DNA of 64,000 nucleotides from an uncultured Rubrivivax sp. (GTDB lineage: Bacteria; Pseudomonadota; Gammaproteobacteria; Burkholderiales; Burkholderiaceae_C): positions 2,625-66,624 of the forward strand of contig CAYJOA010000004.1 in NCBI GenBank assembly GCA_964371495.1, read 5' to 3'. The notes under the pieces were generated by a model. That model was not told the DNA's origin. It searched no databases and was given only the letters and a program-made list of their open reading frames with translations. Below, in pieces: positions 1 to 64,000 of this stretch. The position numbers were made by a program, and so were the translations under genes. Within the stretch, counting starts at the first letter, position 1. Each line of letters opens with the position of its first letter.

Positions 1-7
1 GTCGACG

Positions 8-253
8 ATGGTGACGGCGATGATGAGCGATGCAGCCGACGGCGTCATGAACGGCATGAGGGGCAGCACGCCGATCTCGATGTCAATGGGCGGAATGATG
101 GGCGGCGGCAATATGTCACCTGCGGCCGGCGCTGGCGGCCTCGCCGCGGCAATGACGTCATTCATGAACTCGTCGGCAAACGCCTCCGGCATGACCGCGG
201 CAGACATGGCTGCCCTGATCCAGAAGCTGGCGAACTGCGACGGTCGAATCTGA
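8..253 (+). CDS. Met/Gly-rich small protein, probably 5'-partial (frame open to window edge); putative copper-associated accessory protein
   Basis: 81-aa ORF with no stop back to nt 2. Runs such as MSMGGMMGGGNM and MTSFMNSSANASGM. Its TGA overlaps the ATG of the downstream multicopper oxidase (TGATG at 251-255). No family recognised. Confidence 0.35.
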   Translation: MVTAMMSDAADGVMNGMRGSTPISMSMGGMMGGGNMSPAAGAGGLAAAMTSFMNSSANASGMTAADMAALIQKLANCDGRI

Positions 254-1884
254 TGTCTTCCTTGCGATCGACGGGCAAGCATCGTGGCAGTCCTGGCTCT
301 GAGGCTTGTCCCACACCGATGAAATCCGACACAGCAAAGGGTCCGGCCTTCGACCACGCCAGGCGAGTCCTGATGCTGGGGGCCGCGGGCGCATCGCTCG
401 CGCACCTGACGGGTTGTGGGGGGGGCAGCGGCGATGCAGGAATGGGTAACGCTGGGGCTATGACGTCCCCAGCACCGGCACAGGTCGATCCGGCGGCTGC
501 GACGAGCACGAATCCAGGCCTGCCGATCATCGCCCTCGACCCGGGAGTGATCGATGCCGATGGCGCACGCAGCTTTGCACTCTCGGTGCAGCGGGGAAGC
601 ACGCAATTCCGAACCGGCATCGACACCGACACGCTGGGCTATAACGGAGCGCTGCTGGGGCCGGCGCTGAGACTGTGCAAGGGCGAGAAGACCAGCATCC
701 GGGTCCAGAACCATCTGGCTGAGGAAACCACTGTTCATTGGCACGGCCTGGTCGTTCCGGCCGCAATGGATGGTGGCCCCCACCAGGTCATCGCGCCCGG
801 CGCCCAGTGGCAGGCGAACTTCACCGTCGACAATCCGGCCTCCACCTGCTGGTTCCATTCTCATGTTCACGGCTCGACCGGGCGCCAGGTGGTGATGGGA
901 CTGGCCGGATTGCTGATCGTCGAGGACTCCGCAACGGCCGGGTCGGGTCTGCCCGACACCTGGGGCGTCGACGACCTGGCGCTGGTATTTCAGGACAAGC
1001 GTTTCACGGCATCGGGGCAGATCGACTACACGCTGAGCGCCGGCGATCGCGTGAACGGCTACGTCGGGGACACGCTCCTGGTGAATGGCGCCATCGGCCC
1101 GGTCTGGCAGGCGCCCCGGCAATGGGTCCGGTTGCGCTTGCTCAACGGCTGCAACGCCCGCTTCCTGAAGCTGCGACTGGGCAGCGGCGCGGCCATGATG
1201 CAGGTGGCCAACGAAGGCGGCCTGCTGGCGGCACCCGTCATGCGTCAGTCGATCACGCTGGCTCCTGGAGAGCGGGCCGAGGCCCTGGTCGACTTCAGCC
1301 GGGTGGTCGATGAACAGGAAGTCTCGCTCCTGGCTGCCACGGTCTCCGGCGGTATGGGAATGGGCGGCATGGGAATGGGCGGCAGTGCAGGCTCTTCAGA
1401 AGTCGCGGCGATGAATTTCCGCGCCTCATTGCCCAGGCAACCCGGCGCGATCCTGCAGCCGCCAGACACCCAGGCCAGCGTGCCGGCCGTGGCGGTGAGC
1501 ACGGATGCGACAGTCCGCTCCTTCAGACTGGGTGGCGGCATGATGAGCAGCCAGTTCACGATCAACGGCCGGGCATTCGACATGGGTCGCATCGATCTTG
1601 CCGTTCCGGCCGGCACGGTTGAAATCTGGCAGTTCACCAATGCCACGGGCATGCCGCATCCGATCCATGTGCATGGCGTCAGGATGTCGCTGCTCGCGCG
1701 CGATGGGGTGTCGCCGCCTGCGTACGAGCGTGGCTTGCGCGACACCTTCATCGTCGAGTCGATGCAGTCCGTGACTGTCGCCGTGGAGACCCCGGCTCGG
1801 GCTTCACCGACGCCACTGATGTTCCACTGCCACATCCTCGAACACGAGGACGCGGGAATGATGGGTCAGTTCGTCACGGTTTAG
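253..1884 (+). CDS. Multicopper oxidase (CueO/CopA-like) with twin-arginine leader and lipobox-like LTGC
   Basis: All four MCO copper-ligand motifs are visible: TVHWHGLVVP, WFHSHVHG, HPIHVHG, HCHILEHEDAGMM. Leader HARRVLMLGAAGASLAHLTGC. Met-rich insert GGMGMGGMGMGG (nt ~1348-1383). The true start may be the internal ATG at 319. Confidence 0.9.
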   Translation: MSSLRSTGKHRGSPGSEACPTPMKSDTAKGPAFDHARRVLMLGAAGASLAHLTGCGGGSGDAGMGNAGAMTSPAPAQVDPAAATSTNPGLPIIALDPGVIDADGARSFALSVQRGSTQFRTGIDTDTLGYNGALLGPALRLCKGEKTSIRVQNHLAEETTVHWHGLVVPAAMDGGPHQVIAPGAQWQANFTVDNPASTCWFHSHVHGSTGRQVVMGLAGLLIVEDSATAGSGLPDTWGVDDLALVFQDKRFTASGQIDYTLSAGDRVNGYVGDTLLVNGAIGPVWQAPRQWVRLRLLNGCNARFLKLRLGSGAAMMQVANEGGLLAAPVMRQSITLAPGERAEALVDFSRVVDEQEVSLLAATVSGGMGMGGMGMGGSAGSSEVAAMNFRASLPRQPGAILQPPDTQASVPAVAVSTDATVRSFRLGGGMMSSQFTINGRAFDMGRIDLAVPAGTVEIWQFTNATGMPHPIHVHGVRMSLLARDGVSPPAYERGLRDTFIVESMQSVTVAVETPARASPTPLMFHCHILEHEDAGMMGQFVTV

Positions 1885-2000
1885 CCGGTCGTCGATCGGG
1901 GCGGGTCCCCCACCTCCGACGTTCGCTGGCGCACAGACCCCGGCGGCGCAGAGGCGCACGCTCGCACGGACCGCGTTCATCGCATTCGACAGGAGTTGTC

Positions 2001-2201
2001 ATGAAGAGTCTGCACGCCATGACTGCAGGGACGGTTTCAATGGTGGCCAGCGGAATCGCCTCCGCGCAGAGCGGGCCGATGATGAACGGCGGCATGGGCG
2101 GCGTCGGCTGGATGGGCGGGTACGGGGGCTACTGGGTGCCCGTTCTGCTGGTCGTCGTCGTGGGCCTCGTGGCCTGGATCGTGATCCAAAGACGCAAGTG
2201 A
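2001..2201 (+). CDS. Small Met/Gly-rich, C-terminally membrane-anchored peptide (signal peptide + MMNGGMGGVGWMGGYGGY + TM + RRK)
   Basis: 66-aa ORF with AGGAG 5 nt upstream of the ATG. Signal-like N-terminus ending ASAQS, a Met/Gly-rich middle and a hydrophobic tail VPVLLVVVVGLVAWIVI. Lies between the MCO and cusA. Confidence 0.55.
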   Translation: MKSLHAMTAGTVSMVASGIASAQSGPMMNGGMGGVGWMGGYGGYWVPVLLVVVVGLVAWIVIQRRK

Positions 2202-2381
2202 AGAAGGTCTGCGCAGCGGCAGAAACAGCCGGGCCGTGGCCAGGCTGATGAGCTCGGGCACGACCGACTTGGAGGATGTCCTGCATCGGTGCGAACACGG
2301 CCGAGGGTCCGGAAGCGCCGGCGCCTGGTGGGCATCTGCACCGAGCGTCCGGAGACACTGCGCTGGCACGGGTGGCCAGCG

Positions 2382-5300
2382 TCAATCGGCTGTTCCAGCC
2401 GAAAGCGTCGGCGCCGACGTCACTGGTGACGTCTGCGGCCGCTCCCGCCGCAGCTGCCACTGCTTGACCAGCGCATACAGCGCCGGGATCACGCCCAGCG
2501 TCAGCACCGTCGACGAGATCATGCCGCCGACCATCGGCGCCGCGATGCGGCTCATCACCTCCGAGCCGGTGCCGGTGCCCCACATGATCGGCAGCAGGCC
2601 GGCCATGATCGCGACCACCGTCATCATCTTCGGCCGCACGCGCTCTACGGCCCCTTCCATGATGGCCGCATAGAGATCGCTTGCACCCGGCAGCCGGCCC
2701 TCGCGGCGGCAGCGTTCCTTCGCTTCCTCCCAGGCGTGGTCGAGGTAGATCAGCATCACCACGCCGGTCTCGGCCGCGACGCCGGCCAGCGCGATGAAGC
2801 CCACCGCCACCGCCACCGACAGGTTGTAGTCCAGCCACCACATCAGCCACACGCCGCCGACCAGGGCAAAGGGCACCGACAGCATGACGATGAAGGTCTC
2901 GGTCAGGCGCCTGAAGTTCAGATATAGAAGCAGGAAGATCGTCAGCAGCGTCACCGGCACGACGATCTTCATGCGCTCGATGGCGCGCTCCATGGCTTCG
3001 AACTGGCCGCTCCAGGTGATGTAGTAGCCGGGCGGGAATTTCACCTTGTCGGCCACCGACTGGCGCGCCTCGGCCACGTAGGAGCCGATATCGCGGCCGC
3101 GGATGTCGACGAAGATATAGGCAGACAGCAGCGCGTTCTCGGTGCGGATGCCCGGCGCGCCGCGAACCACCACCACCTTGGCCACCTGCCCGAGCGGCAC
3201 CATGGCGCCACCCATGACAGGCACCAGCACCTCGCGTTCAATCTGCTCGGGGTTGCCGCGCAGCCCGCGCGGATAGCGCACCGTGACCCCGAAGCGTTCG
3301 CGGCCTTCGACCGTGGTCGTCACCATCTCGCCGCCGAGCGCGGTGCCGATCACGTCCAGCAGTTCGCCCACCGACAGGCCGTAGCGCGCCAGCTGTGCGC
3401 GGTCGGGCTCGATGTCGAGGTAGCTGCCGCCGGTCAGGCGTTCGGCGAAGGCCGAGGTCGTGCCCGGCACCGCCTTGACGACGGTCTCGATCTCGCGCGC
3501 CAGCTTCTCCATCTCGCCCAGGTCCTTGCCGAAGACCTTGATGCCGATCGGCGTGCGGATGCCGGTGGACAGCATGTCGATGCGCGCCTTGATCGGCATC
3601 GTCCAGGCGTTGGAGATGCCGGGAAACTGCAGCGCCTTGTCCATCTCGGCGATCAGCTTGTCGGCCGTCATGCCCGGCCGCCACTCCTCCTGCGGTTTCA
3701 GGTTGATGACGGTCTCGAACATTTCCACCGGGGCGGGGTCGGTGGCGGTGTTGGCGCGCCCGGCCTTGCCGTAGACCGAACTCACTTCGGGGAAGCTCTT
3801 GATGATCTTGTCCTGCGTCTGCAGCACCTCGGCGGCCTTGGTGATCGACATGCCTGGCAGCGAAGCCGGCATGTACAGCAGCGTGCCTTCGTTGAGCGTC
3901 GGCATGAATTCGCTGCCGAGCCTGGAGGCCGGGTACCAGGTCGCCGCCATCGCGAGCAGGGCCAGCACGATGGTGAGCCCCTTCCAGCGCATCACCGCCT
4001 CGATGATCGGGCGGTAGACCCAGATCAGGAAGCGGTTCACGGGGTTCTTCGCCTCCGGCATGATCTTGCCGCGGATGAACAGCAGCATCAGCACCGGCAC
4101 CAGCGTCACCGACAGCAGCGAGGCGCCGGCCATCGCGAAGGTCTTGGTGTAGGCCAGCGGCGAGAACAGCCGCCCCTCCTGCGATTCCAGCGTGAAGACC
4201 GGCAGGAACGACACCGTGATGATGAGCAGCGAGAAGAACAGCGCCGGCCCGACTTCCTGGCAGGCTGCGATCATCGCGTCGGCACGCTCCTTCAACGAGT
4301 GAACGGGTTTGAGCCGGTCCAGCCGTTCCAGGTGCTTGTGCGCGTTCTCGATCATCACGATCGCAGCGTCGATCATGGCGCCGATGGCGATCGCGATGCC
4401 GCCCAGGCTCATGATGTTGGAGTTCATGCCCAGCAGGCGCATGGCGATGAATGAGATCAGCACGCCCACCGGCAGCATCAGGATCGCCACCAGCGCCGAG
4501 CGCACGTGCATCAGGAAGACGATGCAGACGACGGCGACGATGATGCTCTCCTCGATCAGCGTCACCGTGAGGGTCTTGATCGCGCGGTGAATGAGGTCCG
4601 AGCGGTCGTAGACGGCCTGGATTGACACGCCTTCGGGCAGGCCGGCCGAGATCTCCTCGACCCTGAGCTTCAGGTTGTGGATGACCTCCAGCGCGTTCTC
4701 GCCGAAGCGCGACATCGCGATGCCGGAGACGACCTCGCCTTCGCCGTTCAGCTCCGACAGGCCGCGGCGCTCGTCGGGTGCCATTTCGACGCGGGCGATG
4801 TCGCGGATCAGCACCGGCGTGCCGCCCTCGGCCTTGACGACCAGCATCTCGATGTCGGCCTTGCCGCGAAGGTAGCCCTTGCCGCGCACCATGTACTCGG
4901 TCTCGGCCATCTCGACGACGCGGCCGCCGACGTCGCGGTTGGAGTCGCGGATGACCTGCGACACCTTCATCAGCGGGATGCCGTAGCTGCGCAGCTTGAG
5001 CGGATCGACGGTGACCTGGTAGGTCTGCACGAAGCCGCCGATCGACGCCACCTCGGCCACGCCCTGCGCCTTGGTGAGCTGGTAGCGCACGTACCAGTCC
5101 TGGATCGTGCGCAGTTCGGCCAGGGTCTTGTTCTTGGCCAGCAGCGCGTACTGGTAGACCCAGCCGACGCCGGTGGCGTCGGGCCCAAGCGACGGCGACA
5201 CACCCTTGGGTAGGCGGCTGGAGGCGAAGTTCAGATATTCGAGCACGCGACTGCGCGCCCAGTAGATGTCAGTGCCATCCTCGAAGATGACGTAGACGAA

Positions 5301-5573
5301 GGAGGCGCCGAAGAACGAGAAGCCGCGCACGACCTTGCTCTTGGGCACCGCCAGCATCGCCGTCGTCAGCGGGTAGGTCACCTGGTCCTCGACGACCTGC
5401 GGCGCCTGGCCCGGATATTCCGTGTAGACGATGACCTGCACGTCCGACAGGTCGGGCAGGGCGTCGAGCGGCGTCTTCATGACCGCGACGACACCACCGA
5501 TGACGACGAACAAGGTGGCGAGCAGGATCAGGAACGGGTTCCTGCCCGACCACTGGATGATCTTGGCCAGCAT
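2382..5573 (-). CDS. cusA: Heavy-metal efflux RND transporter, CusA/SilA-type
   Basis: 1063 aa. N-terminus MLAKIIQWSGRNPFLILLATLFVV and overall HME-RND character. Last gene of a C-B-A order with adaptor and OMF genes directly upstream on the same strand. Confidence 0.92.
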   Translation of the reverse strand: MLAKIIQWSGRNPFLILLATLFVVIGGVVAVMKTPLDALPDLSDVQVIVYTEYPGQAPQVVEDQVTYPLTTAMLAVPKSKVVRGFSFFGASFVYVIFEDGTDIYWARSRVLEYLNFASSRLPKGVSPSLGPDATGVGWVYQYALLAKNKTLAELRTIQDWYVRYQLTKAQGVAEVASIGGFVQTYQVTVDPLKLRSYGIPLMKVSQVIRDSNRDVGGRVVEMAETEYMVRGKGYLRGKADIEMLVVKAEGGTPVLIRDIARVEMAPDERRGLSELNGEGEVVSGIAMSRFGENALEVIHNLKLRVEEISAGLPEGVSIQAVYDRSDLIHRAIKTLTVTLIEESIIVAVVCIVFLMHVRSALVAILMLPVGVLISFIAMRLLGMNSNIMSLGGIAIAIGAMIDAAIVMIENAHKHLERLDRLKPVHSLKERADAMIAACQEVGPALFFSLLIITVSFLPVFTLESQEGRLFSPLAYTKTFAMAGASLLSVTLVPVLMLLFIRGKIMPEAKNPVNRFLIWVYRPIIEAVMRWKGLTIVLALLAMAATWYPASRLGSEFMPTLNEGTLLYMPASLPGMSITKAAEVLQTQDKIIKSFPEVSSVYGKAGRANTATDPAPVEMFETVINLKPQEEWRPGMTADKLIAEMDKALQFPGISNAWTMPIKARIDMLSTGIRTPIGIKVFGKDLGEMEKLAREIETVVKAVPGTTSAFAERLTGGSYLDIEPDRAQLARYGLSVGELLDVIGTALGGEMVTTTVEGRERFGVTVRYPRGLRGNPEQIEREVLVPVMGGAMVPLGQVAKVVVVRGAPGIRTENALLSAYIFVDIRGRDIGSYVAEARQSVADKVKFPPGYYITWSGQFEAMERAIERMKIVVPVTLLTIFLLLYLNFRRLTETFIVMLSVPFALVGGVWLMWWLDYNLSVAVAVGFIALAGVAAETGVVMLIYLDHAWEEAKERCRREGRLPGASDLYAAIMEGAVERVRPKMMTVVAIMAGLLPIMWGTGTGSEVMSRIAAPMVGGMISSTVLTLGVIPALYALVKQWQLRRERPQTSPVTSAPTLSAGTAD

Positions 5574-5585
5574 GGTGTACTCCGC

Positions 5586-7226
5586 TCAGTGGCCGCTGTG
5601 GGAAGTGGAACCCGCACCGGTGGCCGGTGCGGCCGGCTTTGCGGGTGCGGGCGCGGCGCCGCCCGTCCGCGGCGCGGCACCGATCGAGGTCACCACGTAC
5701 TCGCCGGGCTGGCGCTCGACGAATTCGAAGCTCACCTTTTGTCCAGGCTTCAAGCCCGCCAGCAGGGCGCCGTTGGCGGCCTTGAATTCCATCGTCATCG
5801 CCGGCCACTTCAGGCTGTCGACCGGGCCGTGGTTGAGGCTCACCGTGCCGGCCTGCAGGTCGACGCTGTCCACGCTGCCCTCGGCCTTGTGGCCCACCGT
5901 CGCCGGTGCCGGTGAGGTGCTGGCAGCTGGCGCCGCCGGGGCGGCACCCATGCCGCCGATGGCGGCCTTGAGGTTGCTCTCGGCGTCGATGAGGAAATTG
6001 GCAGCGACGACGACCTGTTCGCCGTCGCTCACGCCCTTGACGACCTCGACGAAGTTCTCGCCACGGGCGCCCAGTTCGACATCGCGCGGTTCGAAGCGCC
6101 CCTCCTGCACCTGCACGAGCACGATGCGCCGCGCACCGGTGTCGATGATCGCGGAGTCCGGCACGGTGAGCACCGGCGCCTTGCCGCCGACGGTGACTTG
6201 GACCTGCGCGAACATCGCTGGCTTCAATCTCTGGCCCGGGTTGGCCAGTTCCACCCGCACCGGGACGCTGCGGGTCTCCGCCGTCATGGTCGGGTAGACG
6301 AAGGTGATGCGACCGTCGAAGACCTCGTTGGGATACGCGGTGGTGGTGACCCGTGCCCTGGCGCCGGTCTTGACGAGGCCGATGTCCTGCTCGGACACGT
6401 CGGCAATGACCCACACCGACGACAGGTCGGTGATCTGGTACAGCATCTCGCCGGGCATGAAGCGCATGCCCTGCAGCGCCTTCTTCTCGGTGACCACACC
6501 CGACACCGGCGAGGGGAAAGTGACGGTGCGCTGGGGCTGGCCCGTTCTCACCAGGGCTTCCAGTTGTGCGGGCGCGAGTTCCCAGTGGCGCAGGTGGGCC
6601 AGGCTCGACTCGGCCAGTTGCGCCATGCCACCCTGAGCCTCGGCGCCCGCGTCCTTCATGGCCCGCAGGCCTTGCGCCGCAATGAGGTATTCGCGCTGCG
6701 CGGCCACCAGTTCGGGGCTATAGGCCTCGAACAGCGGCTGACCGCGGCTCACGTGCTGGCCGGTGACGTTGACGAGGAGCTTCTCGACATAGCCCTCGAA
6801 TTTCGGGGCGATCACGGCGACGCGCCGCTCGTCGGGTTCGACTCGTCCTGCCGCGCGCACCGTCCTGCCGAGCAGGCGCAGGCTCGCGGCCTCGGTGCGC
6901 ACGCCCAGCTTCTGGACCTTCTCGGTGCTGATGCGCAGCTGGGCGGACCCCCCCGCCGCGGCGGGCGAACTGTCCTCGTCCTCGCCCTCGTAGACCGCGA
7001 CGTAGTCCATGCCCATCGGGTCCTTCTTCGGCGTCGGCGACGTGTCGGGCAGGCCCATCGGGTTGCGGTAGTAGAGCAGCTTGCGCGCCTTGGGTGCCGA
7101 GGCGGCCGCCGTCGTGGCCGCATCCTCGCCGGGCGCATGCGCCTGGGAACGGGATCCGAGCCAGTAGCTGGTGGCGCCCACGGCGCCGAGCACGACGATG
7201 GCGAGCAGGGTGGTCACGGTCTTCAC
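5586..7226 (-). CDS. cusB: Efflux RND periplasmic adaptor CusB/SilB-type with C-terminal CusF-like metallochaperone domain
   Basis: 546 aa with a membrane-fusion-protein core (HlyD-like). The C-terminal ~70 aa read VDLQAGTVSLNHGPVDSLKWPAMTMEFKA..., carrying the CusF-type H/W/M/M ligand pattern. GTG start overlaps the cusC stop (GTGA). Confidence 0.88.
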   Translation of the reverse strand: MKTVTTLLAIVVLGAVGATSYWLGSRSQAHAPGEDAATTAAASAPKARKLLYYRNPMGLPDTSPTPKKDPMGMDYVAVYEGEDEDSSPAAAGGSAQLRISTEKVQKLGVRTEAASLRLLGRTVRAAGRVEPDERRVAVIAPKFEGYVEKLLVNVTGQHVSRGQPLFEAYSPELVAAQREYLIAAQGLRAMKDAGAEAQGGMAQLAESSLAHLRHWELAPAQLEALVRTGQPQRTVTFPSPVSGVVTEKKALQGMRFMPGEMLYQITDLSSVWVIADVSEQDIGLVKTGARARVTTTAYPNEVFDGRITFVYPTMTAETRSVPVRVELANPGQRLKPAMFAQVQVTVGGKAPVLTVPDSAIIDTGARRIVLVQVQEGRFEPRDVELGARGENFVEVVKGVSDGEQVVVAANFLIDAESNLKAAIGGMGAAPAAPAASTSPAPATVGHKAEGSVDSVDLQAGTVSLNHGPVDSLKWPAMTMEFKAANGALLAGLKPGQKVSFEFVERQPGEYVVTSIGAAPRTGGAAPAPAKPAAPATGAGSTSHSGH

Positions 7227-8545
7227 AGGTCTTCTCCCAGGATTCTTTCGATCTCGGCCAGGCGCAGTTGCGCCTCGACCTGCGTCTTGAGCAGTTCCTG
7301 CCGCGCCGAGCGGATCTGGCGCTGGGCTTCGAGCAGCATCGCAAATTCGGCCTTGCCGTTCTCGTAGGCCGCCAGGGCAGACTGCAGGCTCAGTTCAGAC
7401 TGCGGCAGCAACTGGGTCTTCACCAGCGCCTCGCTGCGCCGCGCGGCATCCAGGCTGGCCAGCTTGCCGGCCAGTTCGCCGAGCAGTTGGTGCTGCAACG
7501 CATCGGCGCGCGATCGCGCGGCAGCGACCATGGCTTCGGCTTCGCGTTCCTGGCCGCGACGAGACTCCTGCTGCAGCGGGATGTTCATCTCGAACATCAG
7601 GCCCCAGGTGGTGATGCGTGTGCCCATCTGGGTCGGCACCACACCGACCTGGAGATCGGGGTAGCGGTTCTGCAGCGTGAGCTCGCGATTCTTCTGCGCG
7701 GCGCCCAGGCGGGCCAGTTCGGCCACGATCTGCGGATTGCGCACCCGTGCCCGCTCGGCCAGCGACGCGGCATCGGCGGTGGTCAGCGCCGGCGGCTCGC
7801 GCAGCGCCCGCGGGTCGGCCAAGGGGGCTGTGCCGTCGCGCGCCAGCAGGCCGTTCAGCATCGCCCGCAGCTGACGCTTCTCGCTGTCGAGGGCGATCAG
7901 TTCGGCGCGCATGGTGGTCTGCTCCAGCTGCGCGCGGATCGCGTCCGACTGGCCGACCAGGCCTCCGGCGTAACGGGCCTGCGCGACCTGCTCGAGTCGT
8001 GACATCAGTTGCAGCACTTCGGCGGCCAGGCGTTCGTTGCCGGCGGCGCGGTAATACTCGGCATAGACGACCTTGATGCGGGCCGCCAGTTCGGCCCAGG
8101 TGGCTTCCGTGCGGGCTTCGGCCTGCCTGGCGTCGGCGGCGGCGGCATCGCGCCGCAGATCGCGCTTGCCCCACAGCGGAAAGGTCTGCATCAGCGTGTA
8201 TTTCGTCTCGCCGACCTTGGACGGCAGCAGGCTGGGCGAAGCGCCGCTGGCGTAGTTGTTGATGTCCATGAGCTCGATGCGCAGCACCGGGTCGGGCAGG
8301 GCGCCCGCGGGCCCGATGCGCTGTGCCGCCGCGTCGGCCTCCTGCCGCATGGCGTTCAGTTCCGGGCTCTGTGCTTGTGCGAACGCCAGCAGTCCCCGCA
8401 GGTCGGAGCCCAGCGGGGCCTCTTGCGCCAGGGCCGGGCCCAAGGCACCAGCGAACGCCAGCAGGCCGCACGCCAGACCACGTGCCCATTGCCGGGCAAG
8501 CTCGGTGCGATTGGGTCCAAGGACTCGTTCTGAAAAGGTCGACAT
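7223..8545 (-). CDS. cusC: Outer-membrane efflux factor, CusC-type
   Basis: OMF (TolC-family) character. Start taken at the internal ATG at 8545 (MSTFSERV...LACGLLAFAGALGPALAQE signal-like). The 79-aa upstream extension of the ORF looks non-coding. Confidence 0.85.
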   Translation of the reverse strand: MSTFSERVLGPNRTELARQWARGLACGLLAFAGALGPALAQEAPLGSDLRGLLAFAQAQSPELNAMRQEADAAAQRIGPAGALPDPVLRIELMDINNYASGASPSLLPSKVGETKYTLMQTFPLWGKRDLRRDAAAADARQAEARTEATWAELAARIKVVYAEYYRAAGNERLAAEVLQLMSRLEQVAQARYAGGLVGQSDAIRAQLEQTTMRAELIALDSEKRQLRAMLNGLLARDGTAPLADPRALREPPALTTADAASLAERARVRNPQIVAELARLGAAQKNRELTLQNRYPDLQVGVVPTQMGTRITTWGLMFEMNIPLQQESRRGQEREAEAMVAAARSRADALQHQLLGELAGKLASLDAARRSEALVKTQLLPQSELSLQSALAAYENGKAEFAMLLEAQRQIRSARQELLKTQVEAQLRLAEIERILGEDL

Positions 8546-8858
8546 GGTTCGGCTCCTCGGACTGTGTCGGCATCGGGCATGGCGCCAGGCGCCGGCAGCG
8601 GGTTGGGTCTGTGCTGACGAGGTCAGTGTCGGGAAAGAGAAAAGGAAGGAGGCAACGAGAGTGCCGATCGAGCTCATGACGAGGAAGTCCAGAGAGGTGA
8701 ATACACAAGGTTCGGTGGACCTGCGCGCCATCGGTGAGCGAGGGTCGAACTCGAAGAGGAGCCCGTCGCTCGCGATCACCACCGGACGGTGGCAGTCAGC
8801 AGGAGGCGGTGGTGCACCGGTCAGGGCAGCCGTGGCGGCTGTCTGCCAGTGTCAGGCG

Positions 8859-9329
8859 CTATAGCGCCAGTCGTAGAAAGGCGATCGGGATCGGCAGGTT
8901 CCGGCCGACATCCCGGCGCGGCAGCCACAACTGCACCGGCGCGAGGGCCGGCATGGGGACGACGGTCACTGCCGCCGTCGCGATCACTGCATGAGACTGA
9001 ACGTCATCCAGTGCCGACTTCAACGGCGGGATTGAAACCGGCGCCTTGCTGCAGAAGTCCTGGCAGTTCGTCTTGGCCAGGCTACCGTGATGCGCTGGCG
9101 CGTCGGCACCGTGCGACGGCAGCAAGCCACCGTCAGCCGGTGCATGGTCATGGAATGCAAGGTCGTCAAGGGCCTCCGCCATTGCCACCAGGCGGCTGGC
9201 AGTCGCGGTAACCGGCTCCGTCTGACCCGTGGTCAGACAGGCATTCGCAACGCTCGTCCCCAGCCCGAACAGCCACAGGAGCAGCACGCGGGCTGCCCAC
9301 AGTCGCAGTTGTCGACGGTAAAGGAACAT
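8859..9329 (-). CDS. Secreted/membrane His- and Cys-containing protein of unknown function (possibly DUF2946/CopL-like copper-associated)
   Basis: Start at ATG 9329 gives MFLYRRQLRLWAARVLLLWLFGLGTSVANA (signal/anchor), then HDHAPADGG...HGADAPAHHGS and CQDFC. Divergent from a PepSY gene, next to cus. Family assignment is a guess. Confidence 0.4.
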   Translation of the reverse strand: MFLYRRQLRLWAARVLLLWLFGLGTSVANACLTTGQTEPVTATASRLVAMAEALDDLAFHDHAPADGGLLPSHGADAPAHHGSLAKTNCQDFCSKAPVSIPPLKSALDDVQSHAVIATAAVTVVPMPALAPVQLWLPRRDVGRNLPIPIAFLRLAL

Positions 9330-9569
9330 GGATGGGGATTGTTCCAGACTTGATGCCCGAATGCCTGAGTCGATTCCGGAGGCGAGCTTGACCAGCATCA
9401 AGGTGATGGACCATGCTCATGCAGCCGGTAAGGTCTTGGACAAGCATATCGCAGCGCCCGGTCGTTGCTCGGTCGGCCACCAGTTCCACCTGCACGACGT
9501 TCGCTGCAATGAGTCGGCAGGCGCTGACACCACAATTGGCAGCTGCCACGAAACGTCAGTTCACCGACC

Positions 9570-10310
9570 ATGTCCCTGTCCGCCACGACCTATCGAGTGC
9601 ACCGCTGGTTGGGCTGGCTGGTCGGCGTGCAGGTGTTGATCTGGGTGACTGGCGGCGTGGTGTTCTCGCTGCTGCCGTTCCAGGCCTGGGTCAAGGGCGG
9701 CGACACCGTCGAGCCGCCGACGGTGGTGCTGCCGGCTGGGTGGGCCGAGCGGGTGGCGCCGACACTTCAGGCCGCCGCACGACTCGGTCAGGTGTCGGCC
9801 GTGGCTGCGGTGGCCACGCCGCAGGGTCCGGCGCTGCGCCTGACCTATATCGGTGGCCCTGAACCCGTCATCGTGCCTGCCGACGGCTCGGCCTGGGCGC
9901 CACCCGACGAGGCCGCACTGCGGCGGTTTGCCACGGGTCTCTTCCGCGGGCAGGCGGCGCTGACGACGCTGGAACGCGTGGCCAAGGTGCCGCCGCGGCT
10001 GGGCATCGTTGCGGAGACCGGCGGCCGCGGCGACGTCTGGCGGGCGCAATTCGACGACACGCTCGCGACCCGCATCTACCTGAACGGCCGCACCGGAGAA
10101 TTCGTCACCTCGCGCAACGAGGCCTGGGTCTGGTACGACTTCTTCTGGCGCCTGCACATCATGGACTACGCCGAGGGCGAGGACTTCAACGGCACGCTGC
10201 TGCGTGGCGCCTCGATCGTCGCTTGGGGGCTGGTGATCGCTGGCGCGGTGCTGGCGGTTTTGGCGATCCGTCGGCGCTGGCGTGTCGCCCACAGGTCAAA
10301 GCTGGACTGA
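9570..10310 (+). CDS. PepSY-domain membrane protein
   Basis: N-terminus [27 protein letters not shown] is typical of PepSY-associated TM helices. A second TM lies at the C-terminus ([18 protein letters not shown]). Confidence 0.65.
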
Positions 10311-10377
10311 CCATTGCAGTAGTCGCCGGGCCATCGCCTGCAGGCGTCAGGCAAGCTGTGCCGCGTGCATGGACGCC

Positions 10378-10560
10378 AAGGGCAAGGAAGCGCTGGCGGT
10401 CAATGCTGCGGCGGTGATACTGGCGCACAACCATCCGTCGGGAGCAGCCGAGCCGAGCCGAGCCGACGAGTTCCTCACGCAGACGCTGAAGACCGCGCTG
10501 GCGCTGGTGGACATGCGGGTGCTCGATCACCTGGTGGTGGTCGGCGCTGACGTGACTACC
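10378..10560 (+). pseudogene. radC: radC (JAB/MPN-domain) C-terminal fragment
   Basis: The ORF 10282-10581 frame reads [54 protein letters not shown]. This is the RadC JAMM motif HNHPSG..PS..D and C-terminal region. The N-terminal ~2/3 of a RadC protein is absent. Confidence 0.7.
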
Positions 10561-10562
10561 CG

Positions 10563-10868
10563 ATGGCCTACCTGGAGATGAACCCCGAAGATGCACGCAC
10601 GTTGGGCGTCACAGCGGGCGACTTGGTCGAGGTCTGGAACGACTTCGGCAGCACCTACGCCATGGCCTACCCGATGAAGTCGATCAAGCCGGGGCAGACC
10701 TTCATGCTGTTCGGCTTCATCAAGGGCGTGCACGGCGACGTCGTCACGTCGTGGGTCGACCGCAACGTGGTGCCCTACTACAAGGGCACCTGGGGCAGCA
10801 TCAAGCGCGTGGGCAGCGTCGACGACTGGAAGCAGAACATCAGCTTCAAGGAGCGGCGATACACCTGA
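10563..10868 (+). pseudogene. aioA: Arsenite oxidase large subunit (AioA) 3'-terminal fragment
   Basis: 101 aa: [30 protein letters not shown]...[38 protein letters not shown]...SFKERRYT. This is the C-terminal molybdopterin-binding barrel of a DMSO-reductase-family enzyme, AioA-like by recollection. No aioB or rest of aioA lies upstream. Confidence 0.65.
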
Positions 10869-11001
10869 GCCAGTGAGTCTTGTCTCCTCGCAGTGCTTGA
10901 CGCTGCGTTCGGGGGTGCCTGCGGGCACCCCCGTTTTCGGTGAGCTATCGGCCGCCCATCACTTCGGGCAGTCGCATTTAATTGCTCATCATGTCGACGC
11001 A

Positions 11002-11577
11002 TCACGCTGGCGCAACACGAGCAGGCACCGCTGCTGATCGGCCACGCTGCAGCAGAACAGCATCGAGCCACGCCGCCCATGCAACGGGGTCGACGGGCAG
11101 CAGGGGCGCTTCACCGATGAAGCGCTGCCAGGCATCGACGTGGGCCGGTGCCACCACGGTCAACACAGGAATGCCTCGGCCCAGGAGGGCCAGCAGTTCG
11201 GCAACGAACCCTCCGTTCGTCGCCTCGAGTGAGCCGAAGCGATTGCAGACGACAAGATCCGGGGAGCGGTCAAGCGCGTCGCGAAGGACTCGGCTTGCCC
11301 GCGCAAAGCCTTGTGGATCCGCGCTGCAGGAAGCCGACTCGGAACCCAATGCCTGCGAGACCAGGTACTCCTCACCGGTGTCGATGTCGGTCAGCACCAT
11401 CGCCGCCTTGCATCCGTCGCCACGATCGCGGTGCTTCATCACGAGACCGAGAACCCTGCGTCCTGCGCAGCGTTGCCGTTCGACAAAAGCCACCAGCAGG
11501 TCGTCAAGGTCGATGCGCCCGTCATGGCGAATGGCAGCCGCCGTGGGCTGTTCGTCGGGACCCAAGTCGTGATTCAT
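11002..11577 (-). CDS. DUF2478-like (THEP1/NTPase-like) protein
   Basis: Start at internal ATG 11577 (MNHDLGPDEQ...). Pattern ...VVCNRFGSLEATNGGFVAELLALLGRGIPVLTVV. Adjacent to mobB. Family recalled from memory, not verified. Confidence 0.45.
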   Translation of the reverse strand: MNHDLGPDEQPTAAAIRHDGRIDLDDLLVAFVERQRCAGRRVLGLVMKHRDRGDGCKAAMVLTDIDTGEEYLVSQALGSESASCSADPQGFARASRVLRDALDRSPDLVVCNRFGSLEATNGGFVAELLALLGRGIPVLTVVAPAHVDAWQRFIGEAPLLPVDPVAWAAWLDAVLLQRGRSAAVPARVAPA

Positions 11578-11641
11578 TGCGCGGCCTCTTTGGTGGCGGC
11601 AGTTGGATCTTGTAGGTGGGCAGCTGTCACGACAGGGTCGT

Positions 11642-12157
11642 TCAATTTGGGCGGGCGTTGGCCAGCACGAAAGTGGCAATCGCCGCGGCATCGTGCAGCT
11701 CAAGCCACGGCGGCGCCTTGTCGGCGTGGGCCAGAGTCGTTGCCGCGGGACTGTCGCTCGCAATGGCTACGATGCCTGGCCAGTCGGGCCAGAGTGTCGG
11801 CTTGCCGAGCTCGGCGCGCCAGACCTCCAGCTTCGGGAAATCGCCGCTCTTGAAGCCTTCGAGCAGCACCAGGTCGCAGCGCTGCATGCGGCTGAGCAGA
11901 TAGTCCAGCGGCGGCTCCGCGGCGCCGCGCAACTCGTGCATCAGCGCCCAGCGGTCGTTGCCCAGCAGCAGCACCTCGCTGCACCCGGCCTCGCGCAGTC
12001 GGTAGGAGTCCTTGCCCGGTCGATCGATCTCTATGTTCTTGTGGCTGTGCTTGATGAGCGAGACGGCAAGACCACGCGAGGAGATTTCGGGCACCAACCG
12101 CTCTAGCAGCGTGGTCTTGCCCATGCCGGAATGGCCGGCGATACCGAAGACTTTCAT
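11642..12157 (-). CDS. mobB: Molybdopterin-guanine dinucleotide biosynthesis adaptor MobB
   Basis: MKVFGIAGHSGMGKTTLLERLVPEISSRGLAVSLIKHSHKNIEIDRPGKDSYRLREAG: P-loop and typical MobB sequence, 171 aa. Confidence 0.85.
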   Translation of the reverse strand: MKVFGIAGHSGMGKTTLLERLVPEISSRGLAVSLIKHSHKNIEIDRPGKDSYRLREAGCSEVLLLGNDRWALMHELRGAAEPPLDYLLSRMQRCDLVLLEGFKSGDFPKLEVWRAELGKPTLWPDWPGIVAIASDSPAATTLAHADKAPPWLELHDAAAIATFVLANARPN

Positions 12158-12360
12158 GGGACTCCATGGCTGTATGTAGGGCGCATTCTGCCGGGCGGGT
12201 GGGACCCGACGGGCCGGTCGAATTTCGGGAATACCCGGGCCCCTATTACTCCTGTGGTCTTTGTTTCTCTGCTTTGCCGCAGATCAATGTTGCGCCGCAC
12301 AAGCCCCCACAAACTCGCGTCGATCGAAAAACCAAGCGCGTCGACGCGCAGGAGCTGGCA

Positions 12361-14919
12361 ATGAGGCTGACGAGGCGAACCTTCATCATGGCGTCCGGCG
12401 CTGCTGCCGGCTGGATGGCCACCGGCTGCGCAACGGGGCCGGCATCCGCCCCCGTCACCAGCGCGTTCACGCCGCGCAAGGCCAGGGCCTCGGCACCAGC
12501 CCCGGGCGATTGGGTGGCCAGCACCTGCCAGGGTTGCACGCAATGGTGCGCGATCCAGATCTTCGTCAGCGATGGGCGCGCCGTGCGCGTGCGCGGCAAC
12601 CCGATCAGCAAGTCCAATCACGGCTTCGTGTGCCCGCGCGGCCACATGATCCCGCAGCAGATGTACGACCCCGACCGCATCAAGACGCCGATGAAGCGCA
12701 CGAACCCGGCCAAGGGCCGGGGCATCGACCCCAAGTTCGTGCCCATCAGCTGGGACGAGGCGCTGAACACCGTGGCCGACAAGATGATCGAACTGCGCAA
12801 GGCCGGTGAGCCGCACAAGCTCATGTACATGCGCGGCCGTTACTCACCCACGTCCACGGATCTGCTCTACGGCACGCTGCCCAAGATCTGGGGCACGCCC
12901 AATTATTTCTCGCACAGCGCCATCTGCGCCGAGGCCGAGAAGATGGGCCCGGGTCTCACCCAGGGCTTCTTCGGCTACCGCGACTACGACCTCGAGAAGA
13001 CCAACTGCCTGGTGATCTGGGGCTGCGACCCGTTGGCCTCCAACCGCCAGGTGCCCAACACCATCCACCGCTTCCACGAGATCGTCAAGCGCGGCACGGT
13101 AATCGTGGTCGACCCGCGGCTGTCCAACGCCGCCGCCAAGTCGCAGGAGTGGCTGCCGATCAATCCCGGCACCGACGGTGCCCTGGCCGGTGCGCTGGCG
13201 CATGTGCTGCTGACCGAAGGCCTGTGGAGCCGCGAATTCGTGGGTGACTTCAAGGACGGCAGGAACCTCTTCGTCGCCGGCAAGGCGGTCGATGAAGCAG
13301 CCTTCGCCGAGAAGGAAACCAACGGCGTCGTCAAGTGGTGGAACCTGGAGCTCAAGGACCGCACGCCGGCCTGGGCCGAGAAGGAAACGCTGATCCCCGC
13401 CGCGCAGATCGTGCGCGTGGCCCGTGCCATGGGCAAGGGCGGCTCCAAGACCGCGGTGTGGATGGGCCCGGGTGCGGCGATGCACCCGCGCGGCACCTAC
13501 AGCTCGATGGCCGTGCACGCCCTCAACGGCCTGGTGGGTTCGATCGACACCGAAGGCGGCGTCTGGCAGAGCAGCAGCGTTTCGTTGGGCAAGTTCCCCA
13601 GTGCCGACAAATATGTCGACGAGATCGCCAAGACCGGCAGCAAGGGCAAGAAGCTCGACGGCCGCGGCGCCAAGGACATGCCCGCGATGATGAACGCCAA
13701 GCCCGGCAGTGGCGTCGTCACCAACAACGTGGCCAACGGGATGCTCAAGGATCCGGGCGCGGTGAAGGTCTTCATCGCCAGCTGGGCCAACTTCAACTTC
13801 TCCTGCACTGGCGCCGACCGCTGGGACAAGGCCTTGGCCAAGGTGCCGTTCTTCGTGCACTTGGTCACCAATCCGTCGGAGATGACGCAGTTCGCCGACA
13901 TCGTGCTGCCGTCCACCTTCAATTCGGCCGAGGGCTGGTCCATCGTCGGCAACATGGCCAACGGCCACGGTTATGCGTCGATCCAGCAGGCCGCCGTGAA
14001 GCGCCTGTGGGACGTCAAGCAGGAAGAAACGGAAGTGATGTGGCTGCTGGCCGAGAAGCTCAAGGCCAAAGGCTTCCCGAATCTCTTCGACTACTACTCG
14101 AAGGAATTCAAGGACCCGGAAACCGGCAAGCTGCCGACGACGGCGCTGGAGTTCAGCGAGATGGCCACCAAGATCAGCAGCGCCACGCTGTGGATGCCCA
14201 AGGAGCCGCTCAAGGGCGACGCGCCTGTTGCCGGCTGGGCCGACTTCAAGAAGAAGGGCATGTTCAGCGGCCCGAAGTACACGCTGAAGAAGGGCTGGGG
14301 GGGCAAGTTCGCCACCGAGACCAAGAAGTTCGAGTTCTACAGCGAGACCTTGAAGAAGGGGTTGCTCGAACACGCCAAGAAGTTCGAGACCACCACCGAT
14401 GACATCCTGGCCGTCAGCGGCTACGTGGCGCGCGGCGACGTGGCCTTCGTGCCGCACTACGAGCCACCCAAGCGGCATGGCAGCGTGGCCGACTACCCGT
14501 TCACCTTCGTCGACTACAAGTCGCGCCTGAACCGCGAAGGCCGCAGCGCCAACCTGCCCTGGTACCAGGAGTTCAAGAAGGTCGATCCGGGCGATGTGTC
14601 CTGGGGCGACGTGCTGAAGATGAACCCCGCAGACGGCGCCAGGCTCGGCCTGAAGACGGGCGATACGGTCCGCATCACTTCGATGGCCGGCTCCATCGTC
14701 ACCCAGCTCAAGCTGTGGGAAGGGCTGCGTCCCGGCACCGTGGCCAAGTGCTACGGCCAGGGCCACTGGGCCTACGGCCGAGTGGCCGCCAAGGACTACG
14801 CCAAGGCACTGCCCCTGGGCGGCAACAACAACGAGATCCTGGTCGATGACTACGACCGGCTCAGCGGGTCCACGGCCCGCAACGGCGGCTTCACCGGCGT
14901 GAAGATCGCCAAGGTCTGA
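12361..14919 (+). CDS. Tat-exported molybdopterin oxidoreductase catalytic subunit, Arr/Psr/Phs clade (ArrA-like features)
   Basis: Start at ATG 12361: MRLTRRTFIMASGAAAGWMATGCA (twin-Arg leader, possible lipobox). FS0 cluster motif C-x2-C-x3-C-x27-C (CQGCTQWC...27 aa...C). RGRY at nt 12832-12843. ~852 aa. Confidence 0.8.
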   Translation: MRLTRRTFIMASGAAAGWMATGCATGPASAPVTSAFTPRKARASAPAPGDWVASTCQGCTQWCAIQIFVSDGRAVRVRGNPISKSNHGFVCPRGHMIPQQMYDPDRIKTPMKRTNPAKGRGIDPKFVPISWDEALNTVADKMIELRKAGEPHKLMYMRGRYSPTSTDLLYGTLPKIWGTPNYFSHSAICAEAEKMGPGLTQGFFGYRDYDLEKTNCLVIWGCDPLASNRQVPNTIHRFHEIVKRGTVIVVDPRLSNAAAKSQEWLPINPGTDGALAGALAHVLLTEGLWSREFVGDFKDGRNLFVAGKAVDEAAFAEKETNGVVKWWNLELKDRTPAWAEKETLIPAAQIVRVARAMGKGGSKTAVWMGPGAAMHPRGTYSSMAVHALNGLVGSIDTEGGVWQSSSVSLGKFPSADKYVDEIAKTGSKGKKLDGRGAKDMPAMMNAKPGSGVVTNNVANGMLKDPGAVKVFIASWANFNFSCTGADRWDKALAKVPFFVHLVTNPSEMTQFADIVLPSTFNSAEGWSIVGNMANGHGYASIQQAAVKRLWDVKQEETEVMWLLAEKLKAKGFPNLFDYYSKEFKDPETGKLPTTALEFSEMATKISSATLWMPKEPLKGDAPVAGWADFKKKGMFSGPKYTLKKGWGGKFATETKKFEFYSETLKKGLLEHAKKFETTTDDILAVSGYVARGDVAFVPHYEPPKRHGSVADYPFTFVDYKSRLNREGRSANLPWYQEFKKVDPGDVSWGDVLKMNPADGARLGLKTGDTVRITSMAGSIVTQLKLWEGLRPGTVAKCYGQGHWAYGRVAAKDYAKALPLGGNNNEILVDDYDRLSGSTARNGGFTGVKIAKV

Positions 14920-14948
14920 GCCCGCCCACCGTAGCTAAGGAAAACATC

Positions 14949-15722
14949 ATGACAAGACTTGGAATGGTCATCGACCTGGGCCGGTGCGTGGGTTGCGGCG
15001 CTTGTGCCTTTGCCTGCAAGGCCGAGAACAACACCCGCACGCGCAATGGCGGCCAGAGCCACAACTGGGCCGACTTCATCATGCGCACCGAAGGGGTCTT
15101 CCCAAACGTCACGCACTTCGTGATGCCGGTGCTGTGCAACCACTGCAGCGAAGCGCCCTGCATCACCGCCTGCCCGGTGAAGCCGAACAAGGCGATGTTC
15201 AAGACGCCCGAAGGCATCACCCTGCACGACCCGGAGCTGTGCATCGGCTGCCGGCAGTGCCAGGAGGCCTGCCCCTACAGCCACGAGGAACTGGGCGCCT
15301 CCAGCCTGAACGGCGAGACCTACAGCGTCATCAGCTACAACGAAGCCGACAAGAGCACGCAGCCTTTCTGGGAAGACAAGACCGCAGCCATCCCGGGGGG
15401 TACGTCGTCCGGTGCCGAAGTGGCGGCCAGGGCCGGAGCGCCGATCCCTGCGATGACGAAGTGGACCGGCGGCGATGTGCAGCCCATCCGCAAGGGCGAC
15501 GTGGTCGAGAAGTGCACCTTCTGCTACCACCGCACGATCAACGGCCTGCAGCCGGCGTGCGTGGAGGTCTGCCCCTCGCAGGCGCGCATCTTCGGTGACC
15601 AGGAAGACGCGAACAGCCCGATCGCGATGCTGTTGAAGAAGGAGAAGTCCTTCCGCCTGCAGGAGGACAAGGGCACCAAGCCCAACGTCCACTACATTGG
15701 CAAATACAGCGTTCGTGCCTGA
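14949..15722 (+). CDS. 4Fe-4S ferredoxin-type electron-transfer subunit (ArrB/PsrB-like)
   Basis: Multiple CxxCxxCxxxCP clusters (CVGCGACAFAC, CNHCSEAPCITACP, CIGCRQCQEACP, CTFC...CVEVCP), directly downstream of the catalytic subunit. Confidence 0.88.
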   Translation: MTRLGMVIDLGRCVGCGACAFACKAENNTRTRNGGQSHNWADFIMRTEGVFPNVTHFVMPVLCNHCSEAPCITACPVKPNKAMFKTPEGITLHDPELCIGCRQCQEACPYSHEELGASSLNGETYSVISYNEADKSTQPFWEDKTAAIPGGTSSGAEVAARAGAPIPAMTKWTGGDVQPIRKGDVVEKCTFCYHRTINGLQPACVEVCPSQARIFGDQEDANSPIAMLLKKEKSFRLQEDKGTKPNVHYIGKYSVRA

Positions 15723-15780
15723 CAGGCCGGCGCGAAGTACAACGGGGCCGGGATCACCCGGCCCTTTTTTTGGAGCAGAG

Positions 15781-16425
15781 ATGTCGGACACCGACGAAGA
15801 CAAGGCCAGCGCGCGCGAAGACCTGTGCCGCTTCCTGGCCGCCTGCTACTACGAGCCGACGGTCGAGTTCACCGAAGAGCGGCTGTTCGACTCCATGCTC
15901 GCGGCAGCCGAACGGCTGGACCCCGAACTCGCTGCACACACACGCCGCCTTGGCGAGGCCTTCGAAGCGGCCGGCCCGCAGGAGCTGCTGGTGGACTACA
16001 GCCGGCTTTTCCTGGGCCCGGTGCAGGCGCTGGCCCGGCCCTATGCCTCGGTGTGGCTGACTGGCGAGAACGTGGTGATGCAGGACACGACGATGGAGTT
16101 GCTCCAGCTCTACGAGCAGGGCGGCTTTGCCATCGACGAGAACTTCCAGGAACTGCCCGACCACGTGGCGGTGGAGCTGGAATTCCTGTACCTGCTGACG
16201 CACCAGCTGAACCAGGCGCAGGCCAGCGGCGACGCCGAGGCGCTGCAGGCCTTGCAGGTGCTGCGCACCGCTTTCCTTGACGGCCACTTGGGGCGCTGGC
16301 TGGGCGGTTTCATCCTGGCCGTGCACGACCACGCGCAGACCGACTTCTACCGCGAGTTGGCCGAGCTGACCGAGCTGTTCGTGCGGCTGGAAGGGCAGGC
16401 CCAGGCTACCGCGACGCGGCATTGA
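15781..16425 (+). CDS. TorD/DmsD-family redox-enzyme maturation chaperone
   Basis: Start at ATG 15781 (MSDTDEDKASAREDLCRFLAACYYEP). Motif PDHVAVELEFLYLL is typical of TorD-like chaperones. Confidence 0.75.
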   Translation: MSDTDEDKASAREDLCRFLAACYYEPTVEFTEERLFDSMLAAAERLDPELAAHTRRLGEAFEAAGPQELLVDYSRLFLGPVQALARPYASVWLTGENVVMQDTTMELLQLYEQGGFAIDENFQELPDHVAVELEFLYLLTHQLNQAQASGDAEALQALQVLRTAFLDGHLGRWLGGFILAVHDHAQTDFYRELAELTELFVRLEGQAQATATRH

Positions 16426-16444
16426 CGGGGATCGCGGCGCGCGC

Positions 16445-16855
16445 GTGTCGCTGAGCACTAACGCAGGCCGCCAGCCCATGCATACATCGACGGTGCATGT
16501 GGCCTGCCTTTGCGCCGGCTGGTGCCACCTCTGCGACGACTACCGCGCTGTCCTGCGCAGCGTGGCCGCGGAAATGGATCCCGGCGCGGCGAATCTGCGC
16601 TGGCACTGGATCGACATCGAGGACGAGGCCGACCTGGTCGGCGAGGTCGATGTGGAGACCTTTCCGACGCTCGTCATCGCAGTTGGCACCACCGTACGGT
16701 TCGCAGGCCCGCTGACGCCGCATCCGGACACGCTGCGGCGGCTGTTGCGGGCAACCGTGGTTGACGAGCCTGGGGCCAGGCGATGGCCGACGGTGAGCGG
16801 CGAGTTTCAGGCGTTCGCGGCGCGCCTTGTGCTACGAGCCAAAGGCGCGCCTTGA
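16445..16855 (+). CDS. Cytoplasmic thioredoxin-fold protein (WCHLC active site)
   Basis: ACLCAGWCHLCDDYRAV...DIEDEADLVGEVDVETFPTLVI is a thioredoxin-like layout with no signal peptide. Start uncertain (GTG 16445 or ATG 16475). Confidence 0.55.
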   Translation: MSLSTNAGRQPMHTSTVHVACLCAGWCHLCDDYRAVLRSVAAEMDPGAANLRWHWIDIEDEADLVGEVDVETFPTLVIAVGTTVRFAGPLTPHPDTLRRLLRATVVDEPGARRWPTVSGEFQAFAARLVLRAKGAP

Positions 16856-16895
16856 AGAGGTGGGTACTCAGGGTCCCCCAATGGATGCATGACGC

Positions 16896-18080
16896 TCAGA
16901 TCATCTCGATCGCCAGCGCAATGCCCTGGCCGCCGCCGATGCACAGCGTGACGATGCCGCGCTTGCAGCCGTCGCGCTTCATCGAGTGCATCAGCCGCGT
17001 CGCCAGTACCGCGCCGCTGGCACCGATGGGGTGGCCGTGGGCGATGGCGCCGCCTTCGACGTTGACGATGTCCTCGGCAAAGCCGATCTCGCGCAGGCAG
17101 GCCAGCGAGATGGCGGCGAAGGCCTCGTTGATCTCGACGCGGTCGACATCCTTCACGGCCCAGCCGGCGCGCGCCAGCGCCTGGCGCACCGCCGGCACCG
17201 GCCCCAGGCCGAACATGCCCGGCTCGACCGCGCCGACCCCGTAGCTCACCAGGCGCGCCATCGGCACCAGGCCGTTCTTCTCGGCCCAGGCGGTGTGTGA
17301 GACCACCATTGCTGCACCGGCGGAATTCAACCCTGGGGCGTTGCCGGCGGTGATGGTGCCCTCCTTGCGGAAGGCGGGCTTGAGCTTGGACAGCGACTCG
17401 GCGCTGGTCTCGGGCCGGTTGTGTTCGTCCTTGGCGAATACCGTCGGACCCTTGCGGCCGGGTACTTCGACCGCAGCAATCTCGGCTTCGAATTTGCCAG
17501 CCGCCTGCGCCGCGCTGAAGCGCTGCTGCGACCGCAGCGCCCAGCGGTCCTGGTCTTCACGGCTGATGCCGTTCTTGATCACCAGGTCTTCGGTGTGCCA
17601 GCCCGAGTGCCTGCCGCTGAAGGCGTCGTTCAGGCCGTCGTAGAGCATGCTGTCGAACATCGTGATGTCGCCCATGCGTGCACCCCATCGGCCCTGCGGC
17701 AGCAGGTAGGGTGCGCGGTCCATGTTCTCCATGCCGCCGGCAATGGCGCAATCGATCATGCCGGCCCAGATCTCCAGCGCGGCACTGGCCACGCCCTGAG
17801 CGCCCGAGCCGCAGACGCGGTTGACGGTGAGCGCGGGCACCTCCACCGGCAGCCCGGCGGCGATGCCGGCCTGGCGTGCCGGGTTCATCTTCACGCCGGC
17901 CTGGATCACGTTGCCCATCACCAGGGTCTGGATCTTGTCGGCGGCGAGGCCGGATCGCTTGAGCGTCTCGCGGATCGCCACCGCACCCAGCTCGGGCGCG
18001 GGCATGTCCTTTAGGCTGCCGCCGTAGGTGCCGATGGCGGTGCGGACGGGGTGGCAAAGAACGACTTGTCGAGTGGTCAT
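16896..18080 (-). CDS. Acetyl-CoA C-acetyltransferase (thiolase II)
   Basis: 394 aa with the NRVCGSG active-site Cys region, GHPIGASG and CIGGGQGIA C-terminal motifs. Confidence 0.9.
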   Translation of the reverse strand: MTTRQVVLCHPVRTAIGTYGGSLKDMPAPELGAVAIRETLKRSGLAADKIQTLVMGNVIQAGVKMNPARQAGIAAGLPVEVPALTVNRVCGSGAQGVASAALEIWAGMIDCAIAGGMENMDRAPYLLPQGRWGARMGDITMFDSMLYDGLNDAFSGRHSGWHTEDLVIKNGISREDQDRWALRSQQRFSAAQAAGKFEAEIAAVEVPGRKGPTVFAKDEHNRPETSAESLSKLKPAFRKEGTITAGNAPGLNSAGAAMVVSHTAWAEKNGLVPMARLVSYGVGAVEPGMFGLGPVPAVRQALARAGWAVKDVDRVEINEAFAAISLACLREIGFAEDIVNVEGGAIAHGHPIGASGAVLATRLMHSMKRDGCKRGIVTLCIGGGQGIALAIEMI

Positions 18081-18154
18081 ATCTCATCTCCTTGGGGTTG
18101 GATCGACGGCCGGGACTCGGCCGGGGTTGAGTGCTGGCTCGGTACCATGGGTTC

Positions 18155-19015
18155 TCATGCCCCTTGGGGCAGCGGCACCAGCAGGACAGGCCGTCCCGCC
18201 ATCTCGCACAGGCGCAACGCAGTGCTGCCGATGACCATGCTCTGCACCCAATGCTGGCCATGCTTGCCGCAGACGATGAGGGAGCAGTCGCGGTCCTGTG
18301 CGACCCTGGCGATCATCTCGTGGGGGTCGCCTTCGAGCACCAGGGCCTCGCCGTGGCCGCCCACGGCCTCGATCCGGGCAACCAGCGCGTCCAGCGCCGC
18401 CCGGGCCATCAGCCGCAGGGCCGGCGTGGCATCGATGGCGTCCGGTGTCAGCACGGCCAGGCAGTCGACGCGCTGCGCATTCGGTGCCAACGCAACGGCG
18501 GCGTCTTCAGCCGCGCCGGCGTGCTTGGACAGGTCGGTGGTCAGCAAGACATGACGCAAGGTATCGACGCAAACTGCTGCACAGCCTGGTGCCGCGCCGT
18601 GAGCGACGGGCTCGAGCCATTCCAGCAGCAACGGCACCGACGTCTTGCGCACCATGTCGCGTGCGACGCTGCCGAGGAAGAGGCGACTGGCCAGGTTGTG
18701 GCTGCGCGAACCCAGGACGATCAGGTCCGCCTTGGCCTCGTTGCTGATGGTGATGATCCCGTCGGCTGGCGAAGGGGCGGCGCGAACCGTGACCTCGACT
18801 TGCAGGGCTGCGCAGCGCAGGCGAGCGGCCCGCCCCTCCAGCCACTCCCTGATCTCCTGGAGCGCCCGGTCGCCGGGTTCCTGGCCATAGCCCATGCGAA
18901 CCACGTGGGCGATGACGAGGTGGCCCACGCCCCATCGGCGCAATTCGGCGGCGCACTCGAGCAAGGGCTCGGCAGCCGGCGAGAGATCGAGAGCGAGAAG
19001 GGCAGTCCTGTGCAT
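18155..19015 (-). CDS. Tandem universal stress protein (UspA-family, two domains)
   Basis: Start at ATG 19015 (MHRTALLALDLS...). Two repeats ending in G-x-R/H-G..S..LGSV / GKHG..SMVIGST-type motifs. Confidence 0.75.
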   Translation of the reverse strand: MHRTALLALDLSPAAEPLLECAAELRRWGVGHLVIAHVVRMGYGQEPGDRALQEIREWLEGRAARLRCAALQVEVTVRAAPSPADGIITISNEAKADLIVLGSRSHNLASRLFLGSVARDMVRKTSVPLLLEWLEPVAHGAAPGCAAVCVDTLRHVLLTTDLSKHAGAAEDAAVALAPNAQRVDCLAVLTPDAIDATPALRLMARAALDALVARIEAVGGHGEALVLEGDPHEMIARVAQDRDCSLIVCGKHGQHWVQSMVIGSTALRLCEMAGRPVLLVPLPQGA

Positions 19016-19058
19016 GGTCAACCCCCGTGAGTTGGGCATTCGCCGCGCCGACCCGGTT

Positions 19059-19295
19059 TCAGCCCGCCAGCCATTGCCGGACTTCGACCTGCGTCGGGAT
19101 GCGACCGCTGCTGACCAGCTTCTCGTCGATCACGAGGCCCGGCGTGGACAGCAGGTCGTAGGCCATGATGGCCTTCATGTCGGTCACCTTGACGAATTCG
19201 GCTTCGATGCCGGCAGTGGTTGCGGCCTCTCGTGCCACCGCCTCGAGCTTCTTGCAGTTCGCGCATCCAGGTCCGAGGATCTTGACTGTCTTCAT
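19059..19295 (-). CDS. Small thioredoxin-like protein (redox-active disulfide protein 2 type, GCANC)
   Basis: 78 aa: MKTVKILGPGCANCKKLE...STPGLVIDEKLVSSGRIP. Immediately downstream of a UPF0718 permease, a commonly seen pairing. Confidence 0.8.
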   Translation of the reverse strand: MKTVKILGPGCANCKKLEAVAREAATTAGIEAEFVKVTDMKAIMAYDLLSTPGLVIDEKLVSSGRIPTQVEVRQWLAG

Positions 19296-19319
19296 CGATG
19301 TTCTCCTTCTCGAAAGTGA

Positions 19320-20765
19320 TCACGCGTGGGCCAGCGCCCGCCGGCGCCCCAGCAGCCAGCTGAGCAGCGCCACGAGCGAACCGACGAACGCGGCCAGCCC
19401 GAGGGCGATCCATGCCGGATTCACGCCGTCGACCCAGGCCCCATAGATCAGGCCGGCCATGATGCTGAATACCGCCACCAGACCGACGTAAGTGAAGGTC
19501 TTGGGTCGGCCGATCACGGCGGCCACCATCAGGATGCTCTGCAGGCTGAGTTCCGGGTCGGCCATCAGGTAGGCGAGCAGGGGCCCGCGGTGCATTCCCA
19601 GGTCCAGGAACATGCGTGCCACCGGCACCTCGACCAGGGTCGGGAAATACATGAACACGCCGAACACGACGGCCACCGCATTGGCCAACAGGTCGTTCCG
19701 ACCCGCCAGGTTCTGGATCCACTCGGGCTGGATCAGTTGCCGGACCACGCCGACGACGAAGACGCCCACTACCAGCAGCACGAAGATCTGCTTGACGAAG
19801 CGCCACGCTTCCCACAACCAGGAGCGCCAGGCGTCGGCATCGAGCCGGCGCGCGTGGTGCAGCACGGCCCAAAGCGTCAGACCGACAGCCAGCGCGCGGC
19901 CGGTGAGCGCCACCTCCAGCCCTTCAGGGCCGGGCGTCAGCTTGAGCGCGGCCACCAGCAGGGTGCCGGCGGTCAGGCCCAGCGCGATCCAGGTCCAGCG
20001 GTTGGCGCCTTCGACGATGTCCTCCAGCCCCTTCCAGGCGGTCAAGCCGATCAGGAGCAGCAGAAGGATCAACAGCGAACCCTGCAGACTCACGCCTTCC
20101 TCGCCCTTGGCGGCGTCGAAGGGCACCCACCCGAACAGCGTCGCCTGCCAGGCCTCGGCCCAGGGCAGCGGCAGGGTCACGGTTCCCACCGTGGCGGTCA
20201 GGGGCCACAACTTCAGCGTGCCGGCGATCAGCACCGCCACCAGCGACAACAGAACGCCCGTGGCTGCCGGGCCGATGCTCGCCTGCTCGGCGAACAAGGC
20301 ATCGGTCTGGGCGTCGTGGCTGGCGTCGTCGCGCCAGAACAGCACGGCCATCAGCATGCCGATGCCGATGCCGAACAGCAGGCACAGAACGAAGCGCGCG
20401 AACGCGAATTCCGCGCCCAGGATGCTGCCGGTGTAGGCCAGCGCAAGGATGTTGCCGGCCGGCGCGAAGAAGAGGAAGGTGATCGCCGGCCCCAGGCCGG
20501 CGCCCTTCTTGTAGATGCCGGCGAACAGCGGCACGATGGTGCACGAGCACACCGCCAGCAGCGAGCCCGCGGCCGCCGCGGCCGGGTAGGAGACGCGGTA
20601 GCGCGCATTGCGGCCGAGCCAGCGCGTGATGCTGGCCTTGGGTATCAGCGCCGCCATCGCGCCGGCAATGAAGAACGCCGGGAGCAGGCACAGCAACACG
20701 TGCGCAGCCAAGTAGGCCGCCAAGTTGCCGGCACCGCCGTTCATCAGTTTCAGGAAGGTGTCCAT
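19320..20765 (-). CDS. UPF0718/YraQ/ArsP-family permease (long, 481 aa)
   Basis: Polytopic membrane protein with ...SLLAVCSCTIVPLFAGIYKKGAGLGPAITFLFFAP... (CSC motif region characteristic of the family). Confidence 0.75.
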   Translation of the reverse strand: MDTFLKLMNGGAGNLAAYLAAHVLLCLLPAFFIAGAMAALIPKASITRWLGRNARYRVSYPAAAAAGSLLAVCSCTIVPLFAGIYKKGAGLGPAITFLFFAPAGNILALAYTGSILGAEFAFARFVLCLLFGIGIGMLMAVLFWRDDASHDAQTDALFAEQASIGPAATGVLLSLVAVLIAGTLKLWPLTATVGTVTLPLPWAEAWQATLFGWVPFDAAKGEEGVSLQGSLLILLLLLIGLTAWKGLEDIVEGANRWTWIALGLTAGTLLVAALKLTPGPEGLEVALTGRALAVGLTLWAVLHHARRLDADAWRSWLWEAWRFVKQIFVLLVVGVFVVGVVRQLIQPEWIQNLAGRNDLLANAVAVVFGVFMYFPTLVEVPVARMFLDLGMHRGPLLAYLMADPELSLQSILMVAAVIGRPKTFTYVGLVAVFSIMAGLIYGAWVDGVNPAWIALGLAAFVGSLVALLSWLLGRRRALAHA

Positions 20766-21109
20766 GATCTCAGGGCGTCACGCCATCTCGCCCGCGAGCG
20801 GGACGCCACGACACTGCGTCATCCAAGCAGATCGCGAGCAACTCTGCATTGAGTGCTCTCAAGCCTGATCCGGTAGCTGTACCGGCTGACGTTCGCGCAC
20901 GCCCGACCCTCTGTCGGAGGTCATCAATCGGTTCTCCGAAGTTGGCCGGCAAACTTGCTGGCCACACTATGGAGACGAACGGGCGGCACAAAGGATGCAG
21001 CCGCCCGCTCAAAATAGGCCCCACCCCGGTTCCCGGCCGGGGCTGGCCTGGAGCTGGGCGCGGGACCGTCGTCAGCGTCGGCGCTTGGCCGAGCGCGCCG
21101 CCTACGTGC

Positions 21110-21346
21110 TCAGTCGCAGCAGTTGCCTCGCACGTCGGGTTCACCGGACCGCTGCACTTGGATCGGCGGGCAGGGCACGGTGCCATAGGAGCAGAAGACG
21201 CAGCAGTCGCCGGCCAACGGCTTGAGCACGGCGTGACACTGTTCGCATTCGTAGAACCACTGGCAGGCATCGGTGGGCATGGTCTCGGCCTTGGCGTGGC
21301 CGCACAGCGGGCAGGTGAGCGTCGATTTCGCGGTGACCGTGGTCAT
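21110..21346 (-). CDS. GDCCVxC-domain small Cys-rich metal-binding protein
   Basis: 78 aa with CPLCGH...CQWFYECEQCH...LAGDCCVFCSYG...CPP and C-terminal NCCD. ATG overlaps the stop of the upstream CDF gene (ATGA). Confidence 0.75.
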   Translation of the reverse strand: MTTVTAKSTLTCPLCGHAKAETMPTDACQWFYECEQCHAVLKPLAGDCCVFCSYGTVPCPPIQVQRSGEPDVRGNCCD

Positions 21347-22338
21347 CTCGCGCTCTGCACCGGGTCGTGATCGTGGCCAGGCCCGTGGCCGTGGTCGTCA
21401 TGCGTGGCGAAGGATCGATGCCCACCCTTGCCGACCCCTGGCGGCAGAGCTACGCAGCCGTCGCAAAAGGCCTCGCGCACCACCTGGAGCGTCACGTGGC
21501 GAATCTCGAAGTGCTCATGCAGCTCGTCGGTGGCGTGCTTCAGGAACGCATCGTCGCCGCCGCCGGCCGGCATCACCAGATGCGCGGTGAGCGCTGTCTC
21601 GCTGGTGCCCATGGCCCACACGTGCAGGTCGTGCACCTGCGCCACGCCGGGCAGTCCCTGCAGCAGCGCCTGCACCGCGCGCAGGTCCACGCCGTCGGGC
21701 ACGCCGTCGAACAGCAGGTGCAGGGATTGCCTGAACAGGTTCCAGGTGCCGACCACGATGACCGCGGCGATGATCAGGCTGGCCACTGGGTCGAGCCAGG
21801 TCCAGCCCTGCCACAGCGCCAGGCAGCCGGCCACCACCACGCCGGCCGAGACCAGCGCGTCGGCGGCCATGTGCAGGAAGGCGCCGCGGATGTTGAGGTC
21901 GCTCTCGCTGCCGCGCATGAACAGCAGGGCGGTGGCCGTGTTGACGACGATGCCGATACCGGCCACGACCATGATCGTCACGCCCTCGACGGCATGCGGC
22001 GACTGCAGGCGGTGCAGCGCCTCCCAGGCCAGCGAGCCCATGGCCACCAGCAGCAGCAGCAGCGCATTGACGAAGGCGGCCAGGATGCTGGCGCGCTTCC
22101 AGCCGTAGGTGTGGCGCGCATCCGGCCGCAGCTTGCCGGCCAGCGCCCCGCCCCAGGCCAGCACCAGACCGATGACGTCGCTGAGGTTGTGGCCGGCATC
22201 GGCCAGCAAGGCCAGCGAATTGATCTTCCAGCCGTAGAAGGCCTCGATGGCGACGAACGCCATGTTCAGGCCAATGCCGATGGCAAACGCCGCGTTGTAG
22301 CTGGCGGGGGCGTGGCTGTGATCATGGCCAGCACTCAC
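21343..22338 (-). CDS. Cation diffusion facilitator (CzcD/ZitB-like) with His-rich termini
   Basis: Start taken at GTG 22338 (VSAGHDHSHAP...), overlapping the OsmC stop. HNLSD (TM2) and HMAAD (TM5) H-D/H-D metal site. C-terminal HDDHGHGPGHDHD. Confidence 0.85.
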   Translation of the reverse strand: MSAGHDHSHAPASYNAAFAIGIGLNMAFVAIEAFYGWKINSLALLADAGHNLSDVIGLVLAWGGALAGKLRPDARHTYGWKRASILAAFVNALLLLLVAMGSLAWEALHRLQSPHAVEGVTIMVVAGIGIVVNTATALLFMRGSESDLNIRGAFLHMAADALVSAGVVVAGCLALWQGWTWLDPVASLIIAAVIVVGTWNLFRQSLHLLFDGVPDGVDLRAVQALLQGLPGVAQVHDLHVWAMGTSETALTAHLVMPAGGGDDAFLKHATDELHEHFEIRHVTLQVVREAFCDGCVALPPGVGKGGHRSFATHDDHGHGPGHDHDPVQSAR

Positions 22339-22763
22339 GGGGTTTCGACTTTTCGGTGCAGCACGCCGGACAGTTGCGTGCCGGGTGATACGGTGTTGAA
22401 GACGGTGCCGAACTTGCGCACGTTCTCGTGCAGCAGGTCCAGCCGGCGCTCGGGCTCGTCGCTGTCGACGATGATTTCGTACGTGATGGATTCCAGCTTC
22501 GGCGGCACTTCCTGGCGCACGCCGTGCACATGCACCTCGACCCCACGCAACTCGAACTTCAGGATCGGCACGACGCGCTCGATGCCCTTGATGATGCACC
22601 CGGACAGCGCCGCCAGCAGCAGCTCGGCCGGGTTGAAGGCCTGCGGGTTGCCGGCCAGGTCGGTATCCAGGCTCAGCGCGGCCTGCTTGCAGCGTGCCTC
22701 GCTGGCGTGCGCCGACAGCTGCACCGAGACGACGTCGAAGGTCAGCTTCGTCGGTGCGTTCAT
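22335..22763 (-). CDS. OsmC/Ohr-family peroxiredoxin-like protein
   Basis: 142 aa with AELLLAALSGCIIKG, typical of OsmC. Start overlaps the CcdA stop by 4 nt. Confidence 0.7.
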   Translation of the reverse strand: MNAPTKLTFDVVSVQLSAHASEARCKQAALSLDTDLAGNPQAFNPAELLLAALSGCIIKGIERVVPILKFELRGVEVHVHGVRQEVPPKLESITYEIIVDSDEPERRLDLLHENVRKFGTVFNTVSPGTQLSGVLHRKVETP

Positions 22764-23464
22764 GTGAGGCTCAGCGTTGCTGCCCACTCTGGCGCCAGCC
22801 CTTGCGCCACCCACCACAGGCCGGCGGCAGCCAGCACGACGGCAAAACTCCGTCGGCCCGGCAGCCAGGCGCTGGCGGCGGCAAATCGTTTCATCATCGC
22901 ACTCGCGGCACCAGGCATCGCACCGGCCACCAGCAGCAACGCACTGTGGCCGATGCCGTAGGCCAACAGCAACGCCGCGCCCCACCACATCGACGCGCCG
23001 AAAGCGCTGCCCGAGCCGGCCAGCGCCAGCGCGGCGGCCAGCGCCGGTGTCGCGCAGGGGCTCATCACGGTGCCGATCAACGCGCCCAGCAGCGCCGCGC
23101 CCCACAGGCCCGAGCGTGCCAGCCGTCGTTGAAGCGCCGCTGGCAGCTGCACGCCGCAAGAAGCGGCCTGCGAGCGCCACAGCCACACCGCGGCGGCGAT
23201 CACCAGCACGCCCACCGCCACCGACCAGGGTCCGGGCAAGGTGCCCAGCAACAGGCCCAGCCGGGCAGCGGCCAGGCCCATGACAAGCAAGGCCACATTC
23301 ATGCCGGCCACGAAGGCCAGCGCCAGCATCCAGGCGCGGCGTGGCGAGACCGCCTGCCCGCCGACAAAACCCACCGCCACCGGAACCGCGGCCAGCACGC
23401 AGGGTGAGGCCGATGTCAGCACGCCGCCGACGAAGGCCGCGGCCAGACCTTCGGCGCCGGTCAT
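22760..23464 (-). CDS. CcdA/DsbD-family transmembrane thiol-disulfide electron transporter (SoxV-like)
   Basis: Two conserved membrane-embedded Pro-Cys motifs (LTSASPCVLAAVP and VMSPCATPALAA), ~6 TM, 234 aa. Confidence 0.85.
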   Translation of the reverse strand: MTGAEGLAAAFVGGVLTSASPCVLAAVPVAVGFVGGQAVSPRRAWMLALAFVAGMNVALLVMGLAAARLGLLLGTLPGPWSVAVGVLVIAAAVWLWRSQAASCGVQLPAALQRRLARSGLWGAALLGALIGTVMSPCATPALAAALALAGSGSAFGASMWWGAALLLAYGIGHSALLLVAGAMPGAASAMMKRFAAASAWLPGRRSFAVVLAAAGLWWVAQGLAPEWAATLSLT

Positions 23465-23889
23465 GGTGCACCGCCTTGCAGCCGGGCCAGGATCTCGGCG
23501 CCCGAGATCGTGCCCATGTGGCGACCGATCTCGCGCCCGCTAGCGTCGAAGAACACCTGCGTCGGCATGAGCTGGATGCCGTAGCGCTGGATATAGCCTC
23601 CCGCGCGCTGTGCGATGAGATCGACCTCGACCACCGCGATGCGGTCGCCATTCTCGCGCCGCAGCGCCTCGAGCACCGGCTTCATCTCGCGGCACGAGGC
23701 ACAGGCATTGGCGCCGAATTCGGCCACCGTGGGCTTGCCTGCCTGCAGTGCGATCTTCACCACGTCTTGCACCGGCGCAGCGGCTGTCACCGCCGGAGCC
23801 GGCTGCGACAGGTTGACCAGCGCCGTCATCAGCCCGCCGCCCACCAGCAGCGCGGCGGCAACGGCCCAGGCCAGGGTCTGAGACTTCAT
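23461..23889 (-). CDS. Periplasmic thioredoxin (CASC active site; SoxW/TlpA-like partner of CcdA)
   Basis: Start at ATG 23889 (MKSQTLAWAVAAALLVGGGLM anchor). ...AEFGANACASCREMKPVLEAL.... Stop overlaps the CcdA start by 4 nt. Confidence 0.8.
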   Translation of the reverse strand: MKSQTLAWAVAAALLVGGGLMTALVNLSQPAPAVTAAAPVQDVVKIALQAGKPTVAEFGANACASCREMKPVLEALRRENGDRIAVVEVDLIAQRAGGYIQRYGIQLMPTQVFFDASGREIGRHMGTISGAEILARLQGGAP

Positions 23890-23903
23890 CACCTTGGCTC
23901 CCC

Positions 23904-24287
23904 TCAAGAGCAGCAACTGCCGTCGGCGCTGGCAATGCCCGCCGGCACCGAACCGCGGATCGGGAAACCCCGGCGCGCCCACTTCGCCAGCCCGCCTTCC
24001 ATGTTGGCCACCTGGTCGTAGCCGTGATACATGAGAAAGCAGGTGGCCTTCAGGCTGCGCGGGCCACTGCTGCAGGCCAGCACGAGCTGACGGTCGCGCG
24101 GCAGTTCCTCGTAGCGCTGCTGCAACTCCGACAGCGGCATCAGCACCACGCCGGGTATGTCGAAAGCCGTGTGCACGACCTCGCTCAGTTCGCGCACGTC
24201 GACCAGCAGCGCGCCTTCGACCAGCAGGCGGCGCGTGGTGGTGGGGCAGACCTCGCGGGCGGTGGGCATGTCGATGCTGGCGTTCAT
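23904..24287 (-). CDS. Single-domain rhodanese (CSSGPRS active-site loop) with C-terminal CC tail
   Basis: Start at ATG 24287. LVDVRE...LVLACSSGPRSLKA...GYDQVANMEGGLAKW. Ends ...ASADGSCCS. Confidence 0.8.
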   Translation of the reverse strand: MNASIDMPTAREVCPTTTRRLLVEGALLVDVRELSEVVHTAFDIPGVVLMPLSELQQRYEELPRDRQLVLACSSGPRSLKATCFLMYHGYDQVANMEGGLAKWARRGFPIRGSVPAGIASADGSCCS

Positions 24288-24361
24288 CTCGTGCTCCTTG
24301 CTGGGTTCTCGGACGGATGCGTTGGTGGGCGTGCCGGGCCCTTCACGCCACAAGGTTGCCG

Positions 24362-24592
24362 TCACTGCGGCGCGCCGAGCAGGCCCGCCGTGAGCTTGCG
24401 CGCCACCGGAGCCAGGAAAAAGATCACCGGCACGCCGACGACGTAGGCGATGCCGAAGGCCTTGGCCCAGCTGCCCACGAAGGTGTCTGTGAAGCCGATG
24501 TTCACCGCCGTGATGACGAAGGTCATCAGGAAGATCATCATCGCGCCCATCACGAGCGAAAACACGAGGTGGAACTTCTTTTGCGGGTTCAT
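24362..24592 (-). CDS. DUF2798-like small membrane protein
   Basis: 76 aa with two hydrophobic helices (FHLVFSLVMGAMMIFLMTFVITAVNIG...). Family recalled from memory. Confidence 0.5.
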   Translation of the reverse strand: MNPQKKFHLVFSLVMGAMMIFLMTFVITAVNIGFTDTFVGSWAKAFGIAYVVGVPVIFFLAPVARKLTAGLLGAPQ

Positions 24593-24626
24593 GGGGGGTG
24601 TCCTGGTTGGGGCGTCGGGCGCGGTT

Positions 24627-24863
24627 TCAGGCGCCTGCCAGCCACTTCTCGATCTTGTCGCGGCCGGGCACGCCGCCGGCGTGCACGACCTTGCCGTCGA
24701 TCACCACGCCTGGCGTGCTCATGACGCCGTAGCCCATGATGTCGCGCAACTCCTCGACCTTCCTCAGCGTGACAGGCACGCCCAAGGCCCGCGCGATCTG
24801 TTCGATCAGCGCGATGGTGGTCTTGCAGTTGGCGCAACCGGTGCCCAGTACCTTGATGTCCAT
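24627..24863 (-). CDS. Small thioredoxin-like protein (GCANC), paralogue of 19059-19295
   Basis: 78 aa: MDIKVLGTGCANCKTT...STPGVVIDGKVVHAGGVP, the same architecture as the other copy (~40% identical by eye). Confidence 0.8.
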   Translation of the reverse strand: MDIKVLGTGCANCKTTIALIEQIARALGVPVTLRKVEELRDIMGYGVMSTPGVVIDGKVVHAGGVPGRDKIEKWLAGA

Positions 24864-24893
24864 GGTGTGCTCCTGTGGATTTGGCGAGAGGTC

Positions 24894-25835
24894 TTACTCG
24901 CGTTCGAGTTCGAGATAGGTGCGGCTGGCGTTGCCGGGAATCAGCTCGGCGGCGTTGAGCAGCCGCATGAAGGGCTTGGCGTCGAAGGATTTGCCGGCTT
25001 CGCTCACGTCGACGCCATCGTCCACGGCCTTCTTCATGTGCGCGCGCAAGCCCAGCAGGTAGGCCTGGGTGTCTGCCTTGGCGGTGGCCACGGTGGTGAC
25101 GCTGCCGTGGCCGGGCACCAGCACGGCCGGGTTCAGCTGTTCGATGACGGCGAAGGTCTCGATCCAGCGCTTGGTGTTGCTGACCGGCAGCACGCCCAGC
25201 ATGCGGTCGACGTAGACCACGTCGCCGCTGAACAGCACACCTCTGTGCGGCAGCCACACCATCGTGTCGCCTGGTGTGTGGGCGCCGCCGCGGTGCTTGA
25301 ACTCGAAGACCACGCCGCCCAGTTCCAGCCGCTCGTCGGTCCCGGAGAGCCAGCGCGTCGGCAACGTGGGCAACGTACCGTCGGCCCTGGGCCCCAGCGT
25401 GGCCTTCAGGCCCTGCAGGTGGTCGTTGCCACGGTTGTTCATGTCGGCGCGCGCGTCGCCGTGGGCGATGACTTCCGCGCCCTGGCCGGCGAAGTAGCCG
25501 TTGCCTAGCCAGCGGTGGTCCTGGCCGCCGGTGTTGAAGACCCACTTCACCGGCCGCGGCGTCACCGCTTTCACGGCGTCGTGGATCTGGCGCGCGCTCT
25601 GGAATGTGGCGCCGCTGTCGATGAGCACGGCACCGACCGGTGTGACCACGAGCCCGATATTGGCGTTCAGGCCTTCGTTTTCGGCCGAGCGCGCCCCTTT
25701 GTCGCCGATATGGGCGTAGACGCCGTCGGCCACACGCTGGAAGCGCACCTCAACGGCCTCGGCGACGCCGGCCGCCAAGGCCAGCGCCGTGCCCACCAGC
25801 AATGCCGCAGCCTGGTGGCGGCTCAGCGTGCGCAC
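24894..25835 (-). CDS. Periplasmic metallo-beta-lactamase-fold protein with degenerate HxHxDH motif (SoxH-like position)
   Basis: GTG 25835 start gives the signal peptide VRTLSRHQAAALLVGTALALAAGVAEA. MBL landmarks VLIDSGAT, GGAHTPGD, SGDVVY and VPGHG are present. The canonical HxHxDH reads NTGGQDH instead. Confidence 0.7.
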   Translation of the reverse strand: MRTLSRHQAAALLVGTALALAAGVAEAVEVRFQRVADGVYAHIGDKGARSAENEGLNANIGLVVTPVGAVLIDSGATFQSARQIHDAVKAVTPRPVKWVFNTGGQDHRWLGNGYFAGQGAEVIAHGDARADMNNRGNDHLQGLKATLGPRADGTLPTLPTRWLSGTDERLELGGVVFEFKHRGGAHTPGDTMVWLPHRGVLFSGDVVYVDRMLGVLPVSNTKRWIETFAVIEQLNPAVLVPGHGSVTTVATAKADTQAYLLGLRAHMKKAVDDGVDVSEAGKSFDAKPFMRLLNAAELIPGNASRTYLELERE

Positions 25836-26053
25836 GCGGCGCCCCCGCTGTCCTTCAGACCCAGCATCTTGAAGATGCTGGCCGCCGGGCAGAAGCCGGT
25901 GAAGCCCATCTGGAACAGGTTGGCACCGACGAAGGCGGTGAACCACAGCCAGCTTGAGCGCGACATGTCGATCTGGCCGGTGAAGTGCGCCAGCGCGAGG
26001 CTGAGCATGATCATGAAGCCCGCAAAGATGCTGACGGCGCGGTTGACGGTCAT
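25823..26053 (-). CDS. DUF2892 (YgaP-like) small membrane protein
   Basis: 76 aa, two TM, conserved GFCPAASIFKMLGL motif. Ends ...GGAACAR. Overlaps the MBL gene start. Confidence 0.7.
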   Translation of the reverse strand: MTVNRAVSIFAGFMIMLSLALAHFTGQIDMSRSSWLWFTAFVGANLFQMGFTGFCPAASIFKMLGLKDSGGAACAR

Positions 26054-26141
26054 GGGTGTCTCCTGAAGATCGAAAGACTTGACTCGGGTCGTTGCATGGA
26101 GAACGAGGCCGCCTGCCCGCGCGTGCGGCCCCGTGGCGGGA

Positions 26142-34329: not shown

Positions 34330-34865
34330 GTCGTCTCGTCTTTTCGGCCGGCATGGCCGCAGACGCTGCCATCGGGCTCGAACGTCACCTGACACACCGT
34401 CGTCAGGCGTTCGCGCAGCCGCTGTCGGGCACGCAACAGCCGTGACTTCGCGGCCGGCAGACTGAGGCCGTGCACATGGGCAAAGGCGATCTGGGTCTGG
34501 CCTTCGAGGTCGCAGGCGCGCAGGATGGCGGCGTCTTCGGGCGGCAACTCGCCCAGCGTGCGCGCTACGCACTCGGACAGTGCATCGATGGGCGCGATGG
34601 GCTCCGAGTTGAGCGGCGTGCTCTCGGTCAGTTCGTCGGTCAGGGGCTCGAGGGTCTGCGACGCGCGCAAGCGGTCGACGACGGCATTGCGCGCCACTTG
34701 GAACAGCCAGGCGCGCGGGTTGTCCAGCGTGCAGAAGGCGCAGCCCTGCCTCATGGCCTTCACGAAGACGTCCTGCAGCACGTCATCGGCGGCCTCGGCG
34801 TCGGCCATGCGGTGGCGCAGGTAACCGCGCAGTTCGGCCTCGTGGGCCTCCCAGGCGCGGGCCAC
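34326..34865 (-). CDS. ECF-type sigma-70 factor with Cys-containing C-terminal extension
   Basis: Region 2 (DVLQDVFVKAM...NPRAWLFQVARNAVVDRLR) and region 4 (LPPEDAAILRACDLEGQTQIAFAHVHGLSLPAAKSRLLRARQRL), then ...TTVCQVTFEPDGSVCGHAGRKDETT. Start assumed at GTG 34865. The longer ORF overlaps arsM. Confidence 0.7.
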   Translation of the reverse strand: MARAWEAHEAELRGYLRHRMADAEAADDVLQDVFVKAMRQGCAFCTLDNPRAWLFQVARNAVVDRLRASQTLEPLTDELTESTPLNSEPIAPIDALSECVARTLGELPPEDAAILRACDLEGQTQIAFAHVHGLSLPAAKSRLLRARQRLRERLTTVCQVTFEPDGSVCGHAGRKDETT

Positions 34866-34932
34866 GCACGTGAATGCGCCGGCCGCGCCGCCGCCGCTAC
34901 CGTCCCTGGCAGTTGCGCGATTCAGGGCGGGA

Positions 34933-35916
34933 TCAGCTGCCACAGCAGGTGCTGGGTCCGCAGCAGGGCGAGGCAGCCGTTTCCGATGCGCTGGCCGCAG
35001 CGGGCGCCGTGCCCATCGCAGTCGCCGCTGGGGTGCCCGCCGCCGAAGCCTGCGTGCCGGCCGGCTTGGTGGCGCGGATGAAGCCGCTGGCGAATTTGCC
35101 ATCGACCTGCGCGGCGAGTTGCTGCATGTCGGCACTTTGTGCCGCGAGGAATTCACGCGCATCGTCGACGCCGTATACGCGCGTGATCTCGATGCCAGCG
35201 TCGGTGAAGCCGGCGCGCGCGAGCTTGTCGAGGTAGTCGCGGTCCGACAAGGCTCCGGCCACGCAGCCGATCCACAACTCCATGTTCCTGCGCATCGCGG
35301 GCGGCACCTCGCCGCGAACGACCACATCCGACACCGCGAAGCGGCCGCCGGGCTTGAGCACGCGGAAGGCCTCGGCCAGCACGCGGTCCTTGTCGGCCGC
35401 CAGGTTGATGACGCAGTTGGAGATGATCACGTCGACCGAATTCGCCGGCAGCGGGATGTGCTCGATGTCGCCCTTGAGGAAGTGCACGTTGGCCAGGCCG
35501 CTCTTGCGCTTGTTCTCCTGGGCCAGCGCCAGCATCTCGTCGGTCATGTCCACGCCGTAGGCGACGCCCGTGGGGCCAACGCGGCGGGCCGACAGCAGCA
35601 CGTCGATGCCGCCGCCGGAGCCGAGGTCGAGCACGGTCTCGCCGGGTTTCAGTTCGGCCAGCGCCGTGGGGTTGCCGCAGCCCAGCGACGCCAGCAGCGC
35701 GGTGTCGGGCACGGCATCGGCCTGCACGGCGTCGTAGAGGTTGGCGGTGATCGGATCGCTGCCGCCGATGGTGGCGGGGGCCGCACCGCAGCAACTGCTG
35801 ACGGCGCCGCTGCCGCAGCAACTGGCGCCTGACCCCTCCGTAACTCGCTTGGCCGCCTCGCCGTACCTTTGCCGCACGACTTCCCTCACGTCGCTGTCGC
35901 TGTCCGTCGTCGTCAT
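34933..35916 (-). CDS. arsM: Arsenite S-adenosylmethionine methyltransferase
   Basis: 327 aa. SAM-MTase motif VLDLGSGGGIDV, conserved Cys (GCGNP, NCVINL, IGCVAG). Cys-rich N-term (SCCGSGAVSSCCG) and C-term (SPCCGPSTCCGS). Confidence 0.9.
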   Translation of the reverse strand: MTTTDSDSDVREVVRQRYGEAAKRVTEGSGASCCGSGAVSSCCGAAPATIGGSDPITANLYDAVQADAVPDTALLASLGCGNPTALAELKPGETVLDLGSGGGIDVLLSARRVGPTGVAYGVDMTDEMLALAQENKRKSGLANVHFLKGDIEHIPLPANSVDVIISNCVINLAADKDRVLAEAFRVLKPGGRFAVSDVVVRGEVPPAMRRNMELWIGCVAGALSDRDYLDKLARAGFTDAGIEITRVYGVDDAREFLAAQSADMQQLAAQVDGKFASGFIRATKPAGTQASAAGTPAATAMGTAPAAASASETAASPCCGPSTCCGS

Positions 35917-35928
35917 CTCATGCCTCCA

Positions 35929-36435
35929 TCAGTTGCGGCCGATCTCGGCCAGTGCGTTGTGCAAGCCGCTGCGGTTCATCGTCTCGAGTGGCAGTGCCAG
36001 CAGTTGCAGCATGCGGTAGCCGATGGCCAGCCTTGTCAATTCGAAGGCGCGGCGCTTGCCCGCGTCGCCCCCCTCGGCGTTGGACGGATCGGGGTAGCCC
36101 CAGTGCACCTTCACCGGCTGGCCTCCGGTGCCGCCGAAGAAGACCGGGCAGGTCTCCGCGGCTGCGCTGTCGCACACGGTGATCACGATGGAAAGAGGCG
36201 GCGCGCCATCGCGGCTGAATTCGTCCCAGGTCTTGCTGCGGTACGCCGTGGTATCGATGCCCGCGTTGTTCAGCGCCTCGATCGCGAACGGGTTGATGCG
36301 GCCGCTGGGCGCGCTGCCGGCGCTGTGTGCCTTGACGTCACGGCCGAGCTTCTTTGCCCAATGGTCGAGCATGCCCTCGGCCAGCACGCTGCGGGCCGAG
36401 TTGTGGGTGCACAGGATCAGGACATGTGTGGTCAT
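35929..36435 (-). CDS. arsC: Arsenate reductase, LMW-PTP/thioredoxin-coupled type
   Basis: Start at ATG 36435. LILCTHNSARS P-loop (CX5R), downstream VCDSAAAETCP Cys pair. Confidence 0.88.
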   Translation of the reverse strand: MTTHVLILCTHNSARSVLAEGMLDHWAKKLGRDVKAHSAGSAPSGRINPFAIEALNNAGIDTTAYRSKTWDEFSRDGAPPLSIVITVCDSAAAETCPVFFGGTGGQPVKVHWGYPDPSNAEGGDAGKRRAFELTRLAIGYRMLQLLALPLETMNRSGLHNALAEIGRN

Positions 36436-36439
36436 CCGT

Positions 36440-36940
36440 CTAGGCTCCACTCTTGCCGATCTGGTCGATCTCGCGCTGCAGCGCCATGCCGGCGAGTGAC
36501 TGCAGGGGCAGGGCCAGCATGAGGTCGATGCGTCGCTTGAGAACCAGCGCTGCGTCCATGAAGGCTCTGGCCTTTTCCTCGTCGCTCCCTTCGAAGGCAG
36601 CCGGGTCAGGGACACCCCAGTGGGCCGTCATCGGCTGGCCCGGCCACACCGGGCAGACTTCGCCGGCCGCCTTGTCGCAGACCGTGAAGACGAAGTCGAA
36701 CACGGGTGCGCCCGGCTTCGCGAATTCGTCCCAGCTCTTACTTCGAAAGCCGTCTGCGGGGATGTGAAACTGCTTCAGCGTCGACAGCGCAAGGGGGTTC
36801 ACCGCACCGTTCGGGTGACTGCCCGCGGAGAATGCCATGAAGCGGCCGCGGCTGGCGTGCGTCAGCAAGCCCTCGGCCAGGATCGAGCGCGCGGAGTTAC
36901 CCGTGCAGACGAAGAGGACGTTGTAGACCTTGTCGTTCAC
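36440..36940 (-). CDS. arsC: Arsenate reductase, LMW-PTP/thioredoxin-coupled type (second copy)
   Basis: Start at GTG 36940 (VNDKVYNVLFVCTGNSARS). VCDKAAGEVCP Cys pair. Confidence 0.88.
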   Translation of the reverse strand: MNDKVYNVLFVCTGNSARSILAEGLLTHASRGRFMAFSAGSHPNGAVNPLALSTLKQFHIPADGFRSKSWDEFAKPGAPVFDFVFTVCDKAAGEVCPVWPGQPMTAHWGVPDPAAFEGSDEEKARAFMDAALVLKRRIDLMLALPLQSLAGMALQREIDQIGKSGA

Positions 36941-36948
36941 CGCCCACC

Positions 36949-37479
36949 TCAGCAGCAAGCCGACGAAGACTTGACCGCGATACCGACCGGCTTGCCGCGT
37001 GGCGCGGGGGCGCAGCAGGCGGCTGGCTCGGCGATCGAGGCAGTGGCAGTGGCCGCCACGGCCGGGGCGCAGCAGGCGGACTGCGTGCCCTGCGGGCCGG
37101 CCGCCTCGTTGAACACCGGGATGTTGCCCAGCGTGTGGAAGTGCTCCCAGGCGATGCCTTGCGGGTCCGTCACCCAATGCTTCTCGCTGCGCGCGTAGCA
37201 GCAGGTGGTCTCGCCCTCGTCGAGCAGCGCCATATCGGCCGCCTGGGCGCGCCCCTTCAGGGCGGAGAGCTCCGCCGCGTCGTCGGTCTGGATGCCGAGG
37301 TGGTCGATGCCGGGCTGCGTGCCGCGCGTGGAGATCGCGAAGTTCACGGGCGGGTCCTCGAGCATCCACTTCCCGTAGTCGCTTTCGGTGCGTGCCGGCT
37401 CGGCCGCAAAGAGCTTGCTGTAGAAGCTGATGCTCTTGCCGAGGTCGTCGACGTGCAGGTGCACATGGAAGCGCTTCAT
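36949..37479 (-). CDS. arsI: ArsI-type C-As lyase (glyoxalase/VOC fold) with triple CC tail
   Basis: MKRFHVHLHVDDL...IDHLGIQ...EGETTCCYARSEKHWVTDPQGIAWEHF (vicinal Cys pair as in ArsI). Tail ...SACC..AACC..SSACC. Confidence 0.8.
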   Translation of the reverse strand: MKRFHVHLHVDDLGKSISFYSKLFAAEPARTESDYGKWMLEDPPVNFAISTRGTQPGIDHLGIQTDDAAELSALKGRAQAADMALLDEGETTCCYARSEKHWVTDPQGIAWEHFHTLGNIPVFNEAAGPQGTQSACCAPAVAATATASIAEPAACCAPAPRGKPVGIAVKSSSACC

Positions 37480-37492
37480 GGGTTTCTCCGAT

Positions 37493-37819
37493 TCAACAGG
37501 TGGAACAGTCGGGCGCTGCCGTGGTGTCGCAAGCCACGCCGTGGCAGCAGTGCGCGGTGAGGTAGGCCAGCAGGTCGTTCATCTGCCCGAGCGCGGGCCG
37601 GTAGATGAGGTTGCGGCCGTCGCGCTGCTGCGTCACCAGGCCGGCGTGCATCAGCTCCTTCAGATGGAAAGACAGCGTTGACGCCGGCACGTCCAGCGTG
37701 GCGGCCAGCGCCCCCGGCGTCATGCCTTCGGGCCCGGCGCCGACCAGGGCGCGGAAGACGCGCAGCCGCATGCCCTGGGCCAGCGCGGCGAGCGAGGCGA
37801 CGGCGGATTTCTCGTCCAT
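37493..37819 (-). CDS. arsR: ArsR/SmtB-family metalloregulator with C-terminal Cys cluster
   Basis: wHTH ...MTPGALAATLDVPASTLSFHLKELMHAGLV...RNLIYR.... C-terminus HCCHGVACDTTAAPDCSTC. Confidence 0.88.
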   Translation of the reverse strand: MDEKSAVASLAALAQGMRLRVFRALVGAGPEGMTPGALAATLDVPASTLSFHLKELMHAGLVTQQRDGRNLIYRPALGQMNDLLAYLTAHCCHGVACDTTAAPDCSTC

Positions 37820-37828
37820 GGCGTTTCC

Positions 37829-38893
37829 TCAGCAGCGCGCGGGCAAGGCGACCGGGGCGAAGTAGCGGCGCTTGAAGGCCAGCGCCACGTGCACCAGCCC
37901 GATCATCACCGGCACCTCCACCAACGGCCCGATGACCGCCGCAAAGGCCACGCCCGAGTTGATGCCGTAGACCGCGATGGCCACCGCGATGGCGAGCTCG
38001 AAGTTGTTGCTGGCCGCGGTGAACGACAGCGTGGCGCTCTTTTCGTAGTTCGCGCCCAGGCGACGGCTCATGAAGAAGGAGAACACGAACATGATGACGA
38101 AGTACAAAAGCAGCGGAACTGCGATGCGCACCACGTCGAACGGAATCGTCACGATCAGCTTGCCCTTCAGGCTGAACATGACGACGATGGTGAAGAGCAG
38201 CGCCACCAGCGTGATGGGGCCGATCTTCGGCACGAAGCGCGTGTGGTACCACTCCTTGGTGACGAAGCGCAGCATGATCACGCGCGTCAGCACGCCGGCA
38301 ATGGCCGGGATGCCGAGGTAGATGAAGACGCTTTGCGCGATCTGGCCGATGGAGATGTCGATCACCGAACCCGACAACCCGAACAGCGGCGGCAGCACGG
38401 TGATGAAGAACCAGGCATAGACGCTGAAGAACAAGACCTGGAAGATCGAATTGAAGGCCACCAGGCCGGCGGCGTATTCGGTGGAGCCCTTGGCGATCTC
38501 GTTCCAGACGATGACCATCGCGATGCATCGCGCCAGGCCGATCATGATCAACCCGACCATGTACTCGGGCTTGTCGGGCAGGAAGATGATGGCCAGCGCG
38601 AACATCAGCACCGGACCGACGATCCAGTTCTGCACCAGCGACAGCCACAGCACCTTCACGTCGCGAAAGACGTCGGGCAGTTCCTCGTAGCGCACCTTGG
38701 CGAAGGGCGGGTACATCATGAGGATGAGGCCCAGCGCAATGGGCACGTTGGTGGTGCCGACGTTGAATCGGTTGATGAAGTCCTCGATGCCGGGCACGAG
38801 GTAACCCAGGCCCACACCCAGCGCCATGGCGGCGAAGATCCACACGGTGAGGTAGCGGTCCAGGAACGAGAGCTTCTTGGTCAGGTTGCTCAT
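37829..38893 (-). CDS. acr3: Arsenite efflux permease ACR3
   Basis: 354 aa: [31 protein letters not shown]...[22 protein letters not shown], typical of Acr3. Confidence 0.92.
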
Positions 38894-38927
38894 GGCAGAT
38901 TGGCGGTCAGAACATCCGAAGAAGTGA

Positions 38928-38948
38928 ATACTTCAACAATTCAAGTAT
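38928..38948. promoter_or_regulatory. AT-rich 9-bp inverted repeat upstream of acr3 (candidate ArsR operator)
   Basis: ATACTTCAA-caa-TTCAAGTAT (8/9 complementary), 35-55 bp upstream of the acr3 ATG in an otherwise GC-rich context. Confidence 0.4.
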
Positions 38949-39171
38949 GTTGGAAGAGTAGCAGAAATGCAACCCCGCAACAACGCCGGGCAAGCCCGGC
39001 GCAACCTTGGGCAGCTGTACCGCGTATGGCTGCCGCTCGGGTCAGCGCCGATGACCGACCCGAACGTCGGCTTGATGGCGCATACCGTGAGTACGCCCGC
39101 CGGCGGCGACCGGCTCCTTACGCTGCGCTGCTGCCGATCCGGCGGCAACCGCGAAGGACAGCAGTGGGTCG

Positions 39172-39246
39172 CAATGCATAGATGCCGACTATGCGTAGTT
39201 CGATCCTGCGGTTCCTCGACAGGACGAGCCACGAGCTACGCATAGT
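39172..39246. repeat. Cluster of 10-bp palindrome-type motifs (consensus CTATGCATAG), copies 1-3
   Basis: caATGCATAG (39172-39181), CTATGCGTAG (39189-39198), CTACGCATAG (39236-39245). ACTATGCGTAG at 39188-39198 is the exact reverse complement of 39236-39246. Confidence 0.75.
39194..39218 (+). other. tRNA T-arm/acceptor-like fragment (possible relic attachment site)
   Basis: CGTAG-TTCGATC-CTGCG folds as a 5-bp stem with a canonical TTCGAxC T-loop, followed by GTTCCTCG. No matching 5' acceptor strand or anticodon arm was found upstream. Confidence 0.3.
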
Positions 39247-39478
39247 CTCGGGCCGCCCGCGCGCACGCCGGAGCAGGCACTGGCATGGCCCAGGAGCTGC
39301 TGCGCCACGCCTTCATTGGCCCACCCGAGGTGGCGGGGACCGCGGCCGAAACCAGTAGCCCCGTCGTTCGCTTGAGCACGACCTCGAGTGCCTGCCGTGG
39401 GCGAACGCAACTATGCAGAACAGCCATCTTGATGTCGCGCCCAAATGTCCTCGTGAGGCATGCTGATCGGATCGCCAT

Positions 39479-39505
39479 CTACGCATAGTTGAGCACTATG
39501 CATAG
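39479..39505. repeat. Cluster of 10-bp palindrome-type motifs, copies 4-5
   Basis: CTACGCATAGT (39479-39489, identical to 39236-39246), 5-nt spacer, then ACTATGCATAG containing the perfect palindrome CTATGCATAG (39496-39505). Confidence 0.75.
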
Positions 39506-39608
39506 GGGTCGTGAAGAGCCCTTCGATCTGCCGCCCGACAGCAGACACCCCGTTCCTGACTCTCCGCGCCGCGCGATCGAAAAGGGCAGAACAAAGCGCC
39601 GCATCACA

Positions 39609-40388
39609 CTACCTGCGGGCCGCGGCCTTTTGAATGATGGTGAGTTCCGGCAGGACATCTCGGTACTCCGGAATGAGTGCGTTCAAGCGCGAGATGCGAT
39701 GGCCCTCGTCGGCAATCAAGACAGCAAAGAGAGCCGCAGCCATAGTCGAAATCGCGTTCGATGTCTCGATGACCTGAAGCACCAGCGGCAGGGGGAAGCC
39801 TTCGCTGTGACGCTTCAGAGGCTGGAAGCCACCATGGACAAACGAGTTCAGGCTGTGGCGCAGCACTTGATCGACTCGGCCGACCTCGTCGACGAGGACG
39901 CGAGGCGCGTTACAGCCTTCTTTGCGAAGGGCCTTGAGCATGTCGCCGTACACGGCAACCTTGCGGGCCTGTGCGTCGGCCTCGATCGTGAGTCCGCGCT
40001 CAAGTGCCTCGATGTCCTGTTCTGATGCGGCGTAGATTGCCCAGGCGCCCCGGAGCATGGATTCGAATTGCATGCGCAGCGTGGCGGTGGCCGTGTTGGG
40101 GTTGCCACGAGCCATCAGGACGAGCAGAGAGTCCCCATGCTCCATCGAGAGGCCAATGGCGGCCGTCGCGACGTCCGTGCCGTGCAGATCGATGACCTCA
40201 AGGCCTTCGTCGTCCAGAGCCAGCGTCTGCGCCATTGCCTCGTGCAACTGGCCAGAGCGCTGCAGCTTCCGGTCAATCAGTTCGTCGGCCTCTCCGGCTC
40301 CGATTCCGCTGGCCATGCGCGATAGAAACTTCTTGCTTGCTGTTGGTGACGATCGCGAAGCCTGATCACCGGTTCGCGAAAGCCGCAC
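39609..40388 (-). CDS. Hypothetical cytoplasmic helical protein, no family recognised
   Basis: 259-aa ORF (alternative ATG at 40316), codon usage looks coding, no TM or signal peptide. Downstream of and possibly overlapping the HTH-REC gene. Confidence 0.5.
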   Translation of the reverse strand: MRLSRTGDQASRSSPTASKKFLSRMASGIGAGEADELIDRKLQRSGQLHEAMAQTLALDDEGLEVIDLHGTDVATAAIGLSMEHGDSLLVLMARGNPNTATATLRMQFESMLRGAWAIYAASEQDIEALERGLTIEADAQARKVAVYGDMLKALRKEGCNAPRVLVDEVGRVDQVLRHSLNSFVHGGFQPLKRHSEGFPLPLVLQVIETSNAISTMAAALFAVLIADEGHRISRLNALIPEYRDVLPELTIIQKAAARR

Positions 40389-41223
40389 TGAACTGACTCG
40401 CCGCGATCGAGGCGGTCACCGGCTTTTGCAGGAACAACAGCCCATGTTGCTCGATGGCTCCGACCAGGTCCTTCTCATCGACTTCCTTGCTACCGGCCTT
40501 GCCGGTCAGCAGGGCAATCGGGCATGTGGCGCTCTGGCTTCGCAGCTTGGCGACAAGCGCCTCGGCCGTGCCGTTCGGCAGAACCCAGTCGATCACGTAG
40601 GCGTCGAAGCTGTCGAACTGCAGGGCGGCTTCGAGTTGCGCTTCGGTTGCAAACGCCGTGGCCTCGAAGCCCAACTCAACCAGGCCGGCCGCAAGGCTTC
40701 GGGCAACGTCGATGTCGTCGTCGAGGATCGCAAAGCGGCGTGGCCGGTCCGGCTTCGGCTCGATGATGAGCCGCCGTACCGTGCAGGCCTGCGGTGTCGG
40801 CGTATCGCCGGCCACCATCACCACCCACTCGGACCCGCCTTTGATTGCGATGAGGTCGCCCGGCCGATGCTGCGCCAGAGGCTGACCTGGCCAGAGCCGG
40901 CAGGTGACGCGCAGCGGCCCGGCAATGAGCAGTGCGGTCTCGTAGTCCGCTGACTTCTGTTCGCCGAAAAGGTCCACCAGGGTCTCGCCGTGGTGTGTCG
41001 CGACCGTCTGAAGCTCCTCCAGCGACCAGGGGGCGATCCCCGTCATGCGCCGGTGGGCCTGGTGGTACGACAGGCTGAGCAGACCGCCGATGTGTGCCGA
41101 GTGCCTGTGCCTCGGGAGGCCGGCCCTGTCGAGCAGCGCCCGGATGCAGGTGGCGGCAAGGGAACCCTGGGCCTCACCCTTTGCTGGCTCCGGGGGCGTT
41201 GGTGCGGCAGAACGAGTGTTCAC
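40366..41223 (-). CDS. Atypical response regulator: N-terminal HTH-like region, C-terminal receiver (REC) domain
   Basis: The C-terminal ~120 aa carry all REC landmarks: ILDDD, phospho-acceptor YVIDWVLP, LLTG, QKPV. N-terminal ...SAHIGGLLSLSYHQAHRRMTG... is HTH-like. No kinase gene nearby. Confidence 0.65.
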   Translation of the reverse strand: MNTRSAAPTPPEPAKGEAQGSLAATCIRALLDRAGLPRHRHSAHIGGLLSLSYHQAHRRMTGIAPWSLEELQTVATHHGETLVDLFGEQKSADYETALLIAGPLRVTCRLWPGQPLAQHRPGDLIAIKGGSEWVVMVAGDTPTPQACTVRRLIIEPKPDRPRRFAILDDDIDVARSLAAGLVELGFEATAFATEAQLEAALQFDSFDAYVIDWVLPNGTAEALVAKLRSQSATCPIALLTGKAGSKEVDEKDLVGAIEQHGLLFLQKPVTASIAASQFSAAFANR

Positions 41224-41304
41224 TGCACACCTCGTGGCGATTCATTGCTTATCACGCAACTTTTTGTCTTCATGAGCGCGTCCATATCGTGTAACAGATA
41301 ATCT

Positions 41305-41319
41305 GTGCGTGCTACGCAC
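41305..41319. promoter_or_regulatory. Inverted repeat GTGCGT-gct-ACGCAC in the divergent promoter region between the HTH-REC gene and the T4SS operon
   Basis: Perfect 6-bp arms with a 3-nt spacer, inside a locally AT-rich 170-bp intergenic region. Confidence 0.3.
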
Positions 41320-41391
41320 GTTTTGCTCTGCTACATTGTCTTTTCCCGCCACTGTATGGCGTCAGGTCTTCACACCAGCGAGAGGTTGGCA

Positions 41392-41982
41392 ATGAAAGCA
41401 CATTTCAACACCGTAATCCGGCCGTTCGCGCGGCTCGTGAGACTTGCTGCCCCTTTCGGCGTCGTTCTCGGCCTCGGCCTGGGACTCAGCGGCCCGGCGC
41501 ACGCGGTCGACGGCTGCAAGCTCTTGCTGTGCATGGCGGGCAACTGGCAGAACATCAGCCAGTGCACGCCCACTGTGCGGCAGGCCCTACGCGACGTGGC
41601 GCGCGGACGCGGCTGGCCCACCTGCAGCGTGGGCGGCAACAGCGCCAGCGGCAACCAGTACGTGGCGCCCGAGCAGTGCCCGGAGCAGTACATCACCAAC
41701 GCCGGTACCGACGAGAGCGGCCGGACCATCTACAGCTGCCCCTTCAGCGGCGTGATCCATGTCGCCGTCGAAGGACGGCCGTGGTCGCGCACCTGGTGGT
41801 CCCCGTCGGGTGACTCGGTGGTCGAGTGGCTGCCCGCCGCGAAAGCTGCGTTCGCCAACTCGCCGGATGCCATGGACGAGCGGTTCGACCGCGATCACGC
41901 AGCGTGGGTCATCAGTGAACAGGTCCGGCTTGCTGCCGAGGCCGCTGCTGCGGCAGCAGCCGCCCAAGGGGGCGGCGGGTGA
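41392..41982 (+). CDS. TrbM/KikA-like secreted conjugal-transfer protein
   Basis: Start at ATG 41392 with GAGAGG RBS. Signal peptide, then VDGCKLLLCMAGNW (the CxLLLC motif recalled for TrbM family). First gene of the T4SS operon. Confidence 0.5.
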   Translation: MKAHFNTVIRPFARLVRLAAPFGVVLGLGLGLSGPAHAVDGCKLLLCMAGNWQNISQCTPTVRQALRDVARGRGWPTCSVGGNSASGNQYVAPEQCPEQYITNAGTDESGRTIYSCPFSGVIHVAVEGRPWSRTWWSPSGDSVVEWLPAAKAAFANSPDAMDERFDRDHAAWVISEQVRLAAEAAAAAAAAQGGGG

Positions 41983-42482
41983 TTGACCTGGCCGCCCTCG
42001 TGCTGACCTGCGCGCCGCTGGTGGCGCAGGACACGGCACGCGCCCTGATCCAGGTCGAAAGCGGCGGCAACCCATACGCGATTGGCGTGGTCGGCGGCGC
42101 ACTCGTGCGCCAGCCCGCCAATCTTCCCGAGGCCCTGGCCACCGTCGCAGCGCTGGAGGCCGCAGGCTGGAACTACAGCGTTGGCCTCGGCCAGATCAAC
42201 AAGCGCAACTTCGAGCGCTACGGACTCAGTCCGGCGACCGCGTTCGAGCCCTGCGCGAATCTCACGGCCATGCAGGGCATCTTGGGCGAGTGCTTCTCTC
42301 GCGCAAGCCGCCGCGCGCCGAAGCAGGCGGCTTTGCGAGACGCCTTCAGTTGCTACTACTCCGGCAACTTCCTGACCGGTCACCAACACGGCTACGTGGG
42401 CAAGGTCCTCGCAGCGTGGTCGTCAAAGCCTCTCCCGTTCGCCCCCGTCACCGCATCTGTCAACCCAGGAGCCTCGCAATGA
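41979..42482 (+). CDS. virB1: VirB1-like lytic transglycosylase
   Basis: ...ALIQVESGGNPYAIGVVGG...YSVGLGQINKRNF... is the SLT catalytic Glu motif. Confidence 0.85.
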   Translation: MIDLAALVLTCAPLVAQDTARALIQVESGGNPYAIGVVGGALVRQPANLPEALATVAALEAAGWNYSVGLGQINKRNFERYGLSPATAFEPCANLTAMQGILGECFSRASRRAPKQAALRDAFSCYYSGNFLTGHQHGYVGKVLAAWSSKPLPFAPVTASVNPGASQ

Positions 42483-42805
42483 ACCTCACCCGCCACCAAA
42501 CTTCGGTCCACCCCATCCCTTCCATCACCGGCGGCCGTGCCGTCATGGCACTCCTGGTTTTTGGCGCCGCGCTCGCTGCCTCCAACCCCGCGATGGCCCA
42601 GGCCCTGGAGCCCGTCGTGCGCGGCGCCACGATCGCACGCGACACCGTCGTGGCCATCACGCTGCTGCTGATGACGGTCGGTGTCGGCATGGCTGGCTAC
42701 AAGATCATGTTCGCCGGCGCCAGCTTCCGCGACGTGTCGAACCTGCTGTTCGGTGGGGCCATCGCCGGCGCGGCCGCCGCGATCGCTGCCGTCTTCATGG
42801 GCTGA
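42479..42805 (+). CDS. virB2: VirB2/TrbC-family pilin
   Basis: 108 aa. Long leader, two hydrophobic helices, ...GYKIMFAG.... ATG overlaps the virB1 stop. Confidence 0.75.
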   Translation: MNLTRHQTSVHPIPSITGGRAVMALLVFGAALAASNPAMAQALEPVVRGATIARDTVVAITLLLMTVGVGMAGYKIMFAGASFRDVSNLLFGGAIAGAAAAIAAVFMG

Positions 42806-42808
42806 GCC

Positions 42809-43141
42809 GTGATCGAAACCGTGTTCAAAGGGGCCACACGCCCCCCGATGAAATTCGGGGTGCCGTTGGTCCCCTTGGTGGTCCTGCTGCTGCCGGGGTT
42901 CATCTCCGGCATGTGGCTGTCCACGATGGTTAACTGGCGCTTCGCGCCGGTCATCTTCGGCTCGCTCGCGGTGGCCTATATTTGGATGCGCATCGTCACG
43001 AGCCGCGACGATCAGCGCCTCACGCAGATGGTCCTCAAACTCAAGCTGGCGGTGCGCAACCCGAACCGGGTACTGCGCAACGGGGCGCGCAGCTATGCGC
43101 CCGTGGGCTACCGAGGGGGCCGCCATGTTTGGCGTCGTTAG
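42809..43141 (+). CDS. virB3: VirB3
   Basis: 110 aa: ...FKGATRPPMKFGVPLVPLVVLLL.., typical of VirB3. Precedes virB4. Confidence 0.8.
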   Translation: MIETVFKGATRPPMKFGVPLVPLVVLLLPGFISGMWLSTMVNWRFAPVIFGSLAVAYIWMRIVTSRDDQRLTQMVLKLKLAVRNPNRVLRNGARSYAPVGYRGGRHVWRR

Positions 43142-45578
43142 CCCTGAGCGCGCCACCCCGCGCTACTGGGAGCGCGCGGGCAAGGAATCCAACGTCGGCG
43201 AGTTCGTATCGATCGGCGCACCGATCTCGCAGCACGACACCGCAACGCGGTCGGGCGACTGTCTGCGGGTCTGGCGTCTCGATGGCGTGGCCTTCGAGAG
43301 TGCCGAGTTCAACCTCGTCAAGGATCGGCATGACGCCTGGTGCAACGTGCTGCGCAACCTGCCTGCGGGCCGCACGGCCATCTATCACCACCGCATCCAT
43401 CGGCGCATCCATGACCGGCTGACCGATGCGACCGAACCGGAGTTCAGTGCAGCCTTCTCCAAGGCTTACCAGGACCGCATCAGCGTCGCGCCGATGATGT
43501 CCAACGAGCTGTACATCACTCTGCTGTACCGGCCGTTTCCGTCGGAGCTGGCCAAGCGCAGCGCCCGCAGCGCGAAGACCAAGCAAAGCCTCGCCGACCA
43601 CCAGGCCCAGACCCTGGCCACGATGGAACAGCAGGGCGCGTTCATCGAGCGCAGCCTGCGCGAGTTCGGACCGACCCTGCTCGGCTGCTACGAACAGGAT
43701 GGGAACCTGTTCTGGGAGTCGGGTGAGCTGTTCTCTTTCCTGATCAACGGTGTGTGGCGCAAGGTGCGCTTCCCCACCGGCCCCGCGTACCAGGCCTTGC
43801 CGGATGCACGCCTGACCTTCGGCGGCGGCATGCTGGAGATCCGACAGGGCGAGCGCCGGCGCTACGCCTTGATGCTGTCCATAAAGGAGTTCGCCGGCCA
43901 GGTCGAACCCGGAACACTCGGCGCGCTGCTCTATGAAGATTCCGAGTTCATCGAGACCCAGAGCTTCTCCAGCCTGCCACGCCGGCAGGCGATGGCCGCA
44001 CTGACCACGCAGCGCGACCAGCTGCTCGCGTCCGACGATGCCGTGGTCACGCAGATCGAAGCGATGGACGTGGCGCTCGACCAGCTGGGCGATGGCCAGT
44101 TCGTCATGGGCGAATACAGCTACACCCTTGCGGTGTTCGGCGACACGCTCGATGAGTGCGGCAAGCGTGCGGCCAGTGCGGTCGGCGCCCTGACAGAAAC
44201 CACCGCGATGGAGCTGGTGCCGGTGGACCTGGTGGCCGATGCCGCCTGGTTCTCGCAACAGCCGGGGAACTTTCAGTGGCGTCCGCGCAAGGCCACGATC
44301 AGCAGCCGCGCCTTCGCGGCACTGACCTGCGGACACAACTTCCTGCGCGGCAAGCGCGACGGCAACCCCTGGGGCGAAGCCCTTGCGCTGATGCGCACAC
44401 CGGCCGGCAACCCGTTCTATCTGAACCTGCATGCCAGCCCCGAGGGCGAGGACAGCGAAGGCAAGAAGCTGCCCGGCAACACCATCGTGATCGGCTCGAC
44501 CGGCTCGGGCAAGACGACGTTGCTGACCGGCCTGCTGGCCCTGACGCCGAAGTGGGCCGTCCGGCCGCGCGTGGTCAGCTTCAGCCTGGACCGCGACACC
44601 GAGATCGTGATCCGGGCGCTCGGTGGCGTGTTCTACACCTTCGACCGCAACCAGCCCACGGGCTGCAACCCGTTCCAGCGCGACGTGACGCCCGAACGGA
44701 TCGGCTTCTGGACCGAACTGGTCAAGCAGTGCATCGCGTCACCCGAGATGCCGCTGCTGCCCAACGACCACGAGGCCATCGCGCGTGCCGTTGCGACGGT
44801 CGCTGCACTCAAGCCCGAGCTTCGATGGTTCAGCACGGTGCGCCAGTCCCTGCCACGCTCCGGCGCCAACAGCCTCTATGACCGCCTGGGCAAATGGTGC
44901 CGCGGTGGCGAACTGGGTTGGGTGTTCGACATGGCTGACGACCGCCTGGGCGACCTACGCAGCCACATGGCCATCGGCTTCGACTACACGGGCGTGCTCA
45001 GCAGCCCCGACGTTCGCACGCCGATCATGATGTACCTGCTCAACGTGATGGACGAGCTGGTCAACGGCGAGCCGATGATCTATCACGTCGCGGAGTGCTG
45101 GAAGGCACTTGGCGACCCGGCTTTCGCGCCGTTCGTGAAGCACAAGCAGAAGACCATCCGCAAGATGAACGGCCTCGGGCTGTTCGACACGCAGGAGGTC
45201 GCCGACCTGCTCTCCAACGAGAACGGCCGCACGATGATCGAGCAGTCGGTCACCAAGCTCGTACTGCCGAACGCGGACGCCGACCGCGACGAGTACGTGG
45301 GCGGCCTGGGCCTGACCGATGCCGAGTTCGCCATCGTCAGGTCGCTCGGCGCCACGGGCTCGCGGCGCTTCCTGTGCAAGCAGGGCACGGACTCTGTCCA
45401 GTGCGAGTTCGATCTCGGGGGCATGAACGACTTCCTGGCCGTCCTTAGCTCGACCACGGACAACGTCGAACTTCTCGACCAGATTCGTGCTGAGTTCGGT
45501 GACGCACCGACAACCTGGCTCCCTTTGTTCTATCAGCGCGTGCGCGATCGGCGCAGCCATGCCCGGAGGGCAGCATGA
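43125..45578 (+). CDS. virB4: VirB4 ATPase
   Basis: ~817 aa. Walker A GSTGSGKTTLL. Start assumed at ATG 43125, overlapping the virB3 end. Confidence 0.92.
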   Translation: MFGVVSPERATPRYWERAGKESNVGEFVSIGAPISQHDTATRSGDCLRVWRLDGVAFESAEFNLVKDRHDAWCNVLRNLPAGRTAIYHHRIHRRIHDRLTDATEPEFSAAFSKAYQDRISVAPMMSNELYITLLYRPFPSELAKRSARSAKTKQSLADHQAQTLATMEQQGAFIERSLREFGPTLLGCYEQDGNLFWESGELFSFLINGVWRKVRFPTGPAYQALPDARLTFGGGMLEIRQGERRRYALMLSIKEFAGQVEPGTLGALLYEDSEFIETQSFSSLPRRQAMAALTTQRDQLLASDDAVVTQIEAMDVALDQLGDGQFVMGEYSYTLAVFGDTLDECGKRAASAVGALTETTAMELVPVDLVADAAWFSQQPGNFQWRPRKATISSRAFAALTCGHNFLRGKRDGNPWGEALALMRTPAGNPFYLNLHASPEGEDSEGKKLPGNTIVIGSTGSGKTTLLTGLLALTPKWAVRPRVVSFSLDRDTEIVIRALGGVFYTFDRNQPTGCNPFQRDVTPERIGFWTELVKQCIASPEMPLLPNDHEAIARAVATVAALKPELRWFSTVRQSLPRSGANSLYDRLGKWCRGGELGWVFDMADDRLGDLRSHMAIGFDYTGVLSSPDVRTPIMMYLLNVMDELVNGEPMIYHVAECWKALGDPAFAPFVKHKQKTIRKMNGLGLFDTQEVADLLSNENGRTMIEQSVTKLVLPNADADRDEYVGGLGLTDAEFAIVRSLGATGSRRFLCKQGTDSVQCEFDLGGMNDFLAVLSSTTDNVELLDQIRAEFGDAPTTWLPLFYQRVRDRRSHARRAA

Positions 45579-46009
45579 AATATCAACCCACCTCAGCCGC
45601 AATCGGACTGCTGTTCGCGCTCACGTGCGCGGCTTCTCACGCTGAGCCGGCTGGACCTGCCTTCCCGGGCAATGAGGCCGTCAGGATCGTCAACGGCAAG
45701 CGCGTGGTGGAAGCACCCCCGCTAACAGCTGCCACACAGCGCTACATCAGGGGCGGCGGAAAGTTGCCGCCCCCATCGGCGAGCGGCGAAGTCTTCATGA
45801 TCGAAGGACCGGCTGGCCTTATGGAATGTCGCAGCGTCTATCTCTCGGAGACAGGGTGCGTCCCTTCTACTCTGGGCACAACCAAACGTTCGCGGTTCTG
45901 GACGGTGAAGATCAATGGTGCATGGTCGCACTGTGAGTCACGTGCCACCTCGCCAAAGTGCGAGCCCGCAGCGGCCGGTGTCCCCGGCGGTATGGGTACG
46001 GTGGAGTAG
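45575..46009 (+). CDS. Small secreted Cys-containing protein of unknown function within the T4SS operon
   Basis: 144 aa. Signal peptide MKYQPTSAAIGLLFALTCAASHA, several Cys in the mature part. Start overlaps the virB4 stop. Could be an exclusion, VirB7-like or accessory protein. Confidence 0.55.
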   Translation: MKYQPTSAAIGLLFALTCAASHAEPAGPAFPGNEAVRIVNGKRVVEAPPLTAATQRYIRGGGKLPPPSASGEVFMIEGPAGLMECRSVYLSETGCVPSTLGTTKRSRFWTVKINGAWSHCESRATSPKCEPAAAGVPGGMGTVE

Positions 46010-46015
46010 CACGCC

Positions 46016-47074
46016 ATGTTCGCAAGGCTCGAAACATGGTTCAACGCATTCTTCCTCGGCTACGCAGCTCGCGTGTCTGGAGATCTGGCCGTTGGACTCG
46101 TTCCGATCGCGCTCTTACTCGTCACGGTCTACGTCGCGGTCTACGGCCTGGCGGTCATGCGCGGCGAAGCCACCGAACCTGTTGGAACCTTCGCATGGAA
46201 GATGGTCAAGGTCGGCGCCATCCTTTCATTCGCTTTGCCGGGCCTGTACTACAGCGGCAATGTTGCCGCAGCCGCTACAGGACTGCAGGACGGGCTCGCC
46301 ACTCTCTTCGTTGCACCTCGCGCGGTAGCCGCAGGAACGGCCTTTGGTGCGTTGGACTTGGCGAACACGGCGGCTAACGAGCAACTCGCCCTTCTCTGGA
46401 AGGACGCCGGCATGTTTCGTCTCGACCTGGTGCTGGCCAGCCTTCTGTTCTCCTTGGGCACGACGATCTTCCTTGTTTTGGGCGCCTTTGTCGCACTGCT
46501 CGGAAAGCTCATCCTGACATTTGCTCTCGCCATCGGCCCACTTGCGATCCTTTGCCTCCTCTTCAAGCCAACGGCAAGGTTCTTCGATAGCTGGCTCTCC
46601 TTCGTTCTGAGCGCAGTCGTGTTGTCCTGGTTTGTCTTCTTCGCGCTGGGCATGTCGCTGTACGTTTCCGATCGCGTTGTTGCTGCCATCGCCGATGGCA
46701 GCGCCTTCGTTGCCGGTGTGCCCGGATCTGTCGGCGCTCTGGAAGCCGCAGGCACCTATCTGGCCGTCATGTGTCTCCTGGCCATCGTTCTTTTCCAGGC
46801 GCCTTCACTGGCCTCAAGCCTGACCGGTGGCGCTTCCATCCAAAGCGGCACCCAGATGGTCACCAACACGATGGTCGCCATGCGCGCCATGAGCGGTGGT
46901 CGCTCTGGAGGCGGCGGTGCAGCAGGTGGCGGCGGAAGCATGTCCCGCGGCGGCGGTGCTGCCTATGTCGCCGGCAGAGCGGCCGGCGCCGTGGGCTCGG
47001 CAGGCGGTGCGGTGGCAGGTGGCGCTCGCGCTGCGTATCAGCGGGTCGCCCAGCGAGGCGGAGTTTCGACGTGA
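46016..47074 (+). CDS. virB6: VirB6/TrbL-family polytopic membrane protein with Gly-rich tail
   Basis: 352 aa, multiple TM segments. C-terminal SGGRSGGGGAAGGGGSMSRGGGAAY low-complexity tail. Confidence 0.8.
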   Translation: MFARLETWFNAFFLGYAARVSGDLAVGLVPIALLLVTVYVAVYGLAVMRGEATEPVGTFAWKMVKVGAILSFALPGLYYSGNVAAAATGLQDGLATLFVAPRAVAAGTAFGALDLANTAANEQLALLWKDAGMFRLDLVLASLLFSLGTTIFLVLGAFVALLGKLILTFALAIGPLAILCLLFKPTARFFDSWLSFVLSAVVLSWFVFFALGMSLYVSDRVVAAIADGSAFVAGVPGSVGALEAAGTYLAVMCLLAIVLFQAPSLASSLTGGASIQSGTQMVTNTMVAMRAMSGGRSGGGGAAGGGGSMSRGGGAAYVAGRAAGAVGSAGGAVAGGARAAYQRVAQRGGVST

Positions 47075-47124
47075 CGGGTCAGCGGTCGTTTCAACCTCAT
47101 TTGCAAACCACGGGAGTACAGGTC

Positions 47125-47841
47125 ATGAAGCGTTCAAAGGTCCGTTCTGGGCTCGCCGCCCTCGCAGCAGGCGTGATGATGATGTGCGCCAGCGCACCTG
47201 CACGCGCCGGCATCCCCGTGATCGACGTGGCCGCGATCATCCAGGCCGTTCTCGACGTGATGAACGGGATCTCGCAGATCGAGAACCAGTACCAGCAGAT
47301 CGTGGGCCTGGGGCAGCAGATCGAGTCGATCTCGAACGCCCGCTCGCTGGGCGACGTGCTGAACAACCCGGCGCTGCAGAACTACGTCCCGCGCGAAGCG
47401 AACACGATGGTTCGCAGCCTGGAGTCCGGTGGCTACGGCACGCTGGGCGGTGCCTCGAAGACGCTGCGCGACGCCCAGATGACCTACAACTGCATGGACG
47501 TCGATGACGCAGGCAAGCGCACCAACTGTCAGAGCTCGCTGGCGAAGCCGTACCAGCAGAAGGCCTTCATGGAGGACGCGCTCTCCAAGGCCAAGGACCG
47601 CGTGGCCCAGATCAATAGCCTGATGCGCCGGGCCGGCGCGACGACCGATCAGAAGGAGATCCAGGAAGTCACCGCCCGCATCGGCGCGGAGAACGCCCTC
47701 CTGCAGCACGAGGTCAGCCAGATCGAGCTGATGCGCGGCCTGGCCGAGGCGGATCAGCGCGTGGCCGACTCGCGGGCTCGCGAGGGCCAGCTGGAGCAGG
47801 CCTCCCGCAATCGTCGGCTCGCCGACTTCATTCGAGACTGA
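47125..47841 (+). CDS. virB5: VirB5/TrbJ-family minor pilus protein
   Basis: Start at ATG 47125. Signal peptide, then GIPVIDVAAIIQAVLDVMNGISQIENQYQQIVGLGQQI (the Q-rich helical pattern typical of VirB5/TrbJ). Confidence 0.7.
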   Translation: MKRSKVRSGLAALAAGVMMMCASAPARAGIPVIDVAAIIQAVLDVMNGISQIENQYQQIVGLGQQIESISNARSLGDVLNNPALQNYVPREANTMVRSLESGGYGTLGGASKTLRDAQMTYNCMDVDDAGKRTNCQSSLAKPYQQKAFMEDALSKAKDRVAQINSLMRRAGATTDQKEIQEVTARIGAENALLQHEVSQIELMRGLAEADQRVADSRAREGQLEQASRNRRLADFIRD

Positions 47842-47850
47842 GGACTGGCT

Positions 47851-48636
47851 GTGAACAACAGAGTTGAAGCCGCTGCATTGCCCGACGCAGCGCAGACTGA
47901 CCGACTGCCGCTCTCGAAGAAGGCCGTTGCAGCCATCGCAGCGTCCAACAGCTGGGAACAGGACCGAATCGCGCAGGCCATCGCCTCGGGGCGCCGTGGC
48001 TGGATCGCCGCTGGCATCGGTGGCGTCCTGGCGGTGCTCGGGTTCAGCATGGCGACCTTCCAGAGCCTGCGCCCGCCGCCGGCGCCGTATCCGGTCGTGG
48101 TGGACCGGACGACGGGGGAGACCAGCGTCGTCGCAACGCTGGACGCATCCAACGTCCCGGCGCTGGCCGCACTGGACCAGCACAACGCCGCCGTGTTCGT
48201 GCGAGCCCGTGAGTCCTACAACTTCCAGCTGCTACAGCGCGACTACGACCAGGTGGCACGCATGACGGTCCCCGACACCTGGGCGCCGTATGGCAGCCAG
48301 TTCGCTGGCGAAAAGGCCATGCAGGCAGTCATCGCAGCGAAGGAAGAGCATCGAGTGACGGTGGTCTCGGTGCGGCTGACCCGTTCCCCCGTCGCGGGCA
48401 AGTCCGGCGAGGCGGTGGTGACTTTCGACCGGCAGATTCGCCCGACACAGGGGCAGTCGCCGGTGACCACGCGGTTCGTGTCCACCGTGCGCTATGAGTA
48501 CCGACCGACGGCCATGAAGAAGCCGGCCGACCGAATCGAGAACCCTTTCGGGTTTGTCGTCACGGGCTATCGAGCCGACGCCGACCTGGTCGCACCGGCC
48601 AGACCAGCCGACACGGTCGCGGGCGGCGCATCATGA
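47851..48636 (+). CDS. virB8: VirB8
   Basis: 261 aa, N-terminal TM (GWIAAGIGGVLAVLGFSMA), periplasmic NTF2-like region ...FVRARESYNFQLLQRDYDQV... Confidence 0.8.
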   Translation: MNNRVEAAALPDAAQTDRLPLSKKAVAAIAASNSWEQDRIAQAIASGRRGWIAAGIGGVLAVLGFSMATFQSLRPPPAPYPVVVDRTTGETSVVATLDASNVPALAALDQHNAAVFVRARESYNFQLLQRDYDQVARMTVPDTWAPYGSQFAGEKAMQAVIAAKEEHRVTVVSVRLTRSPVAGKSGEAVVTFDRQIRPTQGQSPVTTRFVSTVRYEYRPTAMKKPADRIENPFGFVVTGYRADADLVAPARPADTVAGGAS

Positions 48637-49523
48637 AGCTCACCTCGAAGTTGTTCGCGCCGCTCGGCGCCCTGGGCGCGGCGCTCCTTGCGCCGGCCCT
48701 GGTGGCGCCGGCCAATGCGCAGCCGACCCAGCCTAGCCAGCGCACGGCACCGGACCCGCGTCTGCGGACCGTGCTGTTCGCCACCGACATGGTGGTGGAC
48801 GTGCCGGTGCGGCGCGGCCAGATCACCCAGATCGTGCTCGGCGACGACGAGCAGATCGTCGGCATTCCGATCAGCGGCAAGGGTTCGAACTGCAGCGACG
48901 AGACCCACACCTGGTGCATCGCCAAGCAAGGGCGCGACCTGTTCGTCAAACCGAAGTCGGGCGCGACCTCGACGAACCTCATCGTCGTCACCGACCGCCG
49001 CCGGCACGCCTTCCTGCTGCACCCCGTCGAGGGTGCAGGCCTGACGCTGATGCGTCTGACGGTTGCGGCGCCGATGGTGCCGCGACCGATCACTGTTGCC
49101 GCATCCTTAGTGTTGCCGACCGCCAGGGAGCTGATCGACGCCCGCTGGCAGACCAAGCCACTGGTCCGCAACTCCGCCTACTCAGTGGCCACGGGCAAGG
49201 ACTCCGAGGACATCGTGCCGGTCATGGTGTTCGATGACGGCACGCAAACCTACTTCAGCTTTCCGAACAACAGGCCCATCCCCACGGTCTTCCAGATCGC
49301 GCCGGACGGCAGCGAGGAAATGGTCAACGCCCGCATGGACCCCGATGACCTGCTCGTCGCCGACCGTGTCGGTCGGCGCTTCGTGCTGCGGCTCGGCGAG
49401 AGCGTCGCGGCCATCATCAACGATGCCTTCGACCTGGATGGCGTGCCGCCCAAGGACGGCACCACCGTTCCGGGTGTGGCGCGCGTCGTTAAGGCTGCGA
49501 TACCCAGCCGGCCCGCGCCATGA
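48633..49523 (+). CDS. virB9: VirB9
   Basis: Signal peptide. ...RGQITQIVLGDDEQIV...WCIAKQGRDLFVKPK...NLIVVTDRRRHAFLL is typical of VirB9/TrbG. Confidence 0.85.
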   Translation: MKLTSKLFAPLGALGAALLAPALVAPANAQPTQPSQRTAPDPRLRTVLFATDMVVDVPVRRGQITQIVLGDDEQIVGIPISGKGSNCSDETHTWCIAKQGRDLFVKPKSGATSTNLIVVTDRRRHAFLLHPVEGAGLTLMRLTVAAPMVPRPITVAASLVLPTARELIDARWQTKPLVRNSAYSVATGKDSEDIVPVMVFDDGTQTYFSFPNNRPIPTVFQIAPDGSEEMVNARMDPDDLLVADRVGRRFVLRLGESVAAIINDAFDLDGVPPKDGTTVPGVARVVKAAIPSRPAP

Positions 49524-50830
49524 ACGCCCCCGACACACTCAAGCGGCTCGAAGGCGAGCCCGAGATTCCTTCGCTGACGCCGCGAGGCGGTGCCTCCAGC
49601 CACAAGCCGATCATTGCGGCGAGTGTGCTGATCTTGTCGCTCGTCGGAGCGCTGGGCTTTGCGGCCACGCGCTACTTCGGCAAGAAGGAAGCACCGCCTG
49701 AGGCGGCCGTCGACGTGGCCTCCGCCACGGTGACGAAGCTGAAGTTTCAGGACCCGCCGGTCGTGGCGCCGGCTCCCGTGCCGGTCGCCAAAGCCATCCC
49801 CGTTGTCGATCAGACGCGTGTGCCCAGCATCGAGGCGGACGCCACCGCGCAGGCCACGGCTATCCCGGTTCGAGGCACTACGGGTGGTCGGCCGACAAAG
49901 CAGGCGGTGCCGGTCGGTGACGAATCGCCGTTCGGCCCGAGCGGTGCCGGTGGTGGATCGCTGGCTTCGCAGGCAGGCGCAGCGGCAGACCCGCCACCAG
50001 CGCCCGGAATCGCTGGCGAAGCCCAGGCCAACATGCGGCGCTACCAAAGCCAGCTAGGCAGCATGCTCGGGCAGCTGCAGGGCCTGACCGACAAGGCCGC
50101 TGGCGGTGACAAGGCCTCCGCCGCGGCACTGGCCTCGGCCATGGTCCTGCCGGGAACGAACCTGAATGCACCTCCCCAGGCCAATCCTGCGCTGTTCGGT
50201 TCGATGGAGCGATCGGCCACGCCGACCGTGGCGGCCGGCCTGCTCGGCAATCGCAGCCTGACCATGCCCAAGGGCGTGCTGTTCACCTGCAGCCTCAAGA
50301 CACGGGTGATCTCGGCCACCAGCGGCTTCGTTGCCTGCCAGGTCCAGCGCAACGTCTTCTCCGACGATGGCAAGGTGGTGCTGGCCGAACGCGGCTCGCA
50401 CCTGGACGGCGAATACCGGGTGGTACAGGTCCGGCCTGGCGTGACCCGCATCCCGGTGCTGTGGACCCGCCTGCGCACGCCGAACGGCGTGACGGTGGAC
50501 CTGGACTCCCCCGGCACCGGCGCCCTCGGCGAAAGCGGCATCGGCGGCTACGTCGACAACCGTTGGGTAGAGCGCCTCGGCGCCGCCATGCTTGTGTCGC
50601 TCATCAATGACGCGGTGAAGATCGCAGCGCTTGACGCCACCACATCGACGGGAAGCTCCACTGTGCTGCTGCCAAGCACAACGGAGACTGGCTCGAAGCT
50701 CGCCGAGAAGGTGCTCGAAGCGACGATCAACATCCCGCCGCTGCTGTACCAGAACCAGGGCAGCGTCGTGGGCGTGTACGTCGCCCGCGATGTGGACTTC
50801 TCGAAGGTCTACGCACTGGAGCCGAGGTGA
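49520..50830 (+). CDS. virB10: VirB10
   Basis: 436 aa, N-terminal TM, Pro/Ala-rich linker, conserved C-terminal barrel (...GYVDNRWVERLGAAMLVSLI...). Confidence 0.88.
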   Translation: MNAPDTLKRLEGEPEIPSLTPRGGASSHKPIIAASVLILSLVGALGFAATRYFGKKEAPPEAAVDVASATVTKLKFQDPPVVAPAPVPVAKAIPVVDQTRVPSIEADATAQATAIPVRGTTGGRPTKQAVPVGDESPFGPSGAGGGSLASQAGAAADPPPAPGIAGEAQANMRRYQSQLGSMLGQLQGLTDKAAGGDKASAAALASAMVLPGTNLNAPPQANPALFGSMERSATPTVAAGLLGNRSLTMPKGVLFTCSLKTRVISATSGFVACQVQRNVFSDDGKVVLAERGSHLDGEYRVVQVRPGVTRIPVLWTRLRTPNGVTVDLDSPGTGALGESGIGGYVDNRWVERLGAAMLVSLINDAVKIAALDATTSTGSSTVLLPSTTETGSKLAEKVLEATINIPPLLYQNQGSVVGVYVARDVDFSKVYALEPR

Positions 50831-51873
50831 GTACGACGCCCGTCCTGCGGGCGGTCCCGTCAGTCCTACGGTCGGATGCCACCGTCACCGAGTTCCTGCA
50901 GCCGATCCGCGGCATGCTCGATGACAACCGAGTCAACGAGCTGTGCGTGAATCAGCCCGGCGAGGTCTTCGTCGAGCGCGCCGGGGTCTGGCAGCGACAC
51001 GAGATCCCCGAGTTCACGTTCCGGCACTGCCAGAGCCTTGCGACCGCCATCGCAACCCTAACCGGCCAGCACACCAACGAACAGAACCCTCTGCTCAGCG
51101 CGGCGCTCTCGACGGGCGAGCGCGTGCAGATCGTCCAGCCCAGCGCCACGCCGGCCGACCAGATCGGTGTGTGCATCCGCAAGCCTTCGATGCAGGTGCG
51201 CCGGCTGGAGGACTTCGCGGCCCAGGGCCTGTTCGGTCGGGTGCGAGAGACCAGCCGCGAACTGGAGCCCTTTGAGCGCGAACTGCTGGACCTGAAAGCG
51301 CACGGCAAGTTCGTCGAGTTCTTCCGCCTGGCCGTCCAGTCGCACCAGACGATGGTGGTGGCCGGCAAGACCGGCTCGGGCAAGACCACCTTCATGAAGG
51401 GCCTGGTCGAAGAGGTCCCGGTCACCGAGCGGCTCATCACCATCGAGGACGCGGCCGAGCTGACCTTGCCGAGCCATCCGAACAAGCTGCACCTGTTCTA
51501 TTCCAAGGGCGGACAGGGCGCTAGTGCGGTGTCCGCGAAGCTGCTGCTGGAGGCGTGCCTCCGGCTGCGGCCGGACCGCATTTTTCTGGCGGAGATGCGC
51601 GGCGAGGAAGCCTTCTACTTCCTGCGCCTGGCGGCCTCGGGGCACCCGGGCAGCGTGACGAGCGTTCACGCGGGTAGCTGCGAATTGGCGTTCGAGCAGA
51701 TCTCGCTGATGGTCCGCGAGTCGGCAGGCGGTGGTGGGATGACGATGCCGGAAATCAACCGCCTCGCTCGTTCGGTCATCGATGTCGTGGTGCACTTCGG
51801 CGTAGATGCTGGTGGGCGCTTCATCAGTGGCATCCACTACGACCCGCAGGCCCGTTGGCGGGAGGCTGCATGA
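50827..51873 (+). CDS. virB11: VirB11 ATPase
   Basis: Walker A GKTGSGKTTFMKGL, ...RPDRIFLAEMRGEEA.., typical of VirB11. Confidence 0.9.
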   Translation: MSTTPVLRAVPSVLRSDATVTEFLQPIRGMLDDNRVNELCVNQPGEVFVERAGVWQRHEIPEFTFRHCQSLATAIATLTGQHTNEQNPLLSAALSTGERVQIVQPSATPADQIGVCIRKPSMQVRRLEDFAAQGLFGRVRETSRELEPFERELLDLKAHGKFVEFFRLAVQSHQTMVVAGKTGSGKTTFMKGLVEEVPVTERLITIEDAAELTLPSHPNKLHLFYSKGGQGASAVSAKLLLEACLRLRPDRIFLAEMRGEEAFYFLRLAASGHPGSVTSVHAGSCELAFEQISLMVRESAGGGGMTMPEINRLARSVIDVVVHFGVDAGGRFISGIHYDPQARWREAA

Positions 51874-53876
51874 GCGCCACCCACGCGGCTCCGGGCGCGC
51901 AGGCAGGCAACGCGGTCAAGGCCAGGCCGGTGTCTTCCACCGCTAAACGTGTGTTGATCGCGGCGGCCGTGGCCACCTACCTCGGCGCCACCGCGGCGGC
52001 CACGGTGTATGGCAGCGCAGCGCTCTACATGCTGTTCCACAAGCAACGGCCGGCCGGCATCACGGCCGGCACCATGTCGGCATTCTGGTCTGAATACTCG
52101 GCCGAGCCGAAGGAGCGCAAGAAGCTCCAGCTGGCCCTGATGGTCCCGCCCTTCGTGCTGCTGTTGCTGGTGCCCATGGGTATCGCAGCCGCCACACAGA
52201 AGCGTCGCGAGCTGCACGGCTCGGCGCGCTTCGCCAGCGCCATCGAAGTGCGCAACGCCGGACTGCTTGGTGGGCAGGGGATCATCGTCGGCAAGTACAG
52301 GGACAAGTTCCTCACGCTGCCGGGCAAGCAGTCGGTGATGCTCAGCGCACCGACTCGCAGCGGCAAGGGCGTCGGTGTGGTCGTGCCGAACCTGCTGGCC
52401 TGGCAGGACAGCGCCGTGGTCGTCGACATCAAGTCGGAGAACTGGGCGATCACGGCGGGCTTCCGGGCGGCGCACGGCCAGGCGGTCTATGCCTGGGCGC
52501 CATTCGCCGAAGACGGCCGCTCGCACCGATGGAATCCGCTCAGTGCGATCCGCCTGGCCGATCGCCACGTCGTCGGCGACACGCTGGCCATCGCGCAGGT
52601 CCTCTACCCCACGGACGTAAAAGGCAGCGGCACCGAGGGCTTCTTCAACGACACCGCGCGCAACCTGTTCCTCGGCCTCGCCCTATACCTGGTCGAGACG
52701 CCCGAACTGCCGCGAACGATTGGCGAGATCCTGCGACAGTCGAGCGGCCAGGGGCAACCGATCAAGCAGCATCTGCAGAGCCTGATGCAGCAACGCATGG
52801 AGGGCTGCTCGCACCCGAGGGGGCCACTGTCGGACGCCTGCGTCGACGCCCTGATGCGTTTCCTCTCCACCAGCGACAACACGCTGTCGAGCATCCTGGC
52901 CACGCTGAACGCGCCGCTGACGGTCTTCAGCGATCCGCTGGTGGACGCGGCCACGAGCGGCGATGACTTCTCTGTGGCCGATGTTCGCCGGCAGCGCATG
53001 ACGGTGTATGCCTGCATTCCGCCGAACCGGCTCGCCGATGCGCGTGTGCTGTTGAACCTGTTCTTCGCGCAGCTCATCAACCTGAACACGGCCGAACTGC
53101 CCGAGCACAACCCGGCGCTCAAACACCAGTGCCTGGTGTTGCTCGACGAGTTCACCGCGCTCGGCCGCATCAACATCCTGAACGCCGCGGTGGGCTACCT
53201 CGCCGGCTACAACCTGCGCCTGGTGACGGTGATTCAAGCGGTCAGCCAGCTCGAATCGGTCTACGGTCAGCACGACGCCCGCACCTTCGCAACCAACCAT
53301 GCGCTGCAGGTGCTGTATGCCCCGCGCGAGCAGCGCGACGCAAACGAGTACAGCGAGATGCTGGGCACGTTCACTCAGCAGGAGAAGAGCCGCGGCCGGT
53401 CGAGCAGCTCGGGCGCGAAGGGTGGCGGCAGCTCGCAGTCGACGAACGAGAGTTCGCAGCGCCGCGCGCTCTTGCTGCCCCAGGAATTCAAGGAATTGGG
53501 CATCGACCGCGAAGTGCTGATCCTGGAGAACTGCAAGCCGATCCTGGCCGACAAGATCCGCTACTACACCGACCCAGTTTTCATGGAGAGGCTCATGCCG
53601 CCACCTGACCTGCCCGAGCTCGATCTCGCCACACATCGGGCGCGCGTGGAGCACCGCGTGCGCCTGGCCGGCGACGACGAGGAGTTCGGCCTCCACCAGA
53701 TCGCGATCGACTTCCACGGTCTGCCCCAGCTGGATGCCGATGCCTCACCGGAGCAGGTGCAGTCCTTCGTCACCGGATTCTTCGAGGCGCTCGAAGTGGC
53801 CTCGACGCAGACGATCGTCCCCGTCGAACAGACGCCCAACCTGCAATCCAACCTGGAGCCGGCTCGCGCCGCGTAA
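51870..53876 (+). CDS. virD4: Type IV coupling protein VirD4/TraG
   Basis: ATG 51870 overlaps the virB11 stop (ATGA). N-terminal TMs, Walker A APTRSGKGVGVVVPN, Walker B-like LVLLDEF. Confidence 0.9.
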   Translation: MSATHAAPGAQAGNAVKARPVSSTAKRVLIAAAVATYLGATAAATVYGSAALYMLFHKQRPAGITAGTMSAFWSEYSAEPKERKKLQLALMVPPFVLLLLVPMGIAAATQKRRELHGSARFASAIEVRNAGLLGGQGIIVGKYRDKFLTLPGKQSVMLSAPTRSGKGVGVVVPNLLAWQDSAVVVDIKSENWAITAGFRAAHGQAVYAWAPFAEDGRSHRWNPLSAIRLADRHVVGDTLAIAQVLYPTDVKGSGTEGFFNDTARNLFLGLALYLVETPELPRTIGEILRQSSGQGQPIKQHLQSLMQQRMEGCSHPRGPLSDACVDALMRFLSTSDNTLSSILATLNAPLTVFSDPLVDAATSGDDFSVADVRRQRMTVYACIPPNRLADARVLLNLFFAQLINLNTAELPEHNPALKHQCLVLLDEFTALGRINILNAAVGYLAGYNLRLVTVIQAVSQLESVYGQHDARTFATNHALQVLYAPREQRDANEYSEMLGTFTQQEKSRGRSSSSGAKGGGSSQSTNESSQRRALLLPQEFKELGIDREVLILENCKPILADKIRYYTDPVFMERLMPPPDLPELDLATHRARVEHRVRLAGDDEEFGLHQIAIDFHGLPQLDADASPEQVQSFVTGFFEALEVASTQTIVPVEQTPNLQSNLEPARAA

Positions 53877-53881
53877 CAGCT

Positions 53882-54589
53882 ATGCCCATTTCAAGGACGA
53901 TCTACAAGGCAGTGACGACGGCGCACACCGCCTGCTGCGTCGGCATCGGCGCGCTGCTGCTCACCTCGTGCTCGACGCCCCCGAAGCCGCCTTCAGTGGA
54001 TGAGTCCACCAAGCGGCCGGTCAATGCCCGAGCGGCCGTCGACCTGAAGGCCTGCCAGGGCGACCTGAGTCGAGCCACCATCCTGGTGTCCGAGATGGCG
54101 CGCGCCGGTGTCGTCGCGACTTCGCTGAACAAAGCATTGCCGCAGCCCGGCGCTGCGATGGCCAGCGTGCCCACGTCTGAGGCCGCTGACACCGCTGGCA
54201 ACTTGGTGGCTGTCGTCCCTTTCGGCATGGGATCTGCAGCCTGGAGCGTTGAACAGGCCGACGCCGCAGCATTGGTCCGGCGCGCCAAAGACGCCGCTGT
54301 GATCATGATCCGCGGACGCACCGATGCCACCGGTGACTCGATGCAGGAAACGGCGCTCGCGCGCCGCCGTGCTGAGGCGGCTGCGGAGTTTCTGCAGCAG
54401 GCAGGTGTATCGAAGGACAAGCTTCGCCTGACCTGGCAGGGCGCGGGCGATCCGCTCGCAGGGCTTCGTCCCGCTGATCGCTCGCAAAGCCGTCGCGTCG
54501 AGATCGAGTTCTATGCGGCTGCGCCAATGCTCGTGAGTCTGCGCAGCAGCGCGGCGAACGGCAAGGGCACCACCGCAGCGAGCCTGTGA
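53882..54589 (+). CDS. OmpA-domain lipoprotein
   Basis: Lipobox LLLTSCS. C-terminal OmpA-like peptidoglycan-binding motif ...RGRTDATGD...NQ-like...RRAEAAAEFL...SRRVEIEFY. Confidence 0.75.
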   Translation: MPISRTIYKAVTTAHTACCVGIGALLLTSCSTPPKPPSVDESTKRPVNARAAVDLKACQGDLSRATILVSEMARAGVVATSLNKALPQPGAAMASVPTSEAADTAGNLVAVVPFGMGSAAWSVEQADAAALVRRAKDAAVIMIRGRTDATGDSMQETALARRRAEAAAEFLQQAGVSKDKLRLTWQGAGDPLAGLRPADRSQSRRVEIEFYAAAPMLVSLRSSAANGKGTTAASL

Positions 54590-56280
54590 TGAGCTCGGCC
54601 TCCGACGGAAACAACGCGGGCCAGAGCAACGGCCAGGCCGGCGAAGCCGACTCACTGGACCTCGATGGTCGCCGAGCCATCGAAGGCCGCGGACGACCAC
54701 AAGCCAGCGTGCCGGCAGGACGGGTCGCTGAAACTCAGCGTGCTGCAGCTGAAGGCCAGGCGGCGATTGATCCGCTTGTGGCAGACCAGGCGCTGGCAAC
54801 AACAGAGCAGAAACGCGACAGCGGCACCAGGCCGCCTAGTGAGCCGCGAACCTCCCCAGAGTTGGCTCTGGCCGATGCACAAGCACTGAAAGGCATCGAC
54901 AGTCGCCATAAAGGCCTTCAAGCCTTGGTGCCCGGCACGCTCGGCGTGGTGGCGGCACGCGAGGCGGCGACCAGCGACGTGTCGGCGTTGGACGGCTTTG
55001 CGGACAAGGTGCTGCAGGGCCGTGCGGCTGCCGTGATGGGCGACACCGCTGAACAGCAGCCGGCGTACAAGACCGCGCTCAGGGAGGTCTCGCCGCAGTA
55101 CGCCGGCCTGGCTGAACGGGCCTATGCCGAAGAGCAGCAGCGGTCAGCTGCAAAGGAAGATCGAAAGGCCTTGGAGTACGCCAGCCGACGCGACGATGCA
55201 GCCGACAGCATTGCTGGGCGGTACGCAACGATGGCGAGCGCAGGCCTGACCATCAAAGACTTGCAGGGCCCGGCGCTTGATCGCTTGGCCGTCAAGGACA
55301 GCAGGGACCTGTTGCTGATCGAAGGGTTTCCGCCGCACCCGCGTGCGAGCGAAGCCAAGGCGTTGGTTGCAGACAGCATGAAGAGCGATGCTTACCGAGC
55401 CACGTTTGATCGGGAGACAGCCGAATGGGCAACGCCTGGAGTGGTTCGGGCGACAAGCTTTTCGGCGCGTGCGGTGTCGGGCGAGCTACCGGAACAGGTG
55501 CGCGCATCCGGTGCGATGCCGGATGCGAAGCGGGCCGGCACGGCCCAACGATCAGCTGAACGAGTTGACGCGGACATCAACTCAATGCGATCGGAAGGGG
55601 ACACAACCGAGAAGCGCCGCGCCATTCCGCCGCTTGAAGACCGCTTCAACGTCAAACGGATCGGCTTGATCGAGAAGGAATATCACTTCAGGGACCAGGC
55701 CGGGAAGGTTGCCTTCACCGACAAGCTCCTGAGCATCAGCACTGGCAGCGAGAGTCCAGCGGCGATCAAGGCCATGGTGGATCGCGCTGCTGAGCGTGGA
55801 TGGGAAACGGTGAGGCTGACCGGTTCACCGGAGTTTGTCCGGCAGGGATGGATCGCCGCTACTGCACAGGGGCTGAAGGCTGTAGGCCACACGGTGACAG
55901 CTGGGGACCGGGAAGCGGCTGCAAAGGAGCGGGCGCGGCGGCAAGTTGGTCATGATGGACCGGCACCGCAGAGGCCAGGTGAAGCCGTCGGGCGAGTTCA
56001 ATCGGACTACGCCGAACGTGTCAGCGGCGACAGGAAAGCAGCTGAGCTTGGCGGGCAGCGCCAACTCGCCGCTGCGATTGAGAAGGCACTCGTCGACGGC
56101 AAGGTGTCTCCCGAGCTTCGTGGCCAGGTGCGTTCCATGATCGCCACCGAGGGTACGAAACGACTTGCGAGAGGCGAACGGTTCAGGATGCCGGTTTTCG
56201 ACGCAAAGGCTCCACGAACCCGCGCAAAAACCGTTCAACCGAGCGTCAAGCAACGAGGCGACAGAGAGCGGTCCCGCTAA
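54586..56280 (+). CDS. LPD7 (large polyvalent protein-associated domain 7) protein
   Basis: 564 aa. Disordered Ala/Glu-rich N-terminal half, then ...KEYHFRDQAGKVAFTDKLLSISTGSESPAAIKAMVDRAAERGWETVRLTGSPEFVRQGWIAATAQGL..., as recalled for LPD7. Confidence 0.6.
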   Translation: MMSSASDGNNAGQSNGQAGEADSLDLDGRRAIEGRGRPQASVPAGRVAETQRAAAEGQAAIDPLVADQALATTEQKRDSGTRPPSEPRTSPELALADAQALKGIDSRHKGLQALVPGTLGVVAAREAATSDVSALDGFADKVLQGRAAAVMGDTAEQQPAYKTALREVSPQYAGLAERAYAEEQQRSAAKEDRKALEYASRRDDAADSIAGRYATMASAGLTIKDLQGPALDRLAVKDSRDLLLIEGFPPHPRASEAKALVADSMKSDAYRATFDRETAEWATPGVVRATSFSARAVSGELPEQVRASGAMPDAKRAGTAQRSAERVDADINSMRSEGDTTEKRRAIPPLEDRFNVKRIGLIEKEYHFRDQAGKVAFTDKLLSISTGSESPAAIKAMVDRAAERGWETVRLTGSPEFVRQGWIAATAQGLKAVGHTVTAGDREAAAKERARRQVGHDGPAPQRPGEAVGRVQSDYAERVSGDRKAAELGGQRQLAAAIEKALVDGKVSPELRGQVRSMIATEGTKRLARGERFRMPVFDAKAPRTRAKTVQPSVKQRGDRERSR

Positions 56281-56305
56281 GAGTTTTGGCCTACCGGCAA
56301 TCTTT

Positions 56306-56334
56306 GGTCCATCGCACATCGCACGAAATGGACC
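56306..56334. terminator. Hairpin between convergent genes (possible bidirectional terminator)
   Basis: GGTCCAT-15 nt-ATGGACC, perfect 7-bp stem, in the 63-bp gap between the LPD7 stop and the cassette gene C stop. No clear U-tract. Confidence 0.25.
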
Positions 56335-56343
56335 TGGCACAAG

Positions 56344-57027
56344 CTAGATGAGTGTGGGCAAATCTTGCTCGATTGAGCTAACAAGCTTTGGTGCCAACTG
56401 ACCGCTGACCTTGACAGTCCCGTTGGCTGCAAAGGCAACTTGGCCCCTTACACCCCCGAGAAAAAGCTCGAAGACGGCGAGATCAACCTTGTACTTCAGT
56501 CCATTTAGCACGGACATTTCTTCGACCTTCATGCCTTGCTTAGACGCAAACTCCATCCGAGCGACAAGATCGTCGGCAACCACTGCACCGACGACCTTTA
56601 GTCCAACTAGCTTGAACGTATCGACTGCATCAAAAACGGCCGAAGGCCTGATATGGTCAAACGTGATCGGTTTGGCTGTGAAGCCCATCCCTGCGATGGA
56701 TTCAAGGGCGTTGAGCAGGTCGCGAATATTTCGACCTGGGTTTTCCACTCGCAAGAACGTATGCACCCCCAAAGCAACGAAGGCGAAATCAGTGAAGCTG
56801 ACACTGTCGATTTGTTCGTATGAGGGCGAGCCATCTGCCTCAAGCTTTGTGACAACGATTCTTGTGCGCCAGAGAAAACGGTAATCTGCCCCATTGAAGC
56901 TCGCTGCGATCCGAATGAATCCAAATTGAGATGCTGGCAACAGCGGACATTTCCCGACGAGCGCGCCGAAATCTCGTACGCCTGCTGGGAGTTGAACACG
57001 GAACCAGCGATATCTGGTGATCATCAC
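56344..57027 (-). CDS. Cassette gene C: 227-aa soluble protein, no family recognised
   Basis: Start GTG 57027 or ATG 57024 overlaps the stop of gene B (GTGATGA). Low-GC codon usage, no TM, signal peptide or nucleotide-binding motif. Confidence 0.7.
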   Translation of the reverse strand: MMITRYRWFRVQLPAGVRDFGALVGKCPLLPASQFGFIRIAASFNGADYRFLWRTRIVVTKLEADGSPSYEQIDSVSFTDFAFVALGVHTFLRVENPGRNIRDLLNALESIAGMGFTAKPITFDHIRPSAVFDAVDTFKLVGLKVVGAVVADDLVARMEFASKQGMKVEEMSVLNGLKYKVDLAVFELFLGGVRGQVAFAANGTVKVSGQLAPKLVSSIEQDLPTLI

Positions 57028-58127
57028 TCGACTCCAGAGCTTGCGCTCGCATATTCTGCCCGCAGCGAAGCCACGAGGTCTCGCGCCTTCGATTCAATGA
57101 CTCGGGATATTGCATCTGATTCAGACTTGAATGGTGGCCGCCGACGCGTTGAGACTTTTCCTTCCTCAAGCGGGAACACACCGCTGAGGATGAACGAGAA
57201 ACCGGTACAGTCCTTCGGGTCCGAAAAGCCCGCCTCGACGTCATAGACGTTGCCTTCACCCATTGTTTCTGTAGCGGTCCATCCCATCTTGATGATGTAG
57301 TAGTCCTCCTCATCAAGAAGCTCATTCAGTATTTCCGAGCGACTGACGCCACTTCCCCGAAGAAACACTCTTTCAACGTGCGTACCCGGCCCACCGTCTG
57401 CGTCGCTTTCACCATCGCTATCGGTGGCGTCAGGCTTAGCCTTGAACACGTATACGTCAGTGACATCTCGCCGAACAAATCCGTGCATTGTTGTGGCCAG
57501 CTCATGGAAAAACCGAGAGCGTAGTTTGGCCGAAGGAATATCAAAGAGTGAAACGATGGTTTTGGTGAGAGGGACCGCGGCCTCCTTCTCTACCTTCGCC
57601 AGTACTGTCTCCCTGACAGCATTGAGGTACTCGTTTTGCGTGTTGCGGACCACATAGCCAGTGGCCGACTTCACAAACTCAATGGTTCCGTCTCGAACCT
57701 GAATTTGTGCAAATTCGCTCCGCTTGTAATCCACCTCCGAATACTGCACACGGATACTTAGGCTTTCGCCTTCACGAGTCACTTGCACGATATCGCCAGT
57801 GGCCTCCATCTCCTTTCGTACCTGTTCGACGACTCCCTGCAGTTCGTCAAAGTCTCCCACGCCAGCGACGTCCATTGAAGTTGTTCGCTCACGGCGAGAA
57901 GCAATACCCAGTCGAGCTGCAATTTCCTTGTGGTCATAGTAGTCGTGCGTTAGCGTCGAAAAGTACTTGGCCAAGTCTTCGCGCGGCGTCTTCTTGCTAA
58001 CTATGATGTTGCGGCGCTGGAACAACCGAACTACGGTCGGAGCATCGACCTTGTGTTGGTTTAGTGCGTCAAAAACATTCTTGTCGCTGGCGTAGTACAG
58101 CGACGGACCATGAGTTCTCTTCTTCAT
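57024..58127 (-). CDS. Cassette gene B: ~367-aa two-domain soluble protein with acidic linker, no family recognised
   Basis: ATG 58127 overlaps the stop of gene A (ATGA); the ORF also allows GTG 58136. Linker PDATDSDGESDADGGP. Weak GS-x12-DEED pattern. Confidence 0.7.
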   Translation of the reverse strand: MKKRTHGPSLYYASDKNVFDALNQHKVDAPTVVRLFQRRNIIVSKKTPREDLAKYFSTLTHDYYDHKEIAARLGIASRRERTTSMDVAGVGDFDELQGVVEQVRKEMEATGDIVQVTREGESLSIRVQYSEVDYKRSEFAQIQVRDGTIEFVKSATGYVVRNTQNEYLNAVRETVLAKVEKEAAVPLTKTIVSLFDIPSAKLRSRFFHELATTMHGFVRRDVTDVYVFKAKPDATDSDGESDADGGPGTHVERVFLRGSGVSRSEILNELLDEEDYYIIKMGWTATETMGEGNVYDVEAGFSDPKDCTGFSFILSGVFPLEEGKVSTRRRPPFKSESDAISRVIESKARDLVASLRAEYASASSGVE

Positions 58128-59116
58128 TCCCGCCACCCCATATCACCAGGGTTATAGGTGCTAGTGACGCTTGTGATTCTCTCGATCTGGATCTGGCTCA
58201 AGATCGATTCACGAGCTGGATCGAAACCCCAGGCCTTCACGTACTTCTTGCGCGCAGTCAAAAAGATGGACTTCAAATCGTTGGGTGCCTCCGGGTGCGT
58301 CACACGTAGCAAGATCCTCTCCCCAGACTCCAGCATTTGATACCTCGACAGGCTGTCGAGGAAGTATTCAAACTCTTCTGGGCACGAGGCTTTCGCGTTG
58401 TAGTAAATGACGTAGCCGGCGCTCTGCTCCTCGGTCGCCTGATGCTTCAGAATGATGTAGGGCGCTGTAAGTGTTTCAACTGTGGCGGGCTGAGCCCAGA
58501 CGTCACCTTGGCGTCGCGACATCACAAGGTCGGGGTAGTAAAAGGTATATGCCTTCGGAAGTTCGCCGTCCGACTTCAAGCGAATGATGTCGTTCGCTAT
58601 GCTGTACAACCTTTGGATGTCATGCGGGCCGATGAAATGCAGTTGTGTGTTCGGCGCCACCGGAAGAGCCTGGAGGTCGACCTTGTCAATTGCTTCGTAG
58701 AACGGCTTGTCATACCCATTGTCATGGTTATGAATGAACAGGAGGCCCCTCACTTCATGAGCCTCGGATTCTTCGACTGAATACTTGGCGCGCCACTGCC
58801 CCGAACACCGGGCGCAATCGATCGTCATGCACAGCGACTTGAAGGCTCCGCGAAGCCTCGTTGCCGTAATCGAGTCGGCCGCATAGCTCTTCAGGTCAGT
58901 ATGAAGGTAGACAGCCTTTCCAAGATACGGATCTCTGTACATGAAGACAACGTCACCAGGATGACTTGCCTTCGGCTTTCCACCGTCCCCCAAGTGCTTC
59001 TCGTTGGCACAGTCGAAGTTGTCATCGGTCTTTGGATGGGTATCCCAGAGAAGGTGTCTAAAGATGTCCTTTGATAGTCGGGCTGCAATTTCGCCGATGT
59101 TGATGGTCTCCGCCAC
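58124..59116 (-). CDS. Cassette gene A: 330-aa soluble protein with PD-(D/E)xK-like motif, no family recognised
   Basis: GTG start at 59116 with GGGAG 4 nt upstream. ...HPGDVVFMYRDPYLGKAVYLHTDLKSY.... Low-GC. Confidence 0.7.
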   Translation of the reverse strand: MAETINIGEIAARLSKDIFRHLLWDTHPKTDDNFDCANEKHLGDGGKPKASHPGDVVFMYRDPYLGKAVYLHTDLKSYAADSITATRLRGAFKSLCMTIDCARCSGQWRAKYSVEESEAHEVRGLLFIHNHDNGYDKPFYEAIDKVDLQALPVAPNTQLHFIGPHDIQRLYSIANDIIRLKSDGELPKAYTFYYPDLVMSRRQGDVWAQPATVETLTAPYIILKHQATEEQSAGYVIYYNAKASCPEEFEYFLDSLSRYQMLESGERILLRVTHPEAPNDLKSIFLTARKKYVKAWGFDPARESILSQIQIERITSVTSTYNPGDMGWRE

Positions 59117-59275
59117 GAATCTCCCTTCTTCAGCAGCAGCGACCGCGCGGGATGGCGGCTACGCTTGCGGCTCAAAGCTAGGGCAGTTTAAGCACGGCTT
59201 CCAGACGGGGCAACAAAGCGAAGCGCTATGGGCTGACTTCTTAGTGCCGAGGCGAAGGCCAAGTTGGACTGGAGG

Positions 59276-60373
59276 TCAAGATCTACCGCGCCCTGTGCTC
59301 GGCGTCGGCGCCAGAGCCCCGACATCCGGTTGATCCACTTCCACTTGTTGAGCGCGCCTCAATGCTGACCTCGCTGCCCCCTGTCCTCCTGGCGCGACTT
59401 CGGCCAAGTATCGAACGGCTTCCACAGCGAGCCGGACATCCTCAGGGTCGTTTGACCTGGCCAGCGCAACCGCAATTTGCTCCCAAGCCCTGATCGCATC
59501 CGCCCGTACCGCCAGCGCGCGAGCATTGGTGCGCTGCGCAGGCCTCTGCCGCTTCAGTTGCCCACGGCCTGCTGCTCGCTCCTCCCACAGCTTGCGGTAG
59601 TTCCGATTCACGGCCCGTACGGGCTGCCTGCTGGCCACCGCATTCACACCTCGGTCCTGCAGGTTCCGAGCGAAGACGGCGCGCCAGCGATCCAGGTCGG
59701 CCTTGCGCGGAGACAGGCGCACCCCGTCGTACCGATCGGCACGCACCGAAAGGTGCACGTGTGGCGCCCCCTGGTCCTCGTGCATCACGAACACGTACTT
59801 GTGCCCCTCGAACAGCTCGCGCGCCGCCTCGGCCGTGGCAGCGCGCACCGCCTCCGGCGGTGTGCCCACCGGCATCGAGAAGACGATGTTGAAAGCCTCG
59901 CGCCTCGGGCTGTCGTCGTCGATATACGCGCCGGCGACGCGCCACTCATCGGTCAGCTGGACCAGGCCGTCGCGCCCCTGGATCTTCTCGCCCCGCTCGT
60001 CCTCGATCTCCAGCGTCTTGCCCTTGCCGCCAACCTCTTCCTTGCTCTGACGGCCGATGTATCGGAAGTGGGCAGCAATGGCCTTCATGCCGCGGCCACC
60101 GCCGGTGATCTTGACCATCACCTGCGTCGCACCAGGCGACACCGTGCTGCGCACCCGACTGCGCACTTCGTTGGGAGACATCACGGCGGTCAACGCGGCC
60201 ACGGTCGTCAGCAGCGGCAGCTTGCCGCCGCCCCCGCCACCCTTGCCCTTGGGGATCGGATAGAACAGCCTGGCGCCCCACTCGGACAGCATGCCGTCGG
60301 TGTCCAGCGTGTTGCGCGTGGGGCCCTGCGGCGCGGCCGGGCCCGTGCCGGTCTTCGATCGGTCGTTGCTCAA
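59276..60373 (-). CDS. Relaxase (MobA/VirD2-family, short form)
   Basis: IAAHFRYIGR (catalytic Tyr motif) and HKYVFVMHEDQGAPHVHLSV (HxDxxxPHxH 3-His motif). Start overlaps the mobC stop. Confidence 0.85.
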   Translation of the reverse strand: MSNDRSKTGTGPAAPQGPTRNTLDTDGMLSEWGARLFYPIPKGKGGGGGGKLPLLTTVAALTAVMSPNEVRSRVRSTVSPGATQVMVKITGGGRGMKAIAAHFRYIGRQSKEEVGGKGKTLEIEDERGEKIQGRDGLVQLTDEWRVAGAYIDDDSPRREAFNIVFSMPVGTPPEAVRAATAEAARELFEGHKYVFVMHEDQGAPHVHLSVRADRYDGVRLSPRKADLDRWRAVFARNLQDRGVNAVASRQPVRAVNRNYRKLWEERAAGRGQLKRQRPAQRTNARALAVRADAIRAWEQIAVALARSNDPEDVRLAVEAVRYLAEVAPGGQGAARSALRRAQQVEVDQPDVGALAPTPSTGRGRS

Positions 60374-60972
60374 GACTTCTCCTTGTGCGGGGTCACCAAC
60401 GCCCGGATCGTCGCCACGACCCGCGCCGCCTGCTCGACGTGTTCGCGCACCGCCTGCGCGAAGACCTGCAGGTTCTTGGTGTCGGCGTTGCGGAACCCGC
60501 CCTGCATCGCGTTCAGCGACTTGGCGATCTGGTTGATGTTCTTGCCGATCGGCAGCAGCTCGTGGTTCGAGCGCATGAGCGCGGCGACGCCGTCCTTGAG
60601 CGGCGTCGCGTCGACCGGCTCAACTGCCGTCGTCGGCCCCTGGCCGATGAAGTGACGCAGCACCAGGCGCAGTGCCGCAGGACGCGTGCGGAACTGCCCT
60701 TGCGCCTGGACCTGCTGAAGGAGGCTGGCCAGCTCGGCGTCGAGGACCAGGCGGCCAGGTGCTGCGGCCGATGCGTCGGGCCCCAACCGCCGCTGATTCC
60801 CGGTGTCTGCCGATGCCGCCTCCTGTGCCAGCTCCCGCTGGAGGAGTTCGCGAGTCCATTCAGAGGGGGTGCGACCACCAGCCGCCGCCGCGGCCCGGAC
60901 ACGAGCCGACAGCTCGGGCCCGACATCGACGTGAAGCGTCGCCCGTTGCGAGGCCTGCCTGCCCGTGTTCAT
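60370..60972 (-). CDS. mobC: MobC-family relaxosome accessory protein
   Basis: Start at ATG 60972. N-terminal RHH-like (TLHVDVGPELSARVRAAAAAGGRTPSEWTRELL) and C-terminal LLPIGKNINQIAKSLN MobC motif. Confidence 0.8.
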   Translation of the reverse strand: MNTGRQASQRATLHVDVGPELSARVRAAAAAGGRTPSEWTRELLQRELAQEAASADTGNQRRLGPDASAAAPGRLVLDAELASLLQQVQAQGQFRTRPAALRLVLRHFIGQGPTTAVEPVDATPLKDGVAALMRSNHELLPIGKNINQIAKSLNAMQGGFRNADTKNLQVFAQAVREHVEQAARVVATIRALVTPHKEKS

Positions 60973-61063
60973 CGGGCAGGCCTCGTGACACAAACAAGCC
61001 GGCGCAGCCTATCCTGCTCTCCACTCTTTCGCATCTGTGTTTGGTGTCGCATCCCCTCGTGCA

Positions 61064-61369
61064 TCACGACCCCTGGATGAACCAGACGAGCTTGACCATC
61101 GCCATCACGACCCAGGTCGCGATGGCGAGCTTCGCCAGGCGAAGCGTCATCCAGCGGTAGGCCTCGAATTCGAACAGCGCGCGATAGGCGCGCCTGGCCC
61201 CGATCCAGAGGCAAAACACCCCCAACACGGCCCCTACCAGCCCGCCAGAGGCGGGCAAAGTCCTGATCCAGTACAGCCCAAGGGCCGGCGCCAGGATGGC
61301 GTCCAGCGGTGCCAGGCACCGCAGCGCTGGGGTGCTTGCCCACAGCGCTCGCTCGAAGGTCGGGTTCAT
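61064..61369 (-). CDS. Small membrane protein, unknown function
   Basis: ~101 aa from ATG 61369 with three hydrophobic segments. Lies between the oriT-like region and mobC. Confidence 0.45.
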   Translation of the reverse strand: MNPTFERALWASTPALRCLAPLDAILAPALGLYWIRTLPASGGLVGAVLGVFCLWIGARRAYRALFEFEAYRWMTLRLAKLAIATWVVMAMVKLVWFIQGS

Positions 61370-61413
61370 AGGTTGGTACTCACTCAGACACCACAAGAAC
61401 AGCGCCAGTACCC

Positions 61414-61445
61414 CGGCTCATACGCACGTCGTACGTGCTTTGAGC
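61414..61445. promoter_or_regulatory. Imperfect nested hairpin in AT-richer intergenic DNA (candidate oriT or operator element)
   Basis: GGCTCA-ta-CGCACG-tcgta-CGTGC-tt-TGAGCC, in the ~300-bp gap between divergent relaxosome-side and stb-like genes. Confidence 0.35.
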
Positions 61446-61694
61446 CGTGGCGTACCCGAACCGCCTCCGAAAGCTTGCTTCCAGAGCACCAAACGTACGC
61501 TCTGTTGCACAAGAAGGCCGATTCGACTGGCTTGCATTTACTTTATATGCACTGTTCCTGCATTGCAATCACCTATAGTGTCTCGATACGCACTTCTCTT
61601 GCATCGTTTGTATGTTCAAACAGCAGAAGGTACGCCCGATGCACCCCAAGCAACCCCACCCTGCCCTCAGTCGTCCCTCGTGGACGGCCGTCCA

Positions 61695-62159
61695 ATGACT
61701 CCGGACGCCTTCTCGGCCAGCCTCGAACGAAGCGCAGCCAAGCACCCGCCCTCAAAGGCCCGCCGCATCGCGGCGCTGCTGCCCCAGATCGAGGCGGCCA
61801 TGGCTCAGGGGAGCCCGCGCGCCCACATCGTCACGGCGCTCCTGGACGTGGGCATCGAGGTCACGCCGCACCAGCTCTCGAACGTCATCGCCCGTCTGCG
61901 CAGGCAGCGGGAAGACGCGCCAGGCTTGCCCGAGGCAAGGCCGACGCTCGGCGCGGGCATACCGGAAAGCGGGACAAGCGTCTTGCCGGTGCCCAGGATC
62001 GCCAGCGTTCCCACGCTCGCGCCTGCACTTTCAGCTGCACCGGCCGCCAGTCCGGCATCGAAGTTCGGTGCGCACGACCCTCGCCTCCTGGACGAGGTCA
62101 TGCGCAGCACGCCCGACATGAAAGCACTCGCCAAGTTGGCACCAAAGGGGAAACCATGA
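61695..62159 (+). CDS. Putative DNA-binding protein upstream of stbB (StbA position)
   Basis: 154 aa from ATG 61695 (MTPDAFSASLERSAAKHPPSKARRIAALLPQIEAAMAQG...HQLSNVIARLRRQRE). Stop overlaps the stbB-like start. Function inferred from position only. Confidence 0.5.
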   Translation: MTPDAFSASLERSAAKHPPSKARRIAALLPQIEAAMAQGSPRAHIVTALLDVGIEVTPHQLSNVIARLRRQREDAPGLPEARPTLGAGIPESGTSVLPVPRIASVPTLAPALSAAPAASPASKFGAHDPRLLDEVMRSTPDMKALAKLAPKGKP

Positions 62160-62908
62160 AAGTCTGCGTCCTGAACTTCAGCGGCAACGTCGGCAAGAGC
62201 ACGATTGCCGCTCATCTGTTGCAGCCTCGCCTGAACGCCCAGGTCTTCAGCGTCGAGAGCCTGAACGTCGATGCCTCCAGCGATGGCGTCGAGGTCGCCA
62301 GGCTGCGAGGCAAGCACTACAACGATCTGCTGCAGCGGCTGATGAAGCTGGACGATGCGATCGTGGACGTCGGCTCGTCCAACGTCGAGGACTTCCTCAA
62401 AATGATGCAGCACTACGCCGACAGCCAGGAAGAGTTCGACCTCTTCGTCGTGCCGGTGGTCAAGGACGGCAAGCAGCAGGCCGACACGGTGAACACCATC
62501 CGGGCGCTTCGGGCCATCGGCGTGCCGGCCGCAAAGATCCTCGTGCTCATCAACAAGGTCGAGACCGACGACGACCTGCGCACCGATTTTGCTGGCGTCT
62601 TCGGCTTCTGCGCCAGCGGTGAGGCGACGATCCCCGAAGGTGGCGTGATCTTCGCCAACGAGCTGTTCGCAATGCTCAAGACGCAGCAGCTGTCGATCGG
62701 CGCGCTGAACGACGATGCGACCGACTACCGGCAGCGGTTGCGGGTGGCAGCGAACGAGGATGAACAGGATGCGGCTATCCAGATGATCGCCATGAAGCGC
62801 CTGGCCAAGACCTGCAACAAGAACCTCGATACCGCGTTCGCTGCGCTCTTCCCGCTGGGCTTGCCGATTCAGCTCCAGGCCTCGCTCGCACTATCCGTCG
62901 CAGCGTGA
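62156..62908 (+). CDS. stbB: StbB-like ParA-superfamily ATPase
   Basis: MKVCVLNFSGNVGKSTIAAHLLQPRL is the deviant Walker A typical of StbB of IncW/IncN-type plasmids (recalled). Start at ATG 62156 inside a longer spurious ORF. Confidence 0.65.
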   Translation: MKVCVLNFSGNVGKSTIAAHLLQPRLNAQVFSVESLNVDASSDGVEVARLRGKHYNDLLQRLMKLDDAIVDVGSSNVEDFLKMMQHYADSQEEFDLFVVPVVKDGKQQADTVNTIRALRAIGVPAAKILVLINKVETDDDLRTDFAGVFGFCASGEATIPEGGVIFANELFAMLKTQQLSIGALNDDATDYRQRLRVAANEDEQDAAIQMIAMKRLAKTCNKNLDTAFAALFPLGLPIQLQASLALSVAA

Positions 62909-62930
62909 AACTGCGGATGCAGGCGGCCTG

Positions 62931-63389
62931 ATGGGCAACGCACTGGACGCCAGATCGGCGCGCGAGGCGCTGATCGTCGAAGCACTGCGCGGCGTCGACA
63001 CGGTGCTCGCTGCGGCTGACGCGGTCGGTGAGCGACTGTCGGCCAGCTCGCAACGGCTGGAGTCGGCCGCTGCGGGCCTGACCGCGGCCGGCACCGTGTA
63101 CTCGGCCGAAGTGGCTCAGCTCACCGAAGCGACGAAGAAAGCCCTGGCCGAGTACATCGAGCGCCGCGCCTCGGCAGCGACAACCCAGGCGCTGGCCGAA
63201 CATCGCAAAGCGATGCAGGACGCGGCCACGCTCGCGTTTGCAGAACAGCTGGCACCGGCAGTCAGAGACATCGCCCGCCAGGTCGAAATCCACGGCCGCC
63301 TTGTTCGCACCAGGCTAGCGCCGGTGCTTGCTGCACTCACTCTCGGCGTCGCGCTAGGCATCGGAAGCGCAGTGCTTTGGATGCGATGA
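62931..63389 (+). CDS. Hypothetical coiled-coil protein with C-terminal TM anchor (StbC position)
   Basis: 152 aa, Ala/Glu-rich helices, terminal LAPVLAALTLGVALGIGSAVLWM. Confidence 0.5.
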   Translation: MGNALDARSAREALIVEALRGVDTVLAAADAVGERLSASSQRLESAAAGLTAAGTVYSAEVAQLTEATKKALAEYIERRASAATTQALAEHRKAMQDAATLAFAEQLAPAVRDIARQVEIHGRLVRTRLAPVLAALTLGVALGIGSAVLWMR

Positions 63390-63603
63390 AAGACACCACG
63401 AGCCCTGCACGCCACGACCGCGCGCTCTGGCATGAGTGCCCCGGGCTACGGAGTGCATCCCGCTTAGGCGGGTTGCAGCCCTACCGGGCCGGCTCCTACC
63501 GGGGCAAGCGGCAGTCCCCCGGACTGCCGCGCAAGCTCTATATGCCATCGGGAACCGGTGGTGGCGTTCGACGGCTCTTTGCTTGTCATGAGGGGATCTC
63601 GGC

Positions 63604-64000
63604 ATGAGTACCGATGCGAAGGTGGGAGCGAGGTTGTTGGGCGCGAGCGAATGCATCAATGCGCCGATCCGTACGCCAGTGAGCACGGCCCCGAGGTTGG
63701 AACTGAGCAGCGGCACGCTGGAGGCATTGAAGTGGCTGGCATTGCTGTTGATGACGCTCGATCACGTCAACAAGCATCTGCTGCACGCCTCGGTGCCCGA
63801 GCTGTTCGCGGCGGGGCGTCTGGCTTTGCCGCTGTTCGGTTTCGTGTTGGGCTACAACCTAGCCCGGCCTGGTGCGCTGGCCAGCGGCGGCTACTCGCGC
63901 ACAGCGCGCCGATTGGCGATCTTCGGGACCATCGCCACCATTCCATTCATCGCGCTCGGTGGACTGGGTTGGGGCTGGTGGCCCTTCAACATCATGGCGA
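63604..64000 (+). CDS. traX: TraX-family protein (pilin acetylase-like), 3'-truncated by window edge
   Basis: ATG 63604, frame open to the end of the window. ...LEALKWLALLLMTLDHVNKHLL...LFAAGRLALPLFGFVLGYNL is typical of TraX. Confidence 0.7.
   Translation, partial: MSTDAKVGARLLGASECINAPIRTPVSTAPRLELSSGTLEALKWLALLLMTLDHVNKHLLHASVPELFAAGRLALPLFGFVLGYNLARPGALASGGYSRTARRLAIFGTIATIPFIALGGLGWGWWPFNIMA

What the first reader, a model, noticed from the sequence alone, without database searches (positions are those of the whole stretch)
12361..16855. Arr-like molybdoenzyme operon (catalytic, Fe-S, TorD, thioredoxin-like) without a membrane anchor, next to an aioA relic
The catalytic subunit is ~852 aa. 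It has a twin-arginine leader followed by a possible lipobox (WMATGC), an FS0 motif with exact C-x2-C-x3-C-x27-C spacing, and the sequence YMRGRYSP (nt 12832-12843). As I recall it, respiratory arsenate reductases ArrA carry a conserved (R/K)GRY motif contributing arsenate-binding Arg/Tyr, whereas ArxA has xGRGWG. The size also fits ArrA/ArxA better than PsrA/PhsA. The Fe-S subunit and TorD chaperone follow, but no NrfD/PsrC/ArrC-type membrane subunit is adjacent. Instead there is a cytoplasmic WCHLC thioredoxin-fold gene. mobB and DUF2478 lie divergently upstream. So the element may have replaced arsenite oxidation (the aioA remnant) with arsenate respiration, or with a related unknown reductase. 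Substrate cannot be decided from sequence reading.
Basis: partly seen in the sequence, partly recalled or inferred. Interest (0 to 1): 0.6.

Follow-up and report, generated by a model that had tools for sequence, protein, structure and literature searches.

The report
Burkholderiales-type respiratory arsenate reductase operon
This is a complete arrA-arrB-arrD gene set for reducing arsenate to arsenite; it belongs to a widespread freshwater and groundwater Burkholderiales lineage that the literature already counts as arrA but that databases label only "molybdopterin oxidoreductase", and how the enzyme gets its electrons is still unclear.

Summary
Window 12361-16855 encodes a Tat-exported molybdoenzyme (852 aa), a four-cluster Fe-S subunit, a TorD-type chaperone and a thioredoxin-fold protein.

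**Identity.** The catalytic subunit matches the solved Shewanella ANA-3 ArrA over its full length (898 bits; next best, PsrA, 163 bits). The RGRY motif and the residues equivalent to His189, Ser190, Cys193, Lys198 and Tyr210 are all conserved. In trees it sits in a 100%-supported RGRY clade, apart from GRGW (Arx-like) sequences.

**Relatives.**
- arrABD is the conserved core in 80 named relatives (Rubrivivax, Rhodoferax, Sulfuritalea and others).
- The thioredoxin-like gene and DUF2478 occur in none of them.
- Lack of ArrC is normal for this clade.

**aioA relic.** It is real. Two relatives carry an intact aioXSR-aioBA at that position. The same assembly holds an intact aioA on another contig, so arsenite oxidation was not replaced.

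**Not found in the papers I searched.**
- A lipobox follows the Tat signal in 51 of 76 relatives.
- An FNR-type box lies upstream of arrA.
- An arrB-arrD attenuator hairpin is present.
- Several carriers lack both NapC/CymA and menaquinone genes.

The scan has noted anchor-less arr clusters on other DNA before.

**Verdict.** A new member of a known kind, of moderate interest.

The parts
12274..12287 (+). FNR/CRP-family box TTGCCGCAGATCAA, 87 nt before the arrA ATG. It is a candidate site for anaerobic activation.
   Evidence: It matches TTGAT-N4-ATCAA at 8 of 10 positions. Similar boxes occur in 41 of 75 relatives' upstream regions, against 11.8% of random 260-nt windows, and mostly lie at -78 to -93.
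12361..14919 (+). arrA, the catalytic Mo-bisMGD subunit (852 aa). It has a Tat signal, a lipobox Cys23, the FS0 cysteines, RGRY at 158-161, and H185, S186, C189, K194 and Y206.
   Evidence: (898 bits to 6cz7_A).
14949..15722 (+). arrB, the four-[4Fe-4S] electron-transfer subunit (257 aa). It has no signal peptide of its own.
   Evidence: NF041715 ArrB scores 233 bits. The best solved match is 6cz7_B (ArrB) at 196 bits. It is adjacent to arrA in 77 of 80 relatives.
15744..15772 (+). GC-rich hairpin followed by T7, between arrB and arrD. It looks like an intrinsic terminator or attenuator.
   Evidence: A hairpin plus T-run sits at the same position, with different stem sequences, in at least 29 of 72 relatives.
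15781..16425 (+). arrD, a TorD/DmsD-family Tat-proofreading and cofactor-insertion chaperone (214 aa from the ATG).
   Evidence: PF02613 E 1.6e-30. It is present in 71 of 80 relatives. The start is inferred from homologues' N-termini.
16445..16855 (+). Cytoplasmic thioredoxin-fold protein with CLCAGWCHLC. It lies 19 nt after arrD, is not a conserved arr gene, and is an island-borne paralogue of a common family.
   Evidence: Pfam PF00085 scores 23.8 bits. The Atlas places it in a 'thioredoxin family' cluster at 0.98. The AF2 model (pLDDT 82.5) matches thioredoxins. Homologues occur in 0 of 80 arr loci but in 190 of 301 genomes of the family. A second copy, 71% identical, lies on own contig C11.
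11642..12157 (-). mobB, the MGD-biosynthesis adaptor, divergent from arrA.
   Evidence: PF03205 E 9.5e-46; TIGR00176 139 bits. It lies next to arrABD in 16 of 80 relatives.
11002..11575 (-). DUF2478 gene downstream of mobB. It is an insertion relative to relative L048.
   Evidence: PF10649 E 2.7e-43. It is absent from 80 of 80 related loci. Window-L048 homology is interrupted between 10938 and 11753.
10551..10868 (+). aioA relic: the last ~83-105 codons of the arsenite oxidase large subunit. Its own terminator hairpin at 10910-10933 is retained.
   Evidence: TIGR02693 positions 724-806 of 806, E 1.4e-35. It is 97.1% nt identical to the 3' end of the intact aioA on contig C32.
10384..10545 (+). 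RadC JAB-domain fragment abutting the aioA relic. It marks the rearrangement junction.
   Evidence: PF04002 E 4.6e-20, model positions 57-110 of 121.

Best explanation
arrA-arrB-arrD encode a periplasmic respiratory arsenate reductase of the Arr type.

**Assembly (inferred from family knowledge).** ArrD holds pre-ArrA in the cytoplasm while Mo-bisMGD and the FS0 cluster are inserted; the neighbouring mobB helps supply the cofactor. The folded ArrAB dimer is exported by Tat on ArrA's twin-arginine signal.

**Lipid anchoring (inferred from sequence pattern only).** The signal ends in a lipobox, so mature ArrA probably starts at a lipidated Cys23. A roughly 27-residue Pro/Ala/Ser tether would then hold it on a membrane.

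**Catalysis (shown by homology).** Electrons pass through the four ArrB clusters and FS0 to the Mo centre. There arsenate, bound by R160, Y161, H185, S186, K194 and Y206, is reduced to arsenite.

**Regulation (inferred).** Transcription is probably switched on under anoxia through an FNR-type site. A hairpin after arrB keeps arrD and the downstream thioredoxin-like gene at a lower level.

**Electron donor (not shown).** The donor is not encoded in the operon. The most likely one in this genome is a stand-alone NapC/NirT (CymA-like) tetrahaem quinol dehydrogenase on contig C33, as in Shewanella.

**Context.** The operon rides on a conjugative arsenic island carrying acr3, arsR, arsI, arsC, arsM, SoxAX and VirB4/VirD4. 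The island once also carried aioBA beside it.
For: ArrA identity:
- Full-length match to the solved ANA-3 ArrA: E 4.7e-269, 898 bits, residues 47-849. RGRY and the H, S, C, K and Y active-site positions align without gaps. Residue numbering follows PMC13685797.
- The NCBIfam ArrA model is the top hit at 1015 bits; the next, PhsA, scores 236 bits.
- The RGRY clade is separated from the rest, including GRGW-type sequences, with 100% support in both FastTree and IQ-TREE.
- A GRGW representative scores only 369 bits to 6cz7_A.

ArrB: the best solved match is ArrB chain 6cz7_B.

Conservation: arrABD is conserved in 80 named relatives.

Regulation and export signals:
- FNR-type box enrichment upstream of arrA.
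- A lipobox in 51 of 76 relatives.

Genomic context:
- ars, acr3 and arsM genes on the same island.
- A NapC/NirT homologue in the genome.
- MenB and MenE in the assembly.

Expression (weak): RNA-library contigs 85-100% alike cover arrA-arrB in three metatranscriptome studies.

Literature: Burkholderiaceae and Rhodocyclaceae arrA with RGRY are counted as As(V) reducers, and DNA-SIP implicates Ramlibacter and Sulfuritalea (PMC11283718). Rubrivivax- and Sulfuritalea-type arrA reads and Rhodoferax-dominated As(V)-respiring enrichments are reported in PMC8290898.
Against: - No member of this clade has been assayed or shown in pure culture to respire arsenate. PMC8290898 says so for Rhodoferax.
- Scores are below NCBIfam's equivalog cut-offs (1015 < 1600; 233 < 450).
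- No quinol-oxidising partner is linked to the operon.
- Of 5 related carriers, 3 lack a strong NapC/NirT homologue.
- None of those 5 has MenB or MqnA/D. Published work ties Arr to menaquinone.
- The assembly's MenA/MenG contig has a different GC content and carries V-type ATPase genes, so it may be mis-binned.
- Arr enzymes are reversible in vitro (my own knowledge).
- The trees contain no named reference sequences. The anchor to characterised ArrA is by pairwise scores to the PDB entry.
Confidence: 0.75

Rival explanations
1. The enzyme is Arr-like in sequence but works in the cell mainly in reverse, or in both directions. It would oxidise arsenite and pass electrons to periplasmic c-type cytochromes or ubiquinone, like Arx.
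For: - The clade has no ArrC (0 of 80).
- Relatives place it directly beside aioXSR-aioBA.
- Some relatives have a dihaem or small cytochrome c next to arrD.
- Five related carriers show no MenB or Mqn genes, and Arx correlates with ubiquinone hosts (PMC13685797).
- Arr is reversible in vitro (my own knowledge).
Against: - The RGRY motif, not GRGWG, is invariant in the clade. The literature uses it as the Arr/Arx discriminator.
- The genome already has an intact AioBA for arsenite oxidation.
- The FNR-type box fits an anaerobic terminal reductase.
- SIP and enrichment data point to As(V) reduction (PMC11283718, PMC8290898).
Confidence: 0.1
2. It reduces another oxyanion or sulfur compound (selenate, antimonate, thiosulfate or polysulfide), and arsenate is not the physiological substrate.
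For: - MopB enzymes shift substrates.
- Scores are below the ArrA equivalog cut-off.
- The island also carries sulfur-handling genes (SoxAX, rhodaneses).
Against: - Every arsenate-contacting residue of ANA-3 ArrA is conserved.
- PhsA and PsrA similarity is far weaker.
- Neighbours in this window and in relatives are arsenic genes: ars, acr3, arsM, aio and aioXSR/arrXSR-like sensors.
- The ArxA/ArrA lineage is reported to be specific for arsenic oxyanions (PMC10100899).
Confidence: 0.05
3. The operon is silent or decaying cargo of a mobile element in this host, intact in sequence but not used.
For: - It sits in a rearranged region with a RadC fragment, an aioA relic and a DUF2478 insertion.
- Its distribution is patchy: 5 close carriers in 300 family genomes and none in two same-genus genomes.
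- Some relatives have broken copies: L023 is split over two frames and L095 has an in-frame stop.
Against: - All three genes are full length with conserved catalytic and cluster residues.
- Synteny is conserved, as are a promoter-region box and an attenuator hairpin.
- RNA-library contigs up to 99% or more alike cover arrA-arrB.
Confidence: 0.08

Closest known systems
Shewanella sp. ANA-3 ArrAB (PDB 6CZ7-6CZA), which takes electrons from CymA
   Same: - A two-subunit enzyme with no arrC.
- A full-length match of both subunits (898 and 196 bits).
- The same FS0 spacing, RGRY motif, Mo-ligand Cys and H, S, K and Y pocket.
- The electron donor is encoded elsewhere. This genome has a NapC/NirT-family tetrahaem cytochrome.
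   Different: - Here a TorD-type arrD follows arrB.
- The ArrA signal peptide ends in a lipobox, followed by a ~27-residue tether.
- ArrB is about 23 residues longer.
- The host is a high-GC betaproteobacterium, and related carriers often lack CymA-like and menaquinone genes.
- Scores are below the NCBIfam equivalog cut-offs.
Burkholderiaceae/Rhodocyclaceae arrA clade reported from mine tailings, peat and groundwater metagenomes (PMC11283718, PMC8290898)
   Same: The same lineage. The closest relatives are 74-87% identical and come from Rubrivivax, Rhodoferax, Ramlibacter, Sulfuritalea, Leptothrix and Hydrogenophaga MAGs and a few isolates. All carry RGRY and arrD.
   Different: - That paper describes arrAB flanked by arrDE, with arrE a 4Fe-4S protein. 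I found no polyferredoxin after arrD in 64 related loci with room for one.
- In this window that position holds a thioredoxin-fold gene.
- I found no paper in the library that mentions a lipobox in ArrA.
arrCAB(D)/arrABC-type clusters with an NrfD-family anchor; an example seen here is same-family genome G087 (locus L021)
   Same: The catalytic and Fe-S subunits are homologous (about 54-56% identity). TorD and mobB neighbours are present.
   Different: G087 has an NrfD-like membrane subunit upstream of arrA. The window and all 80 close relatives do not.
ArxAB anaerobic arsenite oxidase
   Same: It belongs to the same MopB lineage (ArxA/ArrA) and is also a Tat-exported A subunit with a four-cluster B subunit.
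   Different: - The Arx signature XGRGWG is absent; RGRY is present.
- A GRGW-type representative is about 35% identical to the window's protein and scores 369 bits to ArrA against 898 for the window's protein.
- The two fall on opposite sides of a 100%-supported split.

Membership tests
Respiratory arsenate reductase ArrAB (Arr) | MopB/DMSO-reductase-family catalytic subunit with a twin-arginine signal | tested here: met
   PF04879, PF00384 and PF01568 are all present. TRRTFIM lies at residues 4-10.
Respiratory arsenate reductase ArrAB (Arr) | FS0 [4Fe-4S] motif C-x2-C-x3-C-x27-C | tested here: met
   C56, C59, C63 and C91, read. They are invariant in alignment A1.
Respiratory arsenate reductase ArrAB (Arr) | (R/K)GRY motif at the position of ANA-3 residues 163-166 | tested here: met
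   R158-G159-R160-Y161 aligns without gaps to chain residues 123-126 of 6cz7_A, which are native residues 163-166. The motif definition comes from PMC13685797 and PMC11283718.
Respiratory arsenate reductase ArrAB (Arr) | Mo-ligand Cys193 and pocket residues His189, Ser190, Lys198 and Tyr210 | tested here: met
   C189, H185, S186, K194 and Y206 align to them. The SHS..C..K pattern is shared by nearly all of the RGRY clade.
Respiratory arsenate reductase ArrAB (Arr) | Groups with characterised ArrA rather than ArxA, PsrA, PhsA or TtrA | tested here: met
   - Score to ArrA 6cz7_A is 898 bits; to PsrA 2vpw_A it is 163 bits.
- ArrA model 1015 bits, PhsA 236 bits, TtrA 71 bits.
- Clade support is 100 in two trees.
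- Caveat: named reference sequences could not be put in the tree.
Respiratory arsenate reductase ArrAB (Arr) | Adjacent four-cluster ArrB subunit | tested here: met
   16 Cys in four motifs. The best family is ArrB NF041715 and the best structure is 6cz7_B.
Respiratory arsenate reductase ArrAB (Arr) | Score over NCBIfam equivalog cut-offs (NF041714 at 1600 bits; NF041715 at 450 bits) | tested here: not met
   1015 and 233 bits. This explains why public records name relatives only 'molybdopterin-dependent oxidoreductase'.
Respiratory arsenate reductase ArrAB (Arr) | A quinol-oxidising partner (ArrC or a CymA-type cytochrome) | tested here: inconclusive
   No ArrC is present in the window or in 80 relatives. 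A NapC/NirT homologue lies on own contig C33, but it is unlinked and is missing from 3 of 5 related carriers.
Respiratory arsenate reductase ArrAB (Arr) | Arsenate-dependent enzyme activity or anaerobic growth | not testable with these tools
   This needs biochemistry or culture work. The library holds no such data for this clade (PMC8290898).
Anaerobic arsenite oxidase ArxAB | XGRGWG active-site motif | tested here: not met
   The sequence at that position is MRGRYS.
Polysulfide/thiosulfate reductase PsrA/PhsA | Family-level similarity to PsrA/PhsA with an adjacent NrfD-type PsrC | tested here: not met
   PhsA model 236 bits against a cut-off of 694. No NrfD gene is adjacent.
Tat-exported bacterial lipoproteins | Lipobox [LVIMAST]-[ASTG]-[GAS]-C at the end of the signal-peptide h-region | tested here: met
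   W-M-A-T-G-C23 in the window. The pattern x-[AST]-G-C occurs in 51 of 76 relatives, while 24 have AxA-type ends. Lipidation itself was not tested.
Thioredoxin family (4th gene) | Thioredoxin fold with a CxxC at the start of helix 1 and a cis-Pro loop | tested here: met
   The AF2 model has pLDDT 82.5, and its top PDB matches are thioredoxins. WCHLC and TFPT are conserved.

The most novel reading that the evidence does not exclude
In this Burkholderiales clade, ArrAB is a lipid-anchored Tat lipoprotein that is not fed by the classical menaquinol-ArrC/CymA route. Instead it exchanges electrons with periplasmic c-type cytochromes. In hosts without menaquinone this would couple arsenate reduction directly to periplasmic sulfur (Sox) oxidation, or let the enzyme run reversibly. 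On this island it sits with a SoxAX/YZ module, which would give a quinone-independent sulfur-arsenic short circuit spread by conjugation.
Probability: 0.15. Interest if true: 0.7.

Novelty: new member of a known kind. Interest (0 to 1): 0.4.

Why it matters
Arsenate-respiring bacteria release arsenic into groundwater.

- **Abundance and naming.** This ArrA lineage is abundant. More than 100 clusters are 81-87% identical, and more than 580 genomic stretches encoding relatives were found among species-representative genomes. Standard annotation names it only as a generic molybdoenzyme, because it falls below the curated ArrA cut-off.
- **Mobility.** Here it is carried on a conjugative arsenic island, so the trait can move between freshwater Burkholderiales.
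- **Open questions.** It is not known where the electrons come from when ArrC, CymA and menaquinone are all missing, or whether the enzyme is lipid-anchored. Both bear on whether these organisms really conserve energy from arsenate. Both can be tested in existing isolates.

Tried and rejected
- **Named reference sequences for the tree.** The first try, with a wider alignment, had no conserved stretch to search with. Cluster look-ups of ten diverse representatives gave no useful names. The plasmid collection holds only one distant hit. The trees therefore rest on unnamed representatives plus pairwise scores to PDB 6cz7.
- **The look-up of encoding contigs.** I took synteny from the genome search, the fetch from genomes and the search for related loci instead.
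- **ArrE.** I looked for a NapF-like polyferredoxin after arrD and found none in 64 loci.
- **Trx-like gene and DUF2478 as conserved arr partners.** Rejected: 0 of 80 loci for each.
- **Cytochrome b561-multihaem fusion.** It is seen next to arrA in Propionivibrio-type loci. It was not found in the own genome.
- **Menaquinone as support for the reductive direction.** This is only partly usable. MenB and MenE are present, but MenA/MenG lie on a contig of odd GC content with V-type ATPase genes, and related carriers lack MenB and Mqn.
- **Near-identical plasmid records for the arr region.** None was found.
- **RNA contigs.** Low cover over arrD and the Trx-like gene in RNA-library contigs is not used as evidence. 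Contigs cannot rank genes, and these less conserved genes map poorly.
- **Sigma-70 promoter scan.** It found nothing.

Full report
**What is there.**

On the plus strand, window 12361-16855 carries four closely spaced genes.
- The first encodes an 852-aa protein with a twin-arginine signal (TRRTFIM). The signal ends in W-M-A-T-G-C23.
- An AGGAG ribosome-binding site lies 8 nt before the ATG at 12361. Homologues start with the same MRLTRRTFIM.
- The second gene (14949-15722) encodes a 257-aa ferredoxin-type protein with 16 cysteines in four cluster motifs.
- The third is a TorD/NarJ-family chaperone (PF02613, E 1.6e-30). Its real start is most likely the ATG at 15781, judged from relatives' N-termini.
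- The fourth (16445-16855) is a 136-aa protein with CLCAGWCHLC and no signal peptide.
- Upstream on the other strand lie mobB and a DUF2478 gene.
- Further upstream, the last 83 residues of an arsenite oxidase large subunit (TIGR02693 positions 724-806 of 806, E 1.4e-35) are fused behind a RadC JAB-domain fragment.

**What the catalytic subunit is.**

- Against all solved structures, the best match by far is ArrA of Shewanella sp. ANA-3 (6cz7_A): E 4.7e-269, 898 bits, query residues 47-849 aligned to chain residues 12-811. The next match is Thermus polysulfide/thiosulfate reductase at 163 bits.
- Chain numbering plus 40 gives native ANA-3 numbering. In that alignment R158-G159-R160-Y161 of the window protein align to R163-G164-R165-Y166. 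H185, S186, C189, K194 and Y206 align to His189, Ser190, Cys193 (the Mo ligand), Lys198 and Tyr210. These are the positions the literature lists as the ArrA active site, and RGRY against GRGWG is the published Arr/Arx discriminator (PMC13685797, PMC11283718).
- In NCBIfam the ArrA model is the top hit (1015 bits over positions 3-848 of 848), followed by PhsA at 236 bits. The ArrB model is the top hit for the second protein at 233 bits. Both are below the very strict equivalog cut-offs (1600 and 450). This explains why public records call the close relatives only "molybdopterin-dependent oxidoreductase".
- ArrB's best solved match is the ArrB chain 6cz7_B at 196 bits.

**Phylogeny.**

- I searched 1.84 billion cluster representatives and built trees from the full-length hits plus named relatives.
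- In FastTree (106 rows) and IQ-TREE (44 rows), the window protein lies in a clade separated from everything else with 100% support. Nearly all members of this clade carry (R/K)GRY, SHS, the Mo-ligand Cys and the Lys.
- A separate 100%-supported group carries GRGW/GRGM at the motif position, as Arx does.
- To anchor these unnamed clades I scored representatives against the ArrA structure. An RGRY-clade representative gives 1028 bits, the window protein 898 bits and the GRGW representative 369 bits.
- Named reference sequences could not be brought into the tree. That remains the one formal gap.

**Relatives and synteny.**

- More than 100 protein clusters are 81-87% identical.
- A scan of species-representative genomes found over 580 stretches encoding relatives. 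The best 80 are 74-86% identical. They come from MAGs and isolates of Rubrivivax, Rhodoferax, Leptothrix, Piscinibacter, Hydrogenophaga, Ideonella, Ramlibacter, Sulfuritalea and Propionivibrio, including Noviherbaspirillum sp. ST9, Rhodoferax sp. U2-2l and Propionivibrio dicarboxylicus DSM 5885.
- Neighbours across these 80 loci:

| Neighbour | Loci with it (of 80) |
|---|---|
| arrB | 77 |
| arrD | 71 |
| mobB | 16 |
| Thioredoxin-like gene | 0 |
| DUF2478 | 0 |
| NrfD-type ArrC | 0 (one weak, distant hit) |

- About 20 loci carry a phosphonate-binding-protein, histidine-kinase and sigma-54-regulator set of the AioXSR/ArrXSR type.
- No locus has a polyferredoxin after arrD (0 of 64 with room), although PMC11283718 describes arrDE.
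- Within the window's own family the gene is patchy. Five close carriers were found in 300 genomes and none in two genomes of the same genus.
- The window also holds VirB4 and VirD4, acr3, arsR, arsI, arsC, arsM and SoxA/SoxX. The operon is therefore cargo of a conjugative arsenic island.

**The aioA relic.**

- In two relatives (L048, a Rubrivivax MAG, and L052), a complete aioX-aioS-aioR, aioB (Rieske) and 827-aa aioA end just upstream of mobB or arrA, at the place where the window has only the last ~100 codons. The ancestral island therefore carried arsenite oxidase and arsenate reductase side by side. In the window the aio genes were cut away at a junction with a RadC fragment.
- The aioA terminator hairpin survives at 10910-10933.
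- DUF2478 is an insertion relative to L048.
- The relic is 97.1% identical in DNA to the 3' end of an intact aioA (1284 bits to TIGR02693) on contig C32 of the same assembly. That gene has aioB and an aioX-like gene beside it.
- The organism, or the population the MAG represents, therefore keeps arsenite oxidation. The idea that arsenate respiration replaced it is not supported.

**The fourth gene.**

- It has a thioredoxin fold. The AF2 model has pLDDT 82.5 and its best PDB matches are all thioredoxins. The Atlas neighbours are "thioredoxin family protein" clusters.
- C-L-C-A-x-W-C-x-x-C and the cis-Pro loop (TFPT) are invariant among homologues.
- Homologues occur in 190 of 301 genomes of the family, almost all without arr. 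The own genome has a second copy, 71% identical, on contig C11.
- It is thus a recruited paralogue of a common cytoplasmic protein, not a defining arr component.
- Sitting 19 nt behind the chaperone gene, it might help keep ArrA's cysteines reduced before cofactor insertion. That is only an inference.

**Features I did not find described.**

1. *Lipobox.* The signal peptide ends in x-[AST]-G-C in 51 of 76 close relatives. The other 24, mostly the Rhodocyclales-like sub-clade, end in AxA-type sites. In the window about 27 Pro/Ala/Ser-rich residues follow Cys23 before the FS0 domain, as expected of a lipoprotein tether. No paper in the library mentions ArrA together with a lipobox.
2. *FNR/CRP-type box.* TTGCCGCAGATCAA lies 87 nt before the ATG. 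Comparable boxes, some of them perfect matches to the consensus (TTGATTTGGATCAA, for example), occur in 41 of 75 relatives against 11.8% of random windows. They cluster at -78 to -93.
3. *Attenuator hairpin.* A GC-rich hairpin with T7 sits between arrB and arrD (15744-15772). At least 29 of 72 relatives have a hairpin plus T-run at the same place with different stem sequences. This suggests that arrAB is the main transcript and arrD is made by read-through.

**How it gets electrons.**

This is the weak link.
- The genome has a stand-alone NapC/NirT-family tetrahaem cytochrome (202 aa, contig C33). None of the flanking ORFs scanned matched any NCBIfam family, so no nap genes were seen beside it. 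This is the family of CymA, which feeds ArrAB in Shewanella (PMC2762525).
- The assembly also has MenB and MenE (contig C8) and MenA and MenG (contig C6). Contig C6 has 71.5% GC and carries V-type ATPase genes, so it may be mis-binned.
- Among five related carriers, only two have a strong NapC/NirT homologue. None has MenB at E <= 1e-90 or MqnA/D. Only one has MenA over the cut-off. One of the five is a complete single-contig genome.
- A few relatives have a dihaem cytochrome c, a small CxxCH protein or a cytochrome b561-multihaem fusion next to the operon.
- Published work ties Arr to menaquinone and Arx to ubiquinone (PMC13685797). An RGRY-type Arr in apparently menaquinone-less hosts is therefore unexplained. 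Rhodoquinone could not be checked.

**Other evidence.**

- The DNA comes from a sediment metagenome. Partial matches occur in freshwater sediment, freshwater and rhizosphere metagenomes.
- Contigs from three metatranscriptome libraries, 85-100% alike, cover arrA and arrB. This is weak evidence that the lineage's arrAB is transcribed in nature.
- The literature already counts this lineage as arrA. Thirty-five Burkholderiaceae and 19 Rhodocyclaceae GTDB genomes carry it. Rubrivivax is the most abundant putative sulfur-oxidising As(V) reducer in tailings, and Ramlibacter and Sulfuritalea are labelled in DNA-SIP (PMC11283718). Rubrivivax- and Sulfuritalea-type arrA reads and Rhodoferax-dominated As(V)-respiring enrichments are reported, with the explicit note that Rhodoferax has never been shown to respire arsenate (PMC8290898).
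- Earlier notes of this scan describe anchor-less arr clusters on other DNA. Notes on this same window cover the RadC/aioA scar and the Sox/arsenic island.

**Verdict.**

This is a genuine Arr-type arsenate reductase operon (arrABD) of the Burkholderiales lineage, a new member of a known kind. The "replacement" idea is not, and the thioredoxin-like gene is not a conserved operon component. Moderate interest rests on three things: the lineage's environmental weight and poor annotation, the predicted lipid anchor, and the unresolved electron supply.

Noticed in passing
window 15744-15772: A terminator-like hairpin (9-bp stem with 8 GC pairs, then T7) lies between arrB and arrD. The same position holds a hairpin plus T-run with different stem sequences in at least 29 of 72 relatives.
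   Followed up: partly
window 12274-12287: An FNR/CRP-type box lies 87 nt upstream of arrA. Similar boxes are enriched and positionally clustered in relatives (41 of 75, against 11.8% background).
   Followed up: partly
L048:2130-6219 and L052:1764-5835: Relatives carry intact aioX, aioB and aioA (with aioS and aioR beyond) directly upstream of mobB/arrABD. Arsenite oxidase and arsenate reductase are therefore neighbours on the ancestral island.
   Followed up: yes
own genome contig C32:10176-12581 (L104): An intact aioA (1284 bits) lies here with aioB and an aioX-like gene. Its 3' end is 97.1% nt identical to the window's relic.
   Followed up: partly
L069:3-1094 (Propionivibrio MAG) and about 5 similar loci: A multihaem cytochrome c fused to a cytochrome b561 membrane domain lies just upstream of arrA. 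It could be an alternative quinol dehydrogenase for Arr in that sub-clade. It was not found in the window's genome.
   Followed up: partly
L021 (G087:C1:113000-132900): A same-family genome has a more distant arr cluster (54-56% identity) with an NrfD-like arrC, arrA, arrB, a TorD-like gene and mobB. A PsrABC-like set lies next to it.
   Followed up: partly
L023 (G248) and L095: Some relatives' copies look broken. In G248 arrA and arrB are split over two frames, and L095 arrA has an in-frame stop near codon 49. These could be decay or assembly errors.
   Followed up: no
own genome contig C6:28000-42000 (L127): menA and a menG/ubiE-type methyltransferase lie beside V-type ATPase subunits B and D on a 71.5% GC stretch, against about 66-67% GC for the window. 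The contig may be mis-binned.
   Followed up: no
L020, L022, L023 and L095, just downstream of arrD on the opposite strand: A 217-221-aa dihaem cytochrome c lies convergent with arrD in a few relatives, with an ECF-sigma-like gene beyond it. DUF2784 lies upstream of mobB in the same loci.
   Followed up: partly
L064, L089, L093, L100 and L101, right after arrD: The Rhodocyclales-type relatives that lack the lipobox often have a small CxxCH protein (about 114-135 aa) directly after arrD. L064 also has a 749-aa protein with 8 CxxCH motifs.
   Followed up: no
own genome contig C11:4597-4962: A second copy of the thioredoxin-like gene lies here, 71% identical. It is presumably the chromosomal original of the island copy.
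   Followed up: no
window 253-8782: A copper module lies upstream: a CueO-like multicopper oxidase and a CusCBA-type RND pump whose membrane-fusion protein carries a CusF domain.
   Followed up: no

Follow-up and report, generated by a model that had tools for sequence, protein, structure and literature searches.

RESULTS

Layout, composition, and flanks of the cassette

Three genes and their upstream region form a compact cassette in the window, i.e., the whole 64-kb stretch of Rubrivivax DNA that was analyzed. The features are as follows:

58124..59116, minus strand: hp1 (protein A), 330 aa with a GTG start; predicted PD-(D/E)xK DNase of a GAPS4a-like family, putative effector
57024..58127, minus strand: hp2 (protein B), 367 aa from ATG; putative remote GAPS4b relative, predicted scaffold/sensor subunit
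56344..57027, minus strand: hp3 (protein C), 226/227 aa, pI 9.0; RdgC-fold protein, predicted DNA-binding partner of Hp2
58889..58963, minus strand: predicted active-site codons of Hp1, H52-P53-G54-D55 ... D74-L75-K76
59117..59195, minus strand: leader/upstream region with the ribosome-binding site (RBS) GGGAG at 59121-59125 and a conserved block, GTGCTTAAACTGCC, at 59182-59195

The initial annotation had described three same-strand open reading frames (ORFs) linked by stop codons that overlap the start of the next frame (ATGA at 58124-58127, GTGATGA at 57021-57027) and a GGGAG RBS located 4 nt before the GTG start of hp1 at 59116, all of which was borne out. ORF B spans positions 57024-58136 and encodes 370 aa if a GTG start is used or 367 aa from the ATG at 58127, and ORF C encodes 227 aa from the GTG or 226 aa from the ATG at 57024; sizes of 330, 367, and 226 aa are also given by independent gene calls on identical metagenome contigs. 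The proteins had been reported to be free of Walker motifs and transmembrane helices, and, indeed, neither a Walker A motif nor a hydrophobic segment resembling a transmembrane helix is present in A, B, or C.

The low G+C content that had been estimated for the cassette was reproduced, with values of 0.52-0.55 over positions 56200-59200 compared to 0.64-0.70 in both flanks, and this interval has the lowest G+C content of the entire window. The G+C content at third codon positions (GC3) is 0.56-0.67 in the cassette versus 0.77-0.87 in most backbone genes, the exception being the LPD7 gene (0.68). The previous description of the flanks, which placed the cassette between the LPD7 gene and the mobC-relaxase operon, holds as well. 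One flank comprises the genes of a VirD4/TraG coupling protein and an OmpA-like protein followed by the LPD7 gene, which ends at position 56280 and is convergent with gene C, and the upstream neighbors on the same strand encode a MobA/VirD2 relaxase (59276-60373) and MobC.

The three genes are a complete copy of 3HP

The three genes are a complete copy of 3HP (Rst_3HP), an already catalogued anti-phage system. They had been regarded as unassignable to any known family and as a candidate undescribed system, but the PADLOC models Hp1, Hp2, and Hp3 match proteins A, B, and C in this order, 3HP/Rst_3HP has been included in DefenseFinder and PADLOC since 2021-2023, and homologues of protein A are already annotated with the Pfam family PF26115 (PDDEXK_GAPS4). 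In the PADLOC run, which matched all three 3HP components, protein A hit PDLC03004 (Hp1) with an E value of 6.7e-77 (residues 2-327 of 330 versus 3-329 of 333) and protein B hit PDLC03005 (Hp2) with an E value of 6.4e-43 (residues 13-353 versus 5-343 of 359); the match of protein C to PDLC03006 (Hp3; E = 0.0023) is weak if taken alone. Despite this weak direct match, protein C belongs to the Hp3 family, since it and the third genes from 76 loci, among them that of a P2-family prophage (L001), make up a single HMM family. This family was built in two passes, with 51 members in the first and 76 in the second. Searches of general databases were less informative: in Pfam, whose copy used here evidently lacked PF26115, proteins A, B, and C had no match at E ≤ 1 except for one at chance level, and NCBIfam yielded only a subthreshold GapS4a match for protein A and none for B and C.

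As expected for 3HP, the genes are adjacent, co-oriented, and arranged in the order hp1-hp2-hp3. The same synteny was found in 76 of 80 loci from many phyla: hp1 is immediately followed by hp2 wherever the contig extends far enough, and a third ORF of 220-249 aa abuts hp2 in those 76. A three-gene system without a clear predicted domain from the P2 hotspot, which was assayed on eight phages, protects Escherichia coli against phage P1 (Rousset 2022). Rst_3HP is also listed in later surveys, and a survey from 2024 counts 3HP among the defense systems that are not assignable to a known domain family. Most of the catalogued copies reside on prophages. By analogy with the phenotype of the P2-hotspot system, an anti-phage function is predicted for the Rubrivivax cassette. 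The initial reading as an anti-phage defense module on a conjugative element is hence well supported, whereas its second part, an undescribed system, gives way to the known 3HP.

Module boundaries, mobility, and relatives

DNA similarity to unrelated loci spans positions 56343 to ~59195 and ends there, and the flanking genes are common to no related locus. Because of this confinement, the absence of common flanking genes in the relatives, and G+C and GC3 values unlike those of most of the backbone, the cassette is a self-contained module of ~2.85 kb (window positions 56343-59195) that was horizontally acquired as cargo of a VirB-type conjugative element; the earlier proposal of foreign cargo on such an element is thus well supported. 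The leader (59117..59195) travels with the cassette and may supply a promoter or regulatory site of its own. The 159-nt gap upstream of hp1 contains no match to a sigma-70 consensus promoter, and a scan for sigma-70 promoters and terminators returned nothing exceeding the shuffle expectation. The junctions share only the 7-nt repeat AAGCTAG, one copy at each edge of the module, possibly by chance. In a megablast search of PLSDB with the 50- to 64-kb portion of the window, no related plasmid was found except for a 200-nt virB11 stretch.

A homologous trio is located in the P2-family prophage defense hotspot of a Klebsiella phage (L001), and the 3HP trio is present in 18 E. coli genomes. Many of the surveyed 3HP loci are chromosomal islands, distant variants are found on IncR/IncF plasmids, and the trio of an F-type conjugative element adjoins a type I restriction-modification (R-M) system and a PIN/PhD pair. 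The defense and mobile-element context is recurrent, i.e., the trio lies near R-M systems, toxin-antitoxin pairs, and other defense genes in many genomes, and a raw tally of the nearest neighbors in 33 loci includes R-M, MADS, AbiLi, AriA, ZorD, PtuA, and DrmMI genes as well as integrases and transposases. The Hp1 family comprises 489 clusters in an exhaustive representative search with the protein A profile. Homologous genes are labeled "hypothetical protein" in public records.

Hp1 is a predicted nuclease of a GAPS4a sister family

Sequence comparisons predict that Hp1 is a PD-(D/E)xK DNase homologous to GAPS4a and the effector of the system. Residues H52, P53, D55, D74, and K76 are invariant in 82/82 Hp1 homologues with 38-90% identity. 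The DLK motif that had been pointed out in the initial annotation is real; it corresponds to D74-L75-K76 of protein A and is essentially invariant. The PD-(D/E)xK signature D ... (D/E)-x-K is present, from which catalysis is predicted. HHalign relates Hp1 to GAPS4a with a probability of 97.3% (E = 2.5e-11, 213 columns), and the Hp1 motif HPGD...DLK aligns with HGxD...SxK of GAPS4a. The match to the NCBIfam GapS4a model NF047933 (E = 1.2e-8) reaches 34.6 bits compared to a cut-off of 270, and the exact HGxD...SxK motif of GapS4a proper is absent. Since the homology is clear at the domain level (97.3%; PF26115 on homologues) but the cut-off is missed and the motif deviates, Hp1 is, judged by these sequence features, a sister family and not GapS4a proper. 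A sequence search of the PDB revealed no solved relative of protein A. The representative search with the A profile recovered only Hp1-type proteins of ~320-360 aa and no GapS4a-b fusions.

Predicted folds of Hp2 and Hp3

The AlphaFold2 (AF2) model of Hp2 (pLDDT 77.7, pTM 0.71) predicts an N-terminal four-helix domain followed by alpha/beta domains that resemble CENP-N/Chl4, a representative of the RdgC superfold. The top seven PDB structures matched by this model are all CENP-N/Chl4 (E = 9e-5 to 1e-3), with TM-scores of only 0.21-0.35. In HHalign, Hp2 aligns with GAPS4b over 328 collinear columns with a probability of 20% and an E value of 1.1e-3, which is borderline by the statistics of the program; the GAPS4b sequences were taken from the AF3 cif file of the preprint and from two plasmids. 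The score of 33.8 compares to null maxima of 19.5 and 25.4 and was reached by 0/96 shuffles, and four cross-controls gave E values of 0.2-0.4. We infer that Hp2 may be distantly related to GAPS4b over its full length. The DEED sequence in protein B had been proposed as a target for point mutations, but it lacks conservation (D272 in 30/78 sequences), and a role as a functional motif was therefore rejected.

Hp3 was modeled with a pLDDT of 84.6 (AF2). The PDB entry closest to the model is RdgC of E. coli (2owl; E = 7e-5, TMq 0.45). Among the top matches to viral structures, 6 of 13 are annotated as RdgC (best E = 9e-7, TMq 0.57). Structural similarity to the RdgC/LNHD group is thus seen for Hp3, which leads to RdgC in two libraries, and for Hp2, which leads to CENP-N/Chl4 at low TM-scores. 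Membership in the RdgC/RexA family is not apparent at the sequence level, as the C profile finds no RdgC among PDB sequences. HHalign comparisons of B and C with shallow and deep alignments revealed no relationship, and any common fold of the two is therefore not visible in sequence. Hp3 is the fastest-evolving subunit and likely represents a specificity or counter-defense interface. Based on the fold, the pI of 9.0 of Hp3, and the literature, Hp2 and Hp3 may constitute a DNA-encircling or DNA-cradling dimer.

DISCUSSION

Proposed mechanism of 3HP

Overall, we consider it probable that the Rubrivivax cassette is a divergent 3HP that was horizontally acquired as cargo and acts by a DNase-plus-clamp mechanism, which is our own proposal. 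The GAPS4b-like Hp2 with its predicted CENP-N/Chl4-like fold and the RdgC-fold protein Hp3 would form a heteromeric, DNA-embracing clamp or horseshoe, for which the Iml3-Chl4 heterodimer, the RdgC ring, and the predicted GAPS4b2 ring served as models. Hp1, the putative PD-(D/E)xK DNase homologous to GAPS4a, would dock on this Hp2-Hp3 clamp and would be licensed to cut when phage-associated DNA engages the clamp. The trigger would most likely be free ends, linear DNA, or breaks, which have been reported for GAPS4, although it may differ in 3HP due to the third gene, which is absent from GAPS4. Cutting by Hp1 would destroy the phage genome and possibly also that of the host, i.e., result in abortive infection.

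A broader idea, which we put forward tentatively and rate at somewhat below an even chance, is that 3HP and GAPS4 are cousins, the former with three subunits and with an Hp2/Hp3 clamp in place of the two GAPS4b copies, both systems being part of one wider immune class. If this is true, the ring of 3HP would mirror the step from homodimer to heterodimer that leads from RdgC to CENP-L/CENP-N, and the wider class (3HP, GAPS4, and the sensor side represented by RexA) would rely on an RdgC-type clamp that senses the DNA state and activates an effector. The role of specificity or anti-counter-defense subunit would then fall to the fast-evolving Hp3.

Alternative functions

The location of the cassette on a conjugative element, between the block of type IV secretion and coupling protein genes and the relaxase operon, could also indicate that not phages but other mobile DNA is the main target of the trio, which would then serve plasmid competition, exclusion, or fertility inhibition. 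If the clamp recognized linear or nicked DNA as it enters the host, DNA from rival conjugative elements or transformation would be degraded, a trigger of the GAPS4 type (linear DNA, breaks) is in principle not phage specific, and a second copy on an F-type element and distant variants on IncR/IncF plasmids fit such a role. However, the only experimental phenotype of the family is anti-phage, directed against P1, most catalogued copies are prophage borne and many loci are chromosomal islands, and the element would need to spare its own transferred DNA, so that we regard a main role of this kind as unlikely. An activity against mobile DNA is compatible with the anti-phage explanation of 3HP. Considerably less probable is an addiction or stability module in which a toxic Hp1 is restrained by Hp2 and Hp3 and the element is stabilized by post-segregational killing. 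None of the subunits resembles a known antitoxin, and the trio often occurs in prophage hotspots and chromosomal islands, beside genuine toxin-antitoxin pairs, even though a small operon with translational coupling that is carried by plasmids and other mobile elements would suit this function and the predicted DNase effector could be toxic, considering that GAPS4 also degrades host DNA. For the related PARIS system, a toxin-antitoxin nature was refuted (Rousset 2022), a result that concerns PARIS and not 3HP.

The structural matches of Hp3, the closest of which are RdgC proteins, including phage proteins annotated as recombination associated, together with the modulation of RecA by RdgC, could be taken as a hint at a recombination or repair accessory in which an RdgC-like RecA modulator (Hp2/Hp3) and a nuclease aid the establishment or recombination of the element in a new host without an immune role. 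We judge this to be highly improbable in view of the lacking sequence membership in the RdgC family, the tested anti-phage phenotype of the trio, its neighbors in defense islands, and the additional use of the RdgC fold in the phage exclusion protein RexA. That the cassette is after all a truly undescribed defense system, as the lack of family-level matches for B and C in Pfam and NCBIfam and the "hypothetical protein" entries might imply, is the least credible reading of all, given the dedicated PADLOC models for all three proteins, the listing of Rst_3HP in DefenseFinder and surveys, and the test of the system in 2022.

The anti-phage system 3HP thereby provides an identity for three "hypothetical proteins" on a conjugative element. 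Furthermore, 3HP, which has so far been seen as mainly prophage borne, also spreads on conjugative plasmids or integrative and conjugative elements (ICEs) and genomic islands in several phyla. Standard models nearly miss the Rubrivivax copy because its Hp3 is so divergent. The proposed links of Hp1 to GAPS4a, of Hp2 to GAPS4b and CENP-N-like proteins, and of Hp3 to RdgC give 3HP a concrete and testable mechanism.

Comparison with known systems

The Rubrivivax copy shares with other 3HP loci the identical three families, gene order, and translational coupling, and the occurrence as mobile cargo in defense contexts. The protein sizes of 330, 367, and 226 aa compare to 301, 359, and 227 aa in the Klebsiella P2-family prophage, where 301 aa is the annotated length and the match covers ~330. 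The two copies differ in that Hp1, Hp2, and Hp3 of Rubrivivax are only ~40%, 29%, and 16% identical to those of the P2-type locus, the match to the Hp3 model is marginal here (E = 0.0023), and the carrier is a VirB-type conjugative element of a high-GC host instead of a P2 prophage hotspot.

GAPS4 is described as a DNase that is triggered by DNA breaks or linear DNA, whose defense activity requires the motif Asp of GAPS4a, and that forms a GAPS4a2b2 complex on a predicted GAPS4b ring (Mahata et al.; preprint 10.1101/2025.09.07.674715); it is also described as degrading host DNA. Hp1 and GAPS4a both appear to be PD-(D/E)xK nucleases that carry the motif H-x-x-D...x-K near the N terminus, Hp2 (367 aa) and GAPS4b (366-386 aa) are similar in size, their genes each follow that of the nuclease with an overlap of codons, and the predicted ring of GAPS4b fits the RdgC-type fold modeled for Hp2 and Hp3. 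In contrast, GAPS4 consists of two genes (a and b, or fused) and 3HP of three. The Rubrivivax cassette with its conserved third gene falls outside the two-gene definition, and an Hp3-like gene is missing after GAPS4b in the four GAPS4 loci examined (the MAVP-R pair of the preprint, L086, L087, and L088); a search with an alignment of three GAPS4a sequences retrieved only one metagenome locus. Moreover, the motifs differ (HPGD...DLK versus HGxD...SxK), the alignment with GAPS4a leaves out the C-terminal third of Hp1, and the DNA-break trigger is shown only for GAPS4, not for 3HP. A joint mention of 3HP and GAPS4 was not found in the literature searched.

Shedu and Hachiman are alike in having a PD-(D/E)xK nuclease whose activity is unleashed when DNA ends or an aberrant state of the DNA are sensed, a logic cited by the authors of the GAPS4 study, but their sensors are unrelated, and the 3HP cassette lacks a helicase or ATPase and a Walker A motif. 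RexA, RdgC, Iml3, and Chl4 have been reported to share one fold and to bind DNA nonspecifically as homo- or heterodimers around the DNA. The size pairing of Hp3 (227 aa) and Hp2 (367 aa) is reminiscent of Iml3 (245 aa) and Chl4 (458 aa), although Hp2 and Hp3 have no detectable sequence similarity to RdgC, RexA, or CENP-L/CENP-N and the TM-scores are modest. RdgC itself is a housekeeping RecA modulator. In RexA the fold already serves as the DNA-binding half of a phage exclusion system, whose partner is the membrane protein RexB and not a nuclease, and the comparison suggests that 3HP, GAPS4, and Rex follow a common design in which an RdgC-type DNA clamp is paired with an effector.

Identification of the cassette as a 3HP system

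The three chained genes, whose products A, B and C correspond to Hp1, Hp2 and Hp3, are by sequence a real, complete but divergent copy of 3HP, a catalogued three-gene anti-phage system, which was horizontally acquired and is carried by a conjugative element. The cassette and its neighbors are arranged as follows.

Ending at 56280, plus strand: genes for a VirD4/TraG coupling protein, an OmpA-like protein and an LPD7 protein, the last of which ends at 56280 and is convergent with C
56344-57027, minus strand: ORF of C (hp3), 226 aa from the favored ATG start
57024-58136, minus strand: ORF of B (hp2), 367 aa from the favored ATG start
58124-59116, minus strand: ORF of A (hp1), 330 aa, GTG start
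Upstream of the cassette, minus strand: genes for a MobA/VirD2-type relaxase and MobC

The initial annotation had been unable to place the proteins in any family, which holds for the local copy of Pfam (no match for A, B or C) and not for PADLOC, whose consecutively numbered models Hp1, Hp2 and Hp3 of the 3HP system match A, B and C in order. The matches of Hp1 (E = 6.7e-77) and Hp2 (E = 6.4e-43) are full length, and that of Hp3 is weak (E = 0.0023). The proposal of an undescribed system is thus refuted, since DefenseFinder also lists it, as Rst_3HP, found mostly on prophages, and its phenotype against phage P1 has been tested (Rousset et al.). The idea of a horizontally acquired defense module on a conjugative element is well supported by family membership, synteny and DNA similarity limited to the module.

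The structural description proved accurate. The stop/start overlaps (ATGA at 58124-58127 and GTGATGA at 57021-57027), the GGGAG 4 nt ahead of the GTG of A at 59116 and the flanking genes were all found as reported, and neither a Walker A motif nor a TM-like hydrophobic segment was detected in A, B or C. Both the homolog consensus and gene calls made independently on identical metagenome contigs favor the ATG starts of B and C. The low G+C content was likewise verified (0.52 to 0.55 across 56.2-59.2 kb versus 0.64 to 0.70 on either side), and this stretch is the minimum of the 64-kb window. GC3 is 0.56 to 0.67 in the cassette and 0.77 to 0.87 in the genes of VirD4, the OmpA-like protein, the relaxase and MobC, with LPD7 (0.68) as the exception. 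Milder G+C dips at 29000-31000, 38000-39000 and 61200-61800 (0.59 to 0.61 versus about 0.66 for the window) may point to regulatory regions or further acquired cargo.

No sigma-70 consensus promoter was detected upstream of A. A gap of 159 nt (59117-59275) lies between the relaxase stop codon and the cassette on the same strand, and neither a terminator-like site nor a sigma-70 promoter was detected in it; read-through from mobC-relaxase into the cassette is therefore possible and, if it occurs, would link the expression of 3HP with that of transfer functions.

Distribution and mobility of the trio

Homologs of A, B and C number in the hundreds each, all without names, and the A family comprises 489 clusters at 50% identity in an exhaustive library. 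A locus scan with one genome per species yielded 234 relatives, from which 80 loci were retained. They stem from Beta- and Gammaproteobacteria and from metagenome-assembled genomes (MAGs) labeled Cyanobacteria, Bacteroidota (Flavobacteriaceae, Saprospiraceae), Bacillota, Desulforhopalus and Caldiserica. The three-gene synteny is conserved among the homologs: B follows immediately 3' of A wherever the contig continues, and in 76/80 loci a third ORF of 220 to 249 aa adjoins or overlaps the 3' end of B. Together with C, all 76 third ORFs make up a single HMM family, 51 of them joining it in the first pass and the remainder in the second; this rescues the weak PADLOC match of Hp3.

Relative to the window copy, homologs of A show a median identity of 42%, those of B 30% and those of C 19%, and in the alignments of these loci (L004-L083) divergence rises steeply along the operon from Hp1 via Hp2 to Hp3. 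Given the marginal match of the Hp3 model, annotation tools might report such loci as incomplete. On two MAG contigs of Saprospiraceae and Flavobacteriaceae (L077 and L079), the end of the hp2 homolog is not closely followed by a third ORF of 120 aa or more, although some contig remains; these loci may be two-gene intermediates between 3HP and the two-gene defense system GAPS4, or assembly or start-codon artifacts.

By tblastn, the trio was also located in a Peduoviridae prophage of Klebsiella, where it is flanked by the portal/terminase block on one side and the gene for the replication endonuclease on the other; the annotated lengths there are 301, 359 and 227 aa. Of 5,426 complete Escherichia coli genomes, 18 contain DNA that is nearly identical to it, with the genes annotated as hypothetical proteins; two of these 18 P2-type copies reside on plasmids of about 55 kb (NZ_CP148585.1 and NZ_CP148400.1), not on chromosomes. 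A distant three-gene variant (363/415/215 aa; L084, 3995-6988) adjoins IS26 on the Enterobacter roggenkampii IncR plasmid NZ_CP122402.1, and some 14 plasmids of Enterobacter, Citrobacter and Klebsiella gave similar matches. The first protein of this variant shares about 30% identity with A, confined to residues 2-270, and the third was included in an alignment with the C family. The variant possibly represents a distinct 3HP-like subtype carried by clinical plasmids.

At the DNA level, the window resembles its closest loci over a stretch that starts at the C stop codon (56343), reaches about 59195 (80 nt ahead of A) and includes a conserved block at 59182-59195. The VirD4, OmpA-like, LPD7 and relaxase genes are present in none of the related loci, and the sole flank-protein match is a weak one to MobC (L053). 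At both edges of the trio-similar stretch lies the 7-nt direct repeat AAGCTAG (56341-56347 and 59175-59181; 20-nt match at 70%), which could be an insertion trace or chance.

The exact same element and gene order were found on at least 24 metagenome contigs. On one of them (L089; ENA ERZ13693045, 107,855 nt; 1-9841), ParB_N, an ArdC-type antirestriction gene, an SNase-like nuclease and TraX lie past the relaxase operon; with 3HP and ArdC, the element carries both defense and anti-defense cargo. A copy with an 82% identical protein A is located on an F-type conjugative element, adjoining a type I restriction-modification (R-M) operon with an embedded PIN/PhD pair. In a qualitative survey, without baseline, of the 99 nearest large ORFs at 33 diverse loci, defense matches (E <= 1e-10) comprised type I and IIG R-M, MADS, AbiLi, PARIS AriA, ZorD, Septu PtuA, DISARM DrmMI, MzaA and HEC-01, and Pfam matches included integrases, resolvases, transposases and a P2 GPA protein.

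Relationship to GAPS4 and the RdgC fold

Protein A is predicted to be a nuclease like GAPS4a, which is reported to be a divergent PD-(D/E)xK enzyme; the Asp of its N-terminal HGxD...SxK motif is reportedly essential (10.1101/2025.09.07.674715). Its homologs carry the precomputed Pfam domain PF26115 (PDDEXK_GAPS4), and the NCBIfam GapS4a model scores 34.6 bits against A, below its cut-off of 270. HHalign comparison of an 82-sequence A alignment with GAPS4a sequences from the preprint supplements established the homology (probability of 97.3%, E = 2.5e-11, 213 columns). H52, P53, D55, D74 and K76 are invariant in 82/82 sequences, and the invariant residues align with H56, D59 and K81 of GAPS4a. 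The DLK motif singled out in the initial annotation is hence real, with D74 and K76, and corresponds to the (D/E)xK of the predicted active site.

The DEED motif of B, in turn, is not conserved among homologs. B was compared by HHalign with four GAPS4b sequences, one (379 aa) extracted from the AF3 cif file that accompanies the preprint and three from two-gene GAPS4 loci. The alignment is end to end (9-361 versus 5-375; 328 columns) with E = 1.1e-3 and a probability of 20%, versus E = 0.2 to 0.4 and 13 to 23 columns for four cross-controls. Its score of 33.8 was reached neither by any of the 96 shuffled-alignment nulls (column shuffles, 14.7 ± 2.0, maximum 19.5; block shuffles, 19.5 ± 2.4, maximum 25.4) nor by the reversed-alignment control (12.1), and no null alignment is longer than 85 columns. 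Because B and GAPS4b are also of equal length and occupy the same translationally coupled place downstream of a homologous nuclease gene, remote homology is likely, not proven.

In the AF2 model of B (pLDDT 77.7, pTM 0.71), a domain of four helices at the N terminus is followed by two alpha/beta domains, and the C terminus forms a long helix. CENP-N/Chl4 structures account for all of the best seven Foldseek matches of this model in the PDB (E = 9e-5 to 1e-3, probability of 0.99 to 1.00), with TM-scores of only 0.21 to 0.35. The model of C is good (pLDDT 84.6, pTM 0.79), and E. coli RdgC (2owl; E = 7e-5, TMq 0.45) is the only structure in the PDB that it matches with confidence; in the viral library, 6 of the best 13 matches are annotated as RdgC (best E = 9.2e-7, TMq 0.57). 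No sequence-level link to RdgC was found with Pfam or with the C profile against PDB sequences. C is basic (pI 9.0) and lacks conserved catalytic-looking residues, conservation being confined to G35, G65 and an NP(P/G)R motif. Two independent fold searches thus reach, with B and C, both halves of one DNA-embracing fold family.

Proposed mode of action

By analogy, Hp2 and Hp3 would form a heteromeric DNA clamp or horseshoe, with Hp1 bound on the N-terminal helical domain of Hp2. The clamp would engage phage-associated DNA, and this engagement would license Hp1 to cut DNA, possibly resulting in abortive infection; as in GAPS4, the trigger would most likely be DNA ends, breaks or linear DNA. The same three proteins might instead provide an anti-plasmid or exclusion activity, an addiction module or a recombination accessory, but each of these readings agrees less well than phage defense with the tested P1 phenotype of 3HP, the prophage-hotspot location and the defense neighbors.

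The 3HP family itself is already known; new here are the hypothesis of a GAPS4/RdgC-fold mode of action and the broader range of hosts and vehicles. Among the papers covered by our literature search, none names both GAPS4 and 3HP. In the structure paper on lambda RexA, a RexA/RdgC/IML3/CHL4 fold is defined whose non-specific DNA binding is conserved and whose members form homodimers or the Iml3-Chl4 heterodimer, and in RexA the same fold family already serves phage exclusion.
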